64,000 nt of DNA from Verrucomicrobiaceae bacterium (GTDB lineage: Bacteria > Verrucomicrobiota > Verrucomicrobiia > Verrucomicrobiales > Verrucomicrobiaceae): contig JAIXVB010000279.1 of the NCBI GenBank assembly GCA_027483245.1, positions 9,847-73,846 of the forward strand. The letters are read 5' to 3'. Below, piece by piece: positions 1 to 64,000 of the stretch (within the stretch, counting starts at the first letter, position 1; the number at the start of each line of letters is the position of its first letter). The position numbers and the translations under genes were made by a program. The notes under the pieces are model-generated. The model was given only the letters and a program-made list of their open reading frames with translations. It ran no database searches and was not told the DNA's origin.

Positions 1-572
1 ATGAGGCGGCGGACGGGGGCCTCCTCCGGGTGGGGAGCGATCCCTTTCTCGTCCCAGGCATAGCCGAAAGGGGCCCGACCTCCGAGGGGCTTGCCGAGCT
101 TCGCGCGGATGGAGACGGAAGCGCGCACCCGGTCCACGATTTCCTCGCGCTCCCACTGGGCCATGGCCGCCACCATGTTGTAGAAGAGTCGCCCAGAGGG
201 GGTGCTGGTATCGATGCTCTCCTGCAGGGAGACCAAGTCGGCGTTATTGGCGCGGAAATAGTCGGAGAAATCCATCAGCTCCCGGGCGTTGCGGGTCAGC
301 CGGGCGAGCTTGGAAAAAACGAGAGCCTGAATGTGCCCACGCTTCACGTCGGCGAGCATTCTCTTCGTTTCCGGATGATCCATGACCGCCTTGCCGCTGA
401 CGCCCGCGAGGTCATACACCTCCGCCACCTCCCATTCCTTCGCAGCGCAGTAGTGCTCGGCACGGGCGCGGTGGTGCTCGGGGCTGTCGCCCTGAGCCTG
501 GTCTTCAGTGGAGACTCGTATCCAGATGCCGACCGGTCTGGATCCCGTTGGAGAAAAAGGCAATGCGGACAT
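1..572 (-). CDS. Large serine recombinase (integrase), 5' part; runs off the left edge
   Basis: Not in the ORF track (no stop in window). Manual minus-strand translation from ATG 572: [25 protein letters not shown]...[10 protein letters not shown]...[35 protein letters not shown]...GRAPFGY, i.e. catalytic RVST motif, resolvase domain and start of the recombinase domain. Confidence 0.93.
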
Positions 573-928
573 TGCTGCATATTATTCAACTTCGGGCCTT
601 TTCAAATAATCCCATGATCTAATTTCATTCTCTCCAGGTCGCTCCAGGCATGCCATTGCTCTCAGGGTTTACACCGCCCAACCCTTGAATATACTAGGTT
701 ATTTACCCACCATCGTTTCGCCACTTTGCGCAATTCAAAGATGGCCAAGGACGGGGCAAAATGAGATATCATGCCGCCCATGCGAGTCATTAAAATGAGC
801 GAGATGAACCCCAAAAACGCAATCTACCGGACGTATTTTTCGACTTTGAGAAACCATTTCGCTCCCAAATCCATCGTTGGACTCGGTGGTTGCTTTGAAG
901 CAGAGGGACAGCTATAAGATATTTTGCT

Positions 929-1864
929 ATGCATGACTTTACATACAGCGGCCATGAGAGTTTCAGCCTGAGAATCAGCTGGCTACCGAAGGCTGTGGCC
1001 GCTTTGGAAAAAGGTGAAGACCCGTTTTCAGATCCTCGTTTTGGGATGACTACACTTGGACTCGGTAAAAACATGATCCAGTCACTTCACTTTTGGGTGG
1101 TGGCAGCCGGCTTGGCCGACAGAACGGACAAAGGTCTGCGATTGACCGAGTTTGCGCAGAAGGTGCTTTGCCGGAAGCGAACCGGGTTCGATCCCTATTT
1201 GGAAAACACCCAGACACTTTGGCTCCTCCATTGGAATCTTTGCCACGGTTGGCTGGAAGGCGAAAAGCGTCGGCGTCCATACGCATGGCACTTCTTTATG
1301 AACATTCTGGCTAACGACGAAATCACGGCAACCGAGGCAATCGACCACTTTGCGGGTGGTCCGGTGGCGTCTGGAAAGGACCTTTCCGCTGTTACTTTGC
1401 GGCAGCATTTCGAAGTCTTCGTCCGCACCTATGTTCAGGGACAACCCGCAGGGCCACGAAGCACTCCAGAAGAAACGCTGGACAGTCCACTGACGACGAT
1501 TGGTCTACTCCGGGAGAACGGGGATCGCAAACTCCCCAATGGCAAGCGTGAAACTGTCTATCGGTTTGTCACCGGCAGCAAGCCGTCGCTCTCCTTCAAA
1601 ACGTTTCGTTACTGCCTTCACGAGTGGTGGGACCATAATCAAGCTGACGAAAAATCCCTTATGGTGCGGCAGATCGCCCACAGAGAAGACAGCCCCGGCC
1701 GATGCTTTCGTTTGCCGGAATCCGCCATCCACAAGATCCTAGTCGACCTGGCACGGGAGTATCCAAAGGAGTTTGAACTCACTGAGTCCAGGAGCCAGCG
1801 CGGCATCAGCCGCAATCTCCGTCCAGGCAGGGACGTGCTTCTCAGTTCAATCTACACTGCGTGA
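929..1864 (+). CDS. sspB: DUF4007 family protein, SspB-like nickase
   Basis: N-terminal FSGHESF-like motif (YSGHESFSLRISWLPKA), LGLGKNMIQSLHFW, FDPYLE..TLWLLHW; first gene of a DUF4007-ATPase-PAPS reductase-desulfurase cluster. Confidence 0.85.
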   Translation: MHDFTYSGHESFSLRISWLPKAVAALEKGEDPFSDPRFGMTTLGLGKNMIQSLHFWVVAAGLADRTDKGLRLTEFAQKVLCRKRTGFDPYLENTQTLWLLHWNLCHGWLEGEKRRRPYAWHFFMNILANDEITATEAIDHFAGGPVASGKDLSAVTLRQHFEVFVRTYVQGQPAGPRSTPEETLDSPLTTIGLLRENGDRKLPNGKRETVYRFVTGSKPSLSFKTFRYCLHEWWDHNQADEKSLMVRQIAHREDSPGRCFRLPESAIHKILVDLAREYPKEFELTESRSQRGISRNLRPGRDVLLSSIYTA

Positions 1865-4800
1865 AACCGATGCCCGCCAAATCCAAGACCACTGCGGTAA
1901 GCAACGGCAGCGCCAACGTCAGGGTCTCCGACCTGATGCATGTCAATCCGCGTTTCAGAAAATCCGTCCAGATAGAGCTGGACTTCCACGACCGTAATTC
2001 GACCTCCGGCTACGTTGCCACGGAGTTCGTCGTCCAAACCTTCAACTGGATACTTCCCGCCTTCGCCAGGGGAAGCACCCAGCGTGCATGGCGCCTCACG
2101 GGTGACTACGGCAGTGGTAAATCCGCATTTGTGCTCGCTCTTGCAAAAGCTGCCTGTGGCAAACAAAGTGAAATTCCCGTCGCCTTGAGGGGAAAAATAA
2201 GTACAGGCCTCCATCCCGTATTTGTAACCGGCGACCGCGAGCCTCTTCACGAGAGCATCGGCAAAGCGGTGATCAACCAGGTCCCCGGCTATTCGAAACG
2301 CCAGGTTCCGTCCAATACCCCACAGATGATAGCACTTCTGGAGAAGGCCCATAAGGACAGTGACCGGGGGATATTCCTTGTGCTGGATGAACTTGGAAAA
2401 AACCTGGAGTATGCGATGATGGAGCCTGCCAGCACCGACGTTTACGTCCTCCAACGGCTGGCCGAAATGTCTTCACGCTCCAACGACAAACCCTTTGTCG
2501 TCATAGCGATCCTTCACATGGGCATTGGCGCTTATACCAACGATTTGGACTCCACCACGCGCAGAGAATGGGATAAGGTGGCCGGTCGTTTCGACGAATT
2601 GCTCTTTCAACATCCGTTCGAACAAACCGTCCAGCTTTGCGCGGAGGCTATCGGGCTGGAAACGGACCGGTTGCCTCCAAGGTTCATTGAAGAAGCTTCC
2701 CGCACCATGGAATGGGCTGTGGAGGATGGTCTTTATGGAAGCGCCCCCGCCCAAACGCTTCGTGAAGTGGCTCCCAGGATTTTCCCTCTTCACCCTGTAG
2801 CCTTGCCTCCGCTAATGAACCTCCTTCGCAGGTTCTGTCAGAACGAGCGTTCCCTCTTCAGCTTCCTATCCGGTCACGAATCTGCCGCTTTACAGGAAGT
2901 CGCCGGACTGGAAATCGAGAAAGCAAGGTTCTTCCGCCTCGCCGATTTATACAACTACGTGCGCCAAAACATAGCGCACACGATGACAAATGGCAGAGCG
3001 ACTCATTGGCGGATCATTGAGTCTGTCGTGAGAAAGGTTGAAGATCCGGAAGAGGTGAATTGTCTGAAGTCCATAGGCATTCTCAATCTGCTTGATGACG
3101 ATGACATGCTCGCGACCCGTCAGATGCTCATCCGAGCGATGGGTGCAAAGACCCCTGGCGAGCAGACCTTCCTGTCAAGGCTAATTGATAGGTTGAAAGA
3201 GAAGAAACTTCTCTTCGAGCGCAGCGCTGTCCGCGGCTTCGCTTTGTGGCCGCACAGCAGTGTTCACCTTGATGATGCATTCGCCGACGCGAAAAAAGAA
3301 ATTGGAGCTCATACCGAGCCCATGCGCTTGGTTGCTTCCAAATTGGAAGGCCGCCAGATCGTAGCCCGACGCCATTATATCGAGACCGGCAACCTCCGTC
3401 ATTTCGAGCTGCAATTCCTTCCAGCCAAAGATTACGAACGTTTTTGCGGGGCTGGCCCCAAGGCGAGCTATGGGAATGCGGACGGATTCGTCGTCATCTT
3501 CCTTCCGGAAAATGAACGCGAACATCGTCAGATGCTCAATACCCTGAAAAGTGGGGCTGTTTATCCTAGTGATTCAGTGCTTGTAGGGCTTTCCCGCCCG
3601 CCGCTCGACCTGCTCGGCATCTCGAAAGACCTTCAAGCCTGGCAGTTCCTCCAAACCAATCTGAAAGAACTTTCGTCAGACGAATTCGCCCGGCGTGAAC
3701 TTCGGGGCCAAATCCGTATTGCCAAGGAGCGTCTCGATCATCAGATCGACCAGCTTCTGGGATGGAATCATAACCCGCGTCTCGTCTCGTGGTTCCGCAA
3801 AGGACACCCTGACGAACTCGAGCCAGATGGTCTGAGCAGTAAGCTGTCGCAGATCTGCGAGGAAATTTACAAGCGGTGTCCGAAGATCACCAACGAGTTG
3901 ATCAACCGCCGGGTCACCAGCTCTGCCGCTTCCCGCGCACGAACTGCTCTCATTGACGCCATCGCGATGAAGCCCGGCGCCGAGTATCTGGGCATGGATG
4001 ATTCAAAGAATCCGCCGGAAATGGCGATCTACCTTTCTGTCCTAAGAGCCGGCAACCTTCACATAAAAGGGGAAGACGGGATTTGGAAATTCGTTTTTCC
4101 GTCAAAGGCAGACGATCACTGCAGATTGCTCCCTGCTTTTGAAACCATCGAGAAGATCCTGAAACAGCACGACGCGCAGCGGGTCAAAGTTTCCGCCATC
4201 ATCGATGCCTTGCGGGACGCACCTATTGGAGCCCGAGATGGACTCATCCCCCTCATCCTTGCTCTTTACATCGCTGGACGGCGAAGCCAGACGGCCATTT
4301 TTGAAGACTCCACCTACACTCCCAATCTTGATGGTGATACTGCCCAACGACTGACGAAGGAGCCCGAGGCTTTCCAACTCCAGCACTGCGCCATTGAAGG
4401 GGACCGGATGGATACCTTTGATGCCATCGCCAAGGTCTTTAATGTCGAGAGGAGCTCCGATCCCGAGGTTCTAGACGTGGTCCGCCCGCTGATGGAGTTT
4501 GTTGCACGTTTGCCTGAATACAGCCGCTCCACGAAGAACCTCAGCAAAGAAGCCATCCGCGTCCGGACTATTCTCCTCGCGGCCCGAGACCCCGTCCAGT
4601 TGATCTTCCGCGATCTCCCTGAAGCACTACAGGGAGAAGGCGACAAGGTGCCTCTTGGGACTAAGGTCGCCCACTTGGTCGGTGAACTCAGTAGCAGCTA
4701 CGACGCGCTGCTTAGCCGCCTTTCCGCTTCGATCACCGAAGCATTTGGCACCAAAACAAAAATAGGCGACTTCCGCAAAGAACTTTCTGCACGATCCAAA

Positions 4801-5238
4801 GCTACAGCAAAACACGTGGTGGAAAGCGACCTCAAGTCTTTCGTCCTTCGCATCGGAGACGACGGACTGGACCTCCGGCAATGGCTCGAATCGATGGCCA
4901 ATCACCTTAGCAAGAAATCAGCAGTCCGGTGGGGCGACCCGGATGAGGAGGTATTCAACCAAAGGCTCATCGCATTCACCCAACGGATGCTCAGGACTGA
5001 AGCCGCCCAAGGCGACGTTACAAGGACCAAGATGGAAGGCGCTGGCGACCGGCTTGTCCGTGTTATACTCACCCAACCTGATGGTCACGAGCACGGTCAG
5101 CTTTTCTATTGGAGCGAAGCCGAGGAAGCCAAGGTTTCCGAGATAGAGCAACAAATCACCGCATTGATTCACAAACATGGGCGCGCCGGACTTGGTGCGA
5201 CTGCAAAGGCCCTCTGGGCGCATCTCCGAGACCAATGA
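1861..5238 (+). CDS. sspC: SspC-like P-loop ATPase (1125 aa)
   Basis: Walker A GDYGSGKS, Walker B FLVLDELGK, FCQNERSLFSFL motif; GTGA overlap with the upstream stop. Confidence 0.83.
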   Translation: MKPMPAKSKTTAVSNGSANVRVSDLMHVNPRFRKSVQIELDFHDRNSTSGYVATEFVVQTFNWILPAFARGSTQRAWRLTGDYGSGKSAFVLALAKAACGKQSEIPVALRGKISTGLHPVFVTGDREPLHESIGKAVINQVPGYSKRQVPSNTPQMIALLEKAHKDSDRGIFLVLDELGKNLEYAMMEPASTDVYVLQRLAEMSSRSNDKPFVVIAILHMGIGAYTNDLDSTTRREWDKVAGRFDELLFQHPFEQTVQLCAEAIGLETDRLPPRFIEEASRTMEWAVEDGLYGSAPAQTLREVAPRIFPLHPVALPPLMNLLRRFCQNERSLFSFLSGHESAALQEVAGLEIEKARFFRLADLYNYVRQNIAHTMTNGRATHWRIIESVVRKVEDPEEVNCLKSIGILNLLDDDDMLATRQMLIRAMGAKTPGEQTFLSRLIDRLKEKKLLFERSAVRGFALWPHSSVHLDDAFADAKKEIGAHTEPMRLVASKLEGRQIVARRHYIETGNLRHFELQFLPAKDYERFCGAGPKASYGNADGFVVIFLPENEREHRQMLNTLKSGAVYPSDSVLVGLSRPPLDLLGISKDLQAWQFLQTNLKELSSDEFARRELRGQIRIAKERLDHQIDQLLGWNHNPRLVSWFRKGHPDELEPDGLSSKLSQICEEIYKRCPKITNELINRRVTSSAASRARTALIDAIAMKPGAEYLGMDDSKNPPEMAIYLSVLRAGNLHIKGEDGIWKFVFPSKADDHCRLLPAFETIEKILKQHDAQRVKVSAIIDALRDAPIGARDGLIPLILALYIAGRRSQTAIFEDSTYTPNLDGDTAQRLTKEPEAFQLQHCAIEGDRMDTFDAIAKVFNVERSSDPEVLDVVRPLMEFVARLPEYSRSTKNLSKEAIRVRTILLAARDPVQLIFRDLPEALQGEGDKVPLGTKVAHLVGELSSSYDALLSRLSASITEAFGTKTKIGDFRKELSARSKATAKHVVESDLKSFVLRIGDDGLDLRQWLESMANHLSKKSAVRWGDPDEEVFNQRLIAFTQRMLRTEAAQGDVTRTKMEGAGDRLVRVILTQPDGHEHGQLFYWSEAEEAKVSEIEQQITALIHKHGRAGLGATAKALWAHLRDQ

Positions 5239-6071
5239 CGACGAAATCTCCATTCAATCCCGGAGGGAAGCCGGTCCGCCACATCCTGAGCCTTTCCGGC
5301 GGCAAAGATTCAGCAGCGCTGGCGATCCACATGCGCGACCGCATTGAGAACATGGAATACATTTTCCATGACACCGACAAAGAGCTGCCGGATACCTACG
5401 ACTACCTTAACCGCCTTGAAGACTACCTCGGCAAACGGATCGTCAAAACAACCTTTGGAACGACGTTCGACGATCTGCTGCGACGTTATGGTGGCATGCT
5501 ACCGTCAAATCATAGACGATGGTGCACACGGATGATGAAGTTAAAGCCGTTCGAGGACTATATCGGCGAGGATGTTTGCATCAATTACGTGGGCATCCGC
5601 GCCGATGAAGCCCGCATCGGATATGTTAGTCACAAACCAAACATCCAGGCGGTCTTTCCATTTCGGGAAGACGGCATTGATTATGAAGGAGTTCAACGAA
5701 TTCTAACAGATTCAGGGATCGGCATGCCTCCCTACACAGAATGGGGGCGAACACGATCAGGCTGTTTCTTCTGCTTCTACCAACAGAAAATAGAATGGGT
5801 TCGACTCAAACAACAATACCCTGAATTATTTGAGCAGGCCAAGGCTTACGAGAAGCCAAATCGAGTCAACGGAAATGTATTTTACTGGTGTCAGGACGAG
5901 CCCCTCACCGAACTAGAAAAGCCTGAGCGGATGGCGGAGATTCAAAATAAATGGGAGATTCAGCAGGCACGAGCGGTGCAGAGCCGCAAAAATCTGCCTC
6001 TTGTGACTTCACTGGCAGGTTTACAGATTCATGAGCCAGCTTCTTCAGGCTGCCTGATATGTCATCTATGA
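5235..6071 (+). CDS. sspD: PAPS reductase family protein, SspD-like
   Basis: PP-loop SLSGGKDS, RWCTRMMK, RSGCFFCF, C-terminal CLICHL; ATG 5235 overlaps the sspC stop (ATGA), so preferred over the ORF-track start 5109. Confidence 0.87.
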   Translation: MTTKSPFNPGGKPVRHILSLSGGKDSAALAIHMRDRIENMEYIFHDTDKELPDTYDYLNRLEDYLGKRIVKTTFGTTFDDLLRRYGGMLPSNHRRWCTRMMKLKPFEDYIGEDVCINYVGIRADEARIGYVSHKPNIQAVFPFREDGIDYEGVQRILTDSGIGMPPYTEWGRTRSGCFFCFYQQKIEWVRLKQQYPELFEQAKAYEKPNRVNGNVFYWCQDEPLTELEKPERMAEIQNKWEIQQARAVQSRKNLPLVTSLAGLQIHEPASSGCLICHL

Positions 6072-6084
6072 TTGTAACCAGATA

Positions 6085-7269
6085 ATGCCTTCCAAATTGA
6101 TATACCTAGACAATAATGCCACGTCGCGAGTTTACGATGAAGTGGTCGCGGCTATGGCACCATATTGGTCGGATATTTTCTTTAATCCCTCGTCTGAGGC
6201 GGGTGAATTGCTTGGAGCGCAAGATGCTGTTTCAAGTGCGAAAAGAGAGCTTGCCACCCACCTTGGAGGAAGCCCAGAGGAATTCATTTTTACATCTGGA
6301 GCAACAGAGGCAAACAACTGGGTCCTGAAATCAGTATGCTCCGATTTCCTTCTACAGCGTGGCGGCTGCACTGTGGTAGTTTCAGCGGTTGAACACCCCT
6401 CGATTCGCAGCACGGCGATGGCTCTTGCGGAGAGCGATCAGCGCATCAAATGCATAGAAGCACCGGTGACATCAGATGGAGTGGTAGATCTCGCAAAGCT
6501 AGAGAAGCTAATCACCCCGGAGACTTGCATTGTCTCAGTCATGATGGCCAACAATGAAAGCGGCGTGATTCAACCCCTGGCAGAAATCGCAAAGCACGTG
6601 AAGGCACTCAATTCCAATTGTCTGATCCACACTGATGCCACTCAGGCAGTGGGTCGTATAGTTATTGACTTGGACGACGATCTCAGGTCCGTTGACTTGC
6701 TTTCGTTGTCTGTGCATAAAAGCCATGGCCCAAAGGGTATCGGTGCACTATTTATTCGAAACGGTATTAAGCTCACTCCTTTAATCCACGGTGGCGGCCA
6801 GCAAGTCGGTCTACGTTCTGGCACAGAGAATCCAGCTTTGGCAATGGGACTGGCAAAGGCCATCGCACTCACGGCTGATCGCCGAAAGCTTCAGGGCACA
6901 TCAGCAAAGGTAATGTCCACGAAAGAACTCTTTGAGACCAGATTGCAATCTGTCGTAGATGGAATTGGAATTCTGGGCAAAACCGTTGCACGCCTCCCAA
7001 ACACCAGCCTGCTGCTCCTGCCTGGGCTCAACGGGGGGGATGTTGTCAGCAGCCTCCTCCAAGAGGGCATCATAGTCTCCACCGGATCGGCGTGCGACAG
7101 AGGAAGTGATGCGCCCTCACACGTTCTCCTGGCAATGGGTATGGATTATAACGATGCTTTTGACGCGATTCGAGTCTCGATGTCGTCTGAAACCGAAGTG
7201 GTTGAAGTCTTTGCTCTGATTTCAGCCCTTCAAAAGCTTGTTACTTCACACAGCCTGCGTAGTATTTAA
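6085..7269 (+). CDS. sspA: PLP-dependent cysteine desulfurase (IscS/SspA/DndA-like)
   Basis: YLDNNAT, FTSGATEANN, HTDATQAVG, SVHKSHGPKGIGAL (PLP lysine), STGSAC (catalytic Cys); sspA name assigned from context. Confidence 0.9.
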   Translation: MPSKLIYLDNNATSRVYDEVVAAMAPYWSDIFFNPSSEAGELLGAQDAVSSAKRELATHLGGSPEEFIFTSGATEANNWVLKSVCSDFLLQRGGCTVVVSAVEHPSIRSTAMALAESDQRIKCIEAPVTSDGVVDLAKLEKLITPETCIVSVMMANNESGVIQPLAEIAKHVKALNSNCLIHTDATQAVGRIVIDLDDDLRSVDLLSLSVHKSHGPKGIGALFIRNGIKLTPLIHGGGQQVGLRSGTENPALAMGLAKAIALTADRRKLQGTSAKVMSTKELFETRLQSVVDGIGILGKTVARLPNTSLLLLPGLNGGDVVSSLLQEGIIVSTGSACDRGSDAPSHVLLAMGMDYNDAFDAIRVSMSSETEVVEVFALISALQKLVTSHSLRSI

Positions 7270-7272
7270 TTT

Positions 7273-9711
7273 ATGGGTATAGAATTTAAAGCAAGAGTTT
7301 TGCTCGAGCTTGGAGCAGAGTTGATAAGCTCTGACGCAGTGGCATTTTACGAACTGATCAAGAATGCGATCGACGCCGGCTCTCCATCGGTCACTGTCTC
7401 AATACATGTAGCGTTACAATTCTCGGCGTATCAGGCACTACAAGAAGAACTGGCAGGGCACAGCCTATCCGGCTTCGATGGCAGAATTTTTCACGAAAGG
7501 GTCTGCGCATCCATGGAGGCCGACGCCCAAGAAGAAGTACGAGACGACTTTTTAACCACTTTCGGACACCCCCAAAGCGCGAAAGAAGCTAAGAAAGCAC
7601 TGACAGAGGCCTATTTGCGAGGAAGTTATATAGTCGTAGCTGACCATGGCCATGGAATGAATTCCGAGACCCTTCAGAAGGGGTATCTTACAATCGGAAC
7701 CCCTATGCGGCTTCTGTCAAAAAGTCGTTCAAATGAAGCCAATTGGAGCCACGAATCTGCACTCGGTGGGCAAACACTTGGCGAAAAGGGAATTGGTAGA
7801 CTTGCTGCAATGCGCCTGGGCCATTTCGTCCATGTGCGCACAGGCATGCAGGCGGATGCTGAAAATAAAAACACCCATTGGATGGAGCTCGAATTAGATT
7901 GGCGACCAATCTTCAAGGATCCAAATCTTGATTCATCTGCTTTAGATTATGAACCCCAACTGGGCTCAAAGAAGAATTCGCCGAAAGAGCACGGAACAAC
8001 GCTGACCATAAGGAGCCTGCAAGGTGATTGGCATACTGACAAAATTAGAGAGCTAGCAGAGACTCATCTTGCAAAGCTTTCCGATCCATTCGCTTCCGAT
8101 TTTATTCACGAACTGCTCAAGATTGAACTGCAGGGGGCAAAGGTTCCGTTGCCCGAGTTTGAAAATAACAAATTAAAAAAGGCAGACGCAATCTGCAAGG
8201 CACGGCTTCGCAAGGTGAAGGAGAATGCACTTCCCGACTCACCAGAAAAATTGGAGTTATTTATCGAGGTGGACTACCAACACTATCACGGTGCGCATAG
8301 GATCTGGAATCTCAGTGGCGAACACCTTGCAAGCTGCATCAAGGACCCCCCAGGTCGCCGGAAGAAGCCGAAGGCAAACGAATTGCTCCCCAACAGTGAG
8401 GCAGTCTTAGCATCGCTCCCAAAGCTCGGGCCATTCGAAATGGAATTTTATTGGTTCAACCGAGGTCGCATCATGCGAGAGGAGTTGGACGAATGGGAGC
8501 TCATCAAGGGCTTTGTGCGCAACTGGAGTGGCGGCTTATTGGTATACAGAGACGGATTTCGTGTATATCCATACGGCTCGCCTTCGGATGATTGGCTCGA
8601 TCTTGACCGGACCGCGCTGTCGGGTTCGGCCTACAAGCTAAATCGCGCTCAAATTATCGGTTTCCTGCGCATTTCTCAACAGGGCAATCCGGCTCTTCAG
8701 GATCAGACGAACCGCGAAGGATTCCGCGACTGTCCTGAAAAGGAGGCCTTACGCAGATTGCTACGGCATGTGATTGTCACGCACTGCCGACAGTTTCTGG
8801 AAGATACGCTAAAAAAGAATCTAAAGGAGCCGCCGGAGGAGATTGAATCGCTTGAGAAGAGAGTTAGTGACTCAGAGACCGTCGCTACAACAAAATTGTA
8901 TGAGCTTCAGAAAAGGGTTCCGGCCGAAGCTGAGCCAATCAATGAAATCATCCACCAGATTGGTGAAATTAGAGCAGCCTGGGAACGGGCAAAATCGACC
9001 ATCAAGGATCAAGAATCTGAGCTTGAGCAGTATGTTCATCTGGCTGGTGTTGGACTACAGGTTGAGTTCATCGCCCATGAACTCAGCAGAGTGACAGCCG
9101 ACGCTCTCAGATCCTTGAGAGATGGCGACGTATTGAAGGATGAATCGATCCGCCTCGGTTTGGAAATGCAGCTTAAGACGTTAGACAAGCGAATCAGGGT
9201 TCTAGATCTCCTTAGCATTCCTGGTCGGCAACGAAAGGGGATGGTCGAAATCGAAGACGTTGTGAAACTGCTCACTGAAATTCATGATGCGAAGATCAAA
9301 AGGCATGGTGTCGAGATTTCGATCATAAGATCATCCGATAAACCGTTTCGTGCTAAGGTAGAACAAGGCCAGATATTACAGATTTTGGACAACCTCTTTA
9401 GCAATTCATTTTACTGGCTCAATAATCGCTTTGATCGCTCAAAAGTGCCGACGATCACAATCACCCTGGACCCGCAGCAGAGATTGATCTCATTTGAAGA
9501 TAGCGGTCCAGGAGTGCAGCCTGACATGCAAGATGATATCTTCAAACCTTTCGTAACCACTAAACCCCCAGGGGATGGCCGAGGGCTTGGCCTTTTTATC
9601 TCCCGTAGGCTTGCCGAATACAATGATGCCACATTGGATCTTGGCCCTCCGGATCAGGATGGCAAGTTCCGTCGATTTGATCTTTCACTCAAGAATACGA
9701 AGAAGCCATGA
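7273..9711 (+). CDS. MORC/MutL-like GHKL ATPase fused to a C-terminal histidine kinase
   Basis: N-terminal GHKL boxes ELIKNAIDA, DHGHGM, GEKGIGRLA; C-terminal H-box FIAHEL, N-box QILDNLFSNS, G1 DSGPGV, F/G2 FKPFVTTK..GRGLGLFIS. Confidence 0.85.
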   Translation: MGIEFKARVLLELGAELISSDAVAFYELIKNAIDAGSPSVTVSIHVALQFSAYQALQEELAGHSLSGFDGRIFHERVCASMEADAQEEVRDDFLTTFGHPQSAKEAKKALTEAYLRGSYIVVADHGHGMNSETLQKGYLTIGTPMRLLSKSRSNEANWSHESALGGQTLGEKGIGRLAAMRLGHFVHVRTGMQADAENKNTHWMELELDWRPIFKDPNLDSSALDYEPQLGSKKNSPKEHGTTLTIRSLQGDWHTDKIRELAETHLAKLSDPFASDFIHELLKIELQGAKVPLPEFENNKLKKADAICKARLRKVKENALPDSPEKLELFIEVDYQHYHGAHRIWNLSGEHLASCIKDPPGRRKKPKANELLPNSEAVLASLPKLGPFEMEFYWFNRGRIMREELDEWELIKGFVRNWSGGLLVYRDGFRVYPYGSPSDDWLDLDRTALSGSAYKLNRAQIIGFLRISQQGNPALQDQTNREGFRDCPEKEALRRLLRHVIVTHCRQFLEDTLKKNLKEPPEEIESLEKRVSDSETVATTKLYELQKRVPAEAEPINEIIHQIGEIRAAWERAKSTIKDQESELEQYVHLAGVGLQVEFIAHELSRVTADALRSLRDGDVLKDESIRLGLEMQLKTLDKRIRVLDLLSIPGRQRKGMVEIEDVVKLLTEIHDAKIKRHGVEISIIRSSDKPFRAKVEQGQILQILDNLFSNSFYWLNNRFDRSKVPTITITLDPQQRLISFEDSGPGVQPDMQDDIFKPFVTTKPPGDGRGLGLFISRRLAEYNDATLDLGPPDQDGKFRRFDLSLKNTKKP

Positions 9712-11777
9712 ATTTCGATGATCAAATTCGCCTATTCAGCGAAAGTGTAGTCATTATTGATGACGGTTTTGCTCCTGTTAGCCTTGACCTGATCGACGGC
9801 GATGATTGGGCCGCGCTCAGAGACGCAGCCGCCGGCGAAGCAGAGAAATGGGCAAGGGTCCAAGATGCATATTTTCCGTCTTTGAAATCCGTGATGGATT
9901 TGAAACGCGACAATGCGAAGCTAGCTCGAGCGTGGGAGTTGTATGATGAGAAGCCAGCCGACTTTTCGATTCTCGATCCAATCTTCCAGAAGCTAGTCGC
10001 TAAAAGACATATCTCAATTCTGCCTTTGCGGCCAATCATTGAGTTATTTCGAGATGAACTCAAGCTAACGGTATGCTGTCATCCAGACATCCGCAGCGCT
10101 TCTGATGATATCAAGCGCTCGAAGTTGGTCTTCTTGGATTTCTATCTGTATCAGCAATCAACAGCCTCCACGGCCATTTCTGACATTGCAGATTTCAATG
10201 GGCTTTTGTCCGATAAGATTTTAGAGAACAGTGTTCCTCGTGATCGCTTCGTATTCTTGATTTCGACTCAGCTTCCGTCTGGGTCAGATATCGAAAACTT
10301 CAGAAAGGCGGCAAAAGTAAAAGCAGCTTTTTTTAAATCCGTATCGAAGAATGTCCTCACCAAGGCCTGGCTGACTATTGAGCTTGAGAAGAGATTACAG
10401 CGGTATCAAGATCTCCACCGCTTTTCGTCTTATTTAGACGTATTCTCAAAACAAATGGAAAATGTCACTAAAGGCTTGCGAGCCGATTTGGAGGCCCTTG
10501 AACTTCATGACCTTTCTATTCTTCATCACATGCGATTGAAGGCCGATTCCGAGAATCTAGGATCGTATATGAGCTGGATCATGTCTGAATCGCTTGCGGC
10601 GCGCATTCGCGCGTCAGCTCCGATGCTCATTGCATCTCAGGAAGTTAGCATTGTCAACCTTCCTCCACTTCATGGGATGCTGTCTCCAAACCACGTCTTG
10701 TTTGAATTGTTTTCCGAGATCTCCTTCAGTGTTCCGAATCACGATCCTAATGTCATCAAAATCGGGTTCGGTGATGTATTTGTGCCTGCAACGAGACGAG
10801 AGTTTTTCAAGCGATCATCAACAGATGAGGCAACGAAAACCGAGCAACTGAAAACCACTGCGTCAGGCAACTCCACGGCAGTAAAAGCTGCAAACGAAGA
10901 TGAATCGGCGGCGGCAGTGCATTCGCTCAATAAGGCAACATCTGGTCCTCAGGCAGGTCAGGAGCTCCTTTTAGTTATTGCCCCCGCCTGTGACTTGCAA
11001 CGTTTGCCAGACGATTATGAAGTCCTTTGCGTTAGAGGCAACATCACCATTAGGACACCAAAGCTTGTCGATCTGCTTGAGCAGAAAATCTCCTTGGGAA
11101 AAGATAAAGATTCGGGCAGATATAAAAATCTTCTGCGAATTAAGGAAGGCCTTGATACAGATTTTCTGCTGTTGGAGTGGCATCCGGAAAAGATTACTAC
11201 ATTGCAAGGAATCCACTTGCAGGGGAGTTCACATTCAAGGCTTGCGCGCCTGAATGAACTATTTTGTCAGGAAGTGAAAGAGGAAGCGCTAAGACAAGTC
11301 GGTCGCATTGGAGTGCCAGTCGATCCAGCCTTCAGCATTGGACTTGGCTGCACTATCGCTTACACTGTAAGAAAGAAGGGCGTCATCCACATTGAGGTGC
11401 CTGATGAGCACATTGTATCAGGAGTGTTTACGACAGGTAATTCTAGCAATCCTCAAACAATAATCCTTTCCGACGATTTTATTGAGGCACTTGATAAAGA
11501 GATCGCTAAAGTCGATACGGCCGCCAAGTATGACAAAGACTTGGAGGAGGTAAGTGTAAAATTTGCTTCGGCCAGGGCGGAACTTGCCATAATGGCGGGC
11601 CAAGGGCTAGCTCTTGCCAAGAATGAACGCAAGCTTGCTAAGGAGAAGTTTACTGTTCGCTATGTTCATGAGTTTGTACGAGATTCTCTAGATAGTGGGT
11701 TTTGTGGGATATGCTTCTATCCACGCGGCATGGTCAGGGATAAGCCCGATAACGCTCACATAAATGTAGCCGCCTAA
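9708..11777 (+). CDS. Receiver-domain protein with a large uncharacterised C-terminal region
   Basis: VVIIDDGF (acidic pair), VFLDFYL (phosphoacceptor Asp), FLIST, FFKSVSK; LVIAPACDLQR motif downstream; ATGA overlap with the kinase gene. Confidence 0.72.
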   Translation: MNFDDQIRLFSESVVIIDDGFAPVSLDLIDGDDWAALRDAAAGEAEKWARVQDAYFPSLKSVMDLKRDNAKLARAWELYDEKPADFSILDPIFQKLVAKRHISILPLRPIIELFRDELKLTVCCHPDIRSASDDIKRSKLVFLDFYLYQQSTASTAISDIADFNGLLSDKILENSVPRDRFVFLISTQLPSGSDIENFRKAAKVKAAFFKSVSKNVLTKAWLTIELEKRLQRYQDLHRFSSYLDVFSKQMENVTKGLRADLEALELHDLSILHHMRLKADSENLGSYMSWIMSESLAARIRASAPMLIASQEVSIVNLPPLHGMLSPNHVLFELFSEISFSVPNHDPNVIKIGFGDVFVPATRREFFKRSSTDEATKTEQLKTTASGNSTAVKAANEDESAAAVHSLNKATSGPQAGQELLLVIAPACDLQRLPDDYEVLCVRGNITIRTPKLVDLLEQKISLGKDKDSGRYKNLLRIKEGLDTDFLLLEWHPEKITTLQGIHLQGSSHSRLARLNELFCQEVKEEALRQVGRIGVPVDPAFSIGLGCTIAYTVRKKGVIHIEVPDEHIVSGVFTTGNSSNPQTIILSDDFIEALDKEIAKVDTAAKYDKDLEEVSVKFASARAELAIMAGQGLALAKNERKLAKEKFTVRYVHEFVRDSLDSGFCGICFYPRGMVRDKPDNAHINVAA

Positions 11778-11820
11778 ATACCCAAGCATAGTTTGCGTCA
11801 CGCCAAGCACGAAAAGGAAT

Positions 11821-14800
11821 TCATCCTCGTTTAGGCTTCCGCACGGCTCCCGCCAGAATCCTTGCAGCCTCTGCCTCACGCTCCTTCATATCCTCTGCGG
11901 AAATCGAGACGACCGTTGTTTTGATCTTCCATCCCTTGTGCATCGCCGATTTTTCGGAGGGTTTGATGCTTTCCACTGGAAGTTGAGGGACAAGAATAAA
12001 TTCCTGTAACCGGGCGACAAAGACCTCTGGAATGAAAAACCCCAAGAGTTTCGCACTTTGTACAGCATACGTGTGCATTGCTGTTGCCTCTAGCTTCTTG
12101 AGCTTGGCTGCATCTGATCCCACGACGGCGACCATGGAAACCCCGGCTCGCAGGCACTTGCCGATGTTCTTCAATTCATAGCCGAGCGTGTTGGTGACTG
12201 TTACTTCGACCGCAAGAGAAATTCCATCCTTTTCCAAAAGGAGGTCCGTGCTTTCGAGTGTGCCGGGAAGCTGCTTTTCGATGGTCGCGCGGAAACCGAG
12301 CGATTCGGCGGTGAGCTTCAATTCCCGTTGGATTTCCGTGTGCAGCTCTCCGCCGATGCCAAGGTTTCGCGGAACTGATGCCTTTTCCCGTTTCGTTGGA
12401 ACCTCCTGGGATTCTGGCGGCATCTCCGCAAATACTGATTGGGGTTCTCTGGATTTCTCGACGGACGATGGCGGAGGCCCTTGAGGAGGGGATTCCGAGG
12501 CAACGAGCGGGGAAGGTCGACTGGTCACAGGCGGGCGGGATTTCTCCACGGCGGCTGCCGCTTCCACCCTTTCGGCTGATATCTCAGCTTTGGGCCGCCC
12601 ATACTGCCTGCGCGAGCTCTCGATCATTGCCAGGCGCCTTTCTTCCAGATGTCCTTCATCGTCAGGTGCGGAGGCAGACACGCTGAGATTGAAGTCCGCG
12701 TCGCTCCGCCCGATCCTGCAGATGGCTTCGCCAACTGAGAGGCTCATGAGCGCCTTGGAATCAAAATTCGCGAAGCCCGCCACCAGTGATTGCGCATCCT
12801 CGTCGCCCGGACGGAAAACGATGCGCGTGCAGGTGTTGGTTAGCACCGAGCTGGCCAACTCCGGATGTTGCCTCAATTGAGCCATGCTTTGCTGGGCGAG
12901 CGTCATCCCCATCCGATATTTTCGCACACCCGAAAGAAGCTCAGCCATGGAAGGTGTCGCAAAGTTCTGGAACTCGTCAATATAGAGCCAAAACGGCTTC
13001 CGATCCTTCTCCGCGAGCGACTGGCGACTCATGGCCGCCTGCTGGAACTTCGCCACGAGGAGGCTGCCGAGGAGATAAGAATTCTCGCGGCCCATCCGCC
13101 CTTGGGGTAGGCAGGCCAGTAGTATCTTTCCGCCGTTCATGATCTCGGCAAAGTCGAGATTGTTCGACTTTTCTGAGACCATGTGTCGGATGGATTTGGG
13201 CGAGAGAAACGATTCCAGCCGGGTCAAGATAGGGCCTATCGATTTATTGCCGCCAAGCTGGGGGAACGCCTTCTCCCAATAGAAGACGGCCTCTGGGTCT
13301 TCCACCGTCTTCAGGAAGTCTGACCGGAAATCCTTGTCGAGCAGAAAGCGTCGAAGGTCGGCGAGGGTGCCGCCAGTGCTGCTTTCAAGGAAGGCAAGGA
13401 TGGCGTTCTGAAAGACGCTGTTCATCTGGTCACCCCAGCTGGTCGAGAGCCGTGCGAAGATCGAAACCAAGTCCGAGGCAAGTAAGGTCTTTTCAAGATC
13501 GCTGTGGGCTGACAGGATGTTGAACCCGATGACATACTCCTCATCTGAAGGGTCAAGCAATATCACATCATTGATCCGGTGGTCGGGAATGACCCCGAGA
13601 ATTTTCTCGATCAGGTCTCCATGGGGGTCTAGCACGCCCACTCCCGCGCCTGCTTCGATGTCCTGCCGGATCAGATTAAAAAGCAGGGTAGATTTACCGG
13701 TGCCTGAGGCACCGATGACATGGGTGTGGCGGAAACGGTTCTCGTCGCTGAGGAAGACGTGATTGGAAAGGCCGCCATGCTCATTGCGGCCAAGCTGAAG
13801 AGAGGAGGGCTGTCTGGCGGATTCTGGAGCGGCCCGAGTCATGCCGCTGTCCGACCTCAGGAGCGCAGCCGTGAGAGGATCTTCGGGGAAGCGCACCAGC
13901 CAGGACATCTCATCACGGTTGAGGAGCATTCCGGTCCGCCTAGACTGGCGGAGGATCAGGTCGCGCTCGTGATCCTTCCCCTCATAGCTATCATTAGAGA
14001 GTGGAATCAGGCGGTTACCCGTATTGCCCGTATCCGCAACGAATCCCGATAGCATCTCCGCGAGGATCTTCCAGGCGCGCTCGGAGTCATCGGCTGAAGA
14101 CGCGAACCGCACTACCGTCGCATGAAGCGGCCTTGAGAACTTTGCCTTCGCCCCGGCTAGAAGCTCTGGCCGGTTCACGAAGAAGGGGCCTCCTTCACCG
14201 TCAGATACCGCCTGGAGCGCCTCGCCGCCCCAGGCATGGCGCACGGGCTCGAAAATGACCTGCAGGATGCCAAGCTCCGACTCATCAAGCGAAGCCAGGA
14301 CGGAAAGCAGCGGGAAATAAGGGTCAGAGCGTGGCAGCCTCAGAGGCAGCATGAATTCTCGCTCAAGGCCGCATTCGCAGATCGCGAACGAGCTGCCTCT
14401 CTGCTGCCAGGCATCCGTCAGCGCGTCATCGGTCGCAGTCACCACCATGCCGGGAAAAAGCAGGGTTAGCTGCCGTTCGACGAGCGGAGCATCATCAATG
14501 CTTGCAGCAATCTGGAGCAGCGCTTCGCCTCCCATCCCCAGAATCTCGAAGCTCACGGGCTCGCCGCAAAGATAGATAGAACTCAGGAACTGCTCCATGT
14601 GCGCTGCCAATCCTTTGCGCTCGCGGGGAAGCGATATCTGGAATTCTACTATAGCCTGCCGTTCCCACGGGAAAAATTGCGGGGCCTCGTCTACCTCTGG
14701 ATCAGCAGGTTCTTCAGAGTCGGATATTGCCCGTCCGAGCCGCTCCATAAAGCCGCTGAAAAAGGTATGCCGTCGGCCATCATCCTTGACCTTTGGCTGA

Positions 14801-14931
14801 GGAAGGTGATATCCGGGGAAAGATCGGAACGGAGGCTCGATGGACACCGGTTCCGGGCACACATGTCCGCCGCGTCCGGGAAGCTCGAAGCGATAGAATT
14901 GCCCGGTAAGCTCCTGTTCCAGGGTGGTCAT
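11821..14931 (-). CDS. VirD4/TraD-like coupling ATPase with Pro-rich linker and C-terminal PD-(D/E)XK-like domain
   Basis: RHTHVIGASGTGKST (Walker A), LYIDEFQNF (Walker B), RKYRMGMTLAQQ; tail HTEIQREL..GF..IEK..TDLLLEKDGISLAVEV. Confidence 0.8.
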   Translation of the reverse strand: MTTLEQELTGQFYRFELPGRGGHVCPEPVSIEPPFRSFPGYHLPQPKVKDDGRRHTFFSGFMERLGRAISDSEEPADPEVDEAPQFFPWERQAIVEFQISLPRERKGLAAHMEQFLSSIYLCGEPVSFEILGMGGEALLQIAASIDDAPLVERQLTLLFPGMVVTATDDALTDAWQQRGSSFAICECGLEREFMLPLRLPRSDPYFPLLSVLASLDESELGILQVIFEPVRHAWGGEALQAVSDGEGGPFFVNRPELLAGAKAKFSRPLHATVVRFASSADDSERAWKILAEMLSGFVADTGNTGNRLIPLSNDSYEGKDHERDLILRQSRRTGMLLNRDEMSWLVRFPEDPLTAALLRSDSGMTRAAPESARQPSSLQLGRNEHGGLSNHVFLSDENRFRHTHVIGASGTGKSTLLFNLIRQDIEAGAGVGVLDPHGDLIEKILGVIPDHRINDVILLDPSDEEYVIGFNILSAHSDLEKTLLASDLVSIFARLSTSWGDQMNSVFQNAILAFLESSTGGTLADLRRFLLDKDFRSDFLKTVEDPEAVFYWEKAFPQLGGNKSIGPILTRLESFLSPKSIRHMVSEKSNNLDFAEIMNGGKILLACLPQGRMGRENSYLLGSLLVAKFQQAAMSRQSLAEKDRKPFWLYIDEFQNFATPSMAELLSGVRKYRMGMTLAQQSMAQLRQHPELASSVLTNTCTRIVFRPGDEDAQSLVAGFANFDSKALMSLSVGEAICRIGRSDADFNLSVSASAPDDEGHLEERRLAMIESSRRQYGRPKAEISAERVEAAAAVEKSRPPVTSRPSPLVASESPPQGPPPSSVEKSREPQSVFAEMPPESQEVPTKREKASVPRNLGIGGELHTEIQRELKLTAESLGFRATIEKQLPGTLESTDLLLEKDGISLAVEVTVTNTLGYELKNIGKCLRAGVSMVAVVGSDAAKLKKLEATAMHTYAVQSAKLLGFFIPEVFVARLQEFILVPQLPVESIKPSEKSAMHKGWKIKTTVVSISAEDMKEREAEAARILAGAVRKPKRG

Positions 14932-14934
14932 GGC

Positions 14935-15639
14935 TCATCGTTCCAATCGGCGGAGTAGGGAAGCCAGCGCCGGATGGGCCTCCGGCCACGCTTCCTTGAA
15001 CTCTACCTGCTTGATGCCGCCCGCCGCCATCATCTCCTCGACGGCGCGCTTCACAAGGGCTTCCGTCTGATCCAGGAACATGACACGTGTGTCATAGCGG
15101 TAGTAGGTTTCCTTCCGGACCAGTTCATAGAGCGTGCCGAAAATCGGGATGCGAAGAAAGAACGCGTCCAGGTCATGGAGGCCCAGCGTCAGCGCATTCC
15201 TCATCAACATGAACCCACCGATCAGGCTGAAAAGGATGATAGCGCTACCCGCGATGACGCCGAAGAGCTGGACGTAGCCGAAAACGACGGCTGCGATGGC
15301 GGCAAGAATGACCAGCAATTCCCAAACCATGAGAGAGACGGGGATCTGAGCCTGCCTAGCTGAGAAGAACCAAGCCTCGCCAAAGGCAGCGGAGCAAACA
15401 TCGAAGACCAGCCTTTCGCGGCGGATGCGGAGATACTGGCGGCGAGGCGAGAGCGTCCCGCCTTCGCTGAATTCCTCGCGCGTGACCTCGATGCCAGGAA
15501 ACTGCCTTTCCTGAAGCCAGTCTTCGATCCGGCTGTAGAACTCGTCCGTGCTGAACGAGCCGCGCTCGATGGGGGTGTACCAGTATTTGATCACCTCCGG
15601 CCTTTTGCGCCTCCAGATGCCGAATGTCGGTAGGTCCAT
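14935..15639 (-). CDS. Hypothetical membrane protein
   Basis: 234-aa ORF with two central hydrophobic helices; 3 nt upstream of the ATPase start. Confidence 0.7.
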   Translation of the reverse strand: MDLPTFGIWRRKRPEVIKYWYTPIERGSFSTDEFYSRIEDWLQERQFPGIEVTREEFSEGGTLSPRRQYLRIRRERLVFDVCSAAFGEAWFFSARQAQIPVSLMVWELLVILAAIAAVVFGYVQLFGVIAGSAIILFSLIGGFMLMRNALTLGLHDLDAFFLRIPIFGTLYELVRKETYYRYDTRVMFLDQTEALVKRAVEEMMAAGGIKQVEFKEAWPEAHPALASLLRRLER

Positions 15640-15648
15640 AGGATCAGT

Positions 15649-15915
15649 TCATGAGGGTTTGGATGCGTCGCGGATGACCTTCCAGAGTTCGATACCCAGC
15701 CCGTCTGCCATCCTGATAAGAGTCACCAGCGTCGGACCTCGCATCCCACGTTCTACGTAGCTGACCATTTGCTGTGACAATCCGACAGAGTCGGCTAAGT
15801 CGGTCATCGTCATGCCTTGGCGCAGGCGCTCTTCCTTCAGCAGGCGAGCCACCTCGGAGCATATTGCAGTTTCATTGCGGTCCGACGGCACTCTTATTGA
15901 ATAGCGGATTCGCAC
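15649..15915 (-). CDS. XRE-family HTH transcriptional regulator
   Basis: RLLKEERLRQGMTMTDLADSVGLSQQMVSYVERGMRGPTLVTLIRMADGLG. Confidence 0.88.
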   Translation of the reverse strand: MRIRYSIRVPSDRNETAICSEVARLLKEERLRQGMTMTDLADSVGLSQQMVSYVERGMRGPTLVTLIRMADGLGIELWKVIRDASKPS

Positions 15916-15948
15916 TTGACGAAAACCTAACTATAGTGAGATTGGAAC

Positions 15949-16194
15949 ATGGAATTCCTTCGTCGCCTCGGTCCTGATCCGCACGAAAACGGGAAACAAA
16001 CTCCCGCGCTGGATGGTTGCCCTGATCTGTGGGAGATGGCCGACGGCGACATCGCTGTCATCGGCATCGACATCACAGACGAATTCCGCGGACACCTTCC
16101 TGCCACGGCTGGCTGTGGCCCAGATGAGCGCATCGTGAGGCTACCTCGTGATATCGTGCTGGCTGCAAAGAAGGACATCATCTCGCTAAGCTAG
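15949..16194 (+). CDS. Small hypothetical protein
   Basis: 81 aa, GCPDLWEMADGDIAVIG...CGPDERIVRLP; divergent from the XRE gene. Confidence 0.65.
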   Translation: MEFLRRLGPDPHENGKQTPALDGCPDLWEMADGDIAVIGIDITDEFRGHLPATAGCGPDERIVRLPRDIVLAAKKDIISLS

Positions 16195-16275
16195 GCGCTC
16201 GCAGGTTGACGTTTTAGTCTTTGAATTGCAGTCACATGGGATCTCTTCTGTTGTAGCCGGAATAGATGCGTATTG

Positions 16276-16310
16276 AAAAAACCCCGACCAGACTGAGCTG
16301 ATCGGGGCTG
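16276..16310 (-). terminator. Intrinsic terminator after radC
   Basis: Minus strand CCCCGATCAG-CTCAGT-CTGGTCGGGG followed by T6, 14 nt after the stop at 16325. Confidence 0.7.
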
Positions 16311-16324
16311 TTTGATGCGGGAGT

Positions 16325-17245
16325 TCAGACGATACCGCTCTCCTTGAAGGAGAAGTAGCGCTGATGACCCACGATGATGTGGTCGCACAGGTCGATGCGG
16401 AGAAGTTCTCCTGCTTCGCGAACACGTCGGGTGAGGGACGCATCAGCGGTGCTGGGAGAAGAATCTCCGCTCGGGTGGTTGTGCATGAGAACGATGGCAT
16501 GGGCTGCCGCCATGATGGCGATGCGGAAGACTTCGCGGGGATGCGCCATAGCCTCGTTGAGCGAACCGACGGACACCAAGTAATGCCCTCTGATCCGCAG
16601 CCGGGTCGTGAGCACAAGAACCGCGACGCATTCCACGTCCGCATTGTAGTGCGGGGCAGTGGCGATGTGCCGGTTCCAGTATTCCACGGCCTTTGCCGGA
16701 CGATCCATCAGCATCAGGGATTCCGGGGAGGGGCACTCCCGCAGGCTGATGACCTTCCATTCCTGGGGCTCGGACTTTAGTCGTTGCCGCAAAGGCCGAT
16801 TGGACGGATTTGACATGAACAATTCCAATTGTTCCATTTTACCTTCCTCTGCCGTCCGCCTGCTACTGTAGGCTGCTTCAGGGGTGAAACTCTCGCGTTC
16901 GAAGCTGGACGGCTCCATGCATTGAAGCGAATCGCGAGAGGTTGGCCTTTTGGCCGGTTCGGGCTCTTCGGGCAAGAGCACCGTGGTTTCCGAACGATCT
17001 GCCTCCGTAACGATCAGGAATCTCCTGCCAGACTTGGTAATGTAGGAGGAAGAAATCCGGGAGCCGTTATCAAGGGCGCGGTCGTTCGCCTTGCGTTGCT
17101 TCTTTCGAAGATCGCCCCAGTCGCCTTTTACATGACGCGCGAGGCCTGCGGCGATTTCGAACTTGGTGAGGGCCACGAGGGCGCTCGCCGTGGCGGCGAT
17201 CCTTCCGAGGGGGAAGACCGCCACCGGAGGGTGCAGCGGATACAC
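16325..17245 (-). CDS. radC: RadC/JAB-domain protein (JAB part 16325-16837), in frame with an upstream copy of a small plasmid-type domain
   Basis: GSLNEAMAHPREVF, LMHNHPSGDSSPSTAD, LCDHIIVG. ATG 16837 has a GAGGAAGG RBS-like site; the frame stays open up to GTG 17245 (RHVKGDWGDL...TTVLLPEE). Confidence 0.82.
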   Translation of the reverse strand: MYPLHPPVAVFPLGRIAATASALVALTKFEIAAGLARHVKGDWGDLRKKQRKANDRALDNGSRISSSYITKSGRRFLIVTEADRSETTVLLPEEPEPAKRPTSRDSLQCMEPSSFERESFTPEAAYSSRRTAEEGKMEQLELFMSNPSNRPLRQRLKSEPQEWKVISLRECPSPESLMLMDRPAKAVEYWNRHIATAPHYNADVECVAVLVLTTRLRIRGHYLVSVGSLNEAMAHPREVFRIAIMAAAHAIVLMHNHPSGDSSPSTADASLTRRVREAGELLRIDLCDHIIVGHQRYFSFKESGIV

Positions 17246-17267
17246 TTCGTTTCGAACGGGTAGCTGA

Positions 17268-17546
17268 TCAGTATTCAGAAGGGAGAAGCACCGTTGAGAC
17301 GGAGCGGTCCCACTCGGTGATGATCCAGAAGCGCGTGCCCCCTTCTCCGGTGTAAGCGGAAAGAAGGCGGGAGCCGTTTTGCAACGCCTCCTCGTTGGCT
17401 TCGAGATCCTCCTTCGGAAGCTCGCCCCAATCACCACCGAGATGGCGAAGTAGCGCAGCCTGGATGTCTAACGAGGTCAGGACCTCCATAGCGCCGGGCG
17501 TTGCGCAAAGCTGGCCCAGCTGGAAACGAGGAAATGATTCTGTCAT
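17268..17546 (-). CDS. Small plasmid/ICE-associated conserved protein
   Basis: FQLGQLCATPGA...RHLGGDWGEL...GSRLLSAY...FWIITEWDRSVSTVLLPSEY, a motif pattern typical of this plasmid-borne family. Confidence 0.75.
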   Translation of the reverse strand: MTESFPRFQLGQLCATPGAMEVLTSLDIQAALLRHLGGDWGELPKEDLEANEEALQNGSRLLSAYTGEGGTRFWIITEWDRSVSTVLLPSEY

Positions 17547-17872
17547 AGGCCGTGATCGCTGAAGGTTGCCGCGATGGCATCCACATCGTCTCCGAGAAGC
17601 TCCTCTATGCCGCTTTTGGCCGACACGAGGTCGGGCCGAGGAACGGCATCCTTGGGACAGCCGGGACGGCGGATGACATGCATCAAGGTTATGCCAAATT
17701 CATAGCCGGTGGCTTTGAGCATGGCCCAGTAGGGACCGGCGAGACGCTCCCCGACAGGGAGCCTCCGCCAGGCAATCGCCTCGGTGTACGAAGCGACCGT
17801 TTCATAGATGGAGTCGTGGAAGAGATGATCCGTGTCCCACGGCTCCCGGCAGGTGGAGCAGAGAACGTCCAT
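17543..17872 (-). CDS. Hypothetical protein with N-terminal CxxC
   Basis: MDVLCSTCREPWD; overlaps the next gene by 4 nt (ATGA). Confidence 0.65.
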   Translation of the reverse strand: MDVLCSTCREPWDTDHLFHDSIYETVASYTEAIAWRRLPVGERLAGPYWAMLKATGYEFGITLMHVIRRPGCPKDAVPRPDLVSAKSGIEELLGDDVDAIAATFSDHGL

Positions 17873-17884
17873 GGGAAGAAGCTG

Positions 17885-18928
17885 TCAGAATGGTTTGAGG
17901 AGGGCTTCTACCTGGGTGCGTTCCAGCAGCTCCGGCTGCGGATGGTATCCGCCGATGTCGATGATGCGGACGATGGAGGAACGGCACAGGCGCGATGCTG
18001 CCTCCGAAGCCCCTCTGCGCCCCGCCTCATCCGCATCGAAAAGCAGATGAACAGGCCGTCCGGCTCCGGCTGCTTCGCGGATCAGAAGTTCTTGCCGCGA
18101 AGACAAGGAAGAGCCGAGAATGGCGACGGTTGCCGGGAACCCGAGCTGGACGAGATGAAGGCAGTCGAAGACGCCCTCGACGACAAGCAGGGGAGCGGAT
18201 GCATCCGCATTGACCGCACGGTCGATGTTGAAGACTTCGAGGCTTTTTCGGAATCCCTTGGGCAGTTTGTATTTGCCCTGGCCCGAAGGCGGCTCGCCAG
18301 GCCAACGACCGATGTAGCCTGTGACGGCTCCAGCGCGGTTGCGGATGGGGATAGCGACATGTCCGCGAAGGCAGCCGCGGGCGCAATATCCGATGCCATA
18401 GCTCGCGATGGTGGCCTCGGTGAGGCCTCGCTCGTTAAGATAAGGGTGATCGGGCTTGAGTGCCTTCAGAGCGAATGAAAGAGGCGGGTTTTCGCCCTCC
18501 TCATCTGGGTCATCGGCGACTGTCGGCGGCGGTTGAAGTGGCTGAGAAGACGGGCGGGGGGAAGCATCCGTCGTCTGCCTGAGTGCTGTTCCAACAGGAC
18601 GATTCGTGACCTTGTCAGGCATGAACCACTCCTGGAGAAGCAGCGCAGCGTCCCGGAAAGAGATGCCTTCCCGGAGCGAAACGAAGTCGATGACGTTGCC
18701 GCCTCGACCACAGGTGCCGAAGCAGTTGAAGCAATTGCGGGACACAGACACACGAAACTGAGTTGGATTGGTGCCCTTGTGCAGGGGACAAGGGCCCGAA
18801 AGACGATCTGCTGCGCGCTTGAGAGAGCCCAGCAGATCGTAGCGTTCGAGAACCTGGAGGATGCCAACCCGCGATTTCACCTCCTTGAAATCGACGAAGG
18901 CGCTATGGGGAGCGGTGGAAGTGCTCAT
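17885..18928 (-). CDS. DnaG-like primase (CHC2 zinc finger plus Toprim)
   Basis: GPCPLH...FNCFGTC (zinc finger), VVEGVFD and LFDADEAG (Toprim); start placed at ATG 18928. Confidence 0.85.
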   Translation of the reverse strand: MSTSTAPHSAFVDFKEVKSRVGILQVLERYDLLGSLKRAADRLSGPCPLHKGTNPTQFRVSVSRNCFNCFGTCGRGGNVIDFVSLREGISFRDAALLLQEWFMPDKVTNRPVGTALRQTTDASPRPSSQPLQPPPTVADDPDEEGENPPLSFALKALKPDHPYLNERGLTEATIASYGIGYCARGCLRGHVAIPIRNRAGAVTGYIGRWPGEPPSGQGKYKLPKGFRKSLEVFNIDRAVNADASAPLLVVEGVFDCLHLVQLGFPATVAILGSSLSSRQELLIREAAGAGRPVHLLFDADEAGRRGASEAASRLCRSSIVRIIDIGGYHPQPELLERTQVEALLKPF

Positions 18929-19050
18929 GATAAAGAACTGGGTTTGATGGAATGGCTTGGGGTTGAAGACAAAAAAGCCACTCAGCAAAGGCTGGTGTGG
19001 CTTCCTTGAGGCCAATTGTATCACGACCTTTCCGACGATGACCGGACCCC

Positions 19051-19059
19051 TGTGGATAA
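19051..19059 (-). promoter_or_regulatory. DnaA box
   Basis: Perfect TTATCCACA on the minus strand, upstream of the primase. Confidence 0.4.
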
Positions 19060-19345
19060 CTCACAGTTTGTTGTTCAATATGACCGTGATGTGTCGGATT
19101 ACCGGACAATAGGTCGTTCAATTTAACGACGGTTTGGCAGTTCCTGAGACACGACCCTAACTAGGCAGAATTTCGGCGTCCAAACATATGCTCTCGTAAA
19201 TTCAAAAAAAAGGTTATTCAAGAGGCTGCTAAATCTAAATCGGGTGAACCAGCAGGAAAGACGAACTTTCCTATTTGGCCTCATAGCTCATCGCACCATG
19301 GGTTTAAGGACGATTTTTTGTGTGAATATAAAGACCAGACACCGA

Positions 19346-20035
19346 CTAATAAGAATTATATTTTTGCCCCTTGGTGAAGAGCCAAACCAGGGCGCTGGGG
19401 ATCGCAATAACCCAGGCGAATCCGATAAACGTGGCGATGAAGTAAGACGGAGTCTGCTGAACGAAGCTCTTGGCGTCATAGAGCATGAAACCGAGTGAGA
19501 GCTTGGCATCTCCGGCAATTCCGAGAAATCCGAGCGCGCCCATAAGTCCGGCACAACCGGCAAAAAGACCCAAGAGAAGGGGGACCAGCCGCGGGGCAAT
19601 ATGAGGCAGCGCATGTTGCCACAAGATCTGCCAGCGCGATGCGCCAAGGACTAGGGCCGCTTCGATGAATGCCGCACGATCGAGAGAGGAAAACTCGTCC
19701 TTTAGGAATGCGGCGACGACATTCCAAGTGAGCAATCCAACAAGAACCGCAGTGCCCCATTCGGATCTCAGCTGAAGAGCTGAAGCTATCGCAAGAGCAG
19801 GCAGGATCGCTCCTATCCCGTCCATCACACCGACCATAGTGCGGATGGTTTCCGACAGCCACCTTTGTGAGTCTCGCCATAGCGTGGCAATTAAGGCTCC
19901 GCAGAAGAAGGCTACTGCGACCGAGATGCTGCACATGAGTGCAGTGCGGAGCACCGCAAAAGAGACGGTGGTGACCAAAGGGTCGCCGTATGGTGTCTGC
20001 CAGTTCACGTCGCGGAGGGAAAGCGTTTGTTCCAT
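19346..20035 (-). CDS. ABC peptide transporter permease (OppC/DppC-like)
   Basis: EAA loop FIEAALVLGASRWQILWQHALPH; multiple transmembrane segments. Confidence 0.82.
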   Translation of the reverse strand: MEQTLSLRDVNWQTPYGDPLVTTVSFAVLRTALMCSISVAVAFFCGALIATLWRDSQRWLSETIRTMVGVMDGIGAILPALAIASALQLRSEWGTAVLVGLLTWNVVAAFLKDEFSSLDRAAFIEAALVLGASRWQILWQHALPHIAPRLVPLLLGLFAGCAGLMGALGFLGIAGDAKLSLGFMLYDAKSFVQQTPSYFIATFIGFAWVIAIPSALVWLFTKGQKYNSY

Positions 20036-20958
20036 GCAGCAAGCGCCTGCGAAAGGAAGATTACCGGGCCACCCACAGCTAGAAACCATCCAGCAGCCAC
20101 GGGCTGGTCTCCCGAGCGGATAGCCTCGGTCAGAACCGAGCCGATGCCCGGACGGTCAAAGGCCAGTTCGGCGAAAACCGTTCCAAGAAGCAAAGCGAGT
20201 AAAGCACGGTTTGCTAGCGGGAGCATCTGTTGAAGGATATTGGTCTGCAGTAGCACCCGGATGCGACTCCAAGGCAATCCAATCGCCTCATAGGTCAACA
20301 CAAAGCGCCGACGTGACATTAGGAGTGCTGTCTTTGCCGCTGCTGTGAAAAGAATCCCGGCAGGCATCAGAGCGACTGCCGTAATCAGCAGCGCGTCAGT
20401 GACCCTGCCCGATTTTCCAATTAGCCCGGAGGGAGAAAGCGTTCCCAATCCGAGCAGAAAAAACGCACCTGTGGCCAGGGCAGATGCACTGGCAAATTGT
20501 GGCAGGAGAGTTGCAGGGCTAAGAGCTAAAACACAGTGGTGCCATCGACTCGGTCTCTTTGTAGAGTAAAACCAACTCCCTGCTAGAAGCGCTGAAATGG
20601 TCACGACCAGCGAGGTGAAGACTACAGGCAAAGAATCCAGTGCCCGCCTTCGCAGAAGCTCTGCCACTGGATAACCAGTGCGCAGTGACACACCGAAATC
20701 GAAACGAGAGCAGTGCGTAAGACTCAGCCAATAGCGCTCTGGCAATCTGCCAGTCAACCCCATGCGTTGGCGAGTTTCCTCCAGCAATTCCTTTTTTACA
20801 GCGGCAAATCCGAGCTGGGAATAGGCAGCTTCGGGCAGGATATCAAAGGCAAGAAAAACGGCAGCGTGAAGCACGAACAGCAGGACGACTATCCTTAAGA
20901 TCGTCTTCCCTAGCACGACAGTGAAGCCACTGTCATGGCTGCGTGCGGATAAGTCCAT
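20005..20958 (-). CDS. ABC peptide transporter permease (OppB/DppB-like)
   Basis: FDFGVSLRTGYPV, FVLTYEAIGL, VFAELAFDRPGIGSVL. Confidence 0.82.
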   Translation of the reverse strand: MDLSARSHDSGFTVVLGKTILRIVVLLFVLHAAVFLAFDILPEAAYSQLGFAAVKKELLEETRQRMGLTGRLPERYWLSLTHCSRFDFGVSLRTGYPVAELLRRRALDSLPVVFTSLVVTISALLAGSWFYSTKRPSRWHHCVLALSPATLLPQFASASALATGAFFLLGLGTLSPSGLIGKSGRVTDALLITAVALMPAGILFTAAAKTALLMSRRRFVLTYEAIGLPWSRIRVLLQTNILQQMLPLANRALLALLLGTVFAELAFDRPGIGSVLTEAIRSGDQPVAAGWFLAVGGPVIFLSQALAAWNKRFPSAT

Positions 20959-22498
20959 TTACAGGGGTGCCGTTGGCGTCGAAGAATGGCAGTACTCCAA
21001 CCTGCTGAGCAGTTACTGCTTTTCGCGAAAGCAGCGGCAGCCATGTTGACTGTCGCGAATCGATTGTAGAAACTACCTGCGCAAAGGCTGCCGCTCGCTG
21101 TTTGGGATCGAGAACTCCACGCGCCTGGGCCAGTAAGTCCCCGATATCATCTCGACCTTCGCCAAAGGCAGAAAGAGATGAAGACCTGTCGAAGAACGAA
21201 CACCAAGCATACGGGCCGCTGCTTGGAACTTGAAGCTCAATCCAACAATTCAAAAGATCGAAGTCCTTCTTTACCAGCTTTTCAATGAGTTTTCCTATAT
21301 CCACGAACTCGGTTTCTATTTTTATCCCGTTTTCGAGTAGCTGATTTTGAATGGCCACGGCGATTTGACGCGATGCGGAATCATTCGCCGAAACGAGCGT
21401 AAGACCATTGGGAAAGGCCATTCCAGTCGGCGCGTCCGGCATAGCAGCAGTCGCTACCACTACAGCAGAAGGAGGTGCAATGCTGGCAGTGGCCTCTGCG
21501 CAGCCGGACGGAAATATCCCACTTTCTAGTTTCGCCCGGTCAATCGCTTGAGAAAGCGTCAGGAGGGAATCACGGCGCCTTAGCTCCGGGACGGACGCGA
21601 GCTTCGGCGACTGCCAATTCAACACGATATAGGAAAGTTCTTCGACTTTGAAGGTTGAAATTACGGTGTTAGGAAAGGCTGCCTTTGGCTTCAGTCCTGC
21701 ATCAGACGAATCACAGACTTCAGCTATCATAGGGCCTCGAAGTCGCACCATTGAGACATCTTTTGATCTCAGGGCTGAGAGTCGAGCCGCATCGTCAGAG
21801 ATCGGTCGAAACATAAGTTCATCAGCTTTGCCTTTGGCGGGATGACGAAGAGTACAGTGCAACGCGCTTGGCTCAAAATCGCTTGGGGCGTATGGCCCAC
21901 ATCCGATCACATGAACCCCGAACGGCTTCACTGGCGATTCACCAGAACCTTTCTGAACTATTGCAACAGACAAATTGCAGAGCATCGATGCCGCGTCTGG
22001 CTCAGGTGCAGAAAAGGCAATCTCAATCACGTCCTTAGAAGGTGACGTGATTCCAGAGATATGCTCAGATTGCTTCTCGTCGAATTCTTTAATGCCAGTG
22101 ACTCGATCAAGAATCCACCGATGAAGATTCTGGGACTTCCTGTAGCGTTCCAGGGTATAAAAAACGTCGTCAACGGTCACGCGAGCGCCATTCCAGAAAG
22201 TAACATCGGGGTCGATAGTGATAGACAGCTTGCGCGCATCGTTAGTAACTTCCATTTTCTTTGCTACCATCGGTATCAAGCGGCCACTCTGATCAACCCA
22301 CGCAAGGGGCGCATGAACAGCGGTCGAAACCTGAGAAGAATGGATATCCATCACCGCCACGGGATCAACGGTAAGCGGGGCGGCTTCGAGGGAAATTACA
22401 AGGCTGGTGCCGGTAGGCGCTGGAGAGCTGCTCCTGAAAAGATAAAATGCGAAGCCGATCAACGTTACAGCCAGCAAGAGAAGAAGAGGTTTATTCAT
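20933..22498 (-). CDS. ABC transporter substrate-binding protein, family 5 (OppA/DppA-like)
   Basis: N-terminal anchor, APLTVDP, LIPMVAK...VTFWNGARVTVDDVFYT, IGCGPY, AIDRAKL. Confidence 0.85.
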   Translation of the reverse strand: MNKPLLLLLAVTLIGFAFYLFRSSSPAPTGTSLVISLEAAPLTVDPVAVMDIHSSQVSTAVHAPLAWVDQSGRLIPMVAKKMEVTNDARKLSITIDPDVTFWNGARVTVDDVFYTLERYRKSQNLHRWILDRVTGIKEFDEKQSEHISGITSPSKDVIEIAFSAPEPDAASMLCNLSVAIVQKGSGESPVKPFGVHVIGCGPYAPSDFEPSALHCTLRHPAKGKADELMFRPISDDAARLSALRSKDVSMVRLRGPMIAEVCDSSDAGLKPKAAFPNTVISTFKVEELSYIVLNWQSPKLASVPELRRRDSLLTLSQAIDRAKLESGIFPSGCAEATASIAPPSAVVVATAAMPDAPTGMAFPNGLTLVSANDSASRQIAVAIQNQLLENGIKIETEFVDIGKLIEKLVKKDFDLLNCWIELQVPSSGPYAWCSFFDRSSSLSAFGEGRDDIGDLLAQARGVLDPKQRAAAFAQVVSTIDSRQSTWLPLLSRKAVTAQQVGVLPFFDANGTPVNGLIRTQP

Positions 22499-22507
22499 AA
22501 AGATGGA

Positions 22508-23560
22508 TTAGGCTGCACGGCGGCCAGAAATGCGCTCATGAGTGGACAAACGGGCGTGGGTCCCACCCATTTCTCGTTCTTGGCGCAGTTGATCCATCGA
22601 GAGATCTATATCCGTGGGATCAGTGTACATTCCATAGCTCCCGATCTTAAGGTTTATATTCACAAAGTCTTCTTTGGAGAGCAAGGCACCATCATGACGA
22701 ATGCGAAGAAAGAACCCAGGAGCTGGTGAACGTGCGAAAAGCCAAACACCTGACTCAAGTTGAACCTCAATACGCCACACATGAAGATCCAATTTGCCCC
22801 ACCGATCCTCGCCGATCATGCGCCTAATAAAAGGAAGTTCTGTTTCCACTACCACTCGACTCGCCACATCGACTAGCCGACTGGCCAACTCTATCATTCG
22901 GCAGGTTGTTGAATAAGTTGCCGTCGATGTCATGCGTCCGTCCACGGGCAACATGAGGGGTGATGTTGTCCATTGGTCGATGGACTTCCCACGGAGGCTT
23001 TCGCCCACGAAGGCGACGGCTTCAAGGGTGCTTTCTTGGAAGGTGGTGTTGACGGCAACCGCTTCAGTGCCGCCAGCATCTCGACCCTTCATAGCAGCAT
23101 TGAGCACTCGAAACGGATCGCCTGCACGGAGCCCAGACCCATCAACGTCCACTGAAACAGCAAGCCAGCTTAAAGGTGTTGAAGGCATTCGTGGCAGCCA
23201 ATGATTGATGCCAGAAACAGATGCCGAGAGAGCGCCAAATGAAGCGGGTCGACGACCAAACGGCGTCGAGTGATACTGGTGCGCAATCCGCATCAGTAAC
23301 TCAGGCGATTCAAAGGGTTCTTTACCACTGAGTACCAGGTGATTGATCTCTGCACCATGTTTGATGAGCCTGGTAGTCGCCTCAAATATCGTATCTTCAG
23401 GAAGCGTGACTGTTCCACTCTGCACCAAATTGAGGTAACAATTGGTGCAGGTGTTCGTATAGGCACACCGATTGTTAGTCTCAATATTTGTGAGAACAAC
23501 CTGGCCTTTACGCGGCAAGCAGGATGCAGTTTCCAAAGACATTTCAGCGAGGGCGGCCAT
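22508..23560 (-). CDS. Radical-SAM-like protein with atypical Cx5Cx2C motif
   Basis: NNRCAYTNTCTNCY, LSGKEPF (GGEP-like), AVSVD, VNTTF in the expected order. Confidence 0.6.
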   Translation of the reverse strand: MAALAEMSLETASCLPRKGQVVLTNIETNNRCAYTNTCTNCYLNLVQSGTVTLPEDTIFEATTRLIKHGAEINHLVLSGKEPFESPELLMRIAHQYHSTPFGRRPASFGALSASVSGINHWLPRMPSTPLSWLAVSVDVDGSGLRAGDPFRVLNAAMKGRDAGGTEAVAVNTTFQESTLEAVAFVGESLRGKSIDQWTTSPLMLPVDGRMTSTATYSTTCRMIELASRLVDVASRVVVETELPFIRRMIGEDRWGKLDLHVWRIEVQLESGVWLFARSPAPGFFLRIRHDGALLSKEDFVNINLKIGSYGMYTDPTDIDLSMDQLRQEREMGGTHARLSTHERISGRRAA

Positions 23561-23575
23561 GTTAATAAAGTACGA

Positions 23576-24709
23576 TTATGAGTTCAGTCCCACTTTTCTC
23601 CATCTTTTATCATCATCATCAATCAGCCTGACGGCAACACCTGGAATGAGTGGTCGTATTCTACGTTCGTTCAAAAAATCAGCAACAACACTGGAATCCA
23701 ATTGAATCACCTGAGTTGTCCACATGATGGGATTAAAAACCTTTTGAAGTGCATTTTGCTCAGTTTCGGTAAGCGAGCTGCAAGCCGAATAAAGAGTCGG
23801 ATAACCCACCATCACAAAGGGGATAGTCACAATAGGTGACATAAGTATGCCCGCGTCAAACAACTCCTGCTGGCTTAGGTTTTTCCGACTATCAACATAC
23901 AGGGTCATTCTACTGACCACCCTGTCGCCGAGCGGCTTTAGCGCCTCAATCATAGTGCGCTGGCTTGCCTCGTCAAATTTGTCTCCGCCCTGTAGCACCA
24001 AGAATACTGTCACAAAAGTCTTGGCCTCACTTCCAGGAATGATCAGGTCATCAATCCATTTGCGAAAACTTTCGAGAGCGTTGCCTTCAAAATATTTGAG
24101 AACGTCTGCACCTTGCCAGCGCCAAAAAAAAACGATATGGCCACCACGTTCGTCTTCCTTCCATTCGGCAGCGAGTTCGAGGAGGAGTCTTTGCGAAAAA
24201 AAGCAGCCAACAGACAAAGCGGAGCTGCTCCTGGGTAATTTTTGTGGAAGCACGTGTTTTACGATTTCCTTGGCCTGATTATGCAATCCAGTCAGTGCAT
24301 CAGCAGTATCCGACGTGGGAGCCGGGTGGCTCGGATCATAACCTGCTAATCCGAGGAGCTTCTTCACCAAATCGTCTCTCTTGAGTTTATGCTCGTCGGC
24401 AAGAATAAGACCCAGGCGCGCCACCTGATCAGCGGACGGCTTCATTTTGTTTTCTCGTCCCGCAGGGGTCTTACCTGGATTCTGCCAGAAGTAGAGTGTC
24501 GTGTCACTGATTTGAAGCGCGTCCTTGATGCTCTTTCGGAGCTCTGGATTTTTTTTGCGCCGCTTGCCTTTAATCGTTGCGGACAAAAGAGACTGCAGTT
24601 CGGCGGCAAATCCGCCCTCGGGAACAGTGACAACATCAACCTGCGGCATACCAACATCTCCGGCATTCCGCTTTGTGCGCGGTTTTTTGTTCTCAGGGGG
24701 TAAACTCAT
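23576..24709 (-). CDS. Putative regulator: N-terminal HTH-like region plus unknown C-terminal domain
   Basis: IKDALQISDTTLYFWQN resembles an XRE helix-turn-helix; first gene of the 24709-19346 operon. Confidence 0.5.
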   Translation of the reverse strand: MSLPPENKKPRTKRNAGDVGMPQVDVVTVPEGGFAAELQSLLSATIKGKRRKKNPELRKSIKDALQISDTTLYFWQNPGKTPAGRENKMKPSADQVARLGLILADEHKLKRDDLVKKLLGLAGYDPSHPAPTSDTADALTGLHNQAKEIVKHVLPQKLPRSSSALSVGCFFSQRLLLELAAEWKEDERGGHIVFFWRWQGADVLKYFEGNALESFRKWIDDLIIPGSEAKTFVTVFLVLQGGDKFDEASQRTMIEALKPLGDRVVSRMTLYVDSRKNLSQQELFDAGILMSPIVTIPFVMVGYPTLYSACSSLTETEQNALQKVFNPIMWTTQVIQLDSSVVADFLNERRIRPLIPGVAVRLIDDDDKRWRKVGLNS

Positions 24710-24805
24710 CGGTTCATGTCTTTGTAATAACTACACCTTTCCTCCAGACGGAAGGGAAAGCAATTTCATTCATACCGTTACACGAACAAAGTTTTCGTGA
24801 ACGCA

Positions 24806-24833
24806 TTGAAATAGATCCAGGGGGGTGTATAAA
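24806..24833 (+). promoter_or_regulatory. Possible sigma70 promoter
   Basis: TTGAAA-16 nt-TATAAA, next to the inverted repeat CACGAA-N7-TTCGTG (24781-24799). Confidence 0.3.
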
Positions 24834-24879
24834 TCATTGCCATTTTTCCGTTGCAATACCATCATTTCTCAATAAAAAT

Positions 24880-24909
24880 GGCCTATCTCCTCTAACGAGG
24901 AGATAGGCC
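24880..24909. other. Perfect 13-bp hairpin
   Basis: GGCCTATCTCCTC-TAAC-GAGGAGATAGGCC; followed by ATTTTTATT on the minus strand, so possibly a terminator or attenuator. Confidence 0.6.
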
Positions 24910-25000
24910 GAGCATCTGTCTCACGTCGTGTTAGCGCACGTCGCAAGTAGGGCCTCCAGATTGGAAACCTGCCCGCATCAAACTAGCTACACACTTCAAT

Positions 25001-26017
25001 ATGAAAGCTAAGTCCGAAGCCATCCCATCTTGGCAAATAATGGGAAAAAAGTCAATGCCCCGGCAATGCAGTCGCATTGGCCAATCCGTCCTGAAAGCAA
25101 TCGTCTTCGCCATTTTCGTTGGCAGTGCCCTAAGCGCAAGTCAAAGTCAGGCTCAATCACGCATCCTCGCGCCCTCAACCGCTCAGCCGCTCCCGGCCCA
25201 ATTCACGCTCCTTTGGGAACGTGGAAACGCTCGGGAGTTTTGGCTGTACATGGGGTCTGCCCAAGGCCGGAATGATTACTATTCCGCTTCTCAGGGGACT
25301 CGGACATCAAGCAGCTTCACCTTACTCTCACCGCTGGATTCGGTGTGGGTGAGGCTCTACTCTTTGGTGCCCATTTACTCTGGCTATGCCAAATCGACGG
25401 TGGCGGGTTACCAATGGGTGGCTCTTGACTACCGCTACACGTGTATCAAAACCGTCGCGAGCTCCCAGATCATCGATTCTGCGCTGAGTTGGGGAAACGC
25501 AAGAAACGGCTTATACGGAGGACAATGCAAGGAATTCGTGCGTGATGCATTCAACCAAGCGTTCACCAGCGCAGGCGCAAAGACACCTGCGGGGGTGGCG
25601 GCAATAGTCCCATCTAATGGTGGCGGGTATTATTGGTTAGACACTAACACAAACAGTGGGTTTCGCTGGATTGCTCGGGTGCTGCCTCGCAGCGGCAGCA
25701 CTACCCAAGTTGCCCATCTCGCTAGTCTCAAGGCCCTAGTCTTGAAGGGTAAGCGCGGAGATGTGATCCAGTACGGCGGGCTTTCAACGGAAATTCTGCT
25801 TCATACGCTGATCCTGACAGAAGACGTCGGCACTAGCGGGGTTGTGCACTGGATGGACAGCAATTGGGACTCGACAAAACCGAGGACGATCGGCACTGCC
25901 CGTAGCAAATCCGTGACGGATTTTACCACGTTCGTCGGGAAAGCTATCACCATCAACAATGTGATCGTAAACCGAGGTATGACCCTTTATAGGGTCCGCG
26001 ACGACCTCCGCAGATAG
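25001..26017 (+). CDS. Secreted protein with C-terminal CHAP/NlpC-like Cys-His domain
   Basis: Signal-like segment ending SQAQS; beta-rich module (FTLLWERG..EFWLYMGS..VWVRLYS); GGQCKEFV...LHTLIL...WMDSNW. Confidence 0.6.
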   Translation: MKAKSEAIPSWQIMGKKSMPRQCSRIGQSVLKAIVFAIFVGSALSASQSQAQSRILAPSTAQPLPAQFTLLWERGNAREFWLYMGSAQGRNDYYSASQGTRTSSSFTLLSPLDSVWVRLYSLVPIYSGYAKSTVAGYQWVALDYRYTCIKTVASSQIIDSALSWGNARNGLYGGQCKEFVRDAFNQAFTSAGAKTPAGVAAIVPSNGGGYYWLDTNTNSGFRWIARVLPRSGSTTQVAHLASLKALVLKGKRGDVIQYGGLSTEILLHTLILTEDVGTSGVVHWMDSNWDSTKPRTIGTARSKSVTDFTTFVGKAITINNVIVNRGMTLYRVRDDLRR

Positions 26018-26029
26018 CCAATAAGGTAA

Positions 26030-26064
26030 CTCACTGCCTGTCCCATGACTGGGCGGGCAGTGAG
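26030..26064 (+). terminator. Stem-loop after the CHAP-like gene
   Basis: CTCACTGCCTGTCCCA-TGAC-TGGGCGGGCAGTGAG; no U-tract. Confidence 0.4.
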
Positions 26065-26250
26065 AGTCGGTCTGCGCGCAGCCTAGCCTTACATGGCCGC
26101 ACCATAGCAATAGCCTGCTGCCCCCGGGCAATGTCATTTGACAAAAGGCACGCCAGTATCGCGTCGGATGCGCCCCGCCATAAAACACTACCAAGCTGTC
26201 AGGCGATCCATCATGCCAAAAAATTCGCAAAGCCATCCTTCTTCAATTTC

Positions 26251-28902
26251 ATGAAAACGTATTCAATTCTTGTGCTGGCGCTGGCCAGCCTTTTTAGCCA
26301 CTCCTTCGGGCAGGAACCATTCTTCGTTGGGGAGGCTGTCCGAGCCACACGCGATTCCTTTGTGTACCAGTCGACTGTGTCGAATGCTCCGATAGTCGCA
26401 ACCGCTCGTAGTGGGGAGAATGCGGTGGTCACCCAAGTCTTCCAAGCGCCGAGAGACATTCGCACAGCCTACAACGCGATATCGAATCCGCTAGTTTGGT
26501 GGGTCTACATTCGGCTGGAGCGAACCCCAGCGCTTTCCGGGGCGATGCCCACCACTGACGAATACTTTCCCACGGAACCCGCCATCGCGGCGACATCTCC
26601 CACAGGCAGCCTACCGTTTCCCAACTGGTCACCAGCTACTCTGATAACCGAGCCAGATACCACGATCACGCTGACAATTGCGCCAGTTTTATCACATGGT
26701 ATCCGCTTTGATTACATTACCGCAGTGCGCATCTCGGGAGAGACCGAATGGATTGCTTGTGGAGGTACGCAGGCACCGGAGTACAGCCCCTCACGCACGT
26801 ATAACCGTTTTTTCCAACTGCCTAGTGTACTTTGGGAAAATATCTCTGGTTCACGGGCTATCGACTTGAGAACCGCGATTGCGTACCTGGGCGAGGAATT
26901 AGCCTCATCAACAGTGAGTGGAGCATTCGTCATCGGCACAGTTGTGCCAAGCTTCACTGAACTCCCAGCGAATCAGTTGCTGGCTGTGGGTGATTCAATG
27001 AACTTGACCTGCTCAGTAACCGCAGGATGCGGCCTGAGCCTTGAGTGGCTAAAAGACGGAACTGCGATTCCAACCGCAACAGGCACAGCGTTGAGCGTGC
27101 CGCAGACCAAGCTTTCAGATGGCGGGACATACACCGTGAAGGGTAGCTATCCTGCTGGAATGATCAGCGCAACCGCCGAGGTATGCATCGTTGCTGCTAC
27201 GATCAAGCAAATGTCAGTTACCAGAGGTCAGGCCATCGCGCTCGTCGGTGCACAGGGAGTTGCCGACTCATTTACGTGGGAGAAGGACGGCATCAGGGTC
27301 AAGAACGGCAGCGACTTCACAGGGGCCGAATCTGGATCGCTTACCATTACAGCGGCGAATCCAGATCCAACGGGGGTCTACAATCTGACAGTATCAGGTG
27401 CGGGCAAAACCATCGTGGGAGGGGACTTCACCGTCACATTGGCAAGCAGCCCGCCGCACACTCCGACGCTTCTTCCTCAGGTCTTCGAACAAAGTATGAT
27501 CGGCAAGGCATTTACCCACCAAATTGAATTTGCAGAGGATCAGCCGGGTGGCCTGCCATCAAGTTTTAGCGCCAAGGGTCTGCCGGCTGGATTCAAACTG
27601 AACCCGACGACAGGAGTGATCACCGGTGAGCCGAAGAGTGCGGGTAAGTATCAAGTGACACTTGCGGCATCCAATGCCGCAGGCGTAAGCGCACCAATTA
27701 TCGTCAGATTGGAGATCCAGCCGGTGCTCCCCTCATTGATAGGTTCATGGATCGGAGTGCTAGGAATCGGTCAGGCAGAGGGGGCGGTTGGCGGCAGGAT
27801 TGATCTTTCGGTGGCCGCAAGCGGAATGTTCACCGGCAAGCTCTTGATCGGAGCGACTGCATTTGCCTTCACCGGTAAGCTCAATACGACGGAAATTTTC
27901 GATTTGGGTTTTGCTCATGCCGCGGTAGCCATTGTCCGCCCGGCTCCGATGTCAAGATTGACTCTTCAAATCGACTTTGACACCACAACGAGCACGATCT
28001 CTGGATCTTTGAATGACGACACCGAATCCCTTCCGTTGTCGCTAAATGGCTGGAGAAACACCTGGAACAAGAACCATCAAGCAACGAGTCACTCGGGTGT
28101 TCACAGCTTCGCGACAATTAACCCGATTTCAGTCGAAGACGATAAGGACATTCCGCTGGGCAGTTGCTTTGGAACGATTGCCGTCAACGCTGCCACTGGT
28201 GCTACTACTGTCTCAGGCAGGGTGGCTGATGATACAGCTTCAACCCCTATCCTTTGCACCGGATTTCTCGGGCCAAACGGTGAGGTCATCTGCTACAACG
28301 CCCGTTACTACGGGTATTGTGCGAGCTTGAAGAGGAATTCGGTGAATGGTTGCTTGCTTTCCGAAATGGTCATCGCGGCGGACAGCCATATCATCGAAAG
28401 TTCATTGACCTGGAAAAAGGGACGACAGACCCGGGAGACTCGCGCTTACCCAAATGGGTTCACAGTGGAAACGGCAGTACACGGCGGCAAATATGCACCC
28501 CCAGTCAAAGGAAGTCGTCTGTTCGGAATGCTGAACGATAGTGACTTCGTTTACTTCACTTGTGCGGGTGCCGATCTGGCCGATTCCGTCTCAGATCCTA
28601 GTATCACTGTTTCGGTGACGGCCGCGAATCAAATCATCGTCCCCTCCAAGGCCTCAGGCCTGAATCCGTGCAATACACTTTTGAAGATCACCGCTTCCTC
28701 TGGCTCTATGTCGGGCAGTTTCAAACTGGGTGACCCTTTACCAGGTGGCCGACAAGTATCTTTTACGGGCGTACTGGTGAATTCTCCAGAAGGAGGCCAG
28801 ACCGGATACGGCTTCTTCATGATGCCAAAGCTGCCGGAAATGGGCCAGAAGATAACGACTTCTCCATTGCAATCTGGGCCGGTGCTGATTACGTCGTGGT
28901 GA
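26251..28902 (+). CDS. Secreted Ig-domain surface protein
   Basis: Signal peptide MKTYSILVLALASLFSHSFG; Ig repeats (LEWLKDG..DGGTYTV; FTWEKDG..GVYNLTV); He_PIG-like LPAGFKLNPTTGVITGEP; beta-rich C-terminal domain of a type I associate with Verrucomicrobia. Confidence 0.72.
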   Translation: MKTYSILVLALASLFSHSFGQEPFFVGEAVRATRDSFVYQSTVSNAPIVATARSGENAVVTQVFQAPRDIRTAYNAISNPLVWWVYIRLERTPALSGAMPTTDEYFPTEPAIAATSPTGSLPFPNWSPATLITEPDTTITLTIAPVLSHGIRFDYITAVRISGETEWIACGGTQAPEYSPSRTYNRFFQLPSVLWENISGSRAIDLRTAIAYLGEELASSTVSGAFVIGTVVPSFTELPANQLLAVGDSMNLTCSVTAGCGLSLEWLKDGTAIPTATGTALSVPQTKLSDGGTYTVKGSYPAGMISATAEVCIVAATIKQMSVTRGQAIALVGAQGVADSFTWEKDGIRVKNGSDFTGAESGSLTITAANPDPTGVYNLTVSGAGKTIVGGDFTVTLASSPPHTPTLLPQVFEQSMIGKAFTHQIEFAEDQPGGLPSSFSAKGLPAGFKLNPTTGVITGEPKSAGKYQVTLAASNAAGVSAPIIVRLEIQPVLPSLIGSWIGVLGIGQAEGAVGGRIDLSVAASGMFTGKLLIGATAFAFTGKLNTTEIFDLGFAHAAVAIVRPAPMSRLTLQIDFDTTTSTISGSLNDDTESLPLSLNGWRNTWNKNHQATSHSGVHSFATINPISVEDDKDIPLGSCFGTIAVNAATGATTVSGRVADDTASTPILCTGFLGPNGEVICYNARYYGYCASLKRNSVNGCLLSEMVIAADSHIIESSLTWKKGRQTRETRAYPNGFTVETAVHGGKYAPPVKGSRLFGMLNDSDFVYFTCAGADLADSVSDPSITVSVTAANQIIVPSKASGLNPCNTLLKITASSGSMSGSFKLGDPLPGGRQVSFTGVLVNSPEGGQTGYGFFMMPKLPEMGQKITTSPLQSGPVLITSW

Positions 28903-29373
28903 ATATATGATGAAAGTCCGTAGGAATTCAAATCAATCATTCACCTCTCATGCAACACAGTGACAAAATTCAAGAAAGGAAAACCTGAGTCAATATACTC
29001 AAGTTTCTACGCTCGTTTATCATATGCTTTCAGTGGCCGCAGCGGGCGGTCTCGATGAGAATAGGGCGAAGCAAATCTATGGCGAGATCCTTGATTCCTA
29101 CTCCACATCAATGGGACGTCGGATTATTTTGGCTACTCCGCGACGATATTTTTAAGTGCTAGTCGCTACAGATGGGCAGATAGAGACAAGGGGAAATCCG
29201 CCTGAATTTTTGAACTAAACCCTAATTGGACCAAGCAAAGGTAACTAAATACTTCCTCAACAACTAGCAAGGGAGGCGATGATTCCGCTTTCAGTGCACG
29301 ATCAAAGTTGAATCGGCGTGGCCTTCCTCAGATCCATCTAACATGCCCCTTTTCGATACCACCAAAGTCCCCT

Positions 29374-29382
29374 TGTGGATAA
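29374..29382 (-). promoter_or_regulatory. DnaA box
   Basis: Perfect TTATCCACA on the minus strand, directly after the Replic_Relax stop. Confidence 0.4.
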
Positions 29383-29383
29383 C

Positions 29384-30319
29384 TCAAACGTTGTAGGCCG
29401 GAAGAATCCAGACCTTCTTTCCTGAGCACGTTTCCCAGCACTGTCGGAATGCATCGTCCTGGACCAGAAGTTCCGATGCGACGGCGAACAGGAACATTTT
29501 TGACTCGCCGTTCTTGAAGGTTGATGCTGTTGCCTGTTGAAGAGAAAAGAGCCGCCTCCTGGATTCGGCCACCACCAGCACACGAAAGGCGGGAATCTGA
29601 AACCTGCTCCACAGGACCCCTTGTCGGCGTGTTTCCTTGTATGAAAGGATTTTGCGATGGAATGAGGATTGGGATATCCCCTTACGAATAACAGGCATGG
29701 TGCCCCGATCCACCTCCATGATGTAATATTGCGGTTCACTATCAGGAGACTGAAGAGAAAAGGCCCCGTCAGGAATCTGCCAAGCTTTCAGAATTTCGTG
29801 CCCTGGTTTCAGAGTAACGGACCATTTCAAGCGCACAGACCGTCGATCTGGTGCAGACTGCCCAAACGGCCATTCCTGGGGCCAACGAATGGTCAATGCC
29901 CTTGCAGTCGCTGCAGCTTCCATTGCAACCAGAACGTCGGTAACCCGCAAGGAATGGGAGAGTGACAAGGCTACAGTGGTCCCTTTCTGGTTCGGCAAGG
30001 ACTGGACTTGATAAGACGCATGCTCGCTCAGCGCCTTCAATCCTCGTTTGGTCAGGCAATAAACGATCATCTGCCCGATGTTGTCTCGGATATACATCTG
30101 CTGGACTGGCCGATCCAGAAAGCCAGCATGGAACAATCTTCCAAGTCGGCGGACCAAATGCTGACGGCTTCCAGGAAGGAGCTTTAGCAGGTGATGAGAC
30201 TGAAGAAACCGAAGGCGACCGACGGCTGAGAGGATGCCGAGATCTCGATCTGTGAGAATGAGACGGCCGCTATCAGTGACGCGTTTGAATCGTGGCTTCC
30301 TTGGCCGCGATTGATGCAT
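29384..30319 (-). CDS. Replication-relaxation (Replic_Relax) family protein
   Basis: LTDRDLGIL..RFL...YCLTKRG...HSLRVTDV...PDGAF...MEVDRGTM. Confidence 0.82.
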   Translation of the reverse strand: MHQSRPRKPRFKRVTDSGRLILTDRDLGILSAVGRLRFLQSHHLLKLLPGSRQHLVRRLGRLFHAGFLDRPVQQMYIRDNIGQMIVYCLTKRGLKALSEHASYQVQSLPNQKGTTVALSLSHSLRVTDVLVAMEAAATARALTIRWPQEWPFGQSAPDRRSVRLKWSVTLKPGHEILKAWQIPDGAFSLQSPDSEPQYYIMEVDRGTMPVIRKGISQSSFHRKILSYKETRRQGVLWSRFQIPAFRVLVVAESRRRLFSLQQATASTFKNGESKMFLFAVASELLVQDDAFRQCWETCSGKKVWILPAYNV

Positions 30320-30359
30320 TCATCCATTTTAACACAAATTCAGTTTCAGCGTTGCTCAG

Positions 30360-31634
30360 TTATTTTTGACCTGACCAGCGTCTCAGTTTCCTCTCCACTT
30401 GCAGACGGGGACTGCAGAACCGCTGTCGGCTTCGAGTCATGCTCGAACCGCGGTGTCCTTTAGCGACCAATATTAGCGGAACCACGGAGACGCGAATCGG
30501 CTGCATTGTTCCCTCAGCAGGGCGCACAAGCACCGTGAAAGTCGGCAGCTCGGCAAACAGACCGGGAGCCATCGAGTGGCCATAATTTGCAGCCATCACC
30601 TCCGCGTCCTCACCTGATACCCGGAATGTAAAAATGCTGCCCGCATTACCCAACACCGCCTCCCGCATTAGAGGTGATAACTGACCAAGAAACTGATGGG
30701 CCATGAGGAGCTGAATACCGAATTTTCGCGACTCCGAAAGCACCGTCGCCATGGCGTCAGACAGGAAGCCATGGGCTTCATCCAGGATGAGTGTGAATGG
30801 TTTCCGTTCAGAAATGGGCATTGAACCGCGCTCCATCGCCACGGCTGCAATGGAGGCAGTGAGAAGCGCCCCAAGAAGCCGCGCTGCATCTTCACCCAGT
30901 TTACCTTTGTCGAGATTGACCACCAGGATCTTACCTTCATCCAGAACCGCCCGCAGGTTCACCTTCATCTTCACCTGGCCCAGCGAATGCCGCACGGGTG
31001 GAAAGGCCGCGAGCTGGCCGAGCTTGTTCAAGACAGGAGCAATGGCTTCCGTCCGAAACCGTTTGTCCCAGGCCTCATATTCGCGCTCCCAGAATGCACG
31101 TATGAATGGATCGCGACATTGGCGGACAGCCCAGGCGCGATAAACATCGTCGGTCAGGAGCCTTGGGAGGGCGATGAGGCTCGTGTTCTGGCAGTCAATG
31201 AGCACCCGCAGCGAATGATACAAAACATGCTCAAGCCTTGGCCCCCAGCTTTGGGACCACAGGTGCCTGAACGCTGACACCAGAGCCGAAGCCAGACGCG
31301 GTCTCGCCTCCAATGGCACTGAATCTGAAACAAAATTCAGGGAGGGGGCATACTCCTCATCCCCGAAGTTGAGGTAAATCACGTCGTCAAGCCGGGACCT
31401 GGGAACCGCATCCAGCGTCCAGGTCGCAAGATCGCCGTGCGGATCAAAAACGCCCACCCCTTGACCGGCCTGGATCAGCCCGTCAATGAGAAGCTGAAGC
31501 AGCGTGGACTTACCGGTACCGCTCTTGCCCAGGACATAGGCGTGACGCGACAGCTCCGCCAGAGGCAGAAAATAGGGAACTTTGAAACCGCCATAGGTAT
31601 GGCGGTGGCCGAGGAAAATGGAATCATCATTCAT
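30360..31634 (-). CDS. Second VirD4/TraD-like coupling ATPase
   Basis: RHAYVLGKSGTGKST, LILDEAHGF, SESRKFGIQLLMAHQ; start placed at ATG 31634. Confidence 0.82.
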   Translation of the reverse strand: MNDDSIFLGHRHTYGGFKVPYFLPLAELSRHAYVLGKSGTGKSTLLQLLIDGLIQAGQGVGVFDPHGDLATWTLDAVPRSRLDDVIYLNFGDEEYAPSLNFVSDSVPLEARPRLASALVSAFRHLWSQSWGPRLEHVLYHSLRVLIDCQNTSLIALPRLLTDDVYRAWAVRQCRDPFIRAFWEREYEAWDKRFRTEAIAPVLNKLGQLAAFPPVRHSLGQVKMKVNLRAVLDEGKILVVNLDKGKLGEDAARLLGALLTASIAAVAMERGSMPISERKPFTLILDEAHGFLSDAMATVLSESRKFGIQLLMAHQFLGQLSPLMREAVLGNAGSIFTFRVSGEDAEVMAANYGHSMAPGLFAELPTFTVLVRPAEGTMQPIRVSVVPLILVAKGHRGSSMTRSRQRFCSPRLQVERKLRRWSGQK

Positions 31635-31790
31635 ATCGGAGGCGGCCGCCCTCGCCCGAAGCTCATCCGTCCCATCGTGAAGATTGGAAGAGCCAGAAGG
31701 CCAGCATGCTTTTTGTTGAAGAGCCGGTTGGGAGAGAGGCTGTCGCCGATACCGAAGCCGGAGCTTCGGAGCAAAGGACAAGCCCCCCTT

Positions 31791-31799
31791 ATTATACCA
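31791..31799 (-). promoter_or_regulatory. Extended -10 promoter for the ATPase-relaxase operon
   Basis: Minus strand TGGTATAAT matches TGnTATAAT; hairpin CCGAAGC-CGGA-GCTTCGG (31752-31769) lies just downstream. Confidence 0.5.
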
Positions 31800-31844
31800 G
31801 TTTTAGAAACCGTCGTTGACCCCGTACACCAGTTACCACGTCGT

Positions 31845-31868
31845 CACCCGTTCATCCGTTCACCCGTT
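31845..31868. repeat. Three tandem 8-bp iteron-like repeats
   Basis: CACCCGTT CATCCGTT CACCCGTT. Confidence 0.65.
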
Positions 31869-31892
31869 AAAAAACCCGTGGATCATGCAGCC

Positions 31893-32478
31893 GCCTTGGG
31901 CGGGTTGAATCCGTCAAGGCAGGGGCCGGGCTTAACCCCGGCTGCTGCCACACCCCGTCAGGGAAAAACGTTGGGGCAGAGGTGGGCCGCAGGCACAGGC
32001 TTGAGCGGAGGCCTGGCGCAGCGGCCGTATTCAAGCCTGTGGCTGTGGAGGGTGGGGGAGCGGAAACCTTCGTTAAACCCGTCGTCTCGCCAAGCGAGAA
32101 TCCTTCGTTGAACTCGTTCCCCACGTGTCGTGCCCGCCTCGCGGGCCGACTTCCACAGAAGGGCGATGTCCTTGACGCGATAGCGCTCCGGACTCGCCTG
32201 ATAACCTTGGGCTTCTGTGGAAGTCGGGCCGTGAGGCCGACACGTGGGAAGTCGTTTCGCCCTTTGTTATCAAAGGGAAACCGCCATGGGCGGTGTCGTT
32301 GCCCCGACATACCGGGTATGTCGTCCCGATTGTCGGGGCAGCCGTTCTCCGCCATCCACAGCCAGCCTGTTGACAGCAGGCGGGCAAGTACGGTGTACTG
32401 CGAATGTCCGATAGGACGGGCACCTTGACAAATCGCTGCAAAAGATGCGAAAACATAGGGATCAGGTATCCCTGATCC
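31893..32478. other. Hairpin-dense non-coding region (origin or large structured RNA candidate)
   Basis: At least nine stems, e.g. ACAGGCTTGA/TCAAGCCTGT, arms 32117-32161/32212-32250, TGCCCCGACA/TGTCGGGGCA, GGATCAGG-TATC-CCTGATCC. Confidence 0.6.
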
Positions 32479-32541
32479 AGACCTCGGGGAAGACGGCCAA
32501 CCGCTTCCTTCTGGGCCTTTTATTGGTCTAACAAGACATCA

Positions 32542-33474
32542 ATGTACATCACTTACGCCCGACGGGCCGGAGATTTCAAACCCGCCGTCGTCACCCCGGT
32601 TGTCTCGGACAACCGGATGCTTATCAACGAATACCTGGCCTGGAAAGCCACTCATACCCGTTCAGCAGGCGAAAAATACGCCCTCTGGGTAACCCGCTTC
32701 CAGGAATTCACAAACAAAGCGCCCGAGGATTTGGTCATTGGCGATTGGACCGCCTTTGCTTCCAGCCTGAATGGGCGCTTTGCTCCGAAGTCCGTGGAAT
32801 TTGCGTTGAGCATCATCCACAACTACCTCCGCTACTGGCATGAGCAGGGCAGGCTTCGGCTGCCATTGTACCTCGCCCGTATCCCGACAGCCAGGGCTCA
32901 CTCGCATGAAGCCATCAGCGAGGAAGAATACCGACGGCTGCTAGACGTGCTGAAGGCTGAGGAACACCTGCGCGACCTCGCAATCGTCAGACTGCTCCAC
33001 GACACCGGCATGCGGGTGGGGGAACTGGAATCCCTGGAAATCGAGCAGATCGAGGAAGACAGCTCGGCGGTCATTGACACGGAAAAGACTGTCCGCCGTC
33101 GCCGGGTCTTCTGGAACCAGGACACCGATGAAGTTCTTCAGCGCTACCTGGTGAACCGGATCAATGATGGACCCGAAAGTGACTGGCTCTTCGCGGGACG
33201 CACTCCCGGCAAAGACCATCTCAACCGGCGAACCATCGAACGGATGATCAGGGACACGTGCGAAAGAGCCGGAATCACACGGAGGCTGACGCCGCACTCC
33301 TTCCGGCACGCCTTCATCCACCGCATGGCCGCACTGGGAACGCCGGATGCGATCATCGCCCAGCTGGTAGGGCACAGCACCCCGAATACGATTTCGCACT
33401 ACACGAAGCTGTCCAGGCCTGAAGCCGAGCGATTTGCCAGGCTCCAGTTCAGCCATCTGGCGCTGGCAGCCTAA
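32542..33474 (+). CDS. Tyrosine recombinase/integrase (XerC/D-like)
   Basis: LRDLAIVRLLHDTGMRVGEL, TPHSFRHAF, LVGHS..TISHYT: complete R-H-R-H-Y set. Confidence 0.93.
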   Translation: MYITYARRAGDFKPAVVTPVVSDNRMLINEYLAWKATHTRSAGEKYALWVTRFQEFTNKAPEDLVIGDWTAFASSLNGRFAPKSVEFALSIIHNYLRYWHEQGRLRLPLYLARIPTARAHSHEAISEEEYRRLLDVLKAEEHLRDLAIVRLLHDTGMRVGELESLEIEQIEEDSSAVIDTEKTVRRRRVFWNQDTDEVLQRYLVNRINDGPESDWLFAGRTPGKDHLNRRTIERMIRDTCERAGITRRLTPHSFRHAFIHRMAALGTPDAIIAQLVGHSTPNTISHYTKLSRPEAERFARLQFSHLALAA

Positions 33475-33495
33475 AGCCGGTGGTCGCGGCTCCAG

Positions 33496-33504
33496 TTATC
33501 CACA
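33496..33504 (+). promoter_or_regulatory. DnaA box
   Basis: Perfect TTATCCACA shortly after the integrase stop. Confidence 0.4.
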
Positions 33505-33515
33505 GTCTCACCCTC

Positions 33516-33545
33516 TGTACAAGAGGCAGGGCATCCAGCTATAAT
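33516..33545 (+). promoter_or_regulatory. Putative sigma70 promoter for rep-ardC
   Basis: TGTACA-18 nt-TATAAT. Confidence 0.45.
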
Positions 33546-33573
33546 TCCAGACAGTTTCTTTTCCCTTCCGCAT

Positions 33574-33727
33574 TGGTCGCGACCACCCCTCAAACCGAGG
33601 GGACAAAGCCTACGGCATTGATGTCGCACAATGAGACTTTCCGCTCGTCAAGATTGACGGAACGAAAAGGCAGTGATCGGAAAGAAACGGCTCCGGTGCA
33701 GCTCGAACGAAAGTTCAGGCAAACCGG
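33574..33727 (+). ncRNA. Candidate structured leader or small RNA
   Basis: Stems CCCCT/AGGGG, CATTG/CAATG, CGTCA-AGAT-TGACG, and CCGGT/ACCGG enclosing GAAC-GAAA-GTTC (GNRA loop); 12-bp palindrome TGGTCGCGACCA. Confidence 0.35.
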
Positions 33728-34049
33728 TTCACGGTCGAATTACTCATTCTACTAACTTACCCGCCCCATGCGACAGCAGGAGCTCGAATACATTCCGGTC
33801 GGCCAGGACAGGCCACAACATTTCCCAACAATACGTGGCTTCCTTTTGAAATGGTTGTGTGCCTGGCTTGGCGATCCGTGCATGAAATGTTCCTGCGATA
33901 AAACGTCGCGGGGTGGGGAGGTAGCGGAACACATCATCGAATTTTAGCAGTCCCAGGCCTGAGAGCACCGCTGCATTTTGCTGGCCGGAAAGGCACGCCA
34001 TCCGGCTGGGTGCAGAAGCTCTCATGCATGGCACTGGGAATGAACCATC

Positions 34050-34565
34050 ATGGCCAAACAACGGATCGTAAACACACGCTTCTGGGACGATTCCTACATT
34101 GCCCTGCTGAGTCCGCATGAAAAACTGCTGTTCCTCTACCTTCTCACCTCGCCTTTGACGACAATTGCGGGAGTCTATGAACTGCCCATAAAGCGGGCGG
34201 TGTTCGACACTGGACTTACCCTTGAAGAGATTACGCAAGGCTTCGCCAAACTGGAGCAGGACGGCAAGATCCTGCGGCAGGACGACTGGGTGGCCATCGT
34301 CAACTTCGTCCGGCATCAGACCCTCAACCCCAAGGTCCGGACGGGCATCGTCCTGGAGATGACCCGCTCGCCAAGGGAACTGGTCAAACGCCTGCCCGAG
34401 AGTGTCCAGGCAGTCCTCATGCAGTCCGATAGGCTATCGCATTCTAATTCCAATCCTAATTTGAATTCAAATTCCAAAGGGGAGCGGCCGGAGTCCCCTG
34501 CCCCGGCCTTCCCGACGGACATCCGCAGCGAGATTCATGAGATTCTGGGGAGGAGGCGGCTTTGA
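34050..34565 (+). CDS. Phage-type replication initiator / replisome-organiser-like protein
   Basis: RIVNTRFWDD...KLLFLYLLTSP...GVYELPIKRAVFDTGL; SNSNPNLNSNS linker. Confidence 0.62.
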   Translation: MAKQRIVNTRFWDDSYIALLSPHEKLLFLYLLTSPLTTIAGVYELPIKRAVFDTGLTLEEITQGFAKLEQDGKILRQDDWVAIVNFVRHQTLNPKVRTGIVLEMTRSPRELVKRLPESVQAVLMQSDRLSHSNSNPNLNSNSKGERPESPAPAFPTDIRSEIHEILGRRRL

Positions 34566-34646
34566 CCGCCCCTCCCGGTGAAGGTCGGCCTGAAGTCCGG
34601 TTCACGGTGAAGTGGACTTCAACTGACCCTCACAAGCATCCATGCA

Positions 34647-35543
34647 ATGAAAACAGCAAAATCAAAAGCCGAATCAGGCGAAATCCAAAGACCGGACACC
34701 TACCAAGCGGTGACCGACACCATTCTGAAGAAACTCGAAGAAGGCGTCGTCCCGTGGCGCTGCCCCTGGGACAAGAAAGTCGGCAGGCCGCGCAACTTCG
34801 CCAGCCAGCGCGACTACCAGGGAATCAACGTCATGCTGCTCGGAGTGAAGCGATTTGCATCGCCTTACTGGCTGACCATGCGCCAGGCCAACGACCTTGG
34901 AGGCCAGGTGCGGAAAGGCGAGCACGGCACGCTCATCGTCAAATACGGACGCCATGAGCGGCGAACCAAAGGCAAGGAGGAGGAAACCAAAGCGGTGTAT
35001 TATCTCCGGGGCTACACAGTCTTCAACGCCCTTCAGATCGAAGGTGTGGAGTTTCCGGGAGCTGAAGAGCAGCAACCGGCGGCGAACGAACTGCGGATTG
35101 AATCCGCCGAACGGATCATTGCCCAGATGCCAAACAAGCCGACCCTCAAGGAAGGCAAGACCGTCAGGGCCTGCTATCGCGTCAGCACCGACACGATTGA
35201 AATGCCCGCGCGCTCCCGCTTCGAGAGCCCGGAGAGTTACCACCTCGTCCTCTTCCATGAGATCATCCACGCCACCGGCCATGAAAGCCGGCTGAACCGG
35301 AAGAGTCTCATGGGAGCGACGGGTGCCGTGATGACCGAATATTCCAAAGAGGAGCTTGTGGCCGAAATGGGCTCGGCGTTCCTCGGCATGGAGGCAGGCA
35401 TCGTTCAGGATGAGCATGAGCAATCCGCCGCTTATATCCAATGCTGGCTGGACACACTCCGCGAGCCGAACCGCAAACGCTGGATCGTGGAAGCGGCAAG
35501 CCTCGCGGCAAAAGCCGCCAATCATGTGCTGGCCATTGAATAG
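34647..35543 (+). CDS. ardC: ArdC family ssDNA-binding antirestriction protein
   Basis: EEGVVPWRCPW, YQGINVMLL, YWLTMRQA..LGGQVRKGEHG, FHEIIHATGH (HExxH), EELVAEMGS. Confidence 0.92.
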   Translation: MKTAKSKAESGEIQRPDTYQAVTDTILKKLEEGVVPWRCPWDKKVGRPRNFASQRDYQGINVMLLGVKRFASPYWLTMRQANDLGGQVRKGEHGTLIVKYGRHERRTKGKEEETKAVYYLRGYTVFNALQIEGVEFPGAEEQQPAANELRIESAERIIAQMPNKPTLKEGKTVRACYRVSTDTIEMPARSRFESPESYHLVLFHEIIHATGHESRLNRKSLMGATGAVMTEYSKEELVAEMGSAFLGMEAGIVQDEHEQSAAYIQCWLDTLREPNRKRWIVEAASLAAKAANHVLAIE

Positions 35544-35558
35544 TTCCTTCAACTCAAC

Positions 35559-35594
35559 AACCCCTCCGATGCATTCATCGCGAGGGGTTTTTTT
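35559..35594 (+). terminator. Intrinsic terminator after ardC
   Basis: AACCCCTC-CGATG-CATT-CATCG-C-GAGGGGTT followed by a T-run. Confidence 0.8.
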
Positions 35595-35605
35595 GTTGCT
35601 GCGAG

Positions 35606-35986
35606 TCAGGGCAGGCCTTTTTTCATTTCCTCGTTGAGATTGAGGCCATCGGCCCAGACCACCGCAAGATAGCGCCCGTACTTCTCCTTCTTGTCCTTGA
35701 CGGTCTGCACGACGATTTCGCTGCGGTCCGCCAGCAAGGCGCGAAGCTTCGCCGCCCACCGGAGGCCGTCCTCCTTTTCAGGGCCGCGCACCTCAGGGGC
35801 CTCCACATCCAGCAGGCGCAGGCTCTGGTTGTGCATCCACACCCCGAAGCCCAGGTCGATATGCATCACCACGGTGTCGCCATCGATGACACGCACGAGT
35901 TCCGCCCGGTAGACGTAGCTCGGCTGGGGGGATTCCTGGGCAGGAGCGGCCAGCGCCAGCAGCAGGAGGCAGAAAAACGTTTTCAT
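35606..35986 (-). CDS. Secreted thermonuclease (SNase) family protein
   Basis: Signal MKTFFCLLLLALAAPA; RVIDGDTV, LRLLDVEAPE, KYGRYLAVV. Confidence 0.88.
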   Translation of the reverse strand: MKTFFCLLLLALAAPAQESPQPSYVYRAELVRVIDGDTVVMHIDLGFGVWMHNQSLRLLDVEAPEVRGPEKEDGLRWAAKLRALLADRSEIVVQTVKDKKEKYGRYLAVVWADGLNLNEEMKKGLP

Positions 35987-36108
35987 GATCAGAATGAAAA
36001 AGCCGGTATTTCGAGACGCAGCGCCGGGATCGAGTGGATGAGGCATCGGACCAGCATAGGAATGAGAGGCATCTCCTTTCCCATCATCCGATATGCTACA
36101 ATGGGGCG

Positions 36109-36564
36109 ATGATCAAATCCTTGCAATGGCTGGCCATGCATGGCCGGGAAACCTTGGAAACGGCGGCCCTGGTTTTTAGCCTCTTCTTCACGGCGGTTTC
36201 CTTCCGGGCGGACACGAAGGAGAGGCGGATTTCCAACCTGATGGCGCTGGCCGGAAGCCACCGCGAGCTGTGGCTGCACGCGGGCGAGAACCCAAAGCTC
36301 GCACGGGTCCTGAAACCCGACCCGGATCTGAAAAAGCATCCGGTGACGGCGGCGGAACGGCGGTTTGTCCATCTTCTCATCACGCATCTAGCGGTCAGCC
36401 ATGCCGCGCTCAGGCACGGCGTGCTGCCGGGCCTTTCTGGCCTGGAGAAGGACGTCTGCCATTTCTTTTCGCTGCCGATCCCCAGGGAGGTGTGGACCTG
36501 GAGCCGGGAGTTCCAGGATCCGAAGTTTGTCCGTTTTATCGAGAGCTGCCTGGCACCCGAATGA
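36109..36564 (+). CDS. Hypothetical protein with N-terminal membrane helix
   Basis: ETAALVFSLFFTAVSF followed by a helical domain; start placed at ATG 36109. Confidence 0.6.
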   Translation: MIKSLQWLAMHGRETLETAALVFSLFFTAVSFRADTKERRISNLMALAGSHRELWLHAGENPKLARVLKPDPDLKKHPVTAAERRFVHLLITHLAVSHAALRHGVLPGLSGLEKDVCHFFSLPIPREVWTWSREFQDPKFVRFIESCLAPE

Positions 36565-36590
36565 CGCTCCGTTGTCCACAGTCAGGTGAT

Positions 36591-36620
36591 TTGACAGCAA
36601 GGGCTCGGAGGAAGTACACT
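36591..36620 (+). promoter_or_regulatory. Sigma70 promoter of sRNA copy A
   Basis: TTGACA-18 nt-TACACT, 6 nt before the repeat start. Confidence 0.7.
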
Positions 36621-36626
36621 GATACT

Positions 36627-36699
36627 GAAATCGCCGCCGCCCCGACACTGCCTCCGTATGGAGGTCTTTCCGAAAGGATAGGGGCGGTGGTTTTTATTT
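36627..36699 (+). ncRNA. 73-nt structured sRNA candidate, copy A
   Basis: 68/73 identical to 38932-39004; closing stem CCGCCGCCCC/GGGGCGGTGG, inner hairpins CCTCC-GTAT-GGAGG and CTTT-CCG-AAAG, ends TTTTTATTT. Confidence 0.72.
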
Positions 36700-36907
36700 T
36701 CTCCATGGCCGGCTTGGGCCGGGTGACGCCTGGCGCATGAAAACAAGGCTCCTGTCGTCACATAATCCGATCCTGGTTAAAAACTTCTTTCGTCTCCGGC
36801 GTGCCCGGCAGATTCTATCCGCCAACTCCCTGCGGTGGCAACATCGCGGGGAGTTGGTTTACAGGTCCTTGGCATGGCGGCCCCCACCAAAGCCGGAGCA
36901 GGCCGCA

Positions 36908-38584
36908 TCATCCAAGGTGCGTTGAAAGCCGCAAAGCAAGGGCCACGAGCGTGCGCACCGGGTTGGCCGCCGAGCTGAGCGGCATCACGGACATGTCGCA
37001 GGCAAAGAGCCTCTGCGTGCCGACAACCCGTAGGTCTTCATCGACCACCGAGTCCGGCGCAAACGGTGCGTCCAGGCGGGGACGGTAGGGCATGCGCAGG
37101 CTTCCGACTGAGTGATGAACCGTGCCCCACCCGAAGCCTTTGCCTTCCTGTCCGAACCAGACGTTGGAAGCCGGACGGGCGGGCTGACCGTGGACCTCGA
37201 ACTGGGAAAAGATCTGGTGCGTCACATGGTTCAGGACGGCCCAGACATCATCCTTGTTCTTCTGCCAGCCAGCCAGGGCGCTGAACCGGGACTGGGCCAG
37301 ATAGTCAGCCCAGCTCTGGTTCCGGAAGACGATTTCCGGTACATACCCGTACGGCGGCGCCGGTTTGACTTCGTTGTTCTCATCCAGGCAGTTCCCGAAG
37401 CTGAACTTGATGTCAATTCTGGCGGTCCCGGCGGGCGGAGGCTGCGCGGTGCCATCGGCGTCGTTCTCACGCAGATGCCAGTATTCATGATTCAAGTTCA
37501 TTTCAACATTGAAGGGGTAGCGGATCTGGTTGTTCCCGTCACGCAGCCCGCGCGAGTAGAAGATGATCTTGGCATGGTCGGCAGGCCCCAGGGCGACATT
37601 GCCGATCCGGGTCACGAACGTCGTGATCTCATTGGATGTCGGATGGTCGGTGAGGCCGCGTCCCACGAGGCTCTTCACCCCCTCCGGGAGCGAAGGATAG
37701 AGGCTGGAGCGGCGAAGCAGCTTCGGGCTCTCGATCGAACCTCCGGCAAGCACGACCTTGTCCGCATGGAACGTCCGTGACTGGCCGCTCCGGGTGTTGC
37801 GCACAACGAGACCGACACGGCTGCCATGATCCTGCACGTCCTCGACGAAATGATTCAGCAGCAGATGCAGGCCCGGGCCGTCGCCGTGTCGCGAGCCCGG
37901 TGTCAGCCCCACCTGATTGACGAGCAACTCGGCGGTGTTGAACACGCCTGTCGGTTCGGTAAAGTACTTGTCCTTGGGCGTGCCATCATCTTCAAGATAA
38001 GGCTGGTGCAGGGCTCGGGGTGTTTCCTGGATGGAGAAGTCGGCTGCCAGCGGTGATTCCCGCAATCGGCTGACAACCGCCTGGGCCGCCGCTCCCAGCG
38101 ACAGGGATTCATTCATCGTGTCTCCCGCCCGGTTCAACAGCCCGCCCGACAACTCCTGCCGGACCTGCGGAGGAAAATACTCCAGCTCCCATCCCTGCAA
38201 TGCGGGAATAAGCCCTGACCAGAAGACCGACCGACCGCCGAAATTGAGCTGAGGCTTCTCGCCGATGTAATTCTGGCTGCCGCTGTCTCCAGCCTGCCAG
38301 AAGGTGTCGCAGCCGAAGTGCTTGGCGAGACTGCTGTTGGGGAACCTGCAGATGTTGTAGACGTGGGTGGGGTAGAGGAACGAACCGGCTTCGATAACGA
38401 GAATTCGCTTCTGCGAGCCCAGCCGGTCGGCGAGATCGTCGGCGAGCACGCCTCCGCCGATACCAGACCCGACGACGATGATGTCAAAATCATCACGCCC
38501 ACCCATGTATTGAAGGAAAAGGCGCTCCCTGGCAGCCGTCTCTTCGGAAACGAAGTTGGCGTAAGTGTTAGAACTGAAGCTCAT
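36908..38584 (-). CDS. GMC family flavin oxidoreductase (pyranose-oxidase-like)
   Basis: IIVVGSGIGGG..ILVIEAG, VVLAGGSIESPKLL, HHSVGSLRM, DMSVMP..AANP; start placed at ATG 38584. Confidence 0.87.
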   Translation of the reverse strand: MSFSSNTYANFVSEETAARERLFLQYMGGRDDFDIIVVGSGIGGGVLADDLADRLGSQKRILVIEAGSFLYPTHVYNICRFPNSSLAKHFGCDTFWQAGDSGSQNYIGEKPQLNFGGRSVFWSGLIPALQGWELEYFPPQVRQELSGGLLNRAGDTMNESLSLGAAAQAVVSRLRESPLAADFSIQETPRALHQPYLEDDGTPKDKYFTEPTGVFNTAELLVNQVGLTPGSRHGDGPGLHLLLNHFVEDVQDHGSRVGLVVRNTRSGQSRTFHADKVVLAGGSIESPKLLRRSSLYPSLPEGVKSLVGRGLTDHPTSNEITTFVTRIGNVALGPADHAKIIFYSRGLRDGNNQIRYPFNVEMNLNHEYWHLRENDADGTAQPPPAGTARIDIKFSFGNCLDENNEVKPAPPYGYVPEIVFRNQSWADYLAQSRFSALAGWQKNKDDVWAVLNHVTHQIFSQFEVHGQPARPASNVWFGQEGKGFGWGTVHHSVGSLRMPYRPRLDAPFAPDSVVDEDLRVVGTQRLFACDMSVMPLSSAANPVRTLVALALRLSTHLG

Positions 38585-48389: not shown

Positions 48390-48859
48390 TACGGCGATCC
48401 GAAAAAAGCCTGTCGCTGCACCTCGACCATGATCCAGCGCTACCGCGAGCGTATCAGCGGGCCGCTGCTTGACCGTATCGACCTCCATGTGGACGTGACT
48501 CTCGTGGACTACAGAGCTCTGTCCAGCACGGCTGCTGAGGAATCTTCCGAAGAGCCATTCGCCAACAAGTCGAACGGGTGCGCGAGGTGCAGACAGAGCG
48601 GTTCAGAGGCTTAAAAGCCACCCACACGAACAGCAGCAGGACGCCGCACCTCATTAACAAGCACTGCGAGCTAGATGCTGAATGCGCAGGTCTCCTGGAA
48701 CATACCATGAGCGAGATGAACTTCAGCGCCCGCGCCCACGACCGCATCCTGAAAGTTGCCCGAACCCTCGCCGACCTGAAAGGGGTGGAGAGGATCGACC
48801 CAGACAGTGTCCTGGAGGCCATCGGCTACCGCACTCTGGACAGGAATCTTTGGACATAG
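48390..48859 (+). pseudogene. comM: 3' fragment of comM/yifB (Mg-chelatase-like ATPase), frameshifted
   Basis: YGDPKKACRC..RYRERISGPLLDRIDLHV; frameshift near 48553-48556; then SARAHDRILKVARTLADL..EAIGYRTLDR. Confidence 0.92.
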
Positions 48860-48943
48860 CGGTAGCGCGTTAACGGCTTCCTGGCGCCTCCCTGGGCGGC
48901 AAAACTCATTGCGAAACGGGCCGTTTGGATTAACTGGCTACCA

Positions 48944-49528
48944 ATGGGCGACACCGAACGATCTGAGAACCACAAAGACAGCGAGCTAAGCGGGATTCTC
49001 TACACAAACGCCGCCCTGGCCAGCCTGCGTCAGACGCTAGCCAATGTGGCGACGAATTCGTGGATGTATGAAAACCTTGTCATTTCCGCTTTAGACGTGG
49101 CGCTGCCCCCGCCTCCTTTTTCACACCCTAACTGTGGCGTTCAGGCATTCAGGGCACTTTTTCCCCGCATGGAATCCGCCGTGCAAAGCATGTCCGAACA
49201 TGACAGCACCAGCAGTGGGATGAACAGGCGAAGCATGGAAGCTGCGCTCAAGAAGGCGGGCGGCAACTACCATGTGCTGCCACGGCAGCTCCCGAAGACA
49301 GGGCTAGCTTTGATCGAGTGGACCGGCACCTGGCAAGCCGAGGGTTTCTGGGGGAGTGACCTCAAACACACCCACTGGGTCGCAATCGCAGAGGGCTTTG
49401 TCTATGACATCAACTGGTCTGGCTGGCTGCCACGTCGAATATGGGAGGAAGTGGTGCTGGATGAGATGATCGCGAGTCTGCCCAAAACAACAGGCTGGCG
49501 TCCGCATACTGGCTACGAACTGGCATAA
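48944..49528 (+). CDS. Hypothetical protein, possible C39/papain-like fold
   Basis: PNCGV...HTHWVAI...VYDIN gives a Cys-His-Asp order. Confidence 0.45.
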   Translation: MGDTERSENHKDSELSGILYTNAALASLRQTLANVATNSWMYENLVISALDVALPPPPFSHPNCGVQAFRALFPRMESAVQSMSEHDSTSSGMNRRSMEAALKKAGGNYHVLPRQLPKTGLALIEWTGTWQAEGFWGSDLKHTHWVAIAEGFVYDINWSGWLPRRIWEEVVLDEMIASLPKTTGWRPHTGYELA

Positions 49529-49531
49529 CTG

Positions 49532-50650
49532 TCACGCCGCCGCAGGCAGCAGGAGCTGCCGACGAAAACCACCACCATCCGCAGCGAGACCCAGGCGCTC
49601 GTTATACCGCGCTCTTTGCGCGGCGATGTTCTGATCCAGTCTGGAACTCAGGGACGTTCCTTGCAAGGTCGGCTCAAGACGCCATCTCCATTTAGCGCCC
49701 CACTTGCGGAGAACCTGGCGCTTCATCGTCTTGATGAAAGGGTTTGCGTCGATCACCGTGAAGGAATCAAAACAGTCATCCAACTGCTGCAACCTGCCAG
49801 CCCCCGCAAGCATGAGCGGATGAAGCGCTCGCCCCAGCGCCTCCTGCAATGCTACAAGTTGAGCAAAGTATTCGTCACCGAAGTGCTTGTGCTCCGCGCC
49901 AGTTTGAAATTCAAGCGATACCAGCTTTGACTCAGGTTGCTCTTTCAGAACATCCCGCCAGCGGTTCCAATCGAACTGAGTGAGCGCGTTGAGGTGAAAA
50001 ACTGTCGGTATGCCCGCTGTGGTCATGCGCTCAGACAGCCGGAACATCCTGCCGAAGTTATAGAGGTTGTTGGTGCGCGGCACGTCCAGCATGAAAGAAA
50101 AGTTGGGCACGGTCATGGCGAGCGGACGCAGAGCCGCGATGGCATCCAGCAGGTGCCGACTCCGATGAACTTCCCAAAATGCTTCGATCCAACGGTCTGG
50201 GCACACTGAGGTGATGATGAACTGCGTCTCCCTCGAAAGCTTGAAGCTGCGCCGTACTTCATCGGGCGTGTTGTAAAGCACACGCGCACGCTTCAAACGA
50301 TCCTGAGTGATGATCCTGTGGAGCGGAATGGAGACGACTTCTTCATCCAGCAGCGTTGTCCGGCTGCCACCGTGGTCAATCTGCGGAACAAAGATCGGCA
50401 GGGGAGCTGAGTCAGGTGGGAGAACGCGACCTCTTGGCAGAGTATCCAGCCCCTTTACTTCAGAAACCTTGTCGGCGAAAGCCATCGCATTGGTGGGGCA
50501 GGTCATGTCACATCCGTGATGCACACACCAACTCGTGCAGCGGTCTAAGCACCCTCTCTGGAACCCATCTCCAGGCAATCCGCCGCACTGGTCTAGCCAG
50601 CCACACTCGGCGCAAGAAGGGGCAACGGCCCTAGTGATCGGGTAGAACAT
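49532..50650 (-). CDS. DUF4417-like protein with Cys-rich N-terminus
   Basis: Eight Cys within about 45 N-terminal residues; VPNFSFMLDVPRTNNLYN..AGIPTVFHLN resembles DUF4417. Confidence 0.55.
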   Translation of the reverse strand: MFYPITRAVAPSCAECGWLDQCGGLPGDGFQRGCLDRCTSWCVHHGCDMTCPTNAMAFADKVSEVKGLDTLPRGRVLPPDSAPLPIFVPQIDHGGSRTTLLDEEVVSIPLHRIITQDRLKRARVLYNTPDEVRRSFKLSRETQFIITSVCPDRWIEAFWEVHRSRHLLDAIAALRPLAMTVPNFSFMLDVPRTNNLYNFGRMFRLSERMTTAGIPTVFHLNALTQFDWNRWRDVLKEQPESKLVSLEFQTGAEHKHFGDEYFAQLVALQEALGRALHPLMLAGAGRLQQLDDCFDSFTVIDANPFIKTMKRQVLRKWGAKWRWRLEPTLQGTSLSSRLDQNIAAQRARYNERLGLAADGGGFRRQLLLPAAA

Positions 50651-50652
50651 AA

Positions 50653-51075
50653 TCAGGGGTTCTTGAACGGCCTTTTTGATCTGACGCGAAAAACTCCATC
50701 AAATGAGGCTTCGCTTTCAACTACCACTGAAATGACGCCGTAGTGGTAATTCTTCCTCATCAACGTAGTGAGCAACTCCGCGTCTTCTGGAAGAACATGC
50801 GCGATGAACTTGCCGCGCTGCATCAGGCGGACATCGGATTCTGAGAAGGCGCGTGCAACGAGAGGAACTCCAGGTCTGAGGTCAGCAGCATCCTCGGTGA
50901 GCTGGCAGTTGAAGTGGTGAGTGACGCAGTCTCCTTTCACTCGGGTGAGGAGGTCAGGAGTGGACAACTCAGCCTCACAAGCGACATCGCTTTTTTGCTG
51001 GAACTGTTCGGCTTTTAAACGAATAAAGTTTAGGCCCATAATGTGAACTTTTTGGCTAGGGGTGAATAGATCCAA
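50653..51075 (-). CDS. Small hypothetical protein
   Basis: Tightly packed in the operon; alternative start ATG 51039. Confidence 0.6.
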   Translation of the reverse strand: MDLFTPSQKVHIMGLNFIRLKAEQFQQKSDVACEAELSTPDLLTRVKGDCVTHHFNCQLTEDAADLRPGVPLVARAFSESDVRLMQRGKFIAHVLPEDAELLTTLMRKNYHYGVISVVVESEASFDGVFRVRSKRPFKNP

Positions 51076-51653
51076 TACTTGCCGCTGCGCTGACGGGTGA
51101 CGAGCCGCACGGCAAACAGATCAGCCAGTCTGTTGCTCCAGCCGTTCACCGTGATGCGCTCATCAGACGTGTCAGCAAGTTGTGCCGCAGTCGCCTCGCC
51201 AAGCGCGCAGAGCGATCTCAGAGTGGAAAAGAGGAAGCCATCAAGCCTGCCGAGGATGGCAGCCTTCTCAATCTTTGGCGGAGAGCCTTCGGTCACCAAA
51301 AGGACAGGTAGGTTTCGCTGCGCAAAGAAGTCATGGACCTCATCCGCGACCTCCGGCGAGCACCCGGTCAGCACAGGAAAAATCGGCAAGGGGCGCAAAG
51401 CCCATGGATCGGTCAGACTGCTGGCGGGGGTCTGTTTCGCGTCCGCTTGCCCGCAGAGTAGCGCCCACAGCACCGTCGCCCGCAAGTAGCTCCCGGTGAT
51501 ACTTTCCGCCTTGCTCAAATCTATAGCTAGAACAACGCTTCTATCGGAGCACTCTTGAAGTTGACGCATCACTGGCTCCATGTCTGCCTGCGCAGAGGAA
51601 GCACCAAAAAGATGCTGACGACTTGATTTGAGCTGAAGAATCGAAAGCCCCAT
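51030..51653 (-). CDS. STAS-like domain plus C-terminal winged HTH
   Basis: VVLAIDLSKAESITGSYL (STAS-like); GEATAAQLAD...WSNRLADL..RLVTRQRSGKYWIYSP (wHTH). Confidence 0.6.
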   Translation of the reverse strand: MGLSILQLKSSRQHLFGASSAQADMEPVMRQLQECSDRSVVLAIDLSKAESITGSYLRATVLWALLCGQADAKQTPASSLTDPWALRPLPIFPVLTGCSPEVADEVHDFFAQRNLPVLLVTEGSPPKIEKAAILGRLDGFLFSTLRSLCALGEATAAQLADTSDERITVNGWSNRLADLFAVRLVTRQRSGKYWIYSPLAKKFTLWA

Positions 51654-51685
51654 GAATCATTCAATAACTGTACTTGGTGATTGAG

Positions 51686-52561
51686 TCAATTAGAAAACTC
51701 TATCTGTCGCTCCTCGGGAGCGTTTCTGAGATCACAAGCAAGGCTGACCTGCATACCGCGAAGTTGTGGTGAAGAAAAGAAAGCCGCCTCTCGCTGGTCG
51801 TCGCGCGGTCGCAACAGAACGGATGCATCATCGCTTCGCAGCCGGAGCATGGCATTCCGGTCCGCAAGCGCTCGAAGCACCTGCTTGAAACCTTCTCCCT
51901 CTCCCTGTCCATCCCTTCGGCTGGCGTGATCCACGATGATCGCCTTTAGCGCCTCAGTTGCGCTTTTTAGATGCCGCCAATTCCTTGAGGAGGCAAGGCT
52001 GGTGAAAGCCCCGATTCCAATGTCGGCGACACAGAAAGCGACATACCCATCTGCCACATGATAACCAGCCAGTCCGGTAAATTCATCGGAACAAGCTTGG
52101 GCGAGGCTGTGCTGGTTCACGTTGTCCGCCATTTCATGGAGAACTTTTGCCAAGGCCAAAGCAAAATCTTTGCTGAAACCTGCCTGTCCCATCGAGCGCG
52201 ACATTCGCTCCCGAACCAACTGAAAGTCTGTCCCTTGAATCGAGGCTGCATTCCGAATCCTGAAAAACTCCAACGATCTTGTCCCATGAATGTCTTCGGA
52301 GCAGTGCGCCTTGCTTATCCTGTGCCATTCAGTGAGCAACAGATTGAAGATTGGATGGCCCTCTCTCGCAGAAGCCTCCATCTCCGCCAAAAGGTTCGAT
52401 GAAGGTTTCTCTTCCATGGCCGACAGGAAAAGCTCCATCGCCCCCGAGAGCGTAAAACCACTGAAGCGAGCAAGGGAGGCTTTGGCTCCCTGCCCACGAG
52501 CAATCAACCGCCTGCAAGACTCAACGTTGTTGGAATCAAGAATCAAATTAGGAAGAGCCAC
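51686..52561 (-). CDS. Stand-alone GHKL/HATPase-like protein
   Basis: LHEMADNVNQHS (N-box), CVADIGIG (G1), GQGEGEGF (G2); no H-box. Confidence 0.68.
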   Translation of the reverse strand: MALPNLILDSNNVESCRRLIARGQGAKASLARFSGFTLSGAMELFLSAMEEKPSSNLLAEMEASAREGHPIFNLLLTEWHRISKAHCSEDIHGTRSLEFFRIRNAASIQGTDFQLVRERMSRSMGQAGFSKDFALALAKVLHEMADNVNQHSLAQACSDEFTGLAGYHVADGYVAFCVADIGIGAFTSLASSRNWRHLKSATEALKAIIVDHASRRDGQGEGEGFKQVLRALADRNAMLRLRSDDASVLLRPRDDQREAAFFSSPQLRGMQVSLACDLRNAPEERQIEFSN

Positions 52562-52729
52562 AGGCTCGAAGACAAATAAATGCCCTGTGCCTGCTTGGTC
52601 AAGAAAGTGAATGATAAGAATGGCAAAACAGCCAAGTCTATCGTCGTCCTACCCCAACCAAAACTTCCAGATCGGGAGCAAGTGCTACCAGCCTTTCTCG
52701 AAGCCGCCGAAACGGCACACGCCTCCAGA

Positions 52730-53053
52730 CTACCAGTTCCTCACGGACTTCACATCCACCCCGACCCGTTTGGCGAACTGATGCTTATCAAGCCCGAGGT
52801 GGCGTCTTAAAGCCAAAACAGCTTCCGCATGAGTATTGCAGGGAGGAGGGGATGGGGCATAGCCGAGGAAGTCAAAAATCTTTGGCCATTTCCCGATACC
52901 TGGTGAAACCCGGTCTCCTTCCCATCCATTGTAGGCCATGAATGAAATTCCAAACCGCGCACCCGCCTGTTCCTGGGGCAGCCCAAGATCGAGACGACAC
53001 TTCCTCAAATGCTCGCCTAGACTCCCCGGAGTTGCTGGATACCCCTTCACCAT
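52730..53053 (-). pseudogene. Second tandem XRE-HTH protein, probably truncated by a nonsense change
   Basis: Paralogue of 47838-48303 (GYPATPGSLGEHLRKCRLDLGL...LRRHLGLDK..VKSVRNW*); TAG falls where the paralogue has Glu (NWE). Confidence 0.65.
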
Positions 53054-53310
53054 CTTCTCATGCGGCCCAAAGCAACGTTTAGAACCCTGAATATAAGCGA
53101 TGAAAATAGGCAACGTAGCCAGAGGCTGTGGGGCAGATGTTTGCGGCTCTGATGCAAGCTTTGCAGATTGTGATGGATATCTTCCAGGATCGGAGCACTG
53201 CGCTCCTACCTGGCCGCCCGTGCTTCCATCCCAAACTTGTGCCCACTCTTTCGCCCTTTGACGGATCCATTTCAAAATTCATATTACGCCCCTGAAAAAT
53301 GCTATATATG

Positions 53311-54192
53311 TTATCGGAAAATAATCGAATGATAACGCCCCTCCTCATTCCAATAACAAATATCACGTTTAAACAATTCGTGGTTACCATCGGGATGCAA
53401 AAGGGTTAGGGTTCTACGCCTAGCTGCTAGATAGTAAAGCCAGCGACAGAGAAATTGCTCATCCTGACCATATGCCCCCCAGTGCGATAGCCCCACGTGT
53501 GTCAATTCTGGAAAGGCCTTTACCTCCTGAGCCATAGCCACATCCCGATTCATAATTATCCAAGCCTGGGCAGAAGCTTTAAATTCAAGCGGCCCTCGAA
53601 TACAACAACTACCATGGATTGACCTGTATATCAGCCGGTTCAATACATCGCGCCAATCACTTGTTGTAGTCCTAACAAGGAATACGCCCAAATCTAAAGC
53701 AACACGCACAATATTTTGATAATCACCTAACGCATAGTTGTCCGCTCCACGAGCTACGCACAATACATCTTCCTCGACTGGCAAGTACCTCCATAACATT
53801 CCAGGCATAGATTCCCAGGAGGCGTATTCCATCAGGAAAATCTCAACATCTAGGGGAATAAAGTCGATCAGAAACGATAGATCTCGGGCCAGATAAACTC
53901 TATGAACCCATCCCTCTGGTAAAATTTGGCGACACCCATCTAGAAATGGTAAAAAATAATTTCCCCACCAAGACACACTATGGCGACCCGACAAATGAGG
54001 CTCTTGTAGGGCCTTCAATGATGCAGGTCTATGCAACCAAAGATGAGGAGCATGCGTCCCCCAGTATAATGAGGTGGACACAACGACCTTTTTAGCAACC
54101 GGGATCACATTGATTCTATCTGAAACGCTAAAGAGCTCCGGCAGAGTATGCGCATGAGAATCACGAATAAACTGGGGGAATACATCTTGCAT
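53311..54192 (-). CDS. Uncharacterised glycosyltransferase-like protein
   Basis: VVSTSLYWG...GWVHRVY...GMLWRYLP...RGAD...GQDEQFL, matching the SFSLWG/GMFWRF motif family; function inferred. Confidence 0.45.
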   Translation of the reverse strand: MQDVFPQFIRDSHAHTLPELFSVSDRINVIPVAKKVVVSTSLYWGTHAPHLWLHRPASLKALQEPHLSGRHSVSWWGNYFLPFLDGCRQILPEGWVHRVYLARDLSFLIDFIPLDVEIFLMEYASWESMPGMLWRYLPVEEDVLCVARGADNYALGDYQNIVRVALDLGVFLVRTTTSDWRDVLNRLIYRSIHGSCCIRGPLEFKASAQAWIIMNRDVAMAQEVKAFPELTHVGLSHWGAYGQDEQFLCRWLYYLAARRRTLTLLHPDGNHELFKRDICYWNEEGRYHSIIFR

Positions 54193-54193
54193 G

Positions 54194-54970
54194 TCAATCT
54201 CGAGGCCGCCCATTTGCATCAATGAAAAATGGAGGCCGCATGACCAGTTTCCACTGTTCATTAGTTAGTGTTTCCTTATCCAGTAAAGATGAGTCGCTAT
54301 TGTTCCACCCGGGAGTTGGAGGCGTTAAATAGCTGTCTCCTTGAAGAGGATTACGCCTAAATTGAACGCCACCTGGAACCACGCGAATTAGAATACTTCT
54401 CCTGGGATGAGAGTGGCCTCTGTGATAAGTTCCGTGCGTAAGCGCTTCAGTGAAGATAATTATAGAACCAGCTTTTTGGGGAAGCTGAATCATATGAGGA
54501 TGCTTATCAATCTCAAACCATTCAGGCGGACAATCCACATTTGATTTGTGCGAACCAGGGACACAACAAAACCCTCCCGCTCCTGCCGGGATATCCATAA
54601 GCGCAATGCTGATAGTAAGAAGTGAAGTATAAGGCCTACCACGTTGAAAACTATACGTCACTCCAAGATCGACTATGTGACTTTGGTGATGAAGTCGTCC
54701 TTTGGTGGAGTAAAATTGTTCACTAACGCCGAATGCGTGATCAATTCTAAATCCTTTGCCGAGCAAACACTGTAATGTGGATGACAAGGCCCCCAATGAA
54801 AGGAGATCGGTCCAAGGGACTCCCCAAGCAAAGTTAATATCGAACATATCACGACCGGCAATCTTTTGATCCCAACATGCATTTAACTGAACCAAGCATT
54901 CATTGCTTATATGATTATCAACCTTTAAATAACCATTGAGATCAAAAGAATATTTATCTTCGCTATTCAT
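54194..54970 (-). CDS. Phytanoyl-CoA dioxygenase (PhyH) family 2OG-Fe(II) enzyme
   Basis: FDLNGYL, LHHQSH, CVPGSHKS, KAGSIIIFTEALTHGT; ATG 54970 overlaps the upstream stop. Confidence 0.8.
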   Translation of the reverse strand: MNSEDKYSFDLNGYLKVDNHISNECLVQLNACWDQKIAGRDMFDINFAWGVPWTDLLSLGALSSTLQCLLGKGFRIDHAFGVSEQFYSTKGRLHHQSHIVDLGVTYSFQRGRPYTSLLTISIALMDIPAGAGGFCCVPGSHKSNVDCPPEWFEIDKHPHMIQLPQKAGSIIIFTEALTHGTYHRGHSHPRRSILIRVVPGGVQFRRNPLQGDSYLTPPTPGWNNSDSSLLDKETLTNEQWKLVMRPPFFIDANGRPRD

Positions 54971-55191
54971 AACATGACTCCCAGAAGAGTGCCTAATGAA
55001 TACAAAAAACACGTGGCCGCGCCTGACAACCACATTATGGTCACGAACCAGAACATGGCAGGACTATTATCACGGTCGAATCGATATGCTTCGGCAATTG
55101 CTTTACCTGTATGCAGTCCGCGGAGACCCAGAAAAGCAAATAATAAAGCGACTACAAGCACCATAATCGCACGAATGACTTCACTGTTCAT
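54967..55191 (-). CDS. Small two-helix membrane protein, candidate RHS immunity protein
   Basis: 74 aa; TM-loop(RDNSPAMFWF)-TM; starts 10 nt after the RHS stop. Confidence 0.6.
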   Translation of the reverse strand: MNSEVIRAIMVLVVALLFAFLGLRGLHTGKAIAEAYRFDRDNSPAMFWFVTIMWLSGAATCFLYSLGTLLGVML

Positions 55192-55201
55192 TTCAGATTT
55201 T

Positions 55202-58200
55202 CTATTTGCAGAATTTATCGTAACAGTCTTTTGCTTTCTGAGCTGCATCCACGATACCCAGGACGTTGCCGATAACGGGAAGTGATCTGGCGAATCTCCT
55301 CAGCCCGCTAAGAGTGGCGAATCCAGAACGCATCCCTCGTCCAGCTCTGCCATTATCAACATACCCGCGCAAGCGGGCGTGTTCTGCATCTCCTCCCGCC
55401 GCGTTGTAATCTGCATTATATAGCTCCCCGGCACTGCCAAAGCCCCCAGCAGCATTACCCACTCCAGGAGCACCACCACCAAATACACCAGGATTAACAG
55501 CCATACTCCAATCGCCCCGCTGGAATAAATTAATTTCAACGCCTGTTAGTCCAAGAAGATTTCCCAAAACTGGGGCCAGGCCAATAAATGCATTAATGCC
55601 GACGTCAAGGAGACAGCGAGCTGCACCATCTTTGTCCCTGCAATTAATCCCGTCACCTTGATCATAATTTTTCCTTATGGATATAACACCACCACCACCG
55701 CCGCCGCCACCGCCACCCGAATCCTTCGATCTCTCACGGCCTTCAGGCGGATTGCCAAAACAAGTCTCGACAGTTGATCCATCTTCGAGCGTAACATTCA
55801 CCAGATCCACATTACAGCACCACTCACCAGTACCGCGTGCTTGCACGTTGTTAGTGCCAGGAGGGCAACAACCAGGCTCGAGACCAAGGAAATCATGCTG
55901 ATTAATTGTGTCATTTCCTGTCATTCTGTACATATTGTTACCCGCGTCCTCAGCTATAGGATCTCTCGATAACCACCTGCCGAGGTCAACACTAAAATAC
56001 CGAAATCCATAGTTATAAAAACCGGTATATGCATCTTTCATCTGTCCATGGAACAATACATTCCATTCGATATTGGAGGATATCTTTTCTTGGAAATTGC
56101 TGTTCAAAAACCGAGTTTTTCCAAAAGAAGAATAGGAGTAGCGTTCCAGGATATTACCACTCGTGTCAACGGTCGATACAGTATCATAGTAGTCGCTCAA
56201 ACAATATACACTCTCATCTAACGAGCCGTTTCCGTTGGTGTCTCTATCCCTCCTCAAAAGTTCATCTCTATGCCCAGGTCTTAGGCTCCAAAAATATAAA
56301 GTATCAGGAGTATTAGAGGAGTTAATACGCTCCTCCAACACTTTCCACGAGAGGTCATAATAAAAGTGACGGACAGTATTGTTTGAAGTGGAAGATATTC
56401 TTGCAGAAAGTCCATCATAGCTATACCTAACGATCTCGTTAGAATTTCTCGAATTCCTGATCCGAGTCAATCGGTTCCAGGCATCCCAGACAAGGAGGTA
56501 ACCCGAACTCTGGTCTTGGGAGATAGCTTGTCCATAGTGCTGCATATTACCAACCTTATCATAGGATATGCCACTTGCTATTTCATCAATGCTCTCGATT
56601 TGATTATTCTGGTTATAAGAACGGCGCTGCACGAATTCTGCTTCGTCGCGGTTGGACGTTTTGTACTTATGCCAGTTACCAGTAGGGTCATATTGAAAAT
56701 TTTCCTCGAATACAGGGATACCGGCAATTGAGCTTCGGTTGATATTTAGAGTGCCCTCGGATAGTGACAAAAGTTGCCCAATCCCATCATATTCAAAAAA
56801 CTTGTCTTGCGGGTCGGTGACTGGAGCCGCCAATTCCTGCCGCCATTTTCTCCGGCTAGATCTGTCGTAACCATACTGAATTCCATTTAATAAATCACCA
56901 CTTGCAGACCTCTTCCAACGCATTTCCACTGTGCGTCCAAACCGATCGTACCCACTATAGGGGTCTCCAGAGTCTCCTGCTGGAGCATCAACGGGCTTAA
57001 TGTAACTCAATACCAAGTTCGGTTGCTCCATCTCCAGTTCAAGAAAGCGTGCCAAACCAGCCCATTTGAAAGCTGCAAGCTGTGTAGATTCACCTGAAAT
57101 TTGTGTTCCACTCAAACGCGCCAATCTATCGTCTATTCCATTTTCCAAACCGTATTTAACTAACACCTCATGCCCGGATGGATACTCAATGCTTTTCCGT
57201 CGCACCTGATTAGTCGACCCATCATCATATGTGTAACGGACTCGAGGAGTTGAGGACGACGTTGCCCCGCTATGACTTTGAATGTCCTCTGAGATTTGCC
57301 TATAAGCATTGTAGACAAGTGCAACTTCATTCAAGATTGAGCCTTGCCCAACTATGGGGCTGGAGTAGCTTCTAACACGACTCATTAGTCCGTAACTATT
57401 GTAAGACAAGCTGATCCGCCTCACCGTTGAGTCTATTCCAGGCCCAATGGAGATCACACGATCTTCGATGATACGTCCTGACTTATCTAGCACGAGATCA
57501 TGATCAGTCCCATTTGCATCTGTGTACCCGATGATCTCGCTCTGTCTATTATATCTGTAAGATATGAAGCTAATTGCATTATTGAGTTGGTCCCTTCCGC
57601 CGGGGTATACCTTGCTCCTTAGCAAGTCAGTTCTGACCACTCCACTGCCATTGTCATCAACTCCATACTCCCAGGACGTTACTTGGTCTCCAGTGGCAAC
57701 ATTACTAACGATCAGCCTCGAGACTTCCCCCTCAGAACTGTAGCTGATTTCGCTCGTCCTGTTTGCCGAAGCGTGTGCAGCCTCTGCGTCTTCCACAAAA
57801 TTTTCTACTACCTTGATTTTCCTACCAAGACAGTCACTCCACCACCTAGTGATGTTGCCATCCGGAGAAATTGCTTGAGAAGGTTGGCCTCGCTGCGCAT
57901 ACGCAATTCTTGTGACGAGTATGGTATCAGTGGAGACTGGGCTAATCAGAGGCCGTTCAAATTCGCGGCCACCAAGTGTGCCAAAATTTGCGGTTGCCTG
58001 ATTTCGACCAATGGGATCAGCCCACTGTGCAGTATATGTAACGCGAGCCCGAGGTTGATTCCCATTGGGACCAAGAAGTGCGCCCGTGCCGGAAGCATCA
58101 TGAAAACGCTGGAAGTTTTCGGTATACAAAACATTATTTGCAGAGTCATAAACAGTGGCATTCTGCTCTATGACAATGTCATTTGTCACATTATTAGAAT

Positions 58201-64000: not shown

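Follow-up and report, generated by a model that had tools for sequence, protein, structure and literature searches.

SspABCD modules mark host DNA with single-strand phosphorothioates (PT) at 5'-CpsCA-3'. Of 2,678 sspBCD loci, 2,211 (83.9%) have no known restriction partner (Wang et al., 2021, PMC8092258); they may be epigenetic orphans or may use effectors yet to be discovered. The question arises here from positions 929-11777 of a 64,000-nucleotide stretch of Verrucomicrobiaceae DNA (the window, meaning the whole stretch analysed), where a single compact plus-strand operon holds six genes, all present, in the order sspB-sspC-sspD-sspA-HK-REC; the last two encode a histidine kinase (HK) and a receiver-type partner (REC-X).

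Pfam and PADLOC identify all four proteins of an SspABCD module, SspA, SspB, SspC and SspD (Table 1). The sspB stop codon overlaps a GTG start of sspC at 1861, and an alternative ATG start, at 1870, lies 5 nt beyond that stop (junction read from the sequence). An ATGA overlap joins sspC to sspD, 13 nt separate sspD from sspA, 3 nt separate sspA from the kinase gene, and a further ATGA overlap leads into the gene of the 689-aa partner; the operon is translationally coupled. A sequence-only reading of this DNA had described the same six genes, with 3-nt and ATGA spacing around the kinase and partner genes, and each gene and spacer is found where it placed them. The location of sspA between sspD and the kinase gene is unusual, being seen otherwise only in a Haloferula locus (L001).

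Table 1. Coordinates of features in and around the operon, with supporting matches
Feature	Position	Strand	Support
Large serine recombinase, 3' part of gene	1-572	-	Resolvase PF00239 + Recombinase PF07508
Sigma-70-like promoter match upstream of sspB, best (10/12 positions)	668-695	+	weak
sspB, DNA-nicking/target-recognition subunit of Ssp	929-1864	+	Pfam DUF4007 PF13182 7.8e-57; PADLOC SspB 2.8e-90
sspC, BrxC/PglY-like ATPase	1861/1870-5238	+	PADLOC SspC E=0, 1119.6 bits, residues 32-1049
sspD, PAPS-reductase-like ATP pyrophosphatase	5235-6071	+	PF01507 PAPS_reduct; PADLOC SspD 3.1e-111
sspA, class V aminotransferase / cysteine desulfurase	6085-7269	+	Aminotran_5 PF00266 1.1e-61; PADLOC SspA 5.5e-104
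HK, soluble two-GHKL histidine kinase, 812 aa	7273-9711	+	PF13589, PF02518
REC-X, 689-aa partner of kinase	9708-11777	+	
REC domain, partner residues 1-~216	9708-10355	+	conservation, structure model, Foldseek
Helical middle region, partner residues ~217-409	10356-10934	+	conservation, model
Conserved C-terminal output domain, partner residues 410-689	10935-11777	+	
TrwB/TraG/VirD4-like ATPase, 1036 aa, convergent	11821-14931	-	mobile-element context

The kinase contains two GHKL modules, and its translation shows no visible hydrophobic N-terminal segment. The N-terminus is a MORC/paraMORC-type GHKL ATPase (E27/N31/D34, D124xGxG, G170EKGIGR; HATPase_c_3, PF13589, 5.8e-11, residues 117-197) with motifs I-IV intact, in which E27/N31/D34, D124xGxG, G170xxGxG and G241-T242 are invariant among 18 homologues. 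Its nearest match is the ATPase domain of BbrUII/HgiDII restriction enzymes (1.5e-13), and a search of the first 560 residues against PDB sequences gave no match. A conserved middle domain follows (WFNRGR, YRDGFRVYPYG, DDWLDLD, DQTNREGFRD). The C-terminus is a complete histidine-kinase core, with a DHp H-box (AH602ELSRV, with His602 as the H-box histidine) and a CA domain with N, G1, F and G2 boxes (HATPase_c, PF02518, residues 700-798), as in two-component kinases; H602-E603, N707/N711, D743xGPG, F757 and G769RGLGL are invariant across the 18 homologues. Histidine kinases in the PDB match residues 546-801 in sequence searches (best 8e-18), and kinase families are also matched in the profile libraries.

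The partner begins with a (beta/alpha)5 receiver fold bearing the DD / D / T-S / K signature of two-component receivers, although Pfam Response_reg gives no match. Its invariant residues in 31 sequences are D18-D19, D144, S186 and K214, which in the structure model lie at the end of beta1, the end of beta3, the end of beta4 and after beta5, respectively; D144 is the predicted phospho-acceptor. A helical insertion of ~90 residues separates beta1 from beta2. Foldseek matches the full-length model to the REC domains of VbrR (7e90_B, probability 0.94, TMt 0.66) and HupR (2vuh, probability 0.97). The sequence-only reading had called the whole protein a receiver, a name that fits the first ~215 residues; the other ~470 form the helical region, with invariant Y233, H267-D268, Y287, E294 and R301 and a poorly conserved low-complexity linker (residues 363-411), and the conserved C-terminal domain. 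The latter is modelled as a beta-rich core with a helical hairpin, and its invariant residues are P426, C428, D429, L430, R432, E517, E522, K524, R533, G535 and D539. With a median identity of 26%, REC-X has diverged at the same rate as SspB and SspC; the kinase (48%) and SspD (59%) are better conserved.

Libraries and fold searches reveal no recognisable output domain, whether a DNA-binding HTH or a known enzyme, in residues 217-689. The partner matches nothing in Pfam, NCBIfam or PADLOC even at E<=10, ten distant relatives have zero Pfam matches, and the C-terminal model has no fold match at E<=0.001 in the PDB or BFVD; matches of the partner profile to PDB sequences were to apolipoproteins only and are judged spurious. 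No nuclease, protease or toxin fold is recognisable in the C-terminal domain. A MazF/CcdB-fold toxin is not claimed, because the MazF-like matches are weak (TM 0.38-0.46, probability 0.16-0.87 overall; TM 0.38-0.41 with low probability for the C-terminal model). A PD-(D/E)xK site formed by D429...E522xK524 was rejected, as E522 and K524 fall in a predicted helix ~90 residues past D429 rather than in the adjacent strand. A caspase/CHAT-like Cys-His dyad was also rejected: H267, the sole invariant His, belongs to the helical middle region, and a beta-rich fold does not fit the alpha/beta one expected.

Known Ssp classes have their partner encoded next to the modification genes, SspE in one and SspF, SspG and SspH (FtsK/HerA-type, ~1800 aa) in the other. 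Neither neighbour is found in the window. The ORFs of at least 300 aa that were scanned contain no PADLOC or Pfam match to SspE/DUF262 (DUF262 + DUF1524/HNH-type), and no SspF, SspG or SspH occurs in the 52 kb right of the operon; the PADLOC SspH model, which performs as expected on L001 (E=0), has no match in the window. The remaining ORFs, all of at most 372 aa, are too small for SspE, SspF, SspG or SspH. For every ORF scanned, the earlier statement that the window lacks SspE or another effector holds. Upstream of sspB the sequence is known for ~1.9 kb (window plus an overlapping Logan contig, L063), and an effector may lie beyond it. SspH accompanies the pair in only 2 of the 20 complete cassettes whose known flank reaches 6 kb or more. 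However, the pair and SspFGH do occur together in Haloferula L001, L025, Sinorhizobium L065, Chlorohelix L066 and Polaromonas L068, and SspH directly adjoins the pair in L001, L060, L065 and L068. The pair is thus not strictly an alternative to SspFGH, and the proposal that it stands "instead of SspE or SspFGH" is apt for the window and for most loci, though not for those that hold both.

The sequence-only reading had named rare linkage between the pair and ssp genes as what would count against it; the opposite was found. Across 54 kinase-anchored metagenome loci, the gene directly upstream of the kinase gene is sspD in 44 of the 46 cases that could be tested, the gene directly downstream is that of the receiver protein in 39 of 39, and 30 of 30 contain the full set of sspB, sspC and sspD. 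Genome loci anchored on REC-X have the kinase adjacent in 8/8. In PLSDB, all 16 records with a strong kinase homologue hold sspD within 15 kb, and the kinase occurs in 16 of 62 sspD records, or roughly one in four of the sspD loci sampled on plasmids. Within this kinase clade the adjacency to sspD is near-obligate and collinear even where identity falls to ~29%, and it extends over three phyla, the cassette being found in Pseudomonadota, Verrucomicrobiota and Chloroflexota. The pair was not seen apart from ssp genes except in the decayed locus L002 and on truncated contigs, and no further conserved gene is common to more than 4 loci. This linkage is not chance. The conserved core is sspB-sspC-sspD-HK-REC, with sspA movable. 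In L001 an sspA-HK-REC block recurs behind SspH, and in L048 and L066 the pair is placed between sspC and sspD.

The same cassette content is found in Acinetobacter baumannii global clone 2, the species' main clinical clone, where a two-GHKL kinase and a 637-aa receiver-type protein with a P-C-D-L motif accompany sspD-sspC-sspB; sequences identical to these proteins lie on at least 1000 contigs. This locus lacks sspE, in agreement with a report in which 5,518 of 5,530 A. baumannii Ssp loci are without it and the global clone 2 locus is present in ~60% of sequenced genomes of the species (PMC12421847). The literature on 'Ssp without sspE' mentions a neighbouring histidine kinase in passing and speculates on a new variant (PMC12421847; PMC7464106). 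Unlike the window, the A. baumannii locus is convergent rather than collinear and has no sspA; its kinase is 30% identical to that of the window, and its receiver protein has diverged beyond HMM detection, with hhalign aligning only the phospho-acceptor strand to the REC-X profile.

The modification genes of the window are those of known systems. SspABCD-SspE (Xiong et al., 2020, as described in PMC8092258 and PMC12839542) has the same module (DUF4007, BrxC-like, PAPS-reductase-like, cysteine desulfurase) with its partner encoded adjacent. SspE, however, is a DUF262/DUF1524-type PT-stimulated NTPase/nickase, whereas the window has a two-protein pair with a predicted His-Asp phosphorelay and an unrelated output domain. 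SspABCD-SspFGH also shares the module (Wang et al., 2021, PMC8092258), but SspFGH includes an FtsK/HerA ATPase, which the kinase-receiver pair does not. BREX type 4 likewise combines DUF4007, PAPS-reductase and BrxC-like homologues with PT-based self-marking and a non-SspE read-out (PMC12839542, PMC12914056); it has no kinase-receiver pair, and the window operon has no PglZ or BrxL.

The pair itself resembles the two-component-like HEF_HK and Response_reg_2 pairs that accompany restriction-modification genes (Bellieny-Rabelo et al., 2021, PMC8011034); the sequence-only reading was right that MORC-type kinase/receiver pairs are known from such neighbourhoods. The likeness lies in a soluble kinase of the layout HATPase_c_3 + DHp + HATPase_c with paraMORC affinity, in an adjacent divergent receiver that keeps the Asp-Asp, Asp, Thr/Ser, Lys signature despite loop insertions, and in the linkage of adjacent kinase and partner genes to a DNA-modification system. 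HEF_HK pairs, however, go with C5 or N6 methylation rather than phosphorothioation, and the Ssp-linked partner, at ~650-700 aa, has a large extra C-terminal domain that sets it apart from Response_reg_2. PT, Dnd and Ssp are absent from the report on these pairs (PMC8011034). Neither PF19191 nor PF19192 matched the window kinase and partner at E<=10, a comparison with a library control for PF19191 only: its presence in the library is shown by the Ssp-linked kinase of A. baumannii, which alone matches it, below threshold (E=0.0023, 18.8 bits, cut-off 24.1). Kinases of the same two-GHKL layout occur in Bacteroides, in the order HK, REC, HNH nuclease, N6-MTase, and in Campylobacter, in the order HK, RR, C5-MTase with no separate nuclease. 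The Campylobacter RR has a beta-strand-P-x-C-D-[LI] motif in common with REC-X; hhalign gives E=0.006 (probability 6%) for this comparison and E=0.0019, at low probability, for that with a Polaromonas partner, which hints at similarity at the level of motifs. An N-terminal MORC-like GHKL ATPase is also found in defence proteins such as VcSduA, which is a GHKL-Shedu (PMC12137116), and in the paraMORC families (Iyer et al., 2008, PMC2292703), and has been proposed to gate a downstream effector in anti-invader systems (PMC12137116; PMC2292703). VcSduA and paraMORC proteins have the GHKL fused directly to a PD-(D/E)xK nuclease, whereas that of the window is fused to a histidine-kinase core and would pass its signal by phosphotransfer to a separate protein.

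Operon anatomy, intact motifs, near-obligate linkage and the absence of SspE and SspFGH from most loci are best explained by a distinct, widespread Ssp variant that couples SspABCD marking to a kinase-receiver read-out or restriction arm, an interpretation with slightly better than even chances. The route from PT production through a sensed signal and phosphotransfer to effector activity and defence, as inferred from sequence, would run as follows. SspA (IscS), SspB, SspC and SspD would put single-strand PT marks into the host chromosome, as established for the family. The MORC-type GHKL and middle domains of the kinase would form an ATP-driven sensor of DNA state, perhaps of unmodified or incoming DNA or of the engagement state of an SspB/C complex, and would govern whether the C-terminal catalytic domain autophosphorylates His602. 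Transfer of the phosphoryl group to Asp144 of the partner would free its C-terminal domain (invariant Cys428-Asp429, Glu517/Glu522/Lys524), which would execute the response, most likely attack on nucleic acid or another arrest of the invader or cell. In its strongest form, a tentative proposal that falls somewhat short of an even chance, the pair would serve as restriction arm in a third major class of Ssp defence, where a MORC-type ATPase reads the state of DNA and His-Asp phosphotransfer switches on a Cys-Asp domain of new fold. An effector role for REC-X is suggested because no library detects a DNA-binding output domain, because the kinase GHKL is closest to that of a restriction enzyme, because REC-X evolves at the pace of SspB and SspC, because the cassette sits in a mobile element, and because kinase-receiver pairs of the same layout adjoin methyltransferases, in Campylobacter with no separate nuclease. 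The linkage likewise supports the earlier idea of a PT-sensing defence variant built on a phosphorelay, in which defence, PT sensing and phosphotransfer are conjectural steps.

Since the pair coexists with SspFGH in five loci, it need not be the restriction arm. Also weighing against the main reading are the C-terminal domain with no recognisable nuclease, protease or toxin fold, the motif-level likeness to the Campylobacter RR, the missing match to HEF_HK and Response_reg_2, and the short known left flank. It could be a regulator of the modification arm and the loci 'solitary' epigenetic Ssp systems, an unlikely reading but one with several points in its favour: the kinase would monitor DNA or sulfur/PT status, and the phosphorylated receiver would tune SspBCD and PT density by protein contacts, for example by limiting SspB nicking or by coupling PT to replication. 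The modification operon encloses the pair, which stands between sspC and sspD in L048 and L066 and directly after sspA in the window, coexisting SspFGH could be the true restriction arm, REC-X has no detected nuclease fold, and non-defence roles were proposed for orphan sspBCD (Wang et al., PMC8092258). Against this, the characterised SspABCD, as described in PMC8092258 and by Xiong et al. (2020) therein, marks PT in E. coli without the pair, no other gene is a candidate for restriction in most cassettes, and pairs of the same layout adjoin methyltransferases where there is no separate nuclease, as in Campylobacter; ~470 conserved non-REC residues with invariant polar and Cys positions also exceed what a simple adaptor needs. 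Occurrence of same-layout pairs with C5-MTase and N6-MTase/HNH systems (PMC8011034), the lower G+C content of sspA-HK-REC (0.47-0.50) relative to sspBC (0.55), and the sspA-HK-REC block behind SspH in L001, which suggests modular shuffling, would also suit a PT-independent, autonomous defence or abortive-infection module that is co-inherited with sspBCD in defence islands. This is improbable given the collinear adjacency to sspD over such divergence, the overlapping start and stop codons, the presence of sspD in every PLSDB kinase record and the rarity of pairs apart from ssp genes. The four loci with SspH directly beside the pair, together with the short known left flank of the window, raise the further idea of an accessory sensor serving an SspFGH that window-like loci encode elsewhere in the genome; it is highly improbable, as SspH is so infrequent among well-flanked cassettes, A. 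baumannii Ssp loci are reported without a known restriction partner (PMC12421847), and the 52 kb right of the operon lack SspF, SspG and SspH.

As the same cassette recurs across many bacteria, many 'orphan' Ssp systems probably have their missing partner in the kinase-receiver pair, a concrete and very common candidate (about a quarter of sampled plasmid sspD loci; A. baumannii global clone 2). MORC-type histidine kinases with receiver partners, a widespread class, would also gain a function, and the logic known for modification-based immunity would come to include phosphorelay signalling. Were the pair indeed a restriction arm, it would make this the first immune system based on DNA modification to be gated by a two-component phosphorelay. 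It would also explain a sizeable share of the ~84% of 'orphan' sspBCD loci, including the one fixed in A. baumannii global clone 2, and the principle would extend to methylase-linked kinase-receiver pairs.

The cassette sits in a mobile element. Scans for its borders gave no tRNA and no convincing att repeats among direct repeats, and no near-identical DNA was found in E. coli genomes or in plasmids. Promoter-like sites upstream of sspB are no more numerous than in shuffled sequences, and a plus-strand ORF at 30-617 with no library match is probably spurious. The convergent 1036-aa ATPase lies outside the conserved cassette, with homologues in 0 of 62 related loci, and was rejected as an SspH analogue on this ground and for want of an SspH match. 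Membership in MADS was rejected because the mad8 match is weak and limited to the generic HerA/TraG P-loop region, and a second HerA/TraG-type ATPase (30360-31781) matches mad8 equally well. On the left, the divergent serine recombinase, complete at 503 aa in L063 (9-1520, minus strand), forms the boundary of the cassette.

Six consecutive plus-strand genes, sspB-sspC-sspD-sspA followed by those of a histidine kinase with two GHKL domains (HK) and a receiver protein (REC-X), form one translationally coupled operon at 929-11777. The ORF listing, family scans and independent calls made on a public contig that overlaps the window all give the same genes. At the sequence level, the sspC/sspD and kinase/REC-X junctions are ATGA overlaps, 13 nt separate sspD from sspA and 3 nt separate sspA from the kinase gene; sspC begins either at a GTG that the stop codon of sspB overlaps or at an ATG 5 nt beyond that stop. 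The six-gene operon of the sequence-only reading is thus borne out, as is its statement that the window encodes no SspE or other effector: PADLOC and Pfam scans found none of SspE, SspF, SspG and SspH, the known restriction partners of SspABCD, in any window ORF large enough for one, and the PADLOC SspH model scored E=0 on a related locus used as positive control. G+C content is ~0.55 in sspB and sspC, drops to 0.47-0.50 in sspA-kinase-REC and reaches 0.57-0.59 in the flanking DNA (1-6000, 6000-12000 and 12000-20000 compared). This drop and the presence of the same block behind SspH in Haloferula (L001) jointly suggest that sspA, HK and REC travel as a sub-module.

Features of the window, with the match or observation on which each entry rests
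Feature	Position	Strand	Evidence or remark
ORF, 195 aa	30-617	+	no family match; probably spurious
Large serine recombinase, 503 aa	ends ~572	-	Resolvase + Recombinase; divergent from operon; overlapping public contig
sspB	929-1864	+	DUF4007 7.8e-57; PADLOC SspB 2.8e-90
sspC	1861/1870-5238	+	PADLOC SspC E=0
sspD	5235-6071	+	PAPS_reduct; PADLOC SspD 3e-111
sspA	6085-7269	+	Aminotran_5; PADLOC SspA 5.5e-104
Kinase, 812 aa	7273-9711	+	HATPase_c_3 + HATPase_c (Pfam)
REC-X, 689 aa	9708-11777	+	ORF listing; no library match
TrwB/TraG/VirD4-like ATPase, 1036 aa	start of run 11821-19024	-	convergent to operon; weak PADLOC mad8 match
234-aa orphan, XRE-family HTH, RadC/JAB, DnaG-like primase	rest of run 11821-19024	-	primase domains also match PADLOC DRT primase models
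25-nt direct repeat, imperfect (84% identity)	19047-19071 and 29370-29394		contains TGTGGATAA, complementary to a perfect DnaA box
Protein with immunoglobulin-like domains, 923 aa	26131-28902	+	no defence-system match
ORF	29384-30319	-	just downstream of second ATPase gene
Second HerA/TrwB-like P-loop ATPase, 473 aa	30360-31781	-	PADLOC mad8 match 6e-20
Protein with GAF as sole recognisable domain, 1414 aa	43428-47672	-	no defence-system match
1942-aa protein	55202-61030	-	RHS repeat match; followed by a family 9 glycosyltransferase

The kinase carries its HATPase_c_3 domain at residues 117-197 and its HATPase_c domain at residues 700-798. Across 18 aligned homologues (47-78% identity), the N-terminal GHKL motifs (E27/N31/D34, D124xGxG, G170EKGIGR, G241-T242), four middle-domain motifs (WFNRGR, YRDGFRVYPYG, DDWLDLD, DQTNREGFRD), the H-box (A-H602-E-L-S-R) and the catalytic-domain N, G1, F and G2 boxes (N707/N711, D743xGPG, F757, G769RGLGL) are all invariant. 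Over residues 546-801 the family profile hits histidine kinases of known structure, with E-values as low as 8e-18, and residues 200-560 match none of the solved structures. The N-terminal GHKL is closest to BbrUII/HgiDII-type restriction enzymes (NCBIfam NF050001, 1.5e-13), with a weak likeness to Hsp90-type domains. These motifs and comparisons therefore point to a soluble histidine kinase that appears to be catalytically competent, with a MORC/paraMORC-like ATPase module as its predicted 'sensor'.

REC-X has no match in Pfam, NCBIfam or PADLOC. An alignment of 31 homologues shows invariant D18-D19, D144, S186 and K214, which an AlphaFold model (pLDDT 77.6) places at the C-terminal ends of beta1, beta3, beta4 and beta5, as in the canonical receiver signature. 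The only consistent Foldseek matches are receiver domains (HupR, prob 0.97; VbrR, prob 0.94, TMt 0.66), and UniRef independently labels the Acinetobacter baumannii counterpart a 'Response receiver domain-containing protein'. The receiver has a ~90-residue helical insertion after beta1. Behind it, a helical region with invariant H267-D268, Y287, E294 and R301 leads into a variable low-complexity linker (363-411), and the protein ends in a conserved domain whose invariant residues are P426-x-C428-D429-L430-x-R432, E517, E522-x-K524 and R533-x-G535...D539. Modelled alone (pLDDT 86.7), this C-terminal domain is beta-rich with a helical hairpin and has no significant fold match in PDB or BFVD; the sole recurring likeness, a weak one to MazF (TM 0.38-0.46), was not taken as established. 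Against 1.84 billion representatives, a profile search returned 723 REC-X clusters (572 at E<=1e-10), nearly all of 600-750 aa and alike in layout, and none of ten distant members matched Pfam.

Linkage of the pair to ssp genes, on which the sequence-only reading depended, proved common in three independent samples. Among eight genome loci anchored on REC-X, the kinase is always directly upstream of REC-X; sspB-C-D also stand upstream in five and are convergent in a sixth, and the other two are a decayed locus and that of Haloferula, which reads SspH-sspA-HK-REC. The second sample, 54 kinase-anchored metagenome loci with identities as low as 29%, has sspD immediately before the kinase in 44 of the 46 loci with enough sequence (the two exceptions being one locus with SspH upstream and one short contig), REC-X immediately after it in 39/39, and sspB, sspC and sspD all present in 30/30; no further conserved gene is common to more than four of these loci. 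In PLSDB, a strong kinase homologue occurs in 16 plasmid records, each with sspD within 15 kb, and 16 of 62 sspD-bearing records (26%) carry the kinase. The position of sspA is movable (upstream of sspB, downstream, or absent), and only the window and the Haloferula locus have it between sspD and the kinase. When 23 loci are compared with the window, SspD has a median identity of 59%, the kinase 48%, SspB 31%, SspC 27% and REC-X 26%. The hosts belong to the Alpha-, Beta- and Gammaproteobacteria, Verrucomicrobiota and Chloroflexota; natural carriers include A. baumannii global clone 2, a Pseudomonas strain and R. wittichii RW1 (pSWIT01). This is a genuine Ssp variant, ancient and widespread. 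In Pararobbsia silviterrae (L002, 8973-12028), a decayed cassette retains an intact REC-X gene beside a ~100-codon kinase fragment and an inverted sspB fragment.

The cassette has been noticed in the literature only in passing and is not defined by defence-system catalogues; PADLOC has no model for the kinase or REC-X, and no paper on an Ssp-linked kinase-receiver system came up in full-text searches for Ssp with histidine kinase, response regulator or GHKL. A reappraisal of phosphorothioation (PT) systems does not mention histidine kinases, MORC or receivers (Rakesh, Aravind, Krishnan, PMC10853773). The MORC-like kinase/receiver pairs that the earlier reading mentioned from restriction-modification neighbourhoods are indeed documented: HEF_HK (PF19191) and Response_reg_2 (PF19192), soluble HATPase_c_3 + DHp + HATPase_c kinases and divergent receiver proteins, show 91.6% linkage and are enriched beside type II R-M systems and C5 methyltransferases (Bellieny-Rabelo et al., PMC8011034), a paper without mention of PT, Dnd or Ssp. 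Because the window pair is alike in layout but falls below both Pfam models, and the Ssp-linked kinase of A. baumannii matches PF19191 only sub-threshold, the families are, by sequence comparison, related but distinct. Two methylase-linked pairs served as controls. One, on a Bacteroides finegoldii plasmid (L069, 6476-11578), comprises HK, a REC-only protein (209 aa), HNH and an N6-MTase; the other, on Campylobacter armoricus pCA639-1 (L070, 6680-11130), comprises HK, a response regulator (340 aa) and a convergent C5-MTase, without a separate nuclease. The Campylobacter regulator and the window output domain have strand-P-x-C-D-[LI] and R-x-G-x-P motifs in common, with weak statistical support (hhalign E=0.006, probability 6%). 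Weak tblastn matches to the kinase occur on 41 Campylobacter plasmids, with ~23% identity in one examined.

In A. baumannii VB1190, the kinase and a 637-aa protein precede convergent sspD-sspC-sspB. This partner is too diverged for detection by the REC-X HMM or hhalign; by eye it shows DD16-17, an acceptor strand DLLIVD149, T179/S180, K209 and the motif T-Q-P-C-D-L-S. At least 1000 contigs contain the exact kinase sequence and at least 1000 the exact partner sequence. The locus content agrees with remarks in two papers that did not analyse the pair itself, one of which reports a histidine kinase gene next to ssp genes in 211 Acinetobacter strains (PMC7464106). Of 2,678 sspBCD loci, 83.9% lack both sspE and sspFGH, and undiscovered restriction partners have been raised as a possibility (Wang et al., PMC8092258). 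With the cassette, this long-standing question of the 'orphan sspBCD' loci can be put to a direct test, also in an A. baumannii lineage that dominates clinically.

The observation of the sequence-only reading is confirmed and its interpretation supported: a PT-based self/non-self system with the kinase-receiver pair as its read-out arm is the best-supported model, and a moderately probable one. The MORC-type ATPase module would sense the state of the DNA or of an SspB/C complex and gate autophosphorylation at His602; the phosphate would pass to Asp144 of REC-X, freeing its C-terminal Cys-Asp domain to act. An effector role is argued for by the lack of another restriction candidate in most loci, by the absence of a detectable DNA-binding output domain in REC-X, by the size of its extra domain with invariant polar and Cys residues, by the parallel organisation of methylase-linked pairs, one without a separate nuclease, and by the resemblance of the kinase GHKL to that of restriction enzymes. 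Against it counts the REC-X output domain, which has no recognisable catalytic fold, and the pair could instead regulate PT modification, a possible if rather unlikely reading.

Also counting against an effector role, the pair and SspFGH occur together in some loci. In Chlorohelix, sspA-B-C-HK-REC-sspD is followed by two hypothetical genes and one of SspH type; in Polaromonas, HK-REC comes after two hypothetical genes and one of SspH type and is convergent with sspD-C-B; and Sinorhizobium and Haloferula likewise combine the pair with SspFGH-type genes. The proposal that the pair stands 'instead of' SspE or SspFGH holds for the window and for most loci, since SspH is present in only 2 of the 20 complete cassettes that have 6 kb or more of flank, and fails where SspFGH-type genes lie beside the pair. 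That it is an accessory of SspFGH encoded elsewhere seems very improbable in view of this low count. Mere co-inheritance of an autonomous module, to which the methylase-linked pairs might be fitted, is improbable beside the near-constant sspD-kinase-REC-X order. The effector reading remains the preferred one.

The operon is bordered on both sides by mobile-element genes and, given where the recombinase gene ends, begins right beside it. None of the genes of the convergent run downstream is kept in other ssp-kinase loci. The window holds two HerA/TrwB-type ATPases 16 kb apart; one copy of the 25-nt repeat lies just upstream of the primase gene and the other runs into the 3' end of the ORF that follows the second ATPase gene. 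Finally, 52000-64000, which carries the 1942-aa protein with the RHS repeat match, has a low G+C (0.44-0.47) and a strong negative GC skew; a toxin or cell-surface locus may have been acquired separately here.

What the first reader, a model, noticed from the sequence alone, without database searches (positions are those of the whole stretch)
31752..32478. About 700 nt of dense secondary structure and iterons between the relaxase operon and the integrase
Seen: three 8-bp repeats, then at least nine stems including a roughly 130-nt imperfect hairpin (32117-32250), a 60-nt stem (31987-32048) and two mutually exclusive folds (TGCCCCGACA/TGTCGGGGCA versus CGACATACC/GGTATGTCG). No credible protein. 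Inference: a combined transfer or single-strand origin for the Replic_Relax protein, or a large ncRNA or switch linked to the tyrosine recombinase.
Basis: partly seen in the sequence, partly recalled or inferred. Interest (0 to 1): 0.7.

Follow-up and report, generated by a model that had tools for sequence, protein, structure and literature searches.

The report
Conserved hairpin block beside integrase gene
A roughly 430-base non-coding block of conserved hairpins lies between the DNA-transfer genes and the integrase gene of a mobile element found in Verrucomicrobiota. It is most likely the site where one DNA strand is cut and handled for cell-to-cell transfer, but a new structured RNA cannot be ruled out.

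Summary
Window 31752-32478 folds far better than shuffled sequence (z -10.6 as RNA, -12.8 as DNA) and encodes no conserved protein.

The same block sits directly upstream of a Xer-like integrase in all 13 non-redundant loci recovered. These include a metagenome contig and contigs found through 11 integrase homologues, with integrases 56-72% identical. In the core (32075-32345), 95.5% of alignment cells pair, against 32-47% in slid controls. Twenty-eight pairs carry compensatory double changes.

The + strand is the folding strand. G-U/T wobbles outnumber A-C 43 to 7, and the + strand is more stable in 13 of 13 loci.

The block lies between a conserved leftward promoter for the ATPase/Replic_Relax (MOB_C) operon and conserved TTGACA boxes ahead of the integrase-ArdC genes. 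It matches no Rfam family.

The anatomy is a 129-nt imperfect hairpin with a highly conserved 3' arm and tail, plus strand-biased GTCG-type short repeats. This parallels the MOB_C origin of transfer of pAM373: a 142-bp inverted repeat next to a direct-repeat array.

Best reading (about 0.45): an origin of transfer, perhaps also a single-strand origin, whose + strand is the transferred strand. Main rival (about 0.25): a new + sense structured RNA.

The parts
29384..30319 (-). Replic_Relax (MOB_C-class) putative relaxase gene
   Evidence: Pfam PF13814, E 3.4e-14. PF13814 is the MOB_C class (PMC5357655). Homologues in L007, L021 and L022 are 44-54% identical.
30360..31634 (-). HerA/TrwB/TraD-like P-loop ATPase gene (coupling-protein-like), most likely starting at the ATG at 31634
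   Evidence: Pfam DUF87 and TrwB_AAD_bind. NCBIfam SXT_TraD matches, below cut-off. The start and its 5' leader are conserved in 6 loci.
31752..31769 (-). Conserved hairpin in the leader of the ATPase operon (CCGAAGC...GCTTCGG)
   Evidence: Folds. The block is conserved in 6 loci.
31791..31799 (-). Extended -10 box TGGTATAAT of the leftward ATPase/relaxase operon promoter (inferred)
   Evidence: Read from the sequence. ATTATACCAG is conserved in the six aligned loci. The consensus scan missed it because its -35 is weak.
31805..31885 (+). Array of short CCGT/GTCG-type direct repeats, including the 8-bp x3 tandem at 31845-31868; overlaps the -35 region of the leftward promoter
   Evidence: Repeat families D1/D2. 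Degenerate repeats are also present in relatives. One 8-nt unit is absent in a ~91% identical relative.
31918..31949 (+). Hairpin H0 (GGCAGGGGCCGGGC-TTAA-CCCCGGCTGCTGCC)
   Evidence: Conserved in 9 aligned loci with compensatory changes and a conserved G-U on the + strand.
31950..32061 (+). G-rich, poorly alignable spacer holding the window-specific 60-nt stem 31987-32048
   Evidence: Stem I2 is not conserved. G is 38-57% against C 18-28% on the + strand in all loci.
32062..32123 (+). Two copies of the GGAAnCCnTCGTTnAA repeat flanking hairpin H2 (32085-32099)
   Evidence: Families D1/D2. H2 pairs covary (helix 2).
32120..32248 (+). Large imperfect hairpin H3, with a conserved 13-nt bulge on the 3' side and a variable apical loop
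   Evidence: Helices 3-6: 45 pairs, 22 with double changes, 89-100% of cells paired. It is the longest inverted repeat in the 64-kb window.
32246..32258 (+). Conserved tail GGAAGTCGTTTCG, which repeats part of the 3' arm; candidate nick or recognition stretch (inferred)
   Evidence: Near-invariant columns. The 3' arm plus tail is 70-94% identical across loci, the most conserved part. It could alternatively pair with the 5' arm.
32260..32293 (+). Hairpins H4 (32260-32277) and H5 (32281-32293)
   Evidence: H4 is helix 7. The H5 stem is kept while its sequence changes completely between loci (alignment).
32300..32340 (+). H6: palindrome CGACATACC/GGTATGTCG, with an outer alternative CCCCGACA/TGTCGGGG
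   Evidence: I10 and I15. The inner stem is kept in 13 of 13 loci with G-C to U-A changes. The outer stem is intact in 8 of 13.
32370..32456 (+). Conserved linear motifs ahead of the integrase: TTGACA (32370-75), GTACGGTGTAC (32388-98), TTGACA (32425-30), A/T-rich hexamer (32451-56). Inferred promoter/operator region.
   Evidence: Invariant TTGAC in 13 loci. No consensus structure. The consensus scan does not call a promoter here because the spacing is 20 nt.
32520..32541 (+). Conserved block TTATTGGTCTAACAAGACATCA immediately before the integrase start codon
   Evidence: Alignments.
32542..33474 (+). Xer-like tyrosine recombinase (integrase) gene
   Evidence: Pfam Phage_integrase, E 8.6e-33. 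Closest solved structures are XerA, XerC-like, IntI4 and XerD. The R-K-HxxR-H-Y residues are invariant in 16 homologues.
34647..35543 (+). ArdC-type anti-restriction protein gene; syntenic partner downstream of the integrase
   Evidence: Pfam ArdcN and MPTase-PolyVal. Present after the integrase wherever sequence extends.

Best explanation
The block 31800-32345 is the cis-acting DNA-processing region of an integrative transferable element of Verrucomicrobiota. It is an origin of transfer whose hairpins form in the + strand, and it possibly also serves as a single-strand origin.

Proposed mechanism (every step below is inferred; none was tested):
1. Relaxosome proteins bind the strand-biased GTCG/CCGTCGT repeats. 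Because these overlap the leftward promoter, binding would also auto-regulate the ATPase/relaxase operon.
2. The relaxase recognises the large hairpin H3 and its invariant 3' arm and tail, and nicks in or just 3' of it. The relaxase is most likely the MOB_C Replic_Relax protein, but the adjacent Xer-like recombinase cannot be excluded.
3. The + strand leaves 5'->3' rightwards, so the integrase and ArdC genes enter the recipient first and the transfer genes last.
4. In the recipient, H0-H6 refold on the single strand. This allows termination and re-joining at H3 and priming of the complementary strand. Relatives carry a DnaG-type primase in the same backbone.

The conserved TTGACA region 32370-32456 is a separate part: the integrase promoter/operator.

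What is shown: conservation, base-pair covariation, strand asymmetry, synteny, and the absence of an ORF or an Rfam match.
For: 1. Structure under selection. In 13 non-redundant loci, 95.5% of cells pair against 32-47% for slid controls. Twenty-eight pairs have double changes, and 0 of 500 shuffles reach the observed values.

2. One strand folds. G-U/T occupies 43 cells in 16 columns, against A-C in 7 cells in 5 columns. The + strand is more stable than the - strand in 13 of 13 loci with RNA parameters and 13 of 13 with DNA parameters.

3. Position. The block lies between a conserved extended -10 box (TGGTATAAT) firing leftward into the ATPase/Replic_Relax operon and invariant TTGACA boxes ahead of the integrase-ArdC genes. 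This is the classical oriT position between a relaxase operon and a leading region, and it is probably untranscribed. No sigma-70-like promoter or + strand terminator was found for the block.

4. Anatomy matches the MOB_C archetype. pAM373 has a 142-bp inverted repeat (14392-14533) next to a 12-bp-period direct-repeat array (14552-14629), between its coupling-protein and replication-relaxation genes. Replic_Relax is the MOB_C class (PMC5357655).

5. Stem sequences are conserved while loops vary. The 3' arm and tail are the most conserved part, 70-94% identical, as expected for a protein-recognised hairpin followed by a nick region.

6. There is one copy per element, always in the same orientation. 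GTCG occurs 9 times on the + strand against 2.3 expected, the top of 1270 sliding windows.

7. Single-strand origins of about 200 nt with three stem-loops, active in one orientation only, are known in integrative conjugative elements (PMC4595007).
Against: - Replic_Relax is within 6 kb in only 4 of 13 loci: the window, L007, L021 and L022. L011 and L015 have the ATPase but no recognisable relaxase. L017, L025 and L028 have neither.
- There is no sequence similarity to the pAM373 oriT, and the relaxases are related only at Pfam level.
- In pAM373 the site lies between the coupling-protein and relaxase genes, not upstream of both.
- Six or seven consecutive covarying hairpins and a G-U wobble kept in 11 of 13 loci are more typical of a structured RNA than of described oriTs.
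- With the + strand transferred, the integrase and ArdC genes could not be transcribed from the incoming single strand. That differs from the orientation rule reported for leading regions (PMC11541004).
- The promoter assignments are by eye. The consensus scan found none.
- The more distant relatives L001 and L002 lack the block.
Confidence: 0.45

Rival explanations
1. A new large structured RNA of about 430 nt, transcribed from the + strand. It would be either a stand-alone non-coding RNA or a long leader of the integrase-ArdC operon, acting on integrase expression or on element transfer.
For: Many consecutive hairpins are kept by compensatory change even where the sequence is not conserved, for example H5. 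G-U wobbles are frequent and one is kept in 11 of 13 loci. The folding strand is the sense strand of the adjacent integrase in 13 of 13 loci. No protein is encoded. Short contigs from RNA-type libraries cover 32121-32417.
Against: No conserved promoter lies upstream of H0, and no terminator follows H6 on the + strand. Invariant TTGACA boxes and an unstructured 200 nt lie between the block and the start codon, so the block appears to be upstream of the integrase promoter. Loops and junctions are variable while stem sequences are conserved, which is the opposite of most RNAs. No Rfam match at E<=1. The RNA-library contigs are at depth 2, were selected by the query itself, and flanking genes are covered equally in X6, so they are uninformative.
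Confidence: 0.25
2. A folded single-stranded substrate for the adjacent Xer-like tyrosine recombinase. This could work either as a hairpin recombination site, like CTX phage attP(+) or integron attC, or as an oriT nicked by a recombinase-type relaxase, as with MpsA, TcpM or MobK.
For: The block is always directly upstream of the recombinase gene, 13 of 13 loci. The recombinase is a simple Xer/IntI-like enzyme with all catalytic residues. H3 is an imperfect hairpin with a conserved bulge. The H6 half-sites change together (CGACA/TGTCG to CTACA/TGTAG). oriT lies beside the recombinase-like relaxase genes in SGI1 and in pIGRK (PMC6414798, PMC8152469).
Against: The hairpins are intact inside integrated elements, with conserved element sequence on both sides, so no junction falls within them. 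No second recombinase was found in the genes scanned, so this protein is probably needed as the integrase. A dedicated MOB_C relaxase is present in the backbone.
Confidence: 0.15
3. A single-strand promoter or priming signal of the Frpo/ssi kind only. A hairpin in the transferred strand would mimic duplex promoter DNA and drive early transcription in the recipient.
For: The folding is strong and strand-specific. An anti-restriction gene, ArdC, lies 2 kb downstream. Frpo-like elements are common in leading regions (PMC11541004).
Against: The folding strand (+) is the coding strand of the integrase and ArdC, not the template, so it could not drive them. No -35/-10 pair at 16-18 nt spacing is rebuilt in any stem (and reading of H3).
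Confidence: 0.08

Closest known systems
oriT (oriT2-type) of the MOB_C plasmids pAD1 and pAM373 of Enterococcus faecalis
   Same: Both have a large inverted repeat (142 bp in pAM373, 129 nt here) beside short direct repeats. Both lie next to a Replic_Relax relaxase gene and a coupling-type ATPase gene.
   Different: There is no sequence similarity, and the relaxases are related only at family level. The pAM373 repeat is perfect, while this one is imperfect with a conserved bulge. The pAM373 site lies between the two genes, whereas this one lies upstream of both and beside an integrase. Here there are also four to five further covarying hairpins.
oriT placed between divergent relaxase and leader operons (RP4/R388 type; stated from general knowledge)
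   Same: An intergenic block between a relaxase operon and the genes that enter the recipient first. The inverted repeat lies 5' of a conserved single-stranded tail. An anti-restriction gene is on the leading side.
   Different: Those relaxases are HUH enzymes with known nick motifs, and no such motif is seen here. This block is two to three times longer.
Single-strand origin sso1 of ICEBs1 and the sso of rolling-circle plasmids (PMC4595007)
   Same: Non-coding, active in one orientation, several stem-loops that form only in single-stranded DNA, and carried by an integrative conjugative element.
   Different: About 200 nt with three stem-loops and recognisable similarity to plasmid sso. No similarity was tested or seen here. 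The host phylum is different.
Frpo/ssi single-strand promoters of conjugative plasmid leading regions (PMC11541004)
   Same: A hairpin in transferred DNA near anti-defence genes.
   Different: The folding strand is the wrong one to serve as template for the integrase and ArdC genes, and no promoter hexamers are rebuilt in the stems.
oriT of SGI1 with MpsA, and of pIGRK with MobK (tyrosine-recombinase-like relaxases; PMC6414798, PMC8152469)
   Same: A GC-rich block rich in inverted repeats, beside a tyrosine-recombinase-family gene. pIGRK also needs a G-rich tract.
   Different: Those sites are 125-186 bp. Those proteins are atypical recombinase relatives that act alongside a separate integrase. 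Here the recombinase is a canonical Xer-like enzyme and a MOB_C relaxase is present.
CTX phage attP(+) forked hairpin and integron attC sites (stated from general knowledge)
   Same: Imperfect hairpins of one strand, recognised by Xer/IntI-type recombinases.
   Different: No recombination junction lies in the hairpins here. They are internal to integrated elements.

Membership tests
MOB_C-type origin of transfer (pAD1/pAM373) | Large inverted repeat of about 140 bp | tested here: met
   129-nt hairpin at 32120-32248. The pAM373 counterpart at 14392-14533 was checked directly.
MOB_C-type origin of transfer (pAD1/pAM373) | Adjacent series of short direct repeats | tested here: inconclusive
   GTCG/CCGTCGT-type repeats and an 8-bp x3 tandem are present and strand-biased. 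They are degenerate and lack the regular 12-bp period seen in pAM373.
MOB_C-type origin of transfer (pAD1/pAM373) | Lies beside the Replic_Relax relaxase and coupling ATPase genes | tested here: inconclusive
   True in the window, L007, L021 and L022. In L011 and L015 the ATPase alone is adjacent. In L006, L009, L010, L017, L025 and L028 other genes are adjacent.
MOB_C-type origin of transfer (pAD1/pAM373) | Sequence similarity to a characterised MOB_C oriT | tested here: not met
   blastn against the pAM373 oriT region gives only chance matches, E >= 0.33.
MOB_C-type origin of transfer (pAD1/pAM373) | Nicked by the cognate relaxase and sufficient in cis for mobilisation | not testable with these tools
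   Needs nicking and mating assays.
Single-strand origin (sso) | Strand- and orientation-specific folding into several stem-loops in a non-coding stretch | tested here: met
   The + strand is more stable in 13 of 13 loci, and the wobble asymmetry is 43 to 7.
Single-strand origin (sso) | Promotes second-strand synthesis; similarity to known sso types | not tested
   No sso library was on hand. The function needs a plasmid ssDNA-accumulation assay.
Frpo/ssi single-strand promoter | The stem rebuilds -35 and -10 hexamers at promoter spacing | tested here: not met
   No promoter-like site on either strand of 31500-32700. The best candidates inside H3 are spaced 13-14 nt apart (read from the sequence).
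Frpo/ssi single-strand promoter | The folding strand is the template of the downstream leading genes | tested here: not met
   The folding strand is the + strand, which is the coding strand of the integrase and ArdC genes.
Any Rfam 15 RNA family | Match to a covariance model | tested here: not met
   No match at E<=1 in 29000-35000. None at gathering score in the window core or in five related loci.
cis-regulatory leader or riboswitch of the integrase mRNA | Conserved structure reaching the ribosome-binding region or forming a terminator before the ORF | tested here: not met
   No consensus structure in 32341-32545. Two conserved TTGACA boxes intervene. No + strand terminator.
Folded single-strand recombination site (attC / CTX attP type) | Imperfect hairpin beside a Xer/IntI-type recombinase gene | tested here: met
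Folded single-strand recombination site (attC / CTX attP type) | The hairpin coincides with the recombination junction | tested here: not met
   Conserved element sequence flanks the hairpins on both sides in integrated copies, and there is one copy per locus.

The most novel reading that the evidence does not exclude
The block is a new class of large (about 430 nt), multi-hairpin, + sense RNA specific to integrative transferable elements of Verrucomicrobiota. It would be made just upstream of the Xer-like integrase gene and would control or take part in integration or transfer. A second reading of equal novelty is that the Xer-like recombinase acts directly on the folded transferred strand, so the element integrates from single-stranded DNA.
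Probability: 0.25. Interest if true: 0.7.

Novelty: new variant of a known kind. Interest (0 to 1): 0.5.

Why it matters
Verrucomicrobiota are abundant in soil, water and guts, but their mobile elements and transfer origins are almost unstudied. MOB_C relaxases are the least understood relaxase class, with essentially one characterised origin.

This finding gives a well-defined, covariation-supported cis element. It includes a strand assignment, a candidate recognition hairpin and a candidate nick region, all of which can be tested directly. It can also serve as a marker for a whole family of elements: 173 integrase homologues were found at E<=1e-40.

If the block is instead an RNA, it would be a new large structured RNA tied to a recombinase. 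In either case it shows that single-stranded DNA motifs can produce the covariation signal that is usually read as evidence for RNA.

Tried and rejected
**Rejected explanations**
- Protein coding. The ORFs have no Pfam hits, and six-frame comparison shows no conserved frame.
- Known RNA families. No Rfam match in the region or in five related loci.
- tRNA or tmRNA. None in the window.
- Terminal or att repeat. There is one copy per locus, and the - strand hits are only the palindrome matching itself. The direct-repeat search for element ends found only the DUF3800-IX pair.
- Riboswitch or leader. No structure in the last 200 nt.
- Frpo-type promoter. Wrong strand and no promoter hexamers.

**Searches that found nothing or too little**
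- Plasmid DNA similarity: none.
- Viral contigs, using a DNA pattern, the integrase and an integrase profile: none.
- Plasmid tblastn with the relaxase: one weak hit.
- The genome-collection scan gave only distant relatives, L001 and L002. Their gap holds a ParE toxin gene and does not align.

**Transcript evidence that proved uninformative**
- RNA-type public runs gave only depth-2, 151-nt contigs, selected by the query itself.
- In X6 the coverage is as even as in DNA runs.
- The PNAS paper on TraX could not be fetched.

Full report
**Setting**

The finding lies in a 907-nt non-coding gap, 31635-32541. On its left, on the - strand, are a HerA/TrwB/TraD-like ATPase gene (30360-31634) and a Replic_Relax gene (29384-30319). 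On its right, on the + strand, is a Xer-like tyrosine recombinase gene (32542-33474). This is followed by a conserved 171-aa ORF with no family match and by an ArdC anti-restriction gene at 34647-35543.

Replic_Relax (PF13814) is the MOB_C relaxase class (PMC5357655), a PD-(D/E)XK-type nuclease family.

Further left the window carries a 1036-aa coupling protein, RadC and a DnaG-type primase. The element is therefore large and looks like an integrative conjugative element. Relatives are labelled Verrucomicrobiia, Verrucomicrobiales and Prosthecobacter.

**Checking the observation**

- the 8-bp x3 tandem at 31845-31868;
- a 129-nt imperfect hairpin at 32120-32248;
- a stem at 31987-32048;
- the overlapping pairings at 32300-32340.

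The 727 nt fold at -350 kcal/mol as + strand RNA, against -287 +/- 5.9 for dinucleotide shuffles (z -10.6). The - strand gives z -5.6, and the + strand as DNA gives z -12.8. The big hairpin is the longest inverted repeat in the whole 64-kb window.

No protein is encoded. The overlapping ORFs have no Pfam match. Six-frame comparison with five homologous loci gives equal weak scores in all frames, with frame hopping.

**Conservation**

The species-representative genome scan found only distant relatives, L001 and L002, with integrases 40-45% identical. Their ATPase-integrase gap holds a ParE toxin gene and does not align.

A metagenome contig (L004) and the contigs found through eleven integrase homologues all carry the block. 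Together these give 13 non-redundant loci with integrases 56-72% identical to the window's. In each, the block sits directly upstream of the integrase, once per locus and in the same orientation.

The conserved core is 32075-32345. Ten loci also keep hairpin H0 at 31918-31949.

Identity to the window:

| Feature | Identity |
|---|---|
| Relaxase (protein) | 44-54% |
| ATPase (protein) | 55-72% |
| ArdC (protein) | 51-74% |
| H3 3' arm plus 13-nt tail (nucleotide) | 70-94% |

The gene to the left of the block varies:
- the ATPase operon in six loci;
- defence-like cargo in L006, L009 and L010;
- an HATPase_c gene in L017, L025 and L028.

In L009 the ATPase promoter block reappears 4.4 kb upstream. 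The space between that promoter and H0 therefore appears to be a cargo insertion point.

**Structure under selection**

On the 13-sequence core alignment, RNAalifold predicts 62 pairs. Counting them gives:
- 95.5% of cells paired, against 32-47% when partners are slid by 1-3 columns;
- 28 pairs with changes on both sides, against 8-15 in the slid controls;
- a covariation score of 0.303 against at most 0.078;
- 0 of 500 column shuffles reaching any observed value.

H3 alone has 22 pairs with compensatory change. H5 keeps its stem while its sequence is entirely different between loci.

The 60-nt stem at 31987-32048 is not conserved. That spacer is instead G-rich on the + strand in every locus. 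The 'mutually exclusive' outer pairing of H6 is intact in 8 of 13 loci, whereas the inner palindrome is universal. The 200 nt before the integrase start codon have no consensus structure.

**Which strand folds**

G-U/T wobbles occupy 43 cells in 16 columns. A-C pairs, which would be wobbles on the other strand, occupy 7 cells in 5 columns. One G-U is kept in 11 of 13 loci.

The + strand is more stable than the - strand in 13 of 13 loci with RNA parameters and in 13 of 13 with DNA parameters. The functional form is therefore the + strand as a single strand, whether RNA or DNA.

**Linear signals**

To the left of the block, ATTATACCAG is conserved. On the - strand this reads TGGTATAAT, an extended -10 box (31791-31799). 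It is followed by a conserved leader with a hairpin running into the ATPase gene.

To the right, two TTGACA boxes (32370, 32425) are invariant. GTACGnTGTAC, an A/T-rich hexamer and a 22-nt block before the start codon are also conserved. I read these as divergent promoters, which would leave the structured block untranscribed. These promoter assignments are made by eye, and the consensus scan called none.

No conserved + strand promoter precedes H0, and no terminator follows H6.

GTCG-type short repeats (CCGTCGT, AAGTCG, TGTCG) occur 9 times on the + strand in 546 nt, against 2.3 expected. This is the highest count of 1270 sliding windows. One copy overlaps the -35 region of the leftward promoter.

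**Comparison with known systems**

*MOB_C origin.* From memory, the MOB_C origin of pAD1 and pAM373 (Francia and Clewell 2002) is a roughly 140-bp inverted repeat next to short direct repeats, with the nick in the repeat. I checked the anatomy directly on pAM373. A 142-bp inverted repeat (14392-14533) abuts a 12-bp-period repeat array (14552-14629), between the coupling-protein and replication-relaxation genes. The resemblance in plan is clear, but there is no sequence similarity and the gene order differs.

*Single-strand origins.* Examples of about 200 nt with three stem-loops, active in one orientation, are documented in an integrative conjugative element (PMC4595007).

*Frpo-type promoters* (PMC11541004). 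These do not fit, because the folding strand is the coding strand of the integrase and ArdC genes and no promoter hexamers are rebuilt in the stems.

*Tyrosine-recombinase-like relaxases.* SGI1 MpsA and pIGRK MobK have their oriT beside their genes. This keeps open the possibility that the Xer-like protein is the enzyme acting here. That protein has all catalytic residues and is closest to XerA, XerC/D and IntI.

*Rfam.* No match in the region or in five related loci.

**Transcript evidence**

Five RNA-type public libraries hold 151-nt contigs at depth 2 over 32121-32417, about 98% identical to the window. These runs were selected by the query itself. One of them covers the flanking genes as evenly as DNA runs from the same study do. 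No run with raw, directional reads was available. This neither supports nor refutes an RNA.

**Verdict**

- **Best explanation (0.45):** an origin of transfer, possibly also a single-strand origin, acting through the + strand. H3 and its tail would be the recognition and nick module, and the GTCG repeats would be relaxosome binding sites. The integrase and ArdC genes would then enter the recipient first.
- **Rivals:** a new + sense structured RNA (0.25); a folded substrate of the Xer-like recombinase (0.15); a single-strand promoter (0.08).

It is a new variant of a known kind, of moderate interest. If it proves to be an RNA, or a substrate of the recombinase, it would rank higher.

Noticed in passing
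window 36619-36699 and 38924-39004 (+): An 81-nt direct repeat, 90% identical. Both copies match the Rfam DUF3800-IX motif (45.7 bits, and 31.6 bits, which is below the gathering score). Each looks like a GC-rich stem followed by a T-run. The two copies bracket the GMC-oxidoreductase-like gene (36908-38953, -), and the second abuts the 3' end of the DUF3800 gene. This looks like a gene inserted between duplicated motif copies.
   Followed up: partly
L009 334-4381; L006 447-5558; L010 1-5268: In relatives, different defence-like cargo sits between the ATPase promoter block and hairpin H0. Examples are PycTM with HTH/M78, HxsD/radical-SAM, and a UvrD-like helicase with a methyltransferase and DUF4365. 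This suggests a cargo insertion hotspot next to the structured block.
   Followed up: partly
L001 1580-1951 and 3672-3777; L002 5064-5399 and 7191-7315: The more distant relatives (integrase 40-45% identical) carry a ParE toxin gene in the ATPase-integrase gap instead of the hairpin block. They have a 105-125-nt inverted repeat, sharing GTTCTGCAC/GTGCAGAAC, downstream of the integrase.
   Followed up: partly
window 929-19024: The left third of the window holds genes for DUF4007, PAPS reductase, a class-V aminotransferase and HATPase_c, which resembles a DNA phosphorothioation-type island. It also holds a 1036-aa type IV coupling protein (11821-14931, -), RadC (16325-17437, -) and a DnaG-type primase (17885-19024, -). 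Primase and RadC sit next to the relaxase in relatives but are about 10 kb away here, separated by an oligopeptide ABC transporter and an Ig-domain protein.
   Followed up: no
window 31844-31868: One 8-nt unit of the CACCCGTT tandem is missing in a ~91% identical relative seen in runs X6, X9 and X15. The copy number of this repeat therefore varies.
   Followed up: no
window 31950-32085 and the matching stretch in nine loci: A G-rich tract on the + strand (G 38-57%, C 18-28%) is kept in composition but not in sequence. A strict G-quadruplex motif occurs only in L004.
   Followed up: partly
window 34050-34565 (+): A 171-aa ORF with no Pfam or NCBIfam match is conserved in position between the integrase and ArdC genes, at 153-206 aa in all relatives. 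Its function is unknown.
   Followed up: no

Follow-up and report, generated by a model that had tools for sequence, protein, structure and literature searches.

A mobile five-gene cassette of a Verrucomicrobiaceae bacterium that combines a predicted kinase-STAS pair with a cysteine-rich barrel protein

Gene organisation of the locus

The window analysed here is the whole stretch of 64,000 nucleotides from a Verrucomicrobiaceae bacterium. It contains four tightly packed minus-strand genes, designated g1 to g4, and a convergent fifth gene, g5 (Table 1). An ORF check on the window showed that all four minus-strand reading frames are intact and that they are packed as the first-pass annotation had described, with a gap of 32 nt between g1 and g2, an overlap of 10 nt between g2 and g3, and a gap of 2 nt between g3 and g4. 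For g3 we adopted the ATG start that is used by all homologues in place of the TTG at position 51075 given by the ORF lister, which would result in a protein of 140 residues. Genes g2, g3 and g4 are translationally coupled, and there is no internal promoter gap between g2 and g3-g4. The 3' end of g5 lies 3 nt from the g4 stop codon. Because g5 adjoins g4 convergently and is co-conserved with it, the unit is considered to comprise five genes in this lineage.

A candidate promoter of the operon lies upstream of g1, where a -35-like motif is found inside the block TCTTGACC. This block is invariant among the g1 upstream regions of four relatives (66-100% protein identity), and the sequence surrounding it has diverged. 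Generic scans for promoters and terminators gave nothing significant, the counts being no higher than those in shuffled sequence. A conserved operator palindrome was not found upstream of g1 across the relatives, and a 9-nt inverted repeat across the g1 start was rejected as an operator since it is not kept in the relatives. No RNA family of Rfam was detected within positions 47500-53500.

None of the window proteins reaches the threshold of any curated family. Direct matches at E ≤ 1 were absent for g1-g4 in Pfam and NCBIfam, and for g1-g5 in PADLOC-DB 2.0.0. PDB profile searches with g1, the g1 N-terminal domain, g3, g4 and g5 returned only noise, and PDB matches to TNF and betaine-aldehyde dehydrogenase were rejected as chance. 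The domain names used in this study rest on weak matches at the family level, motifs, AF2 models and the RefSeq names of relatives.

Table 1. Positions in the window of the five genes and of the candidate promoter motif.
Feature	Positions	Strand	Description
g1	51686-52561	-	291 aa, GTG start; GHKL (SpoIIAB/RsbW-class) kinase-like
g2	51030-51653	-	207 aa; STAS-like domain and C-terminal winged helix-turn-helix (wHTH); CapS-like
g3	50653-51039	-	128 aa; small orphan, presumed g4 partner or adaptor
g4	49532-50650	-	372 aa; Cys-rich head (1-65) and (beta/alpha) TIM-like barrel; presumed effector
g5	48944-49528	+	194 aa; convergent orphan, Cys64...His144...Asp155; putative papain/C39-like cysteine peptidase
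Candidate operon promoter	52597-52602	-	-35-like TTGACC inside the conserved block, about 36-41 nt upstream of the g1 start

Recurrence and mobility of the cassette

More than 25 independent loci contain the same set of genes, at identities of 25-90%, and because of this recurrence the arrangement is far beyond chance. The hosts belong to at least five phyla and include Verrucomicrobiota, Planctomycetota, Acidobacteriota and Myxococcota, as well as plasmids of Alphaproteobacteria. Synteny, which had been proposed as a check on the unit, is conserved with respect to the linkage of the genes but not with respect to their order: the order K-S-3-4 (kinase gene, STAS gene, g3, g4) is shared by the window and about 20 further loci, whereas the alphaproteobacterial plasmids have the permuted order S-3-4-K. 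A g1 homologue is carried by nine plasmids, precisely those nine whose g4 homologues are the closest, and it is located within about 1 kb of g4.

In all complete loci the small gene g3 is flanked by g2 and g4. Its product begins with MGLxFIR and has a nearly invariant Cys45; it has no Pfam or PDB match, and a profile built from 16 members recovered g3 in six loci outside its build (E 1e-8 to 2e-24). We presume that g3 is a partner or adaptor of g4. Of 21 complete loci, 16 also contain the convergent gene g5, and all three loci that were sampled from the g5 side carry the cassette, the 3' end of g5 abutting or overlapping g4. It was not found in the cassette variants of Myxococcota or Alphaproteobacteria. 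In the g5 protein, which likewise lacks Pfam and PDB matches, H144 never varies and C64 and D155 almost never do, a pattern that makes g5 a candidate cysteine peptidase of the papain/C39 type. Two of the three sampled loci also have a gene with a weak Dam-like (MethyltransfD12) signal that is coupled to g5.

The distribution of the cassette is patchy. It was found in 6 of 401 genomes of the phylum and is missing from three genomes of the same genus, and the source genome carries two divergent copies. The flanks are unrelated between loci, and many of their genes have restriction, helicase, conjugation or recombinase functions. Assessed qualitatively, the neighbours in other loci include type I/III restriction-modification (R-M) genes, BrxH/DrmD-like helicases, HmaA, GajB, AbiEii, KwaB-like and NACHT genes, and also DUF499/DUF1156, T4SS/relaxase and recombinase genes; this defence and mobile-gene context agrees with the earlier proposal of a conflict system. 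In the window, a block of 4.7 kb (48372-53068) is 92% identical to a relative, and the breakpoint at 48372 with which it ends cuts short a ComM-like gene that lies beside a paralogous XRE gene. The earlier placement between two element-end signatures is thus borne out only in part. The ComM-like gene was rejected as an integration target because the window copy was cut by the later breakpoint at 48372; the 92%-identical relative has an intact ComM-like gene that simply adjoins g5. The cassette is a compact, horizontally mobile five-gene unit.

The kinase-like and STAS proteins and their known counterparts

The g1 protein consists of an apparently helical orphan N-terminal domain (residues ~1-125) and a HATPase domain (residues ~126-291). 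The GHKL boxes are complete: E143, N147 and H151 of the N box, the G1 box D180-x-G182-x-G184 and the G2 box G222-x-G224-F are invariant in 23 relatives, ten of which match Pfam HATPase_c_2 (best E 3.6e-5). A PDB match to RsbW is weak and lies over the N box, and in a PHROG scan of the window proteins the sole match was that of g1 to phrog_3364, a family of unknown function (5.5e-11). The earlier HATPase assignment is borne out by these boxes, from which g1 is predicted to be a GHKL kinase of the SpoIIAB/RsbW class. The N-terminal domain (125 residues) gave no HTH or STAS signal in Pfam and no match in the PDB profile search. We do not claim a STAS domain for this part of g1, the hhalign probability against the g2 STAS domain being 0.2%.

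The AF2 model of g2 (pLDDT 93.4, pTM 0.88) has the topology beta-alpha-beta-alpha-beta-alpha followed by a wHTH, and Foldseek aligned the C-terminal domain with the wHTH domains of ArsR/SmtB, MecI/BlaI and MarR proteins at about 2 Å over about 60 residues. DUF4325/STAS_2 is matched weakly among the g2 relatives (DUF4325 in 3 of 16), which carry the RefSeq labels 'DUF4325' or 'STAS-like domain-containing protein'. The STAS-wHTH assignment of the first-pass annotation is thus supported. Residues G17, A18 and S55 are invariant in 16 relatives, and in the model S55 caps the N-terminus of helix 54-73, which is STAS helix 2.

The first-pass annotation had likened the g1-g2 pair to an anti-sigma/anti-anti-sigma partner switch. 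The pair does resemble SpoIIAB/SpoIIAA and RsbW/RsbV in that it combines a HATPase_c_2-class kinase with a STAS substrate that has a phospho-serine position. However, neither a sigma factor nor a PP2C phosphatase gene was found in the conserved unit or among the recurrent neighbours in any locus, the STAS protein has a DNA-binding wHTH domain of its own, and the cassette is mobile and patchily distributed. A classical switch, in which an anti-sigma kinase and an anti-anti-sigma STAS protein control a sigma factor, is therefore very improbable. Because no sigma factor is present and g2 itself has a DNA-binding domain, the right analogue is the CapK/CapS kinase-repressor pair (Chambers, Rani, Min, Villa, Corbett, EMBO J 2026, PMC13373217; CapS structures 9Z71-9Z73).

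The mechanism of CapK/CapS has been established experimentally (PMC13373217). CapK has the architecture HTH-STAS-GHKL with an ssDNA-binding Trp (W68) in its STAS domain and is activated by ssDNA or DNA damage; the phospho-acceptor of CapS is a strictly conserved Ser that opens STAS helix 2 (S54), and de-repression proceeds through loss of the CapS dimer (PMC13373217). As in that pair, the GHKL kinase gene of the cassette is directly followed by a gene for a STAS+wHTH protein with an invariant Ser at the start of helix 2, and the two genes head a mobile, putatively immune-type operon that is sometimes located directly downstream of an R-M system (locus L004). [quoted passage not shown] The g2 profile is collinear with both domains of CapS in 9Z71/9Z72, the similarity not being significant (E ~1.1), and this same alignment (E ~1) places S55 on the 'SSF' serine of the two CapS structures ('DSSF' in 9Z71). 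By analogy with CapS, Ser55 would appear to be the phospho-acceptor position of the g2 STAS domain.

Unlike CapK, g1 appears to have an orphan N-terminal domain in place of the HTH-STAS part, and because no CapK-type HTH-STAS N-terminus is detectable its input signal may differ from ssDNA. Moreover, the canonical capKS pair is located upstream of a distinct operon, whereas in the cassette the cargo belongs to the same translationally coupled operon, and the gene order is permuted to S-3-4-K in Alphaproteobacteria. The earlier statement that no named system has this composition holds for one half of the cassette. Since the CapK/CapS pair was published in 2026 (PMC13373217), the regulatory half is no longer unnamed and, judged by the features compared above, is of a known, CapK/CapS-like kind. 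The effector half is uncharacterised: the main text of PMC13373217 does not name the g3/g4/g5 cargo, nor did a search by terms find it in the supplementary tables (49 'unknown' entries aside), and it has no PADLOC counterpart.

A second precedent is VapKSC, which consists of the kinase VapK, the STAS antitoxin VapS and the PIN toxin VapC, and which illustrates that a kinase-STAS pair can gate a toxin post-translationally (PMC13373217). Like the cassette, it is a compact operon near defence genes in which a kinase and a STAS protein with a conserved Ser are combined with an effector; VapK lacks the N-terminal HTH, and no such domain was detected in g1. By this precedent g4 (with g3) would be a constitutive toxin that is bound by g2, g3 or g5 and freed when g1 phosphorylates Ser55, transcriptional control being secondary. 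Regulation of the cassette could indeed be post-translational, because the translationally coupled genes g2 and g3-g4 are not separated by a promoter gap, and the last position of the kinase gene in the S-3-4-K plasmids suits stoichiometric complexes. On the other hand, g2 retains a well-formed, conserved wHTH where VapS has only a short inhibitory C-terminal helix, the toxicity of g4 is purely hypothetical, and no PIN signal was found in g3, g4 or g5, the effector here being a Cys-rich TIM-barrel protein with a small partner. We consider a toxin-antitoxin arrangement of this type unlikely.

The cysteine-rich barrel protein and the proposed role of the cassette

The head of g4 contains eight cysteines (C13, C16, C22, C34, C38, C42, C47 and C51), and seven of these are conserved across 131 representatives of the g4 family with at most 50% mutual identity. 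Among the same representatives, the positions D152, E156, W159, P182, N183, S185, R201, H219, E247, T250, G251, R274, R311 and N341 are at least 90% conserved. The AF2 model (pLDDT 87.5, pTM 0.87) shows a confident TIM-like barrel. Foldseek searches of the PDB retrieved only generic TIM barrels (TM 0.25-0.38), the best folds being aldolases, triose-phosphate isomerase, PdxJ and galactanase, and no tRNA-guanine transglycosylase (TGT) was present among the top 50 matches. In BFVD, the matches were uncharacterised phage proteins and proteins annotated as DpdA/TGT (E 4e-6 to 1e-3); several models annotated as phage queuine tRNA-ribosyltransferase were among the best of these matches, at E 3e-4 to 3e-3 with TM 0.33-0.52. 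At the sequence level, neither Pfam nor the PDB profile search gave a TGT match. The TGT-like barrel that had been suggested for Foldseek inspection is thus moderately supported by the annotated phage proteins but not by the PDB.

These PDB folds would also suit a small-molecule enzyme of the aldolase, isomerase or hydrolase type, encoded as accessory cargo of a stress or metabolic operon under the kinase-repressor switch, and some capKS-linked genes, e.g. yegP or Bub, may belong to general stress pathways (PMC13373217). However, the similarity to PDB folds is low and unspecific (TM ≤ 0.38), the conserved unit contains no transporter or pathway genes, its flanks carry mostly R-M, helicase, conjugation and recombinase genes, and the pairing of g4 relatives with ParB proteins described below points to DNA. 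A role outside conflict therefore seems rather improbable.

Weak matches to PF14386 (DUF4417) were obtained for 9 of 27 g4 relatives (best E 0.0037), and the g4 paralogue in the same genome scored 18.4 bits against a gathering cut-off of 28.9 bits. The window g4 itself did not match PF14386 at E ≤ 1 and was not retrieved by it in its own genome. Because these scores remain below the gathering score, although the plasmid homologues of g4 are labelled DUF4417 in RefSeq, we classify g4 by sequence as a distant branch of DUF4417 and not as a formal member. With this qualification, the earlier description of a Cys-rich head on a DUF4417-like domain proved correct. The PF14386 model spans 183 positions; g4 is longer, with about 370 residues and an N-terminal Cys head.

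On Streptomyces plasmids, relatives of g4 are encoded directly after a ParB-N protein, and ParB-N, DUF4417 and NUDIX genes adjoin transfer genes on 30-odd of these plasmids. The ParB-linked Streptomyces protein has the PN[FY]S, PR and D152 motifs and the Cys-rich head in common with g4. It lacks H219, E247 and H277, which are additional invariant residues of the kinase-linked subfamily, and the latter has no ParB partner. DpdA pairs with the ParB-like protein DpdB. The Streptomyces ParB-N pairing parallels this, as do the ParB-DUF4417 fusions that were reported in phages (bioRxiv 10.1101/2025.10.10.680097). The g4 protein further resembles DpdA and TGT in its (beta/alpha) barrel, in the acidic residues at strand ends and in a putative Cys-rich metal site. 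It differs from this DpdA/TGT family in that its Cys cluster is N-terminal instead of forming the C-terminal CxCxxC...H zinc site, and in that no deazaguanine biosynthesis genes are found near the cassette. In the reading proposed below, the most probable target of g4 is nucleic acid, on which it would carry out DpdA/TGT-like base or glycosidic-bond chemistry. The idea that the kinase-linked subfamily is a phage gene was dropped, as phage genomes had no g4 homologue and one marginal g1 match.

Alternatively, the cassette could be a mobile-element system of regulated DNA modification, epigenetic or anti-restriction in nature, in which g4 would be a DpdA-like transglycosylase or base modifier that marks element or host DNA, g1 and g2 would do no more than tune its expression, and no immune effector would be involved. 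The annotated queuine tRNA-ribosyltransferases among the BFVD neighbours, the ParB-N, DUF4417 and NUDIX genes beside transfer genes, the phage fusions and the Dam-like gene coupled to g5 are all consistent with this. Yet neither precursor-biosynthesis (QueC/D/E-like) genes nor a ParB-like partner are found in or beside the kinase-linked cassettes, the extra invariant H219, E247 and H277 suggest a diverged chemistry, and no TGT is among the top 50 PDB folds. In our judgement such a modification system is a minor possibility.

We propose that the cassette is a mobile conflict or stress cassette in which a phospho-switch of the CapK/CapS type controls a new effector module directed at nucleic acid, a reading that we hold with middling confidence; the cassette probably represents a bacterial immune or stress system not described before. 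The operon would be read from one promoter upstream of g1 and be translationally coupled through g4. On a stress or infection cue, g1 would phosphorylate Ser55 in the STAS domain of g2; the latter would act as a DNA-binding wHTH repressor, and its phosphorylation would relieve repression of the operon. The cargo would consist of the small protein g3 together with g4, a Cys-rich TIM-barrel enzyme that binds metal or Fe-S. As a lineage-typical accessory, g5 may either counteract the module or promote its maturation, and transcription running on from the induced operon would oppose g5 expression. A bolder version, which we put forward only tentatively, would make g3-g4 (with or without g5) a new immune effector, namely a DpdA-related Fe-S or zinc barrel of the DUF4417 family that excises or exchanges DNA bases, with the kinase sensing infection via its new N-terminal domain and the g5 peptidase setting or resetting the switch. 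If this base-excising or base-exchanging version is true, it would provide the first function for DUF4417 and a new DNA-targeting defence chemistry; more generally, if g4 acts on DNA bases, it would represent a new effector chemistry in bacterial immunity and possibly a new DNA-modifying tool.

With the proposed CapK/CapS-like switch, the cassette would add a kinase of new architecture and new cargo to the kinase-STAS switches of the CapK/CapS-VapK/VapS family. It is self-contained, spans about 3.6 kb and can be tested directly, since cultured strains of Rhizobium, Aminobacter and Planctomyces carry it on plasmids. The g4 family is large: 1350 clusters at 50% identity are matched by the g4 profile and form a distant branch of DUF4417. 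For this uncharacterised enzyme family the cassette offers the first coherent genomic context.

Linkage and distribution of the cassette

The minus strand carries four intact ORFs between 49532 and 52561, and their coordinates agree with the tight packing described in the first-pass annotation: 32 nt separate g1 from g2, g2 and g3 overlap by 10 nt, and g4 follows g3 after 2 nt. In the window, the stop codons of g4 and the convergent fifth gene g5 are only 3 nt apart.

Genes of the cassette and flanking features in the window
Feature	Coordinates	Strand	Length	Remarks
g1	51686-52561	-	291 aa	GHKL kinase-like
g2	51030-51653	-	207 aa	STAS and winged helix
g3	50653-51039	-	128 aa	length from the ATG common to all homologues (MGLxFIR)
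g4	49532-50650	-	372 aa	Cys-rich, DUF4417-like
g5	48944-49528	+	194 aa	convergent with g4
xreB	52730-53275	-		XRE-family HTH, upstream copy
second XRE gene	47893-48375	-		XRE-family HTH, paralogue of xreB
Mg-chelatase/ComM-like ORFs	48372-48859	+		frameshifted 3' fragment

The g4 and g1 homologues that were found first came mainly from metagenomes, and in soil-metagenome contigs and MAGs the gene order and protein sizes (285-207-130-372 aa) are repeated amid completely different neighbours. A species-level scan with one genome per species yielded 15 loci, and tblastn and profile searches detected g1-g2-g3-g4 in all of these loci long enough to judge; the hosts belong to the Verrucomicrobiota, Bryobacteraceae, Chthonomonadaceae and Myxococcota, and include a gammaproteobacterial MAG. 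Among 401 genomes sampled from the phylum of the window, 6 contain the g4 family, which is absent from three genomes of the same genus and one of the same family in this sample. The other five positive genomes all carry the complete cassette with a convergent g5, and the genome of the window itself has a second cassette on another contig (~32% identical). Among sequenced plasmids, g4 homologues occur in 44 records, under the RefSeq name 'DUF4417 domain-containing protein'. A g1 homologue is present, within ~1 kb of g4, on exactly the nine plasmids that are closest in g4 (from Planctomyces, Rhizobium, Sinorhizobium, Aminobacter and Skermanella) and on none of the others. The linkage was kept across loci, a fixed gene order was not: on those Aminobacter and Rhizobium phaseoli plasmids that were inspected, the genes overlap and run STAS-small-DUF4417-kinase, and on the Sinorhizobium plasmid the kinase gene is convergent. 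Since the linkage outlasts rearrangement of the gene order, there is strong evidence that the cassette is a functional unit. The four genes initially described do belong together, but the count of four is too low, as a convergent g5 is found in 16 of the 21 complete loci.

A putative kinase-repressor pair resembling CapK/CapS

Direct scans of the window proteins gave no match in Pfam, NCBIfam or PADLOC at E<=1, the sole match being that of g1 to phrog_3364, which is without known function. As these scans were essentially empty, the domain assignments rest on family-level evidence. In 23 sequences of the g1 family, the N box (E143, N147, H151), the G1 box (D180-x-G-x-G184) and the G2 box (G222-x-G224-F) are invariant, and 10 of the 23 members match HATPase_c_2. 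RsbW, aligned over the N box, is the sole meaningful PDB match of g1, and for its conserved domain of residues ~1-125 no relative was detected by comparison with the g2 STAS domain or by a PDB profile search. The AF2 model of g2 (pLDDT 93.4) consists of a beta-alpha-beta-alpha-beta-alpha N-terminal domain followed by a C-terminal winged helix, which superposes on ArsR/SmtB, MecI/BlaI and MarR repressors at ~2 A. Ser55, invariant in 16 relatives, caps the second helix of the model, which is where SpoIIAA-type STAS domains carry their phospho-serine.

This arrangement recalls a recently described system in which the target of the ssDNA-activated HTH-STAS-GHKL kinase CapK is Ser54 of the STAS-wHTH repressor CapS; once this serine is phosphorylated, the CapS dimer dissolves and the downstream immune operon is de-repressed (Chambers et al. 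2026, PMC13373217). The g2 profile is collinear with the CapS structures 9Z71 and 9Z72 over both domains and places Ser55 on the serine of 'SSF', with an E-value of only ~1. g2 therefore has the architecture and key serine of CapS, and g1 is predicted from its sequence motifs to be a kinase of the CapK class. However, whereas CapK has an HTH-STAS sensor before its GHKL domain, the N-terminal domain of g1 differs or is unrecognisable. By analogy, the g1/g2 pair may work like CapK/CapS, and it is at most a candidate member of that family.

In the mechanism that we propose, a stress or infection signal would activate g1, which would phosphorylate Ser55 of g2 and make it let go of DNA. The promoter upstream of g1 would then drive the operon including g3 and g4, and g4 would attack nucleic acid with g3 either assisting or restraining it. 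Because g5 is transcribed head-on into the 3' end of the operon, it would be down-regulated upon induction, and its product may act as an antagonist of the module, process it or reset it. Control could instead be exerted post-translationally, as in VapKSC, where a kinase-STAS pair of related type controls a PIN toxin (PMC13373217), but we consider this unlikely. The HATPase and STAS genes had also been likened to an anti-sigma/anti-anti-sigma partner switch; a classical switch of this kind is very improbable because the cassette travels without a sigma factor or a PP2C phosphatase. As to the promoter on which de-repression would act, TCTTGACC, which is invariant among four relatives and lies ~40 nt before the start of g1, is a candidate -35 element. 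No conserved operator upstream of g1 was detected by an inverted-repeat search or by comparison of relatives.

On the Sinorhizobium alkalisoli plasmid (locus L034), a g1-family kinase ORF at 8054-8953 on the minus strand underlies a RefSeq 'hypothetical protein' on the opposite strand (8225-9124). The profile match of the former (E 6e-44) suggests that the RefSeq ORF was annotated on the wrong strand.

The products of g3, g4 and g5

The regulatory principle was already published in 2026 (Chambers et al., PMC13373217), and the first-pass statement that no named system has this composition holds only for the cargo of g3, g4 and g5. Neither PADLOC 2.0.0 nor the literature searchable for DUF4417 and DUF4325 contains this cargo, and it is not named in the main text of PMC13373217 or among the entries of its supplementary tables reached by term search, where 49 entries are 'unknown'.

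In the AF2 model of g4 (pLDDT 87.5, pTM 0.87), residues 1-65 form a helical, Cys-rich head that sits on a (beta/alpha) barrel. A g4 profile retrieved 1350 relatives at E<=1e-3 from 1.84 billion cluster representatives, 458 of them at E<=1e-30. In 131 full-length representatives, D152, E156, W159, P182, N183, S185, R201, H219, E247, T250, G251, R274, R311 and N341 are at least 90% conserved, and conservation is good for seven head cysteines as well. According to the secondary structure of the model, D152, P182-S185, H219 and E247 lie at or just past strand ends, a placement typical of TIM-barrel active sites, and the head may bind metal or Fe-S. The suggested TGT-like barrel received moderate support from a viral structure library, whose top matches comprise phage proteins without characterisation and several proteins annotated as queuine tRNA-ribosyltransferase (DpdA-like; E 4e-6 to 3e-3), but not from the PDB, which gave only generic fold matches such as TIM, aldolases, PdxJ and galactanase (TM <= 0.38). 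The link of g4 to DUF4417 is distant but consistent. That g4 is a small-molecule stress enzyme seems rather improbable to us.

A g4 relative on a Streptomyces plasmid keeps the Cys head and the D152, PN[FY]S and PR motifs but not H219, E247 and H277, and it is encoded after a ParB-N protein and before a NUDIX hydrolase (Streptomyces sp. NBC_01216, locus L036, 4562-7827). ParB-DUF4417 fusions have been reported from phages (bioRxiv 10.1101/2025.10.10.680097). The ParB-N/DUF4417/NUDIX trio is conserved on ~30 other Streptomyces plasmids, which are large, beside replication-relaxation and transfer genes, and is a second, kinase-free setting of the g4 family. DpdA requires the ParB-like protein DpdB, and because the ParB pairing of the wider g4 family parallels that of DpdA and DpdB, it points to DNA as the putative substrate of that family. 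That the cassette is a regulated DNA-modification module seems unlikely to us; attack on nucleic acid remains the reading that we prefer.

The poorly conserved orphan g3 is always positioned between g2 and g4. The g5 proteins likewise have no Pfam domain and make up an orphan family with 119 clusters, in which His144 is invariant and Cys64 (in CGPxAFA) and Asp155 are nearly so. The Cys-His-Asp spacing of 80 and 11 residues is one that we take to be papain/C39-like, and g5 may be a protein of this type. When three loci were sampled from the side of g5, each of them contained it, with an overlap of 60-115 nt into the g4 3' end; g5 was not found in the Myxococcota and alphaproteobacterial variants of the cassette. 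At two of these three loci (L039, 5325-6014; L040, 5321-6004), g5 is preceded and overlapped by a gene for a protein of 227-229 aa with weak or faint matches to Dam-type MethyltransfD12, a hint that a methyltransferase gene and g5 share an operon that faces the one with the kinase and DUF4417 genes.

Genomic neighbourhood

The cassette is flanked by genes of the kind usual in defence islands and mobile elements, a qualitative enrichment judged without a background rate. Locus L004 has a type III R-M system immediately upstream, as well as T4SS and relaxase genes; L001 is flanked by SNF2/DUF8437 helicases and L003 by a serine recombinase and IS1595. On the plasmids, the flanks comprise KwaB-like, PIN, DprA/PRTase and integrase genes (Sinorhizobium), DUF499/DUF1156 and Trb genes (Aminobacter), and NACHT and AAA proteins (R. 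phaseoli). When 110 flank ORFs from 19 loci were scanned, PADLOC matches included BrxH/DrmD/DrmA-like helicases, HmaA, GajB, PD-T4-6 kinases and mad6, and Pfam matches ResIII, HsdR, N6_N4_Mtase, AbiEii, RadC, TrwC and IS66.

At two independent loci, L023:280-4986 (G000 contig C258) and L045:2348-6856, the cassette directly adjoins a gene for a LexA-like S24 peptidase and one for a ~1400-aa fusion polymerase (Y-family IMS, PHP and DnaE2-like alpha subunit), on the g5 side in one locus and divergent from g1 in the other. The presence of an SOS-mutagenesis-type module beside a putative DNA-damage-sensing switch may be no coincidence.

The two XRE-family genes bracketing the window cassette lie in DNA segments that are 68-76% identical. 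xreB accompanies g1 in L003 and L046, which are the closest relatives, and not in more distant loci; it may be an additional regulator specific to this lineage or mark the end of an element. In L046, the closest relative (92% identical), an intact 511-aa ComM-like gene (4316-5851) is located upstream of g5, at the place corresponding to the ComM-like fragment. Homology between the window and L046 ends at window position 48372, the start of the second XRE gene, and a rearrangement or insertion therefore truncated comM in the window. The ComM-like gene of L046 adjoins a set of genes (5917-8483) that looks like a Bub/Bil-type ubiquitination-like operon, with ThiF (E1-like) and Multi_ubiq genes as well as a small ORF.
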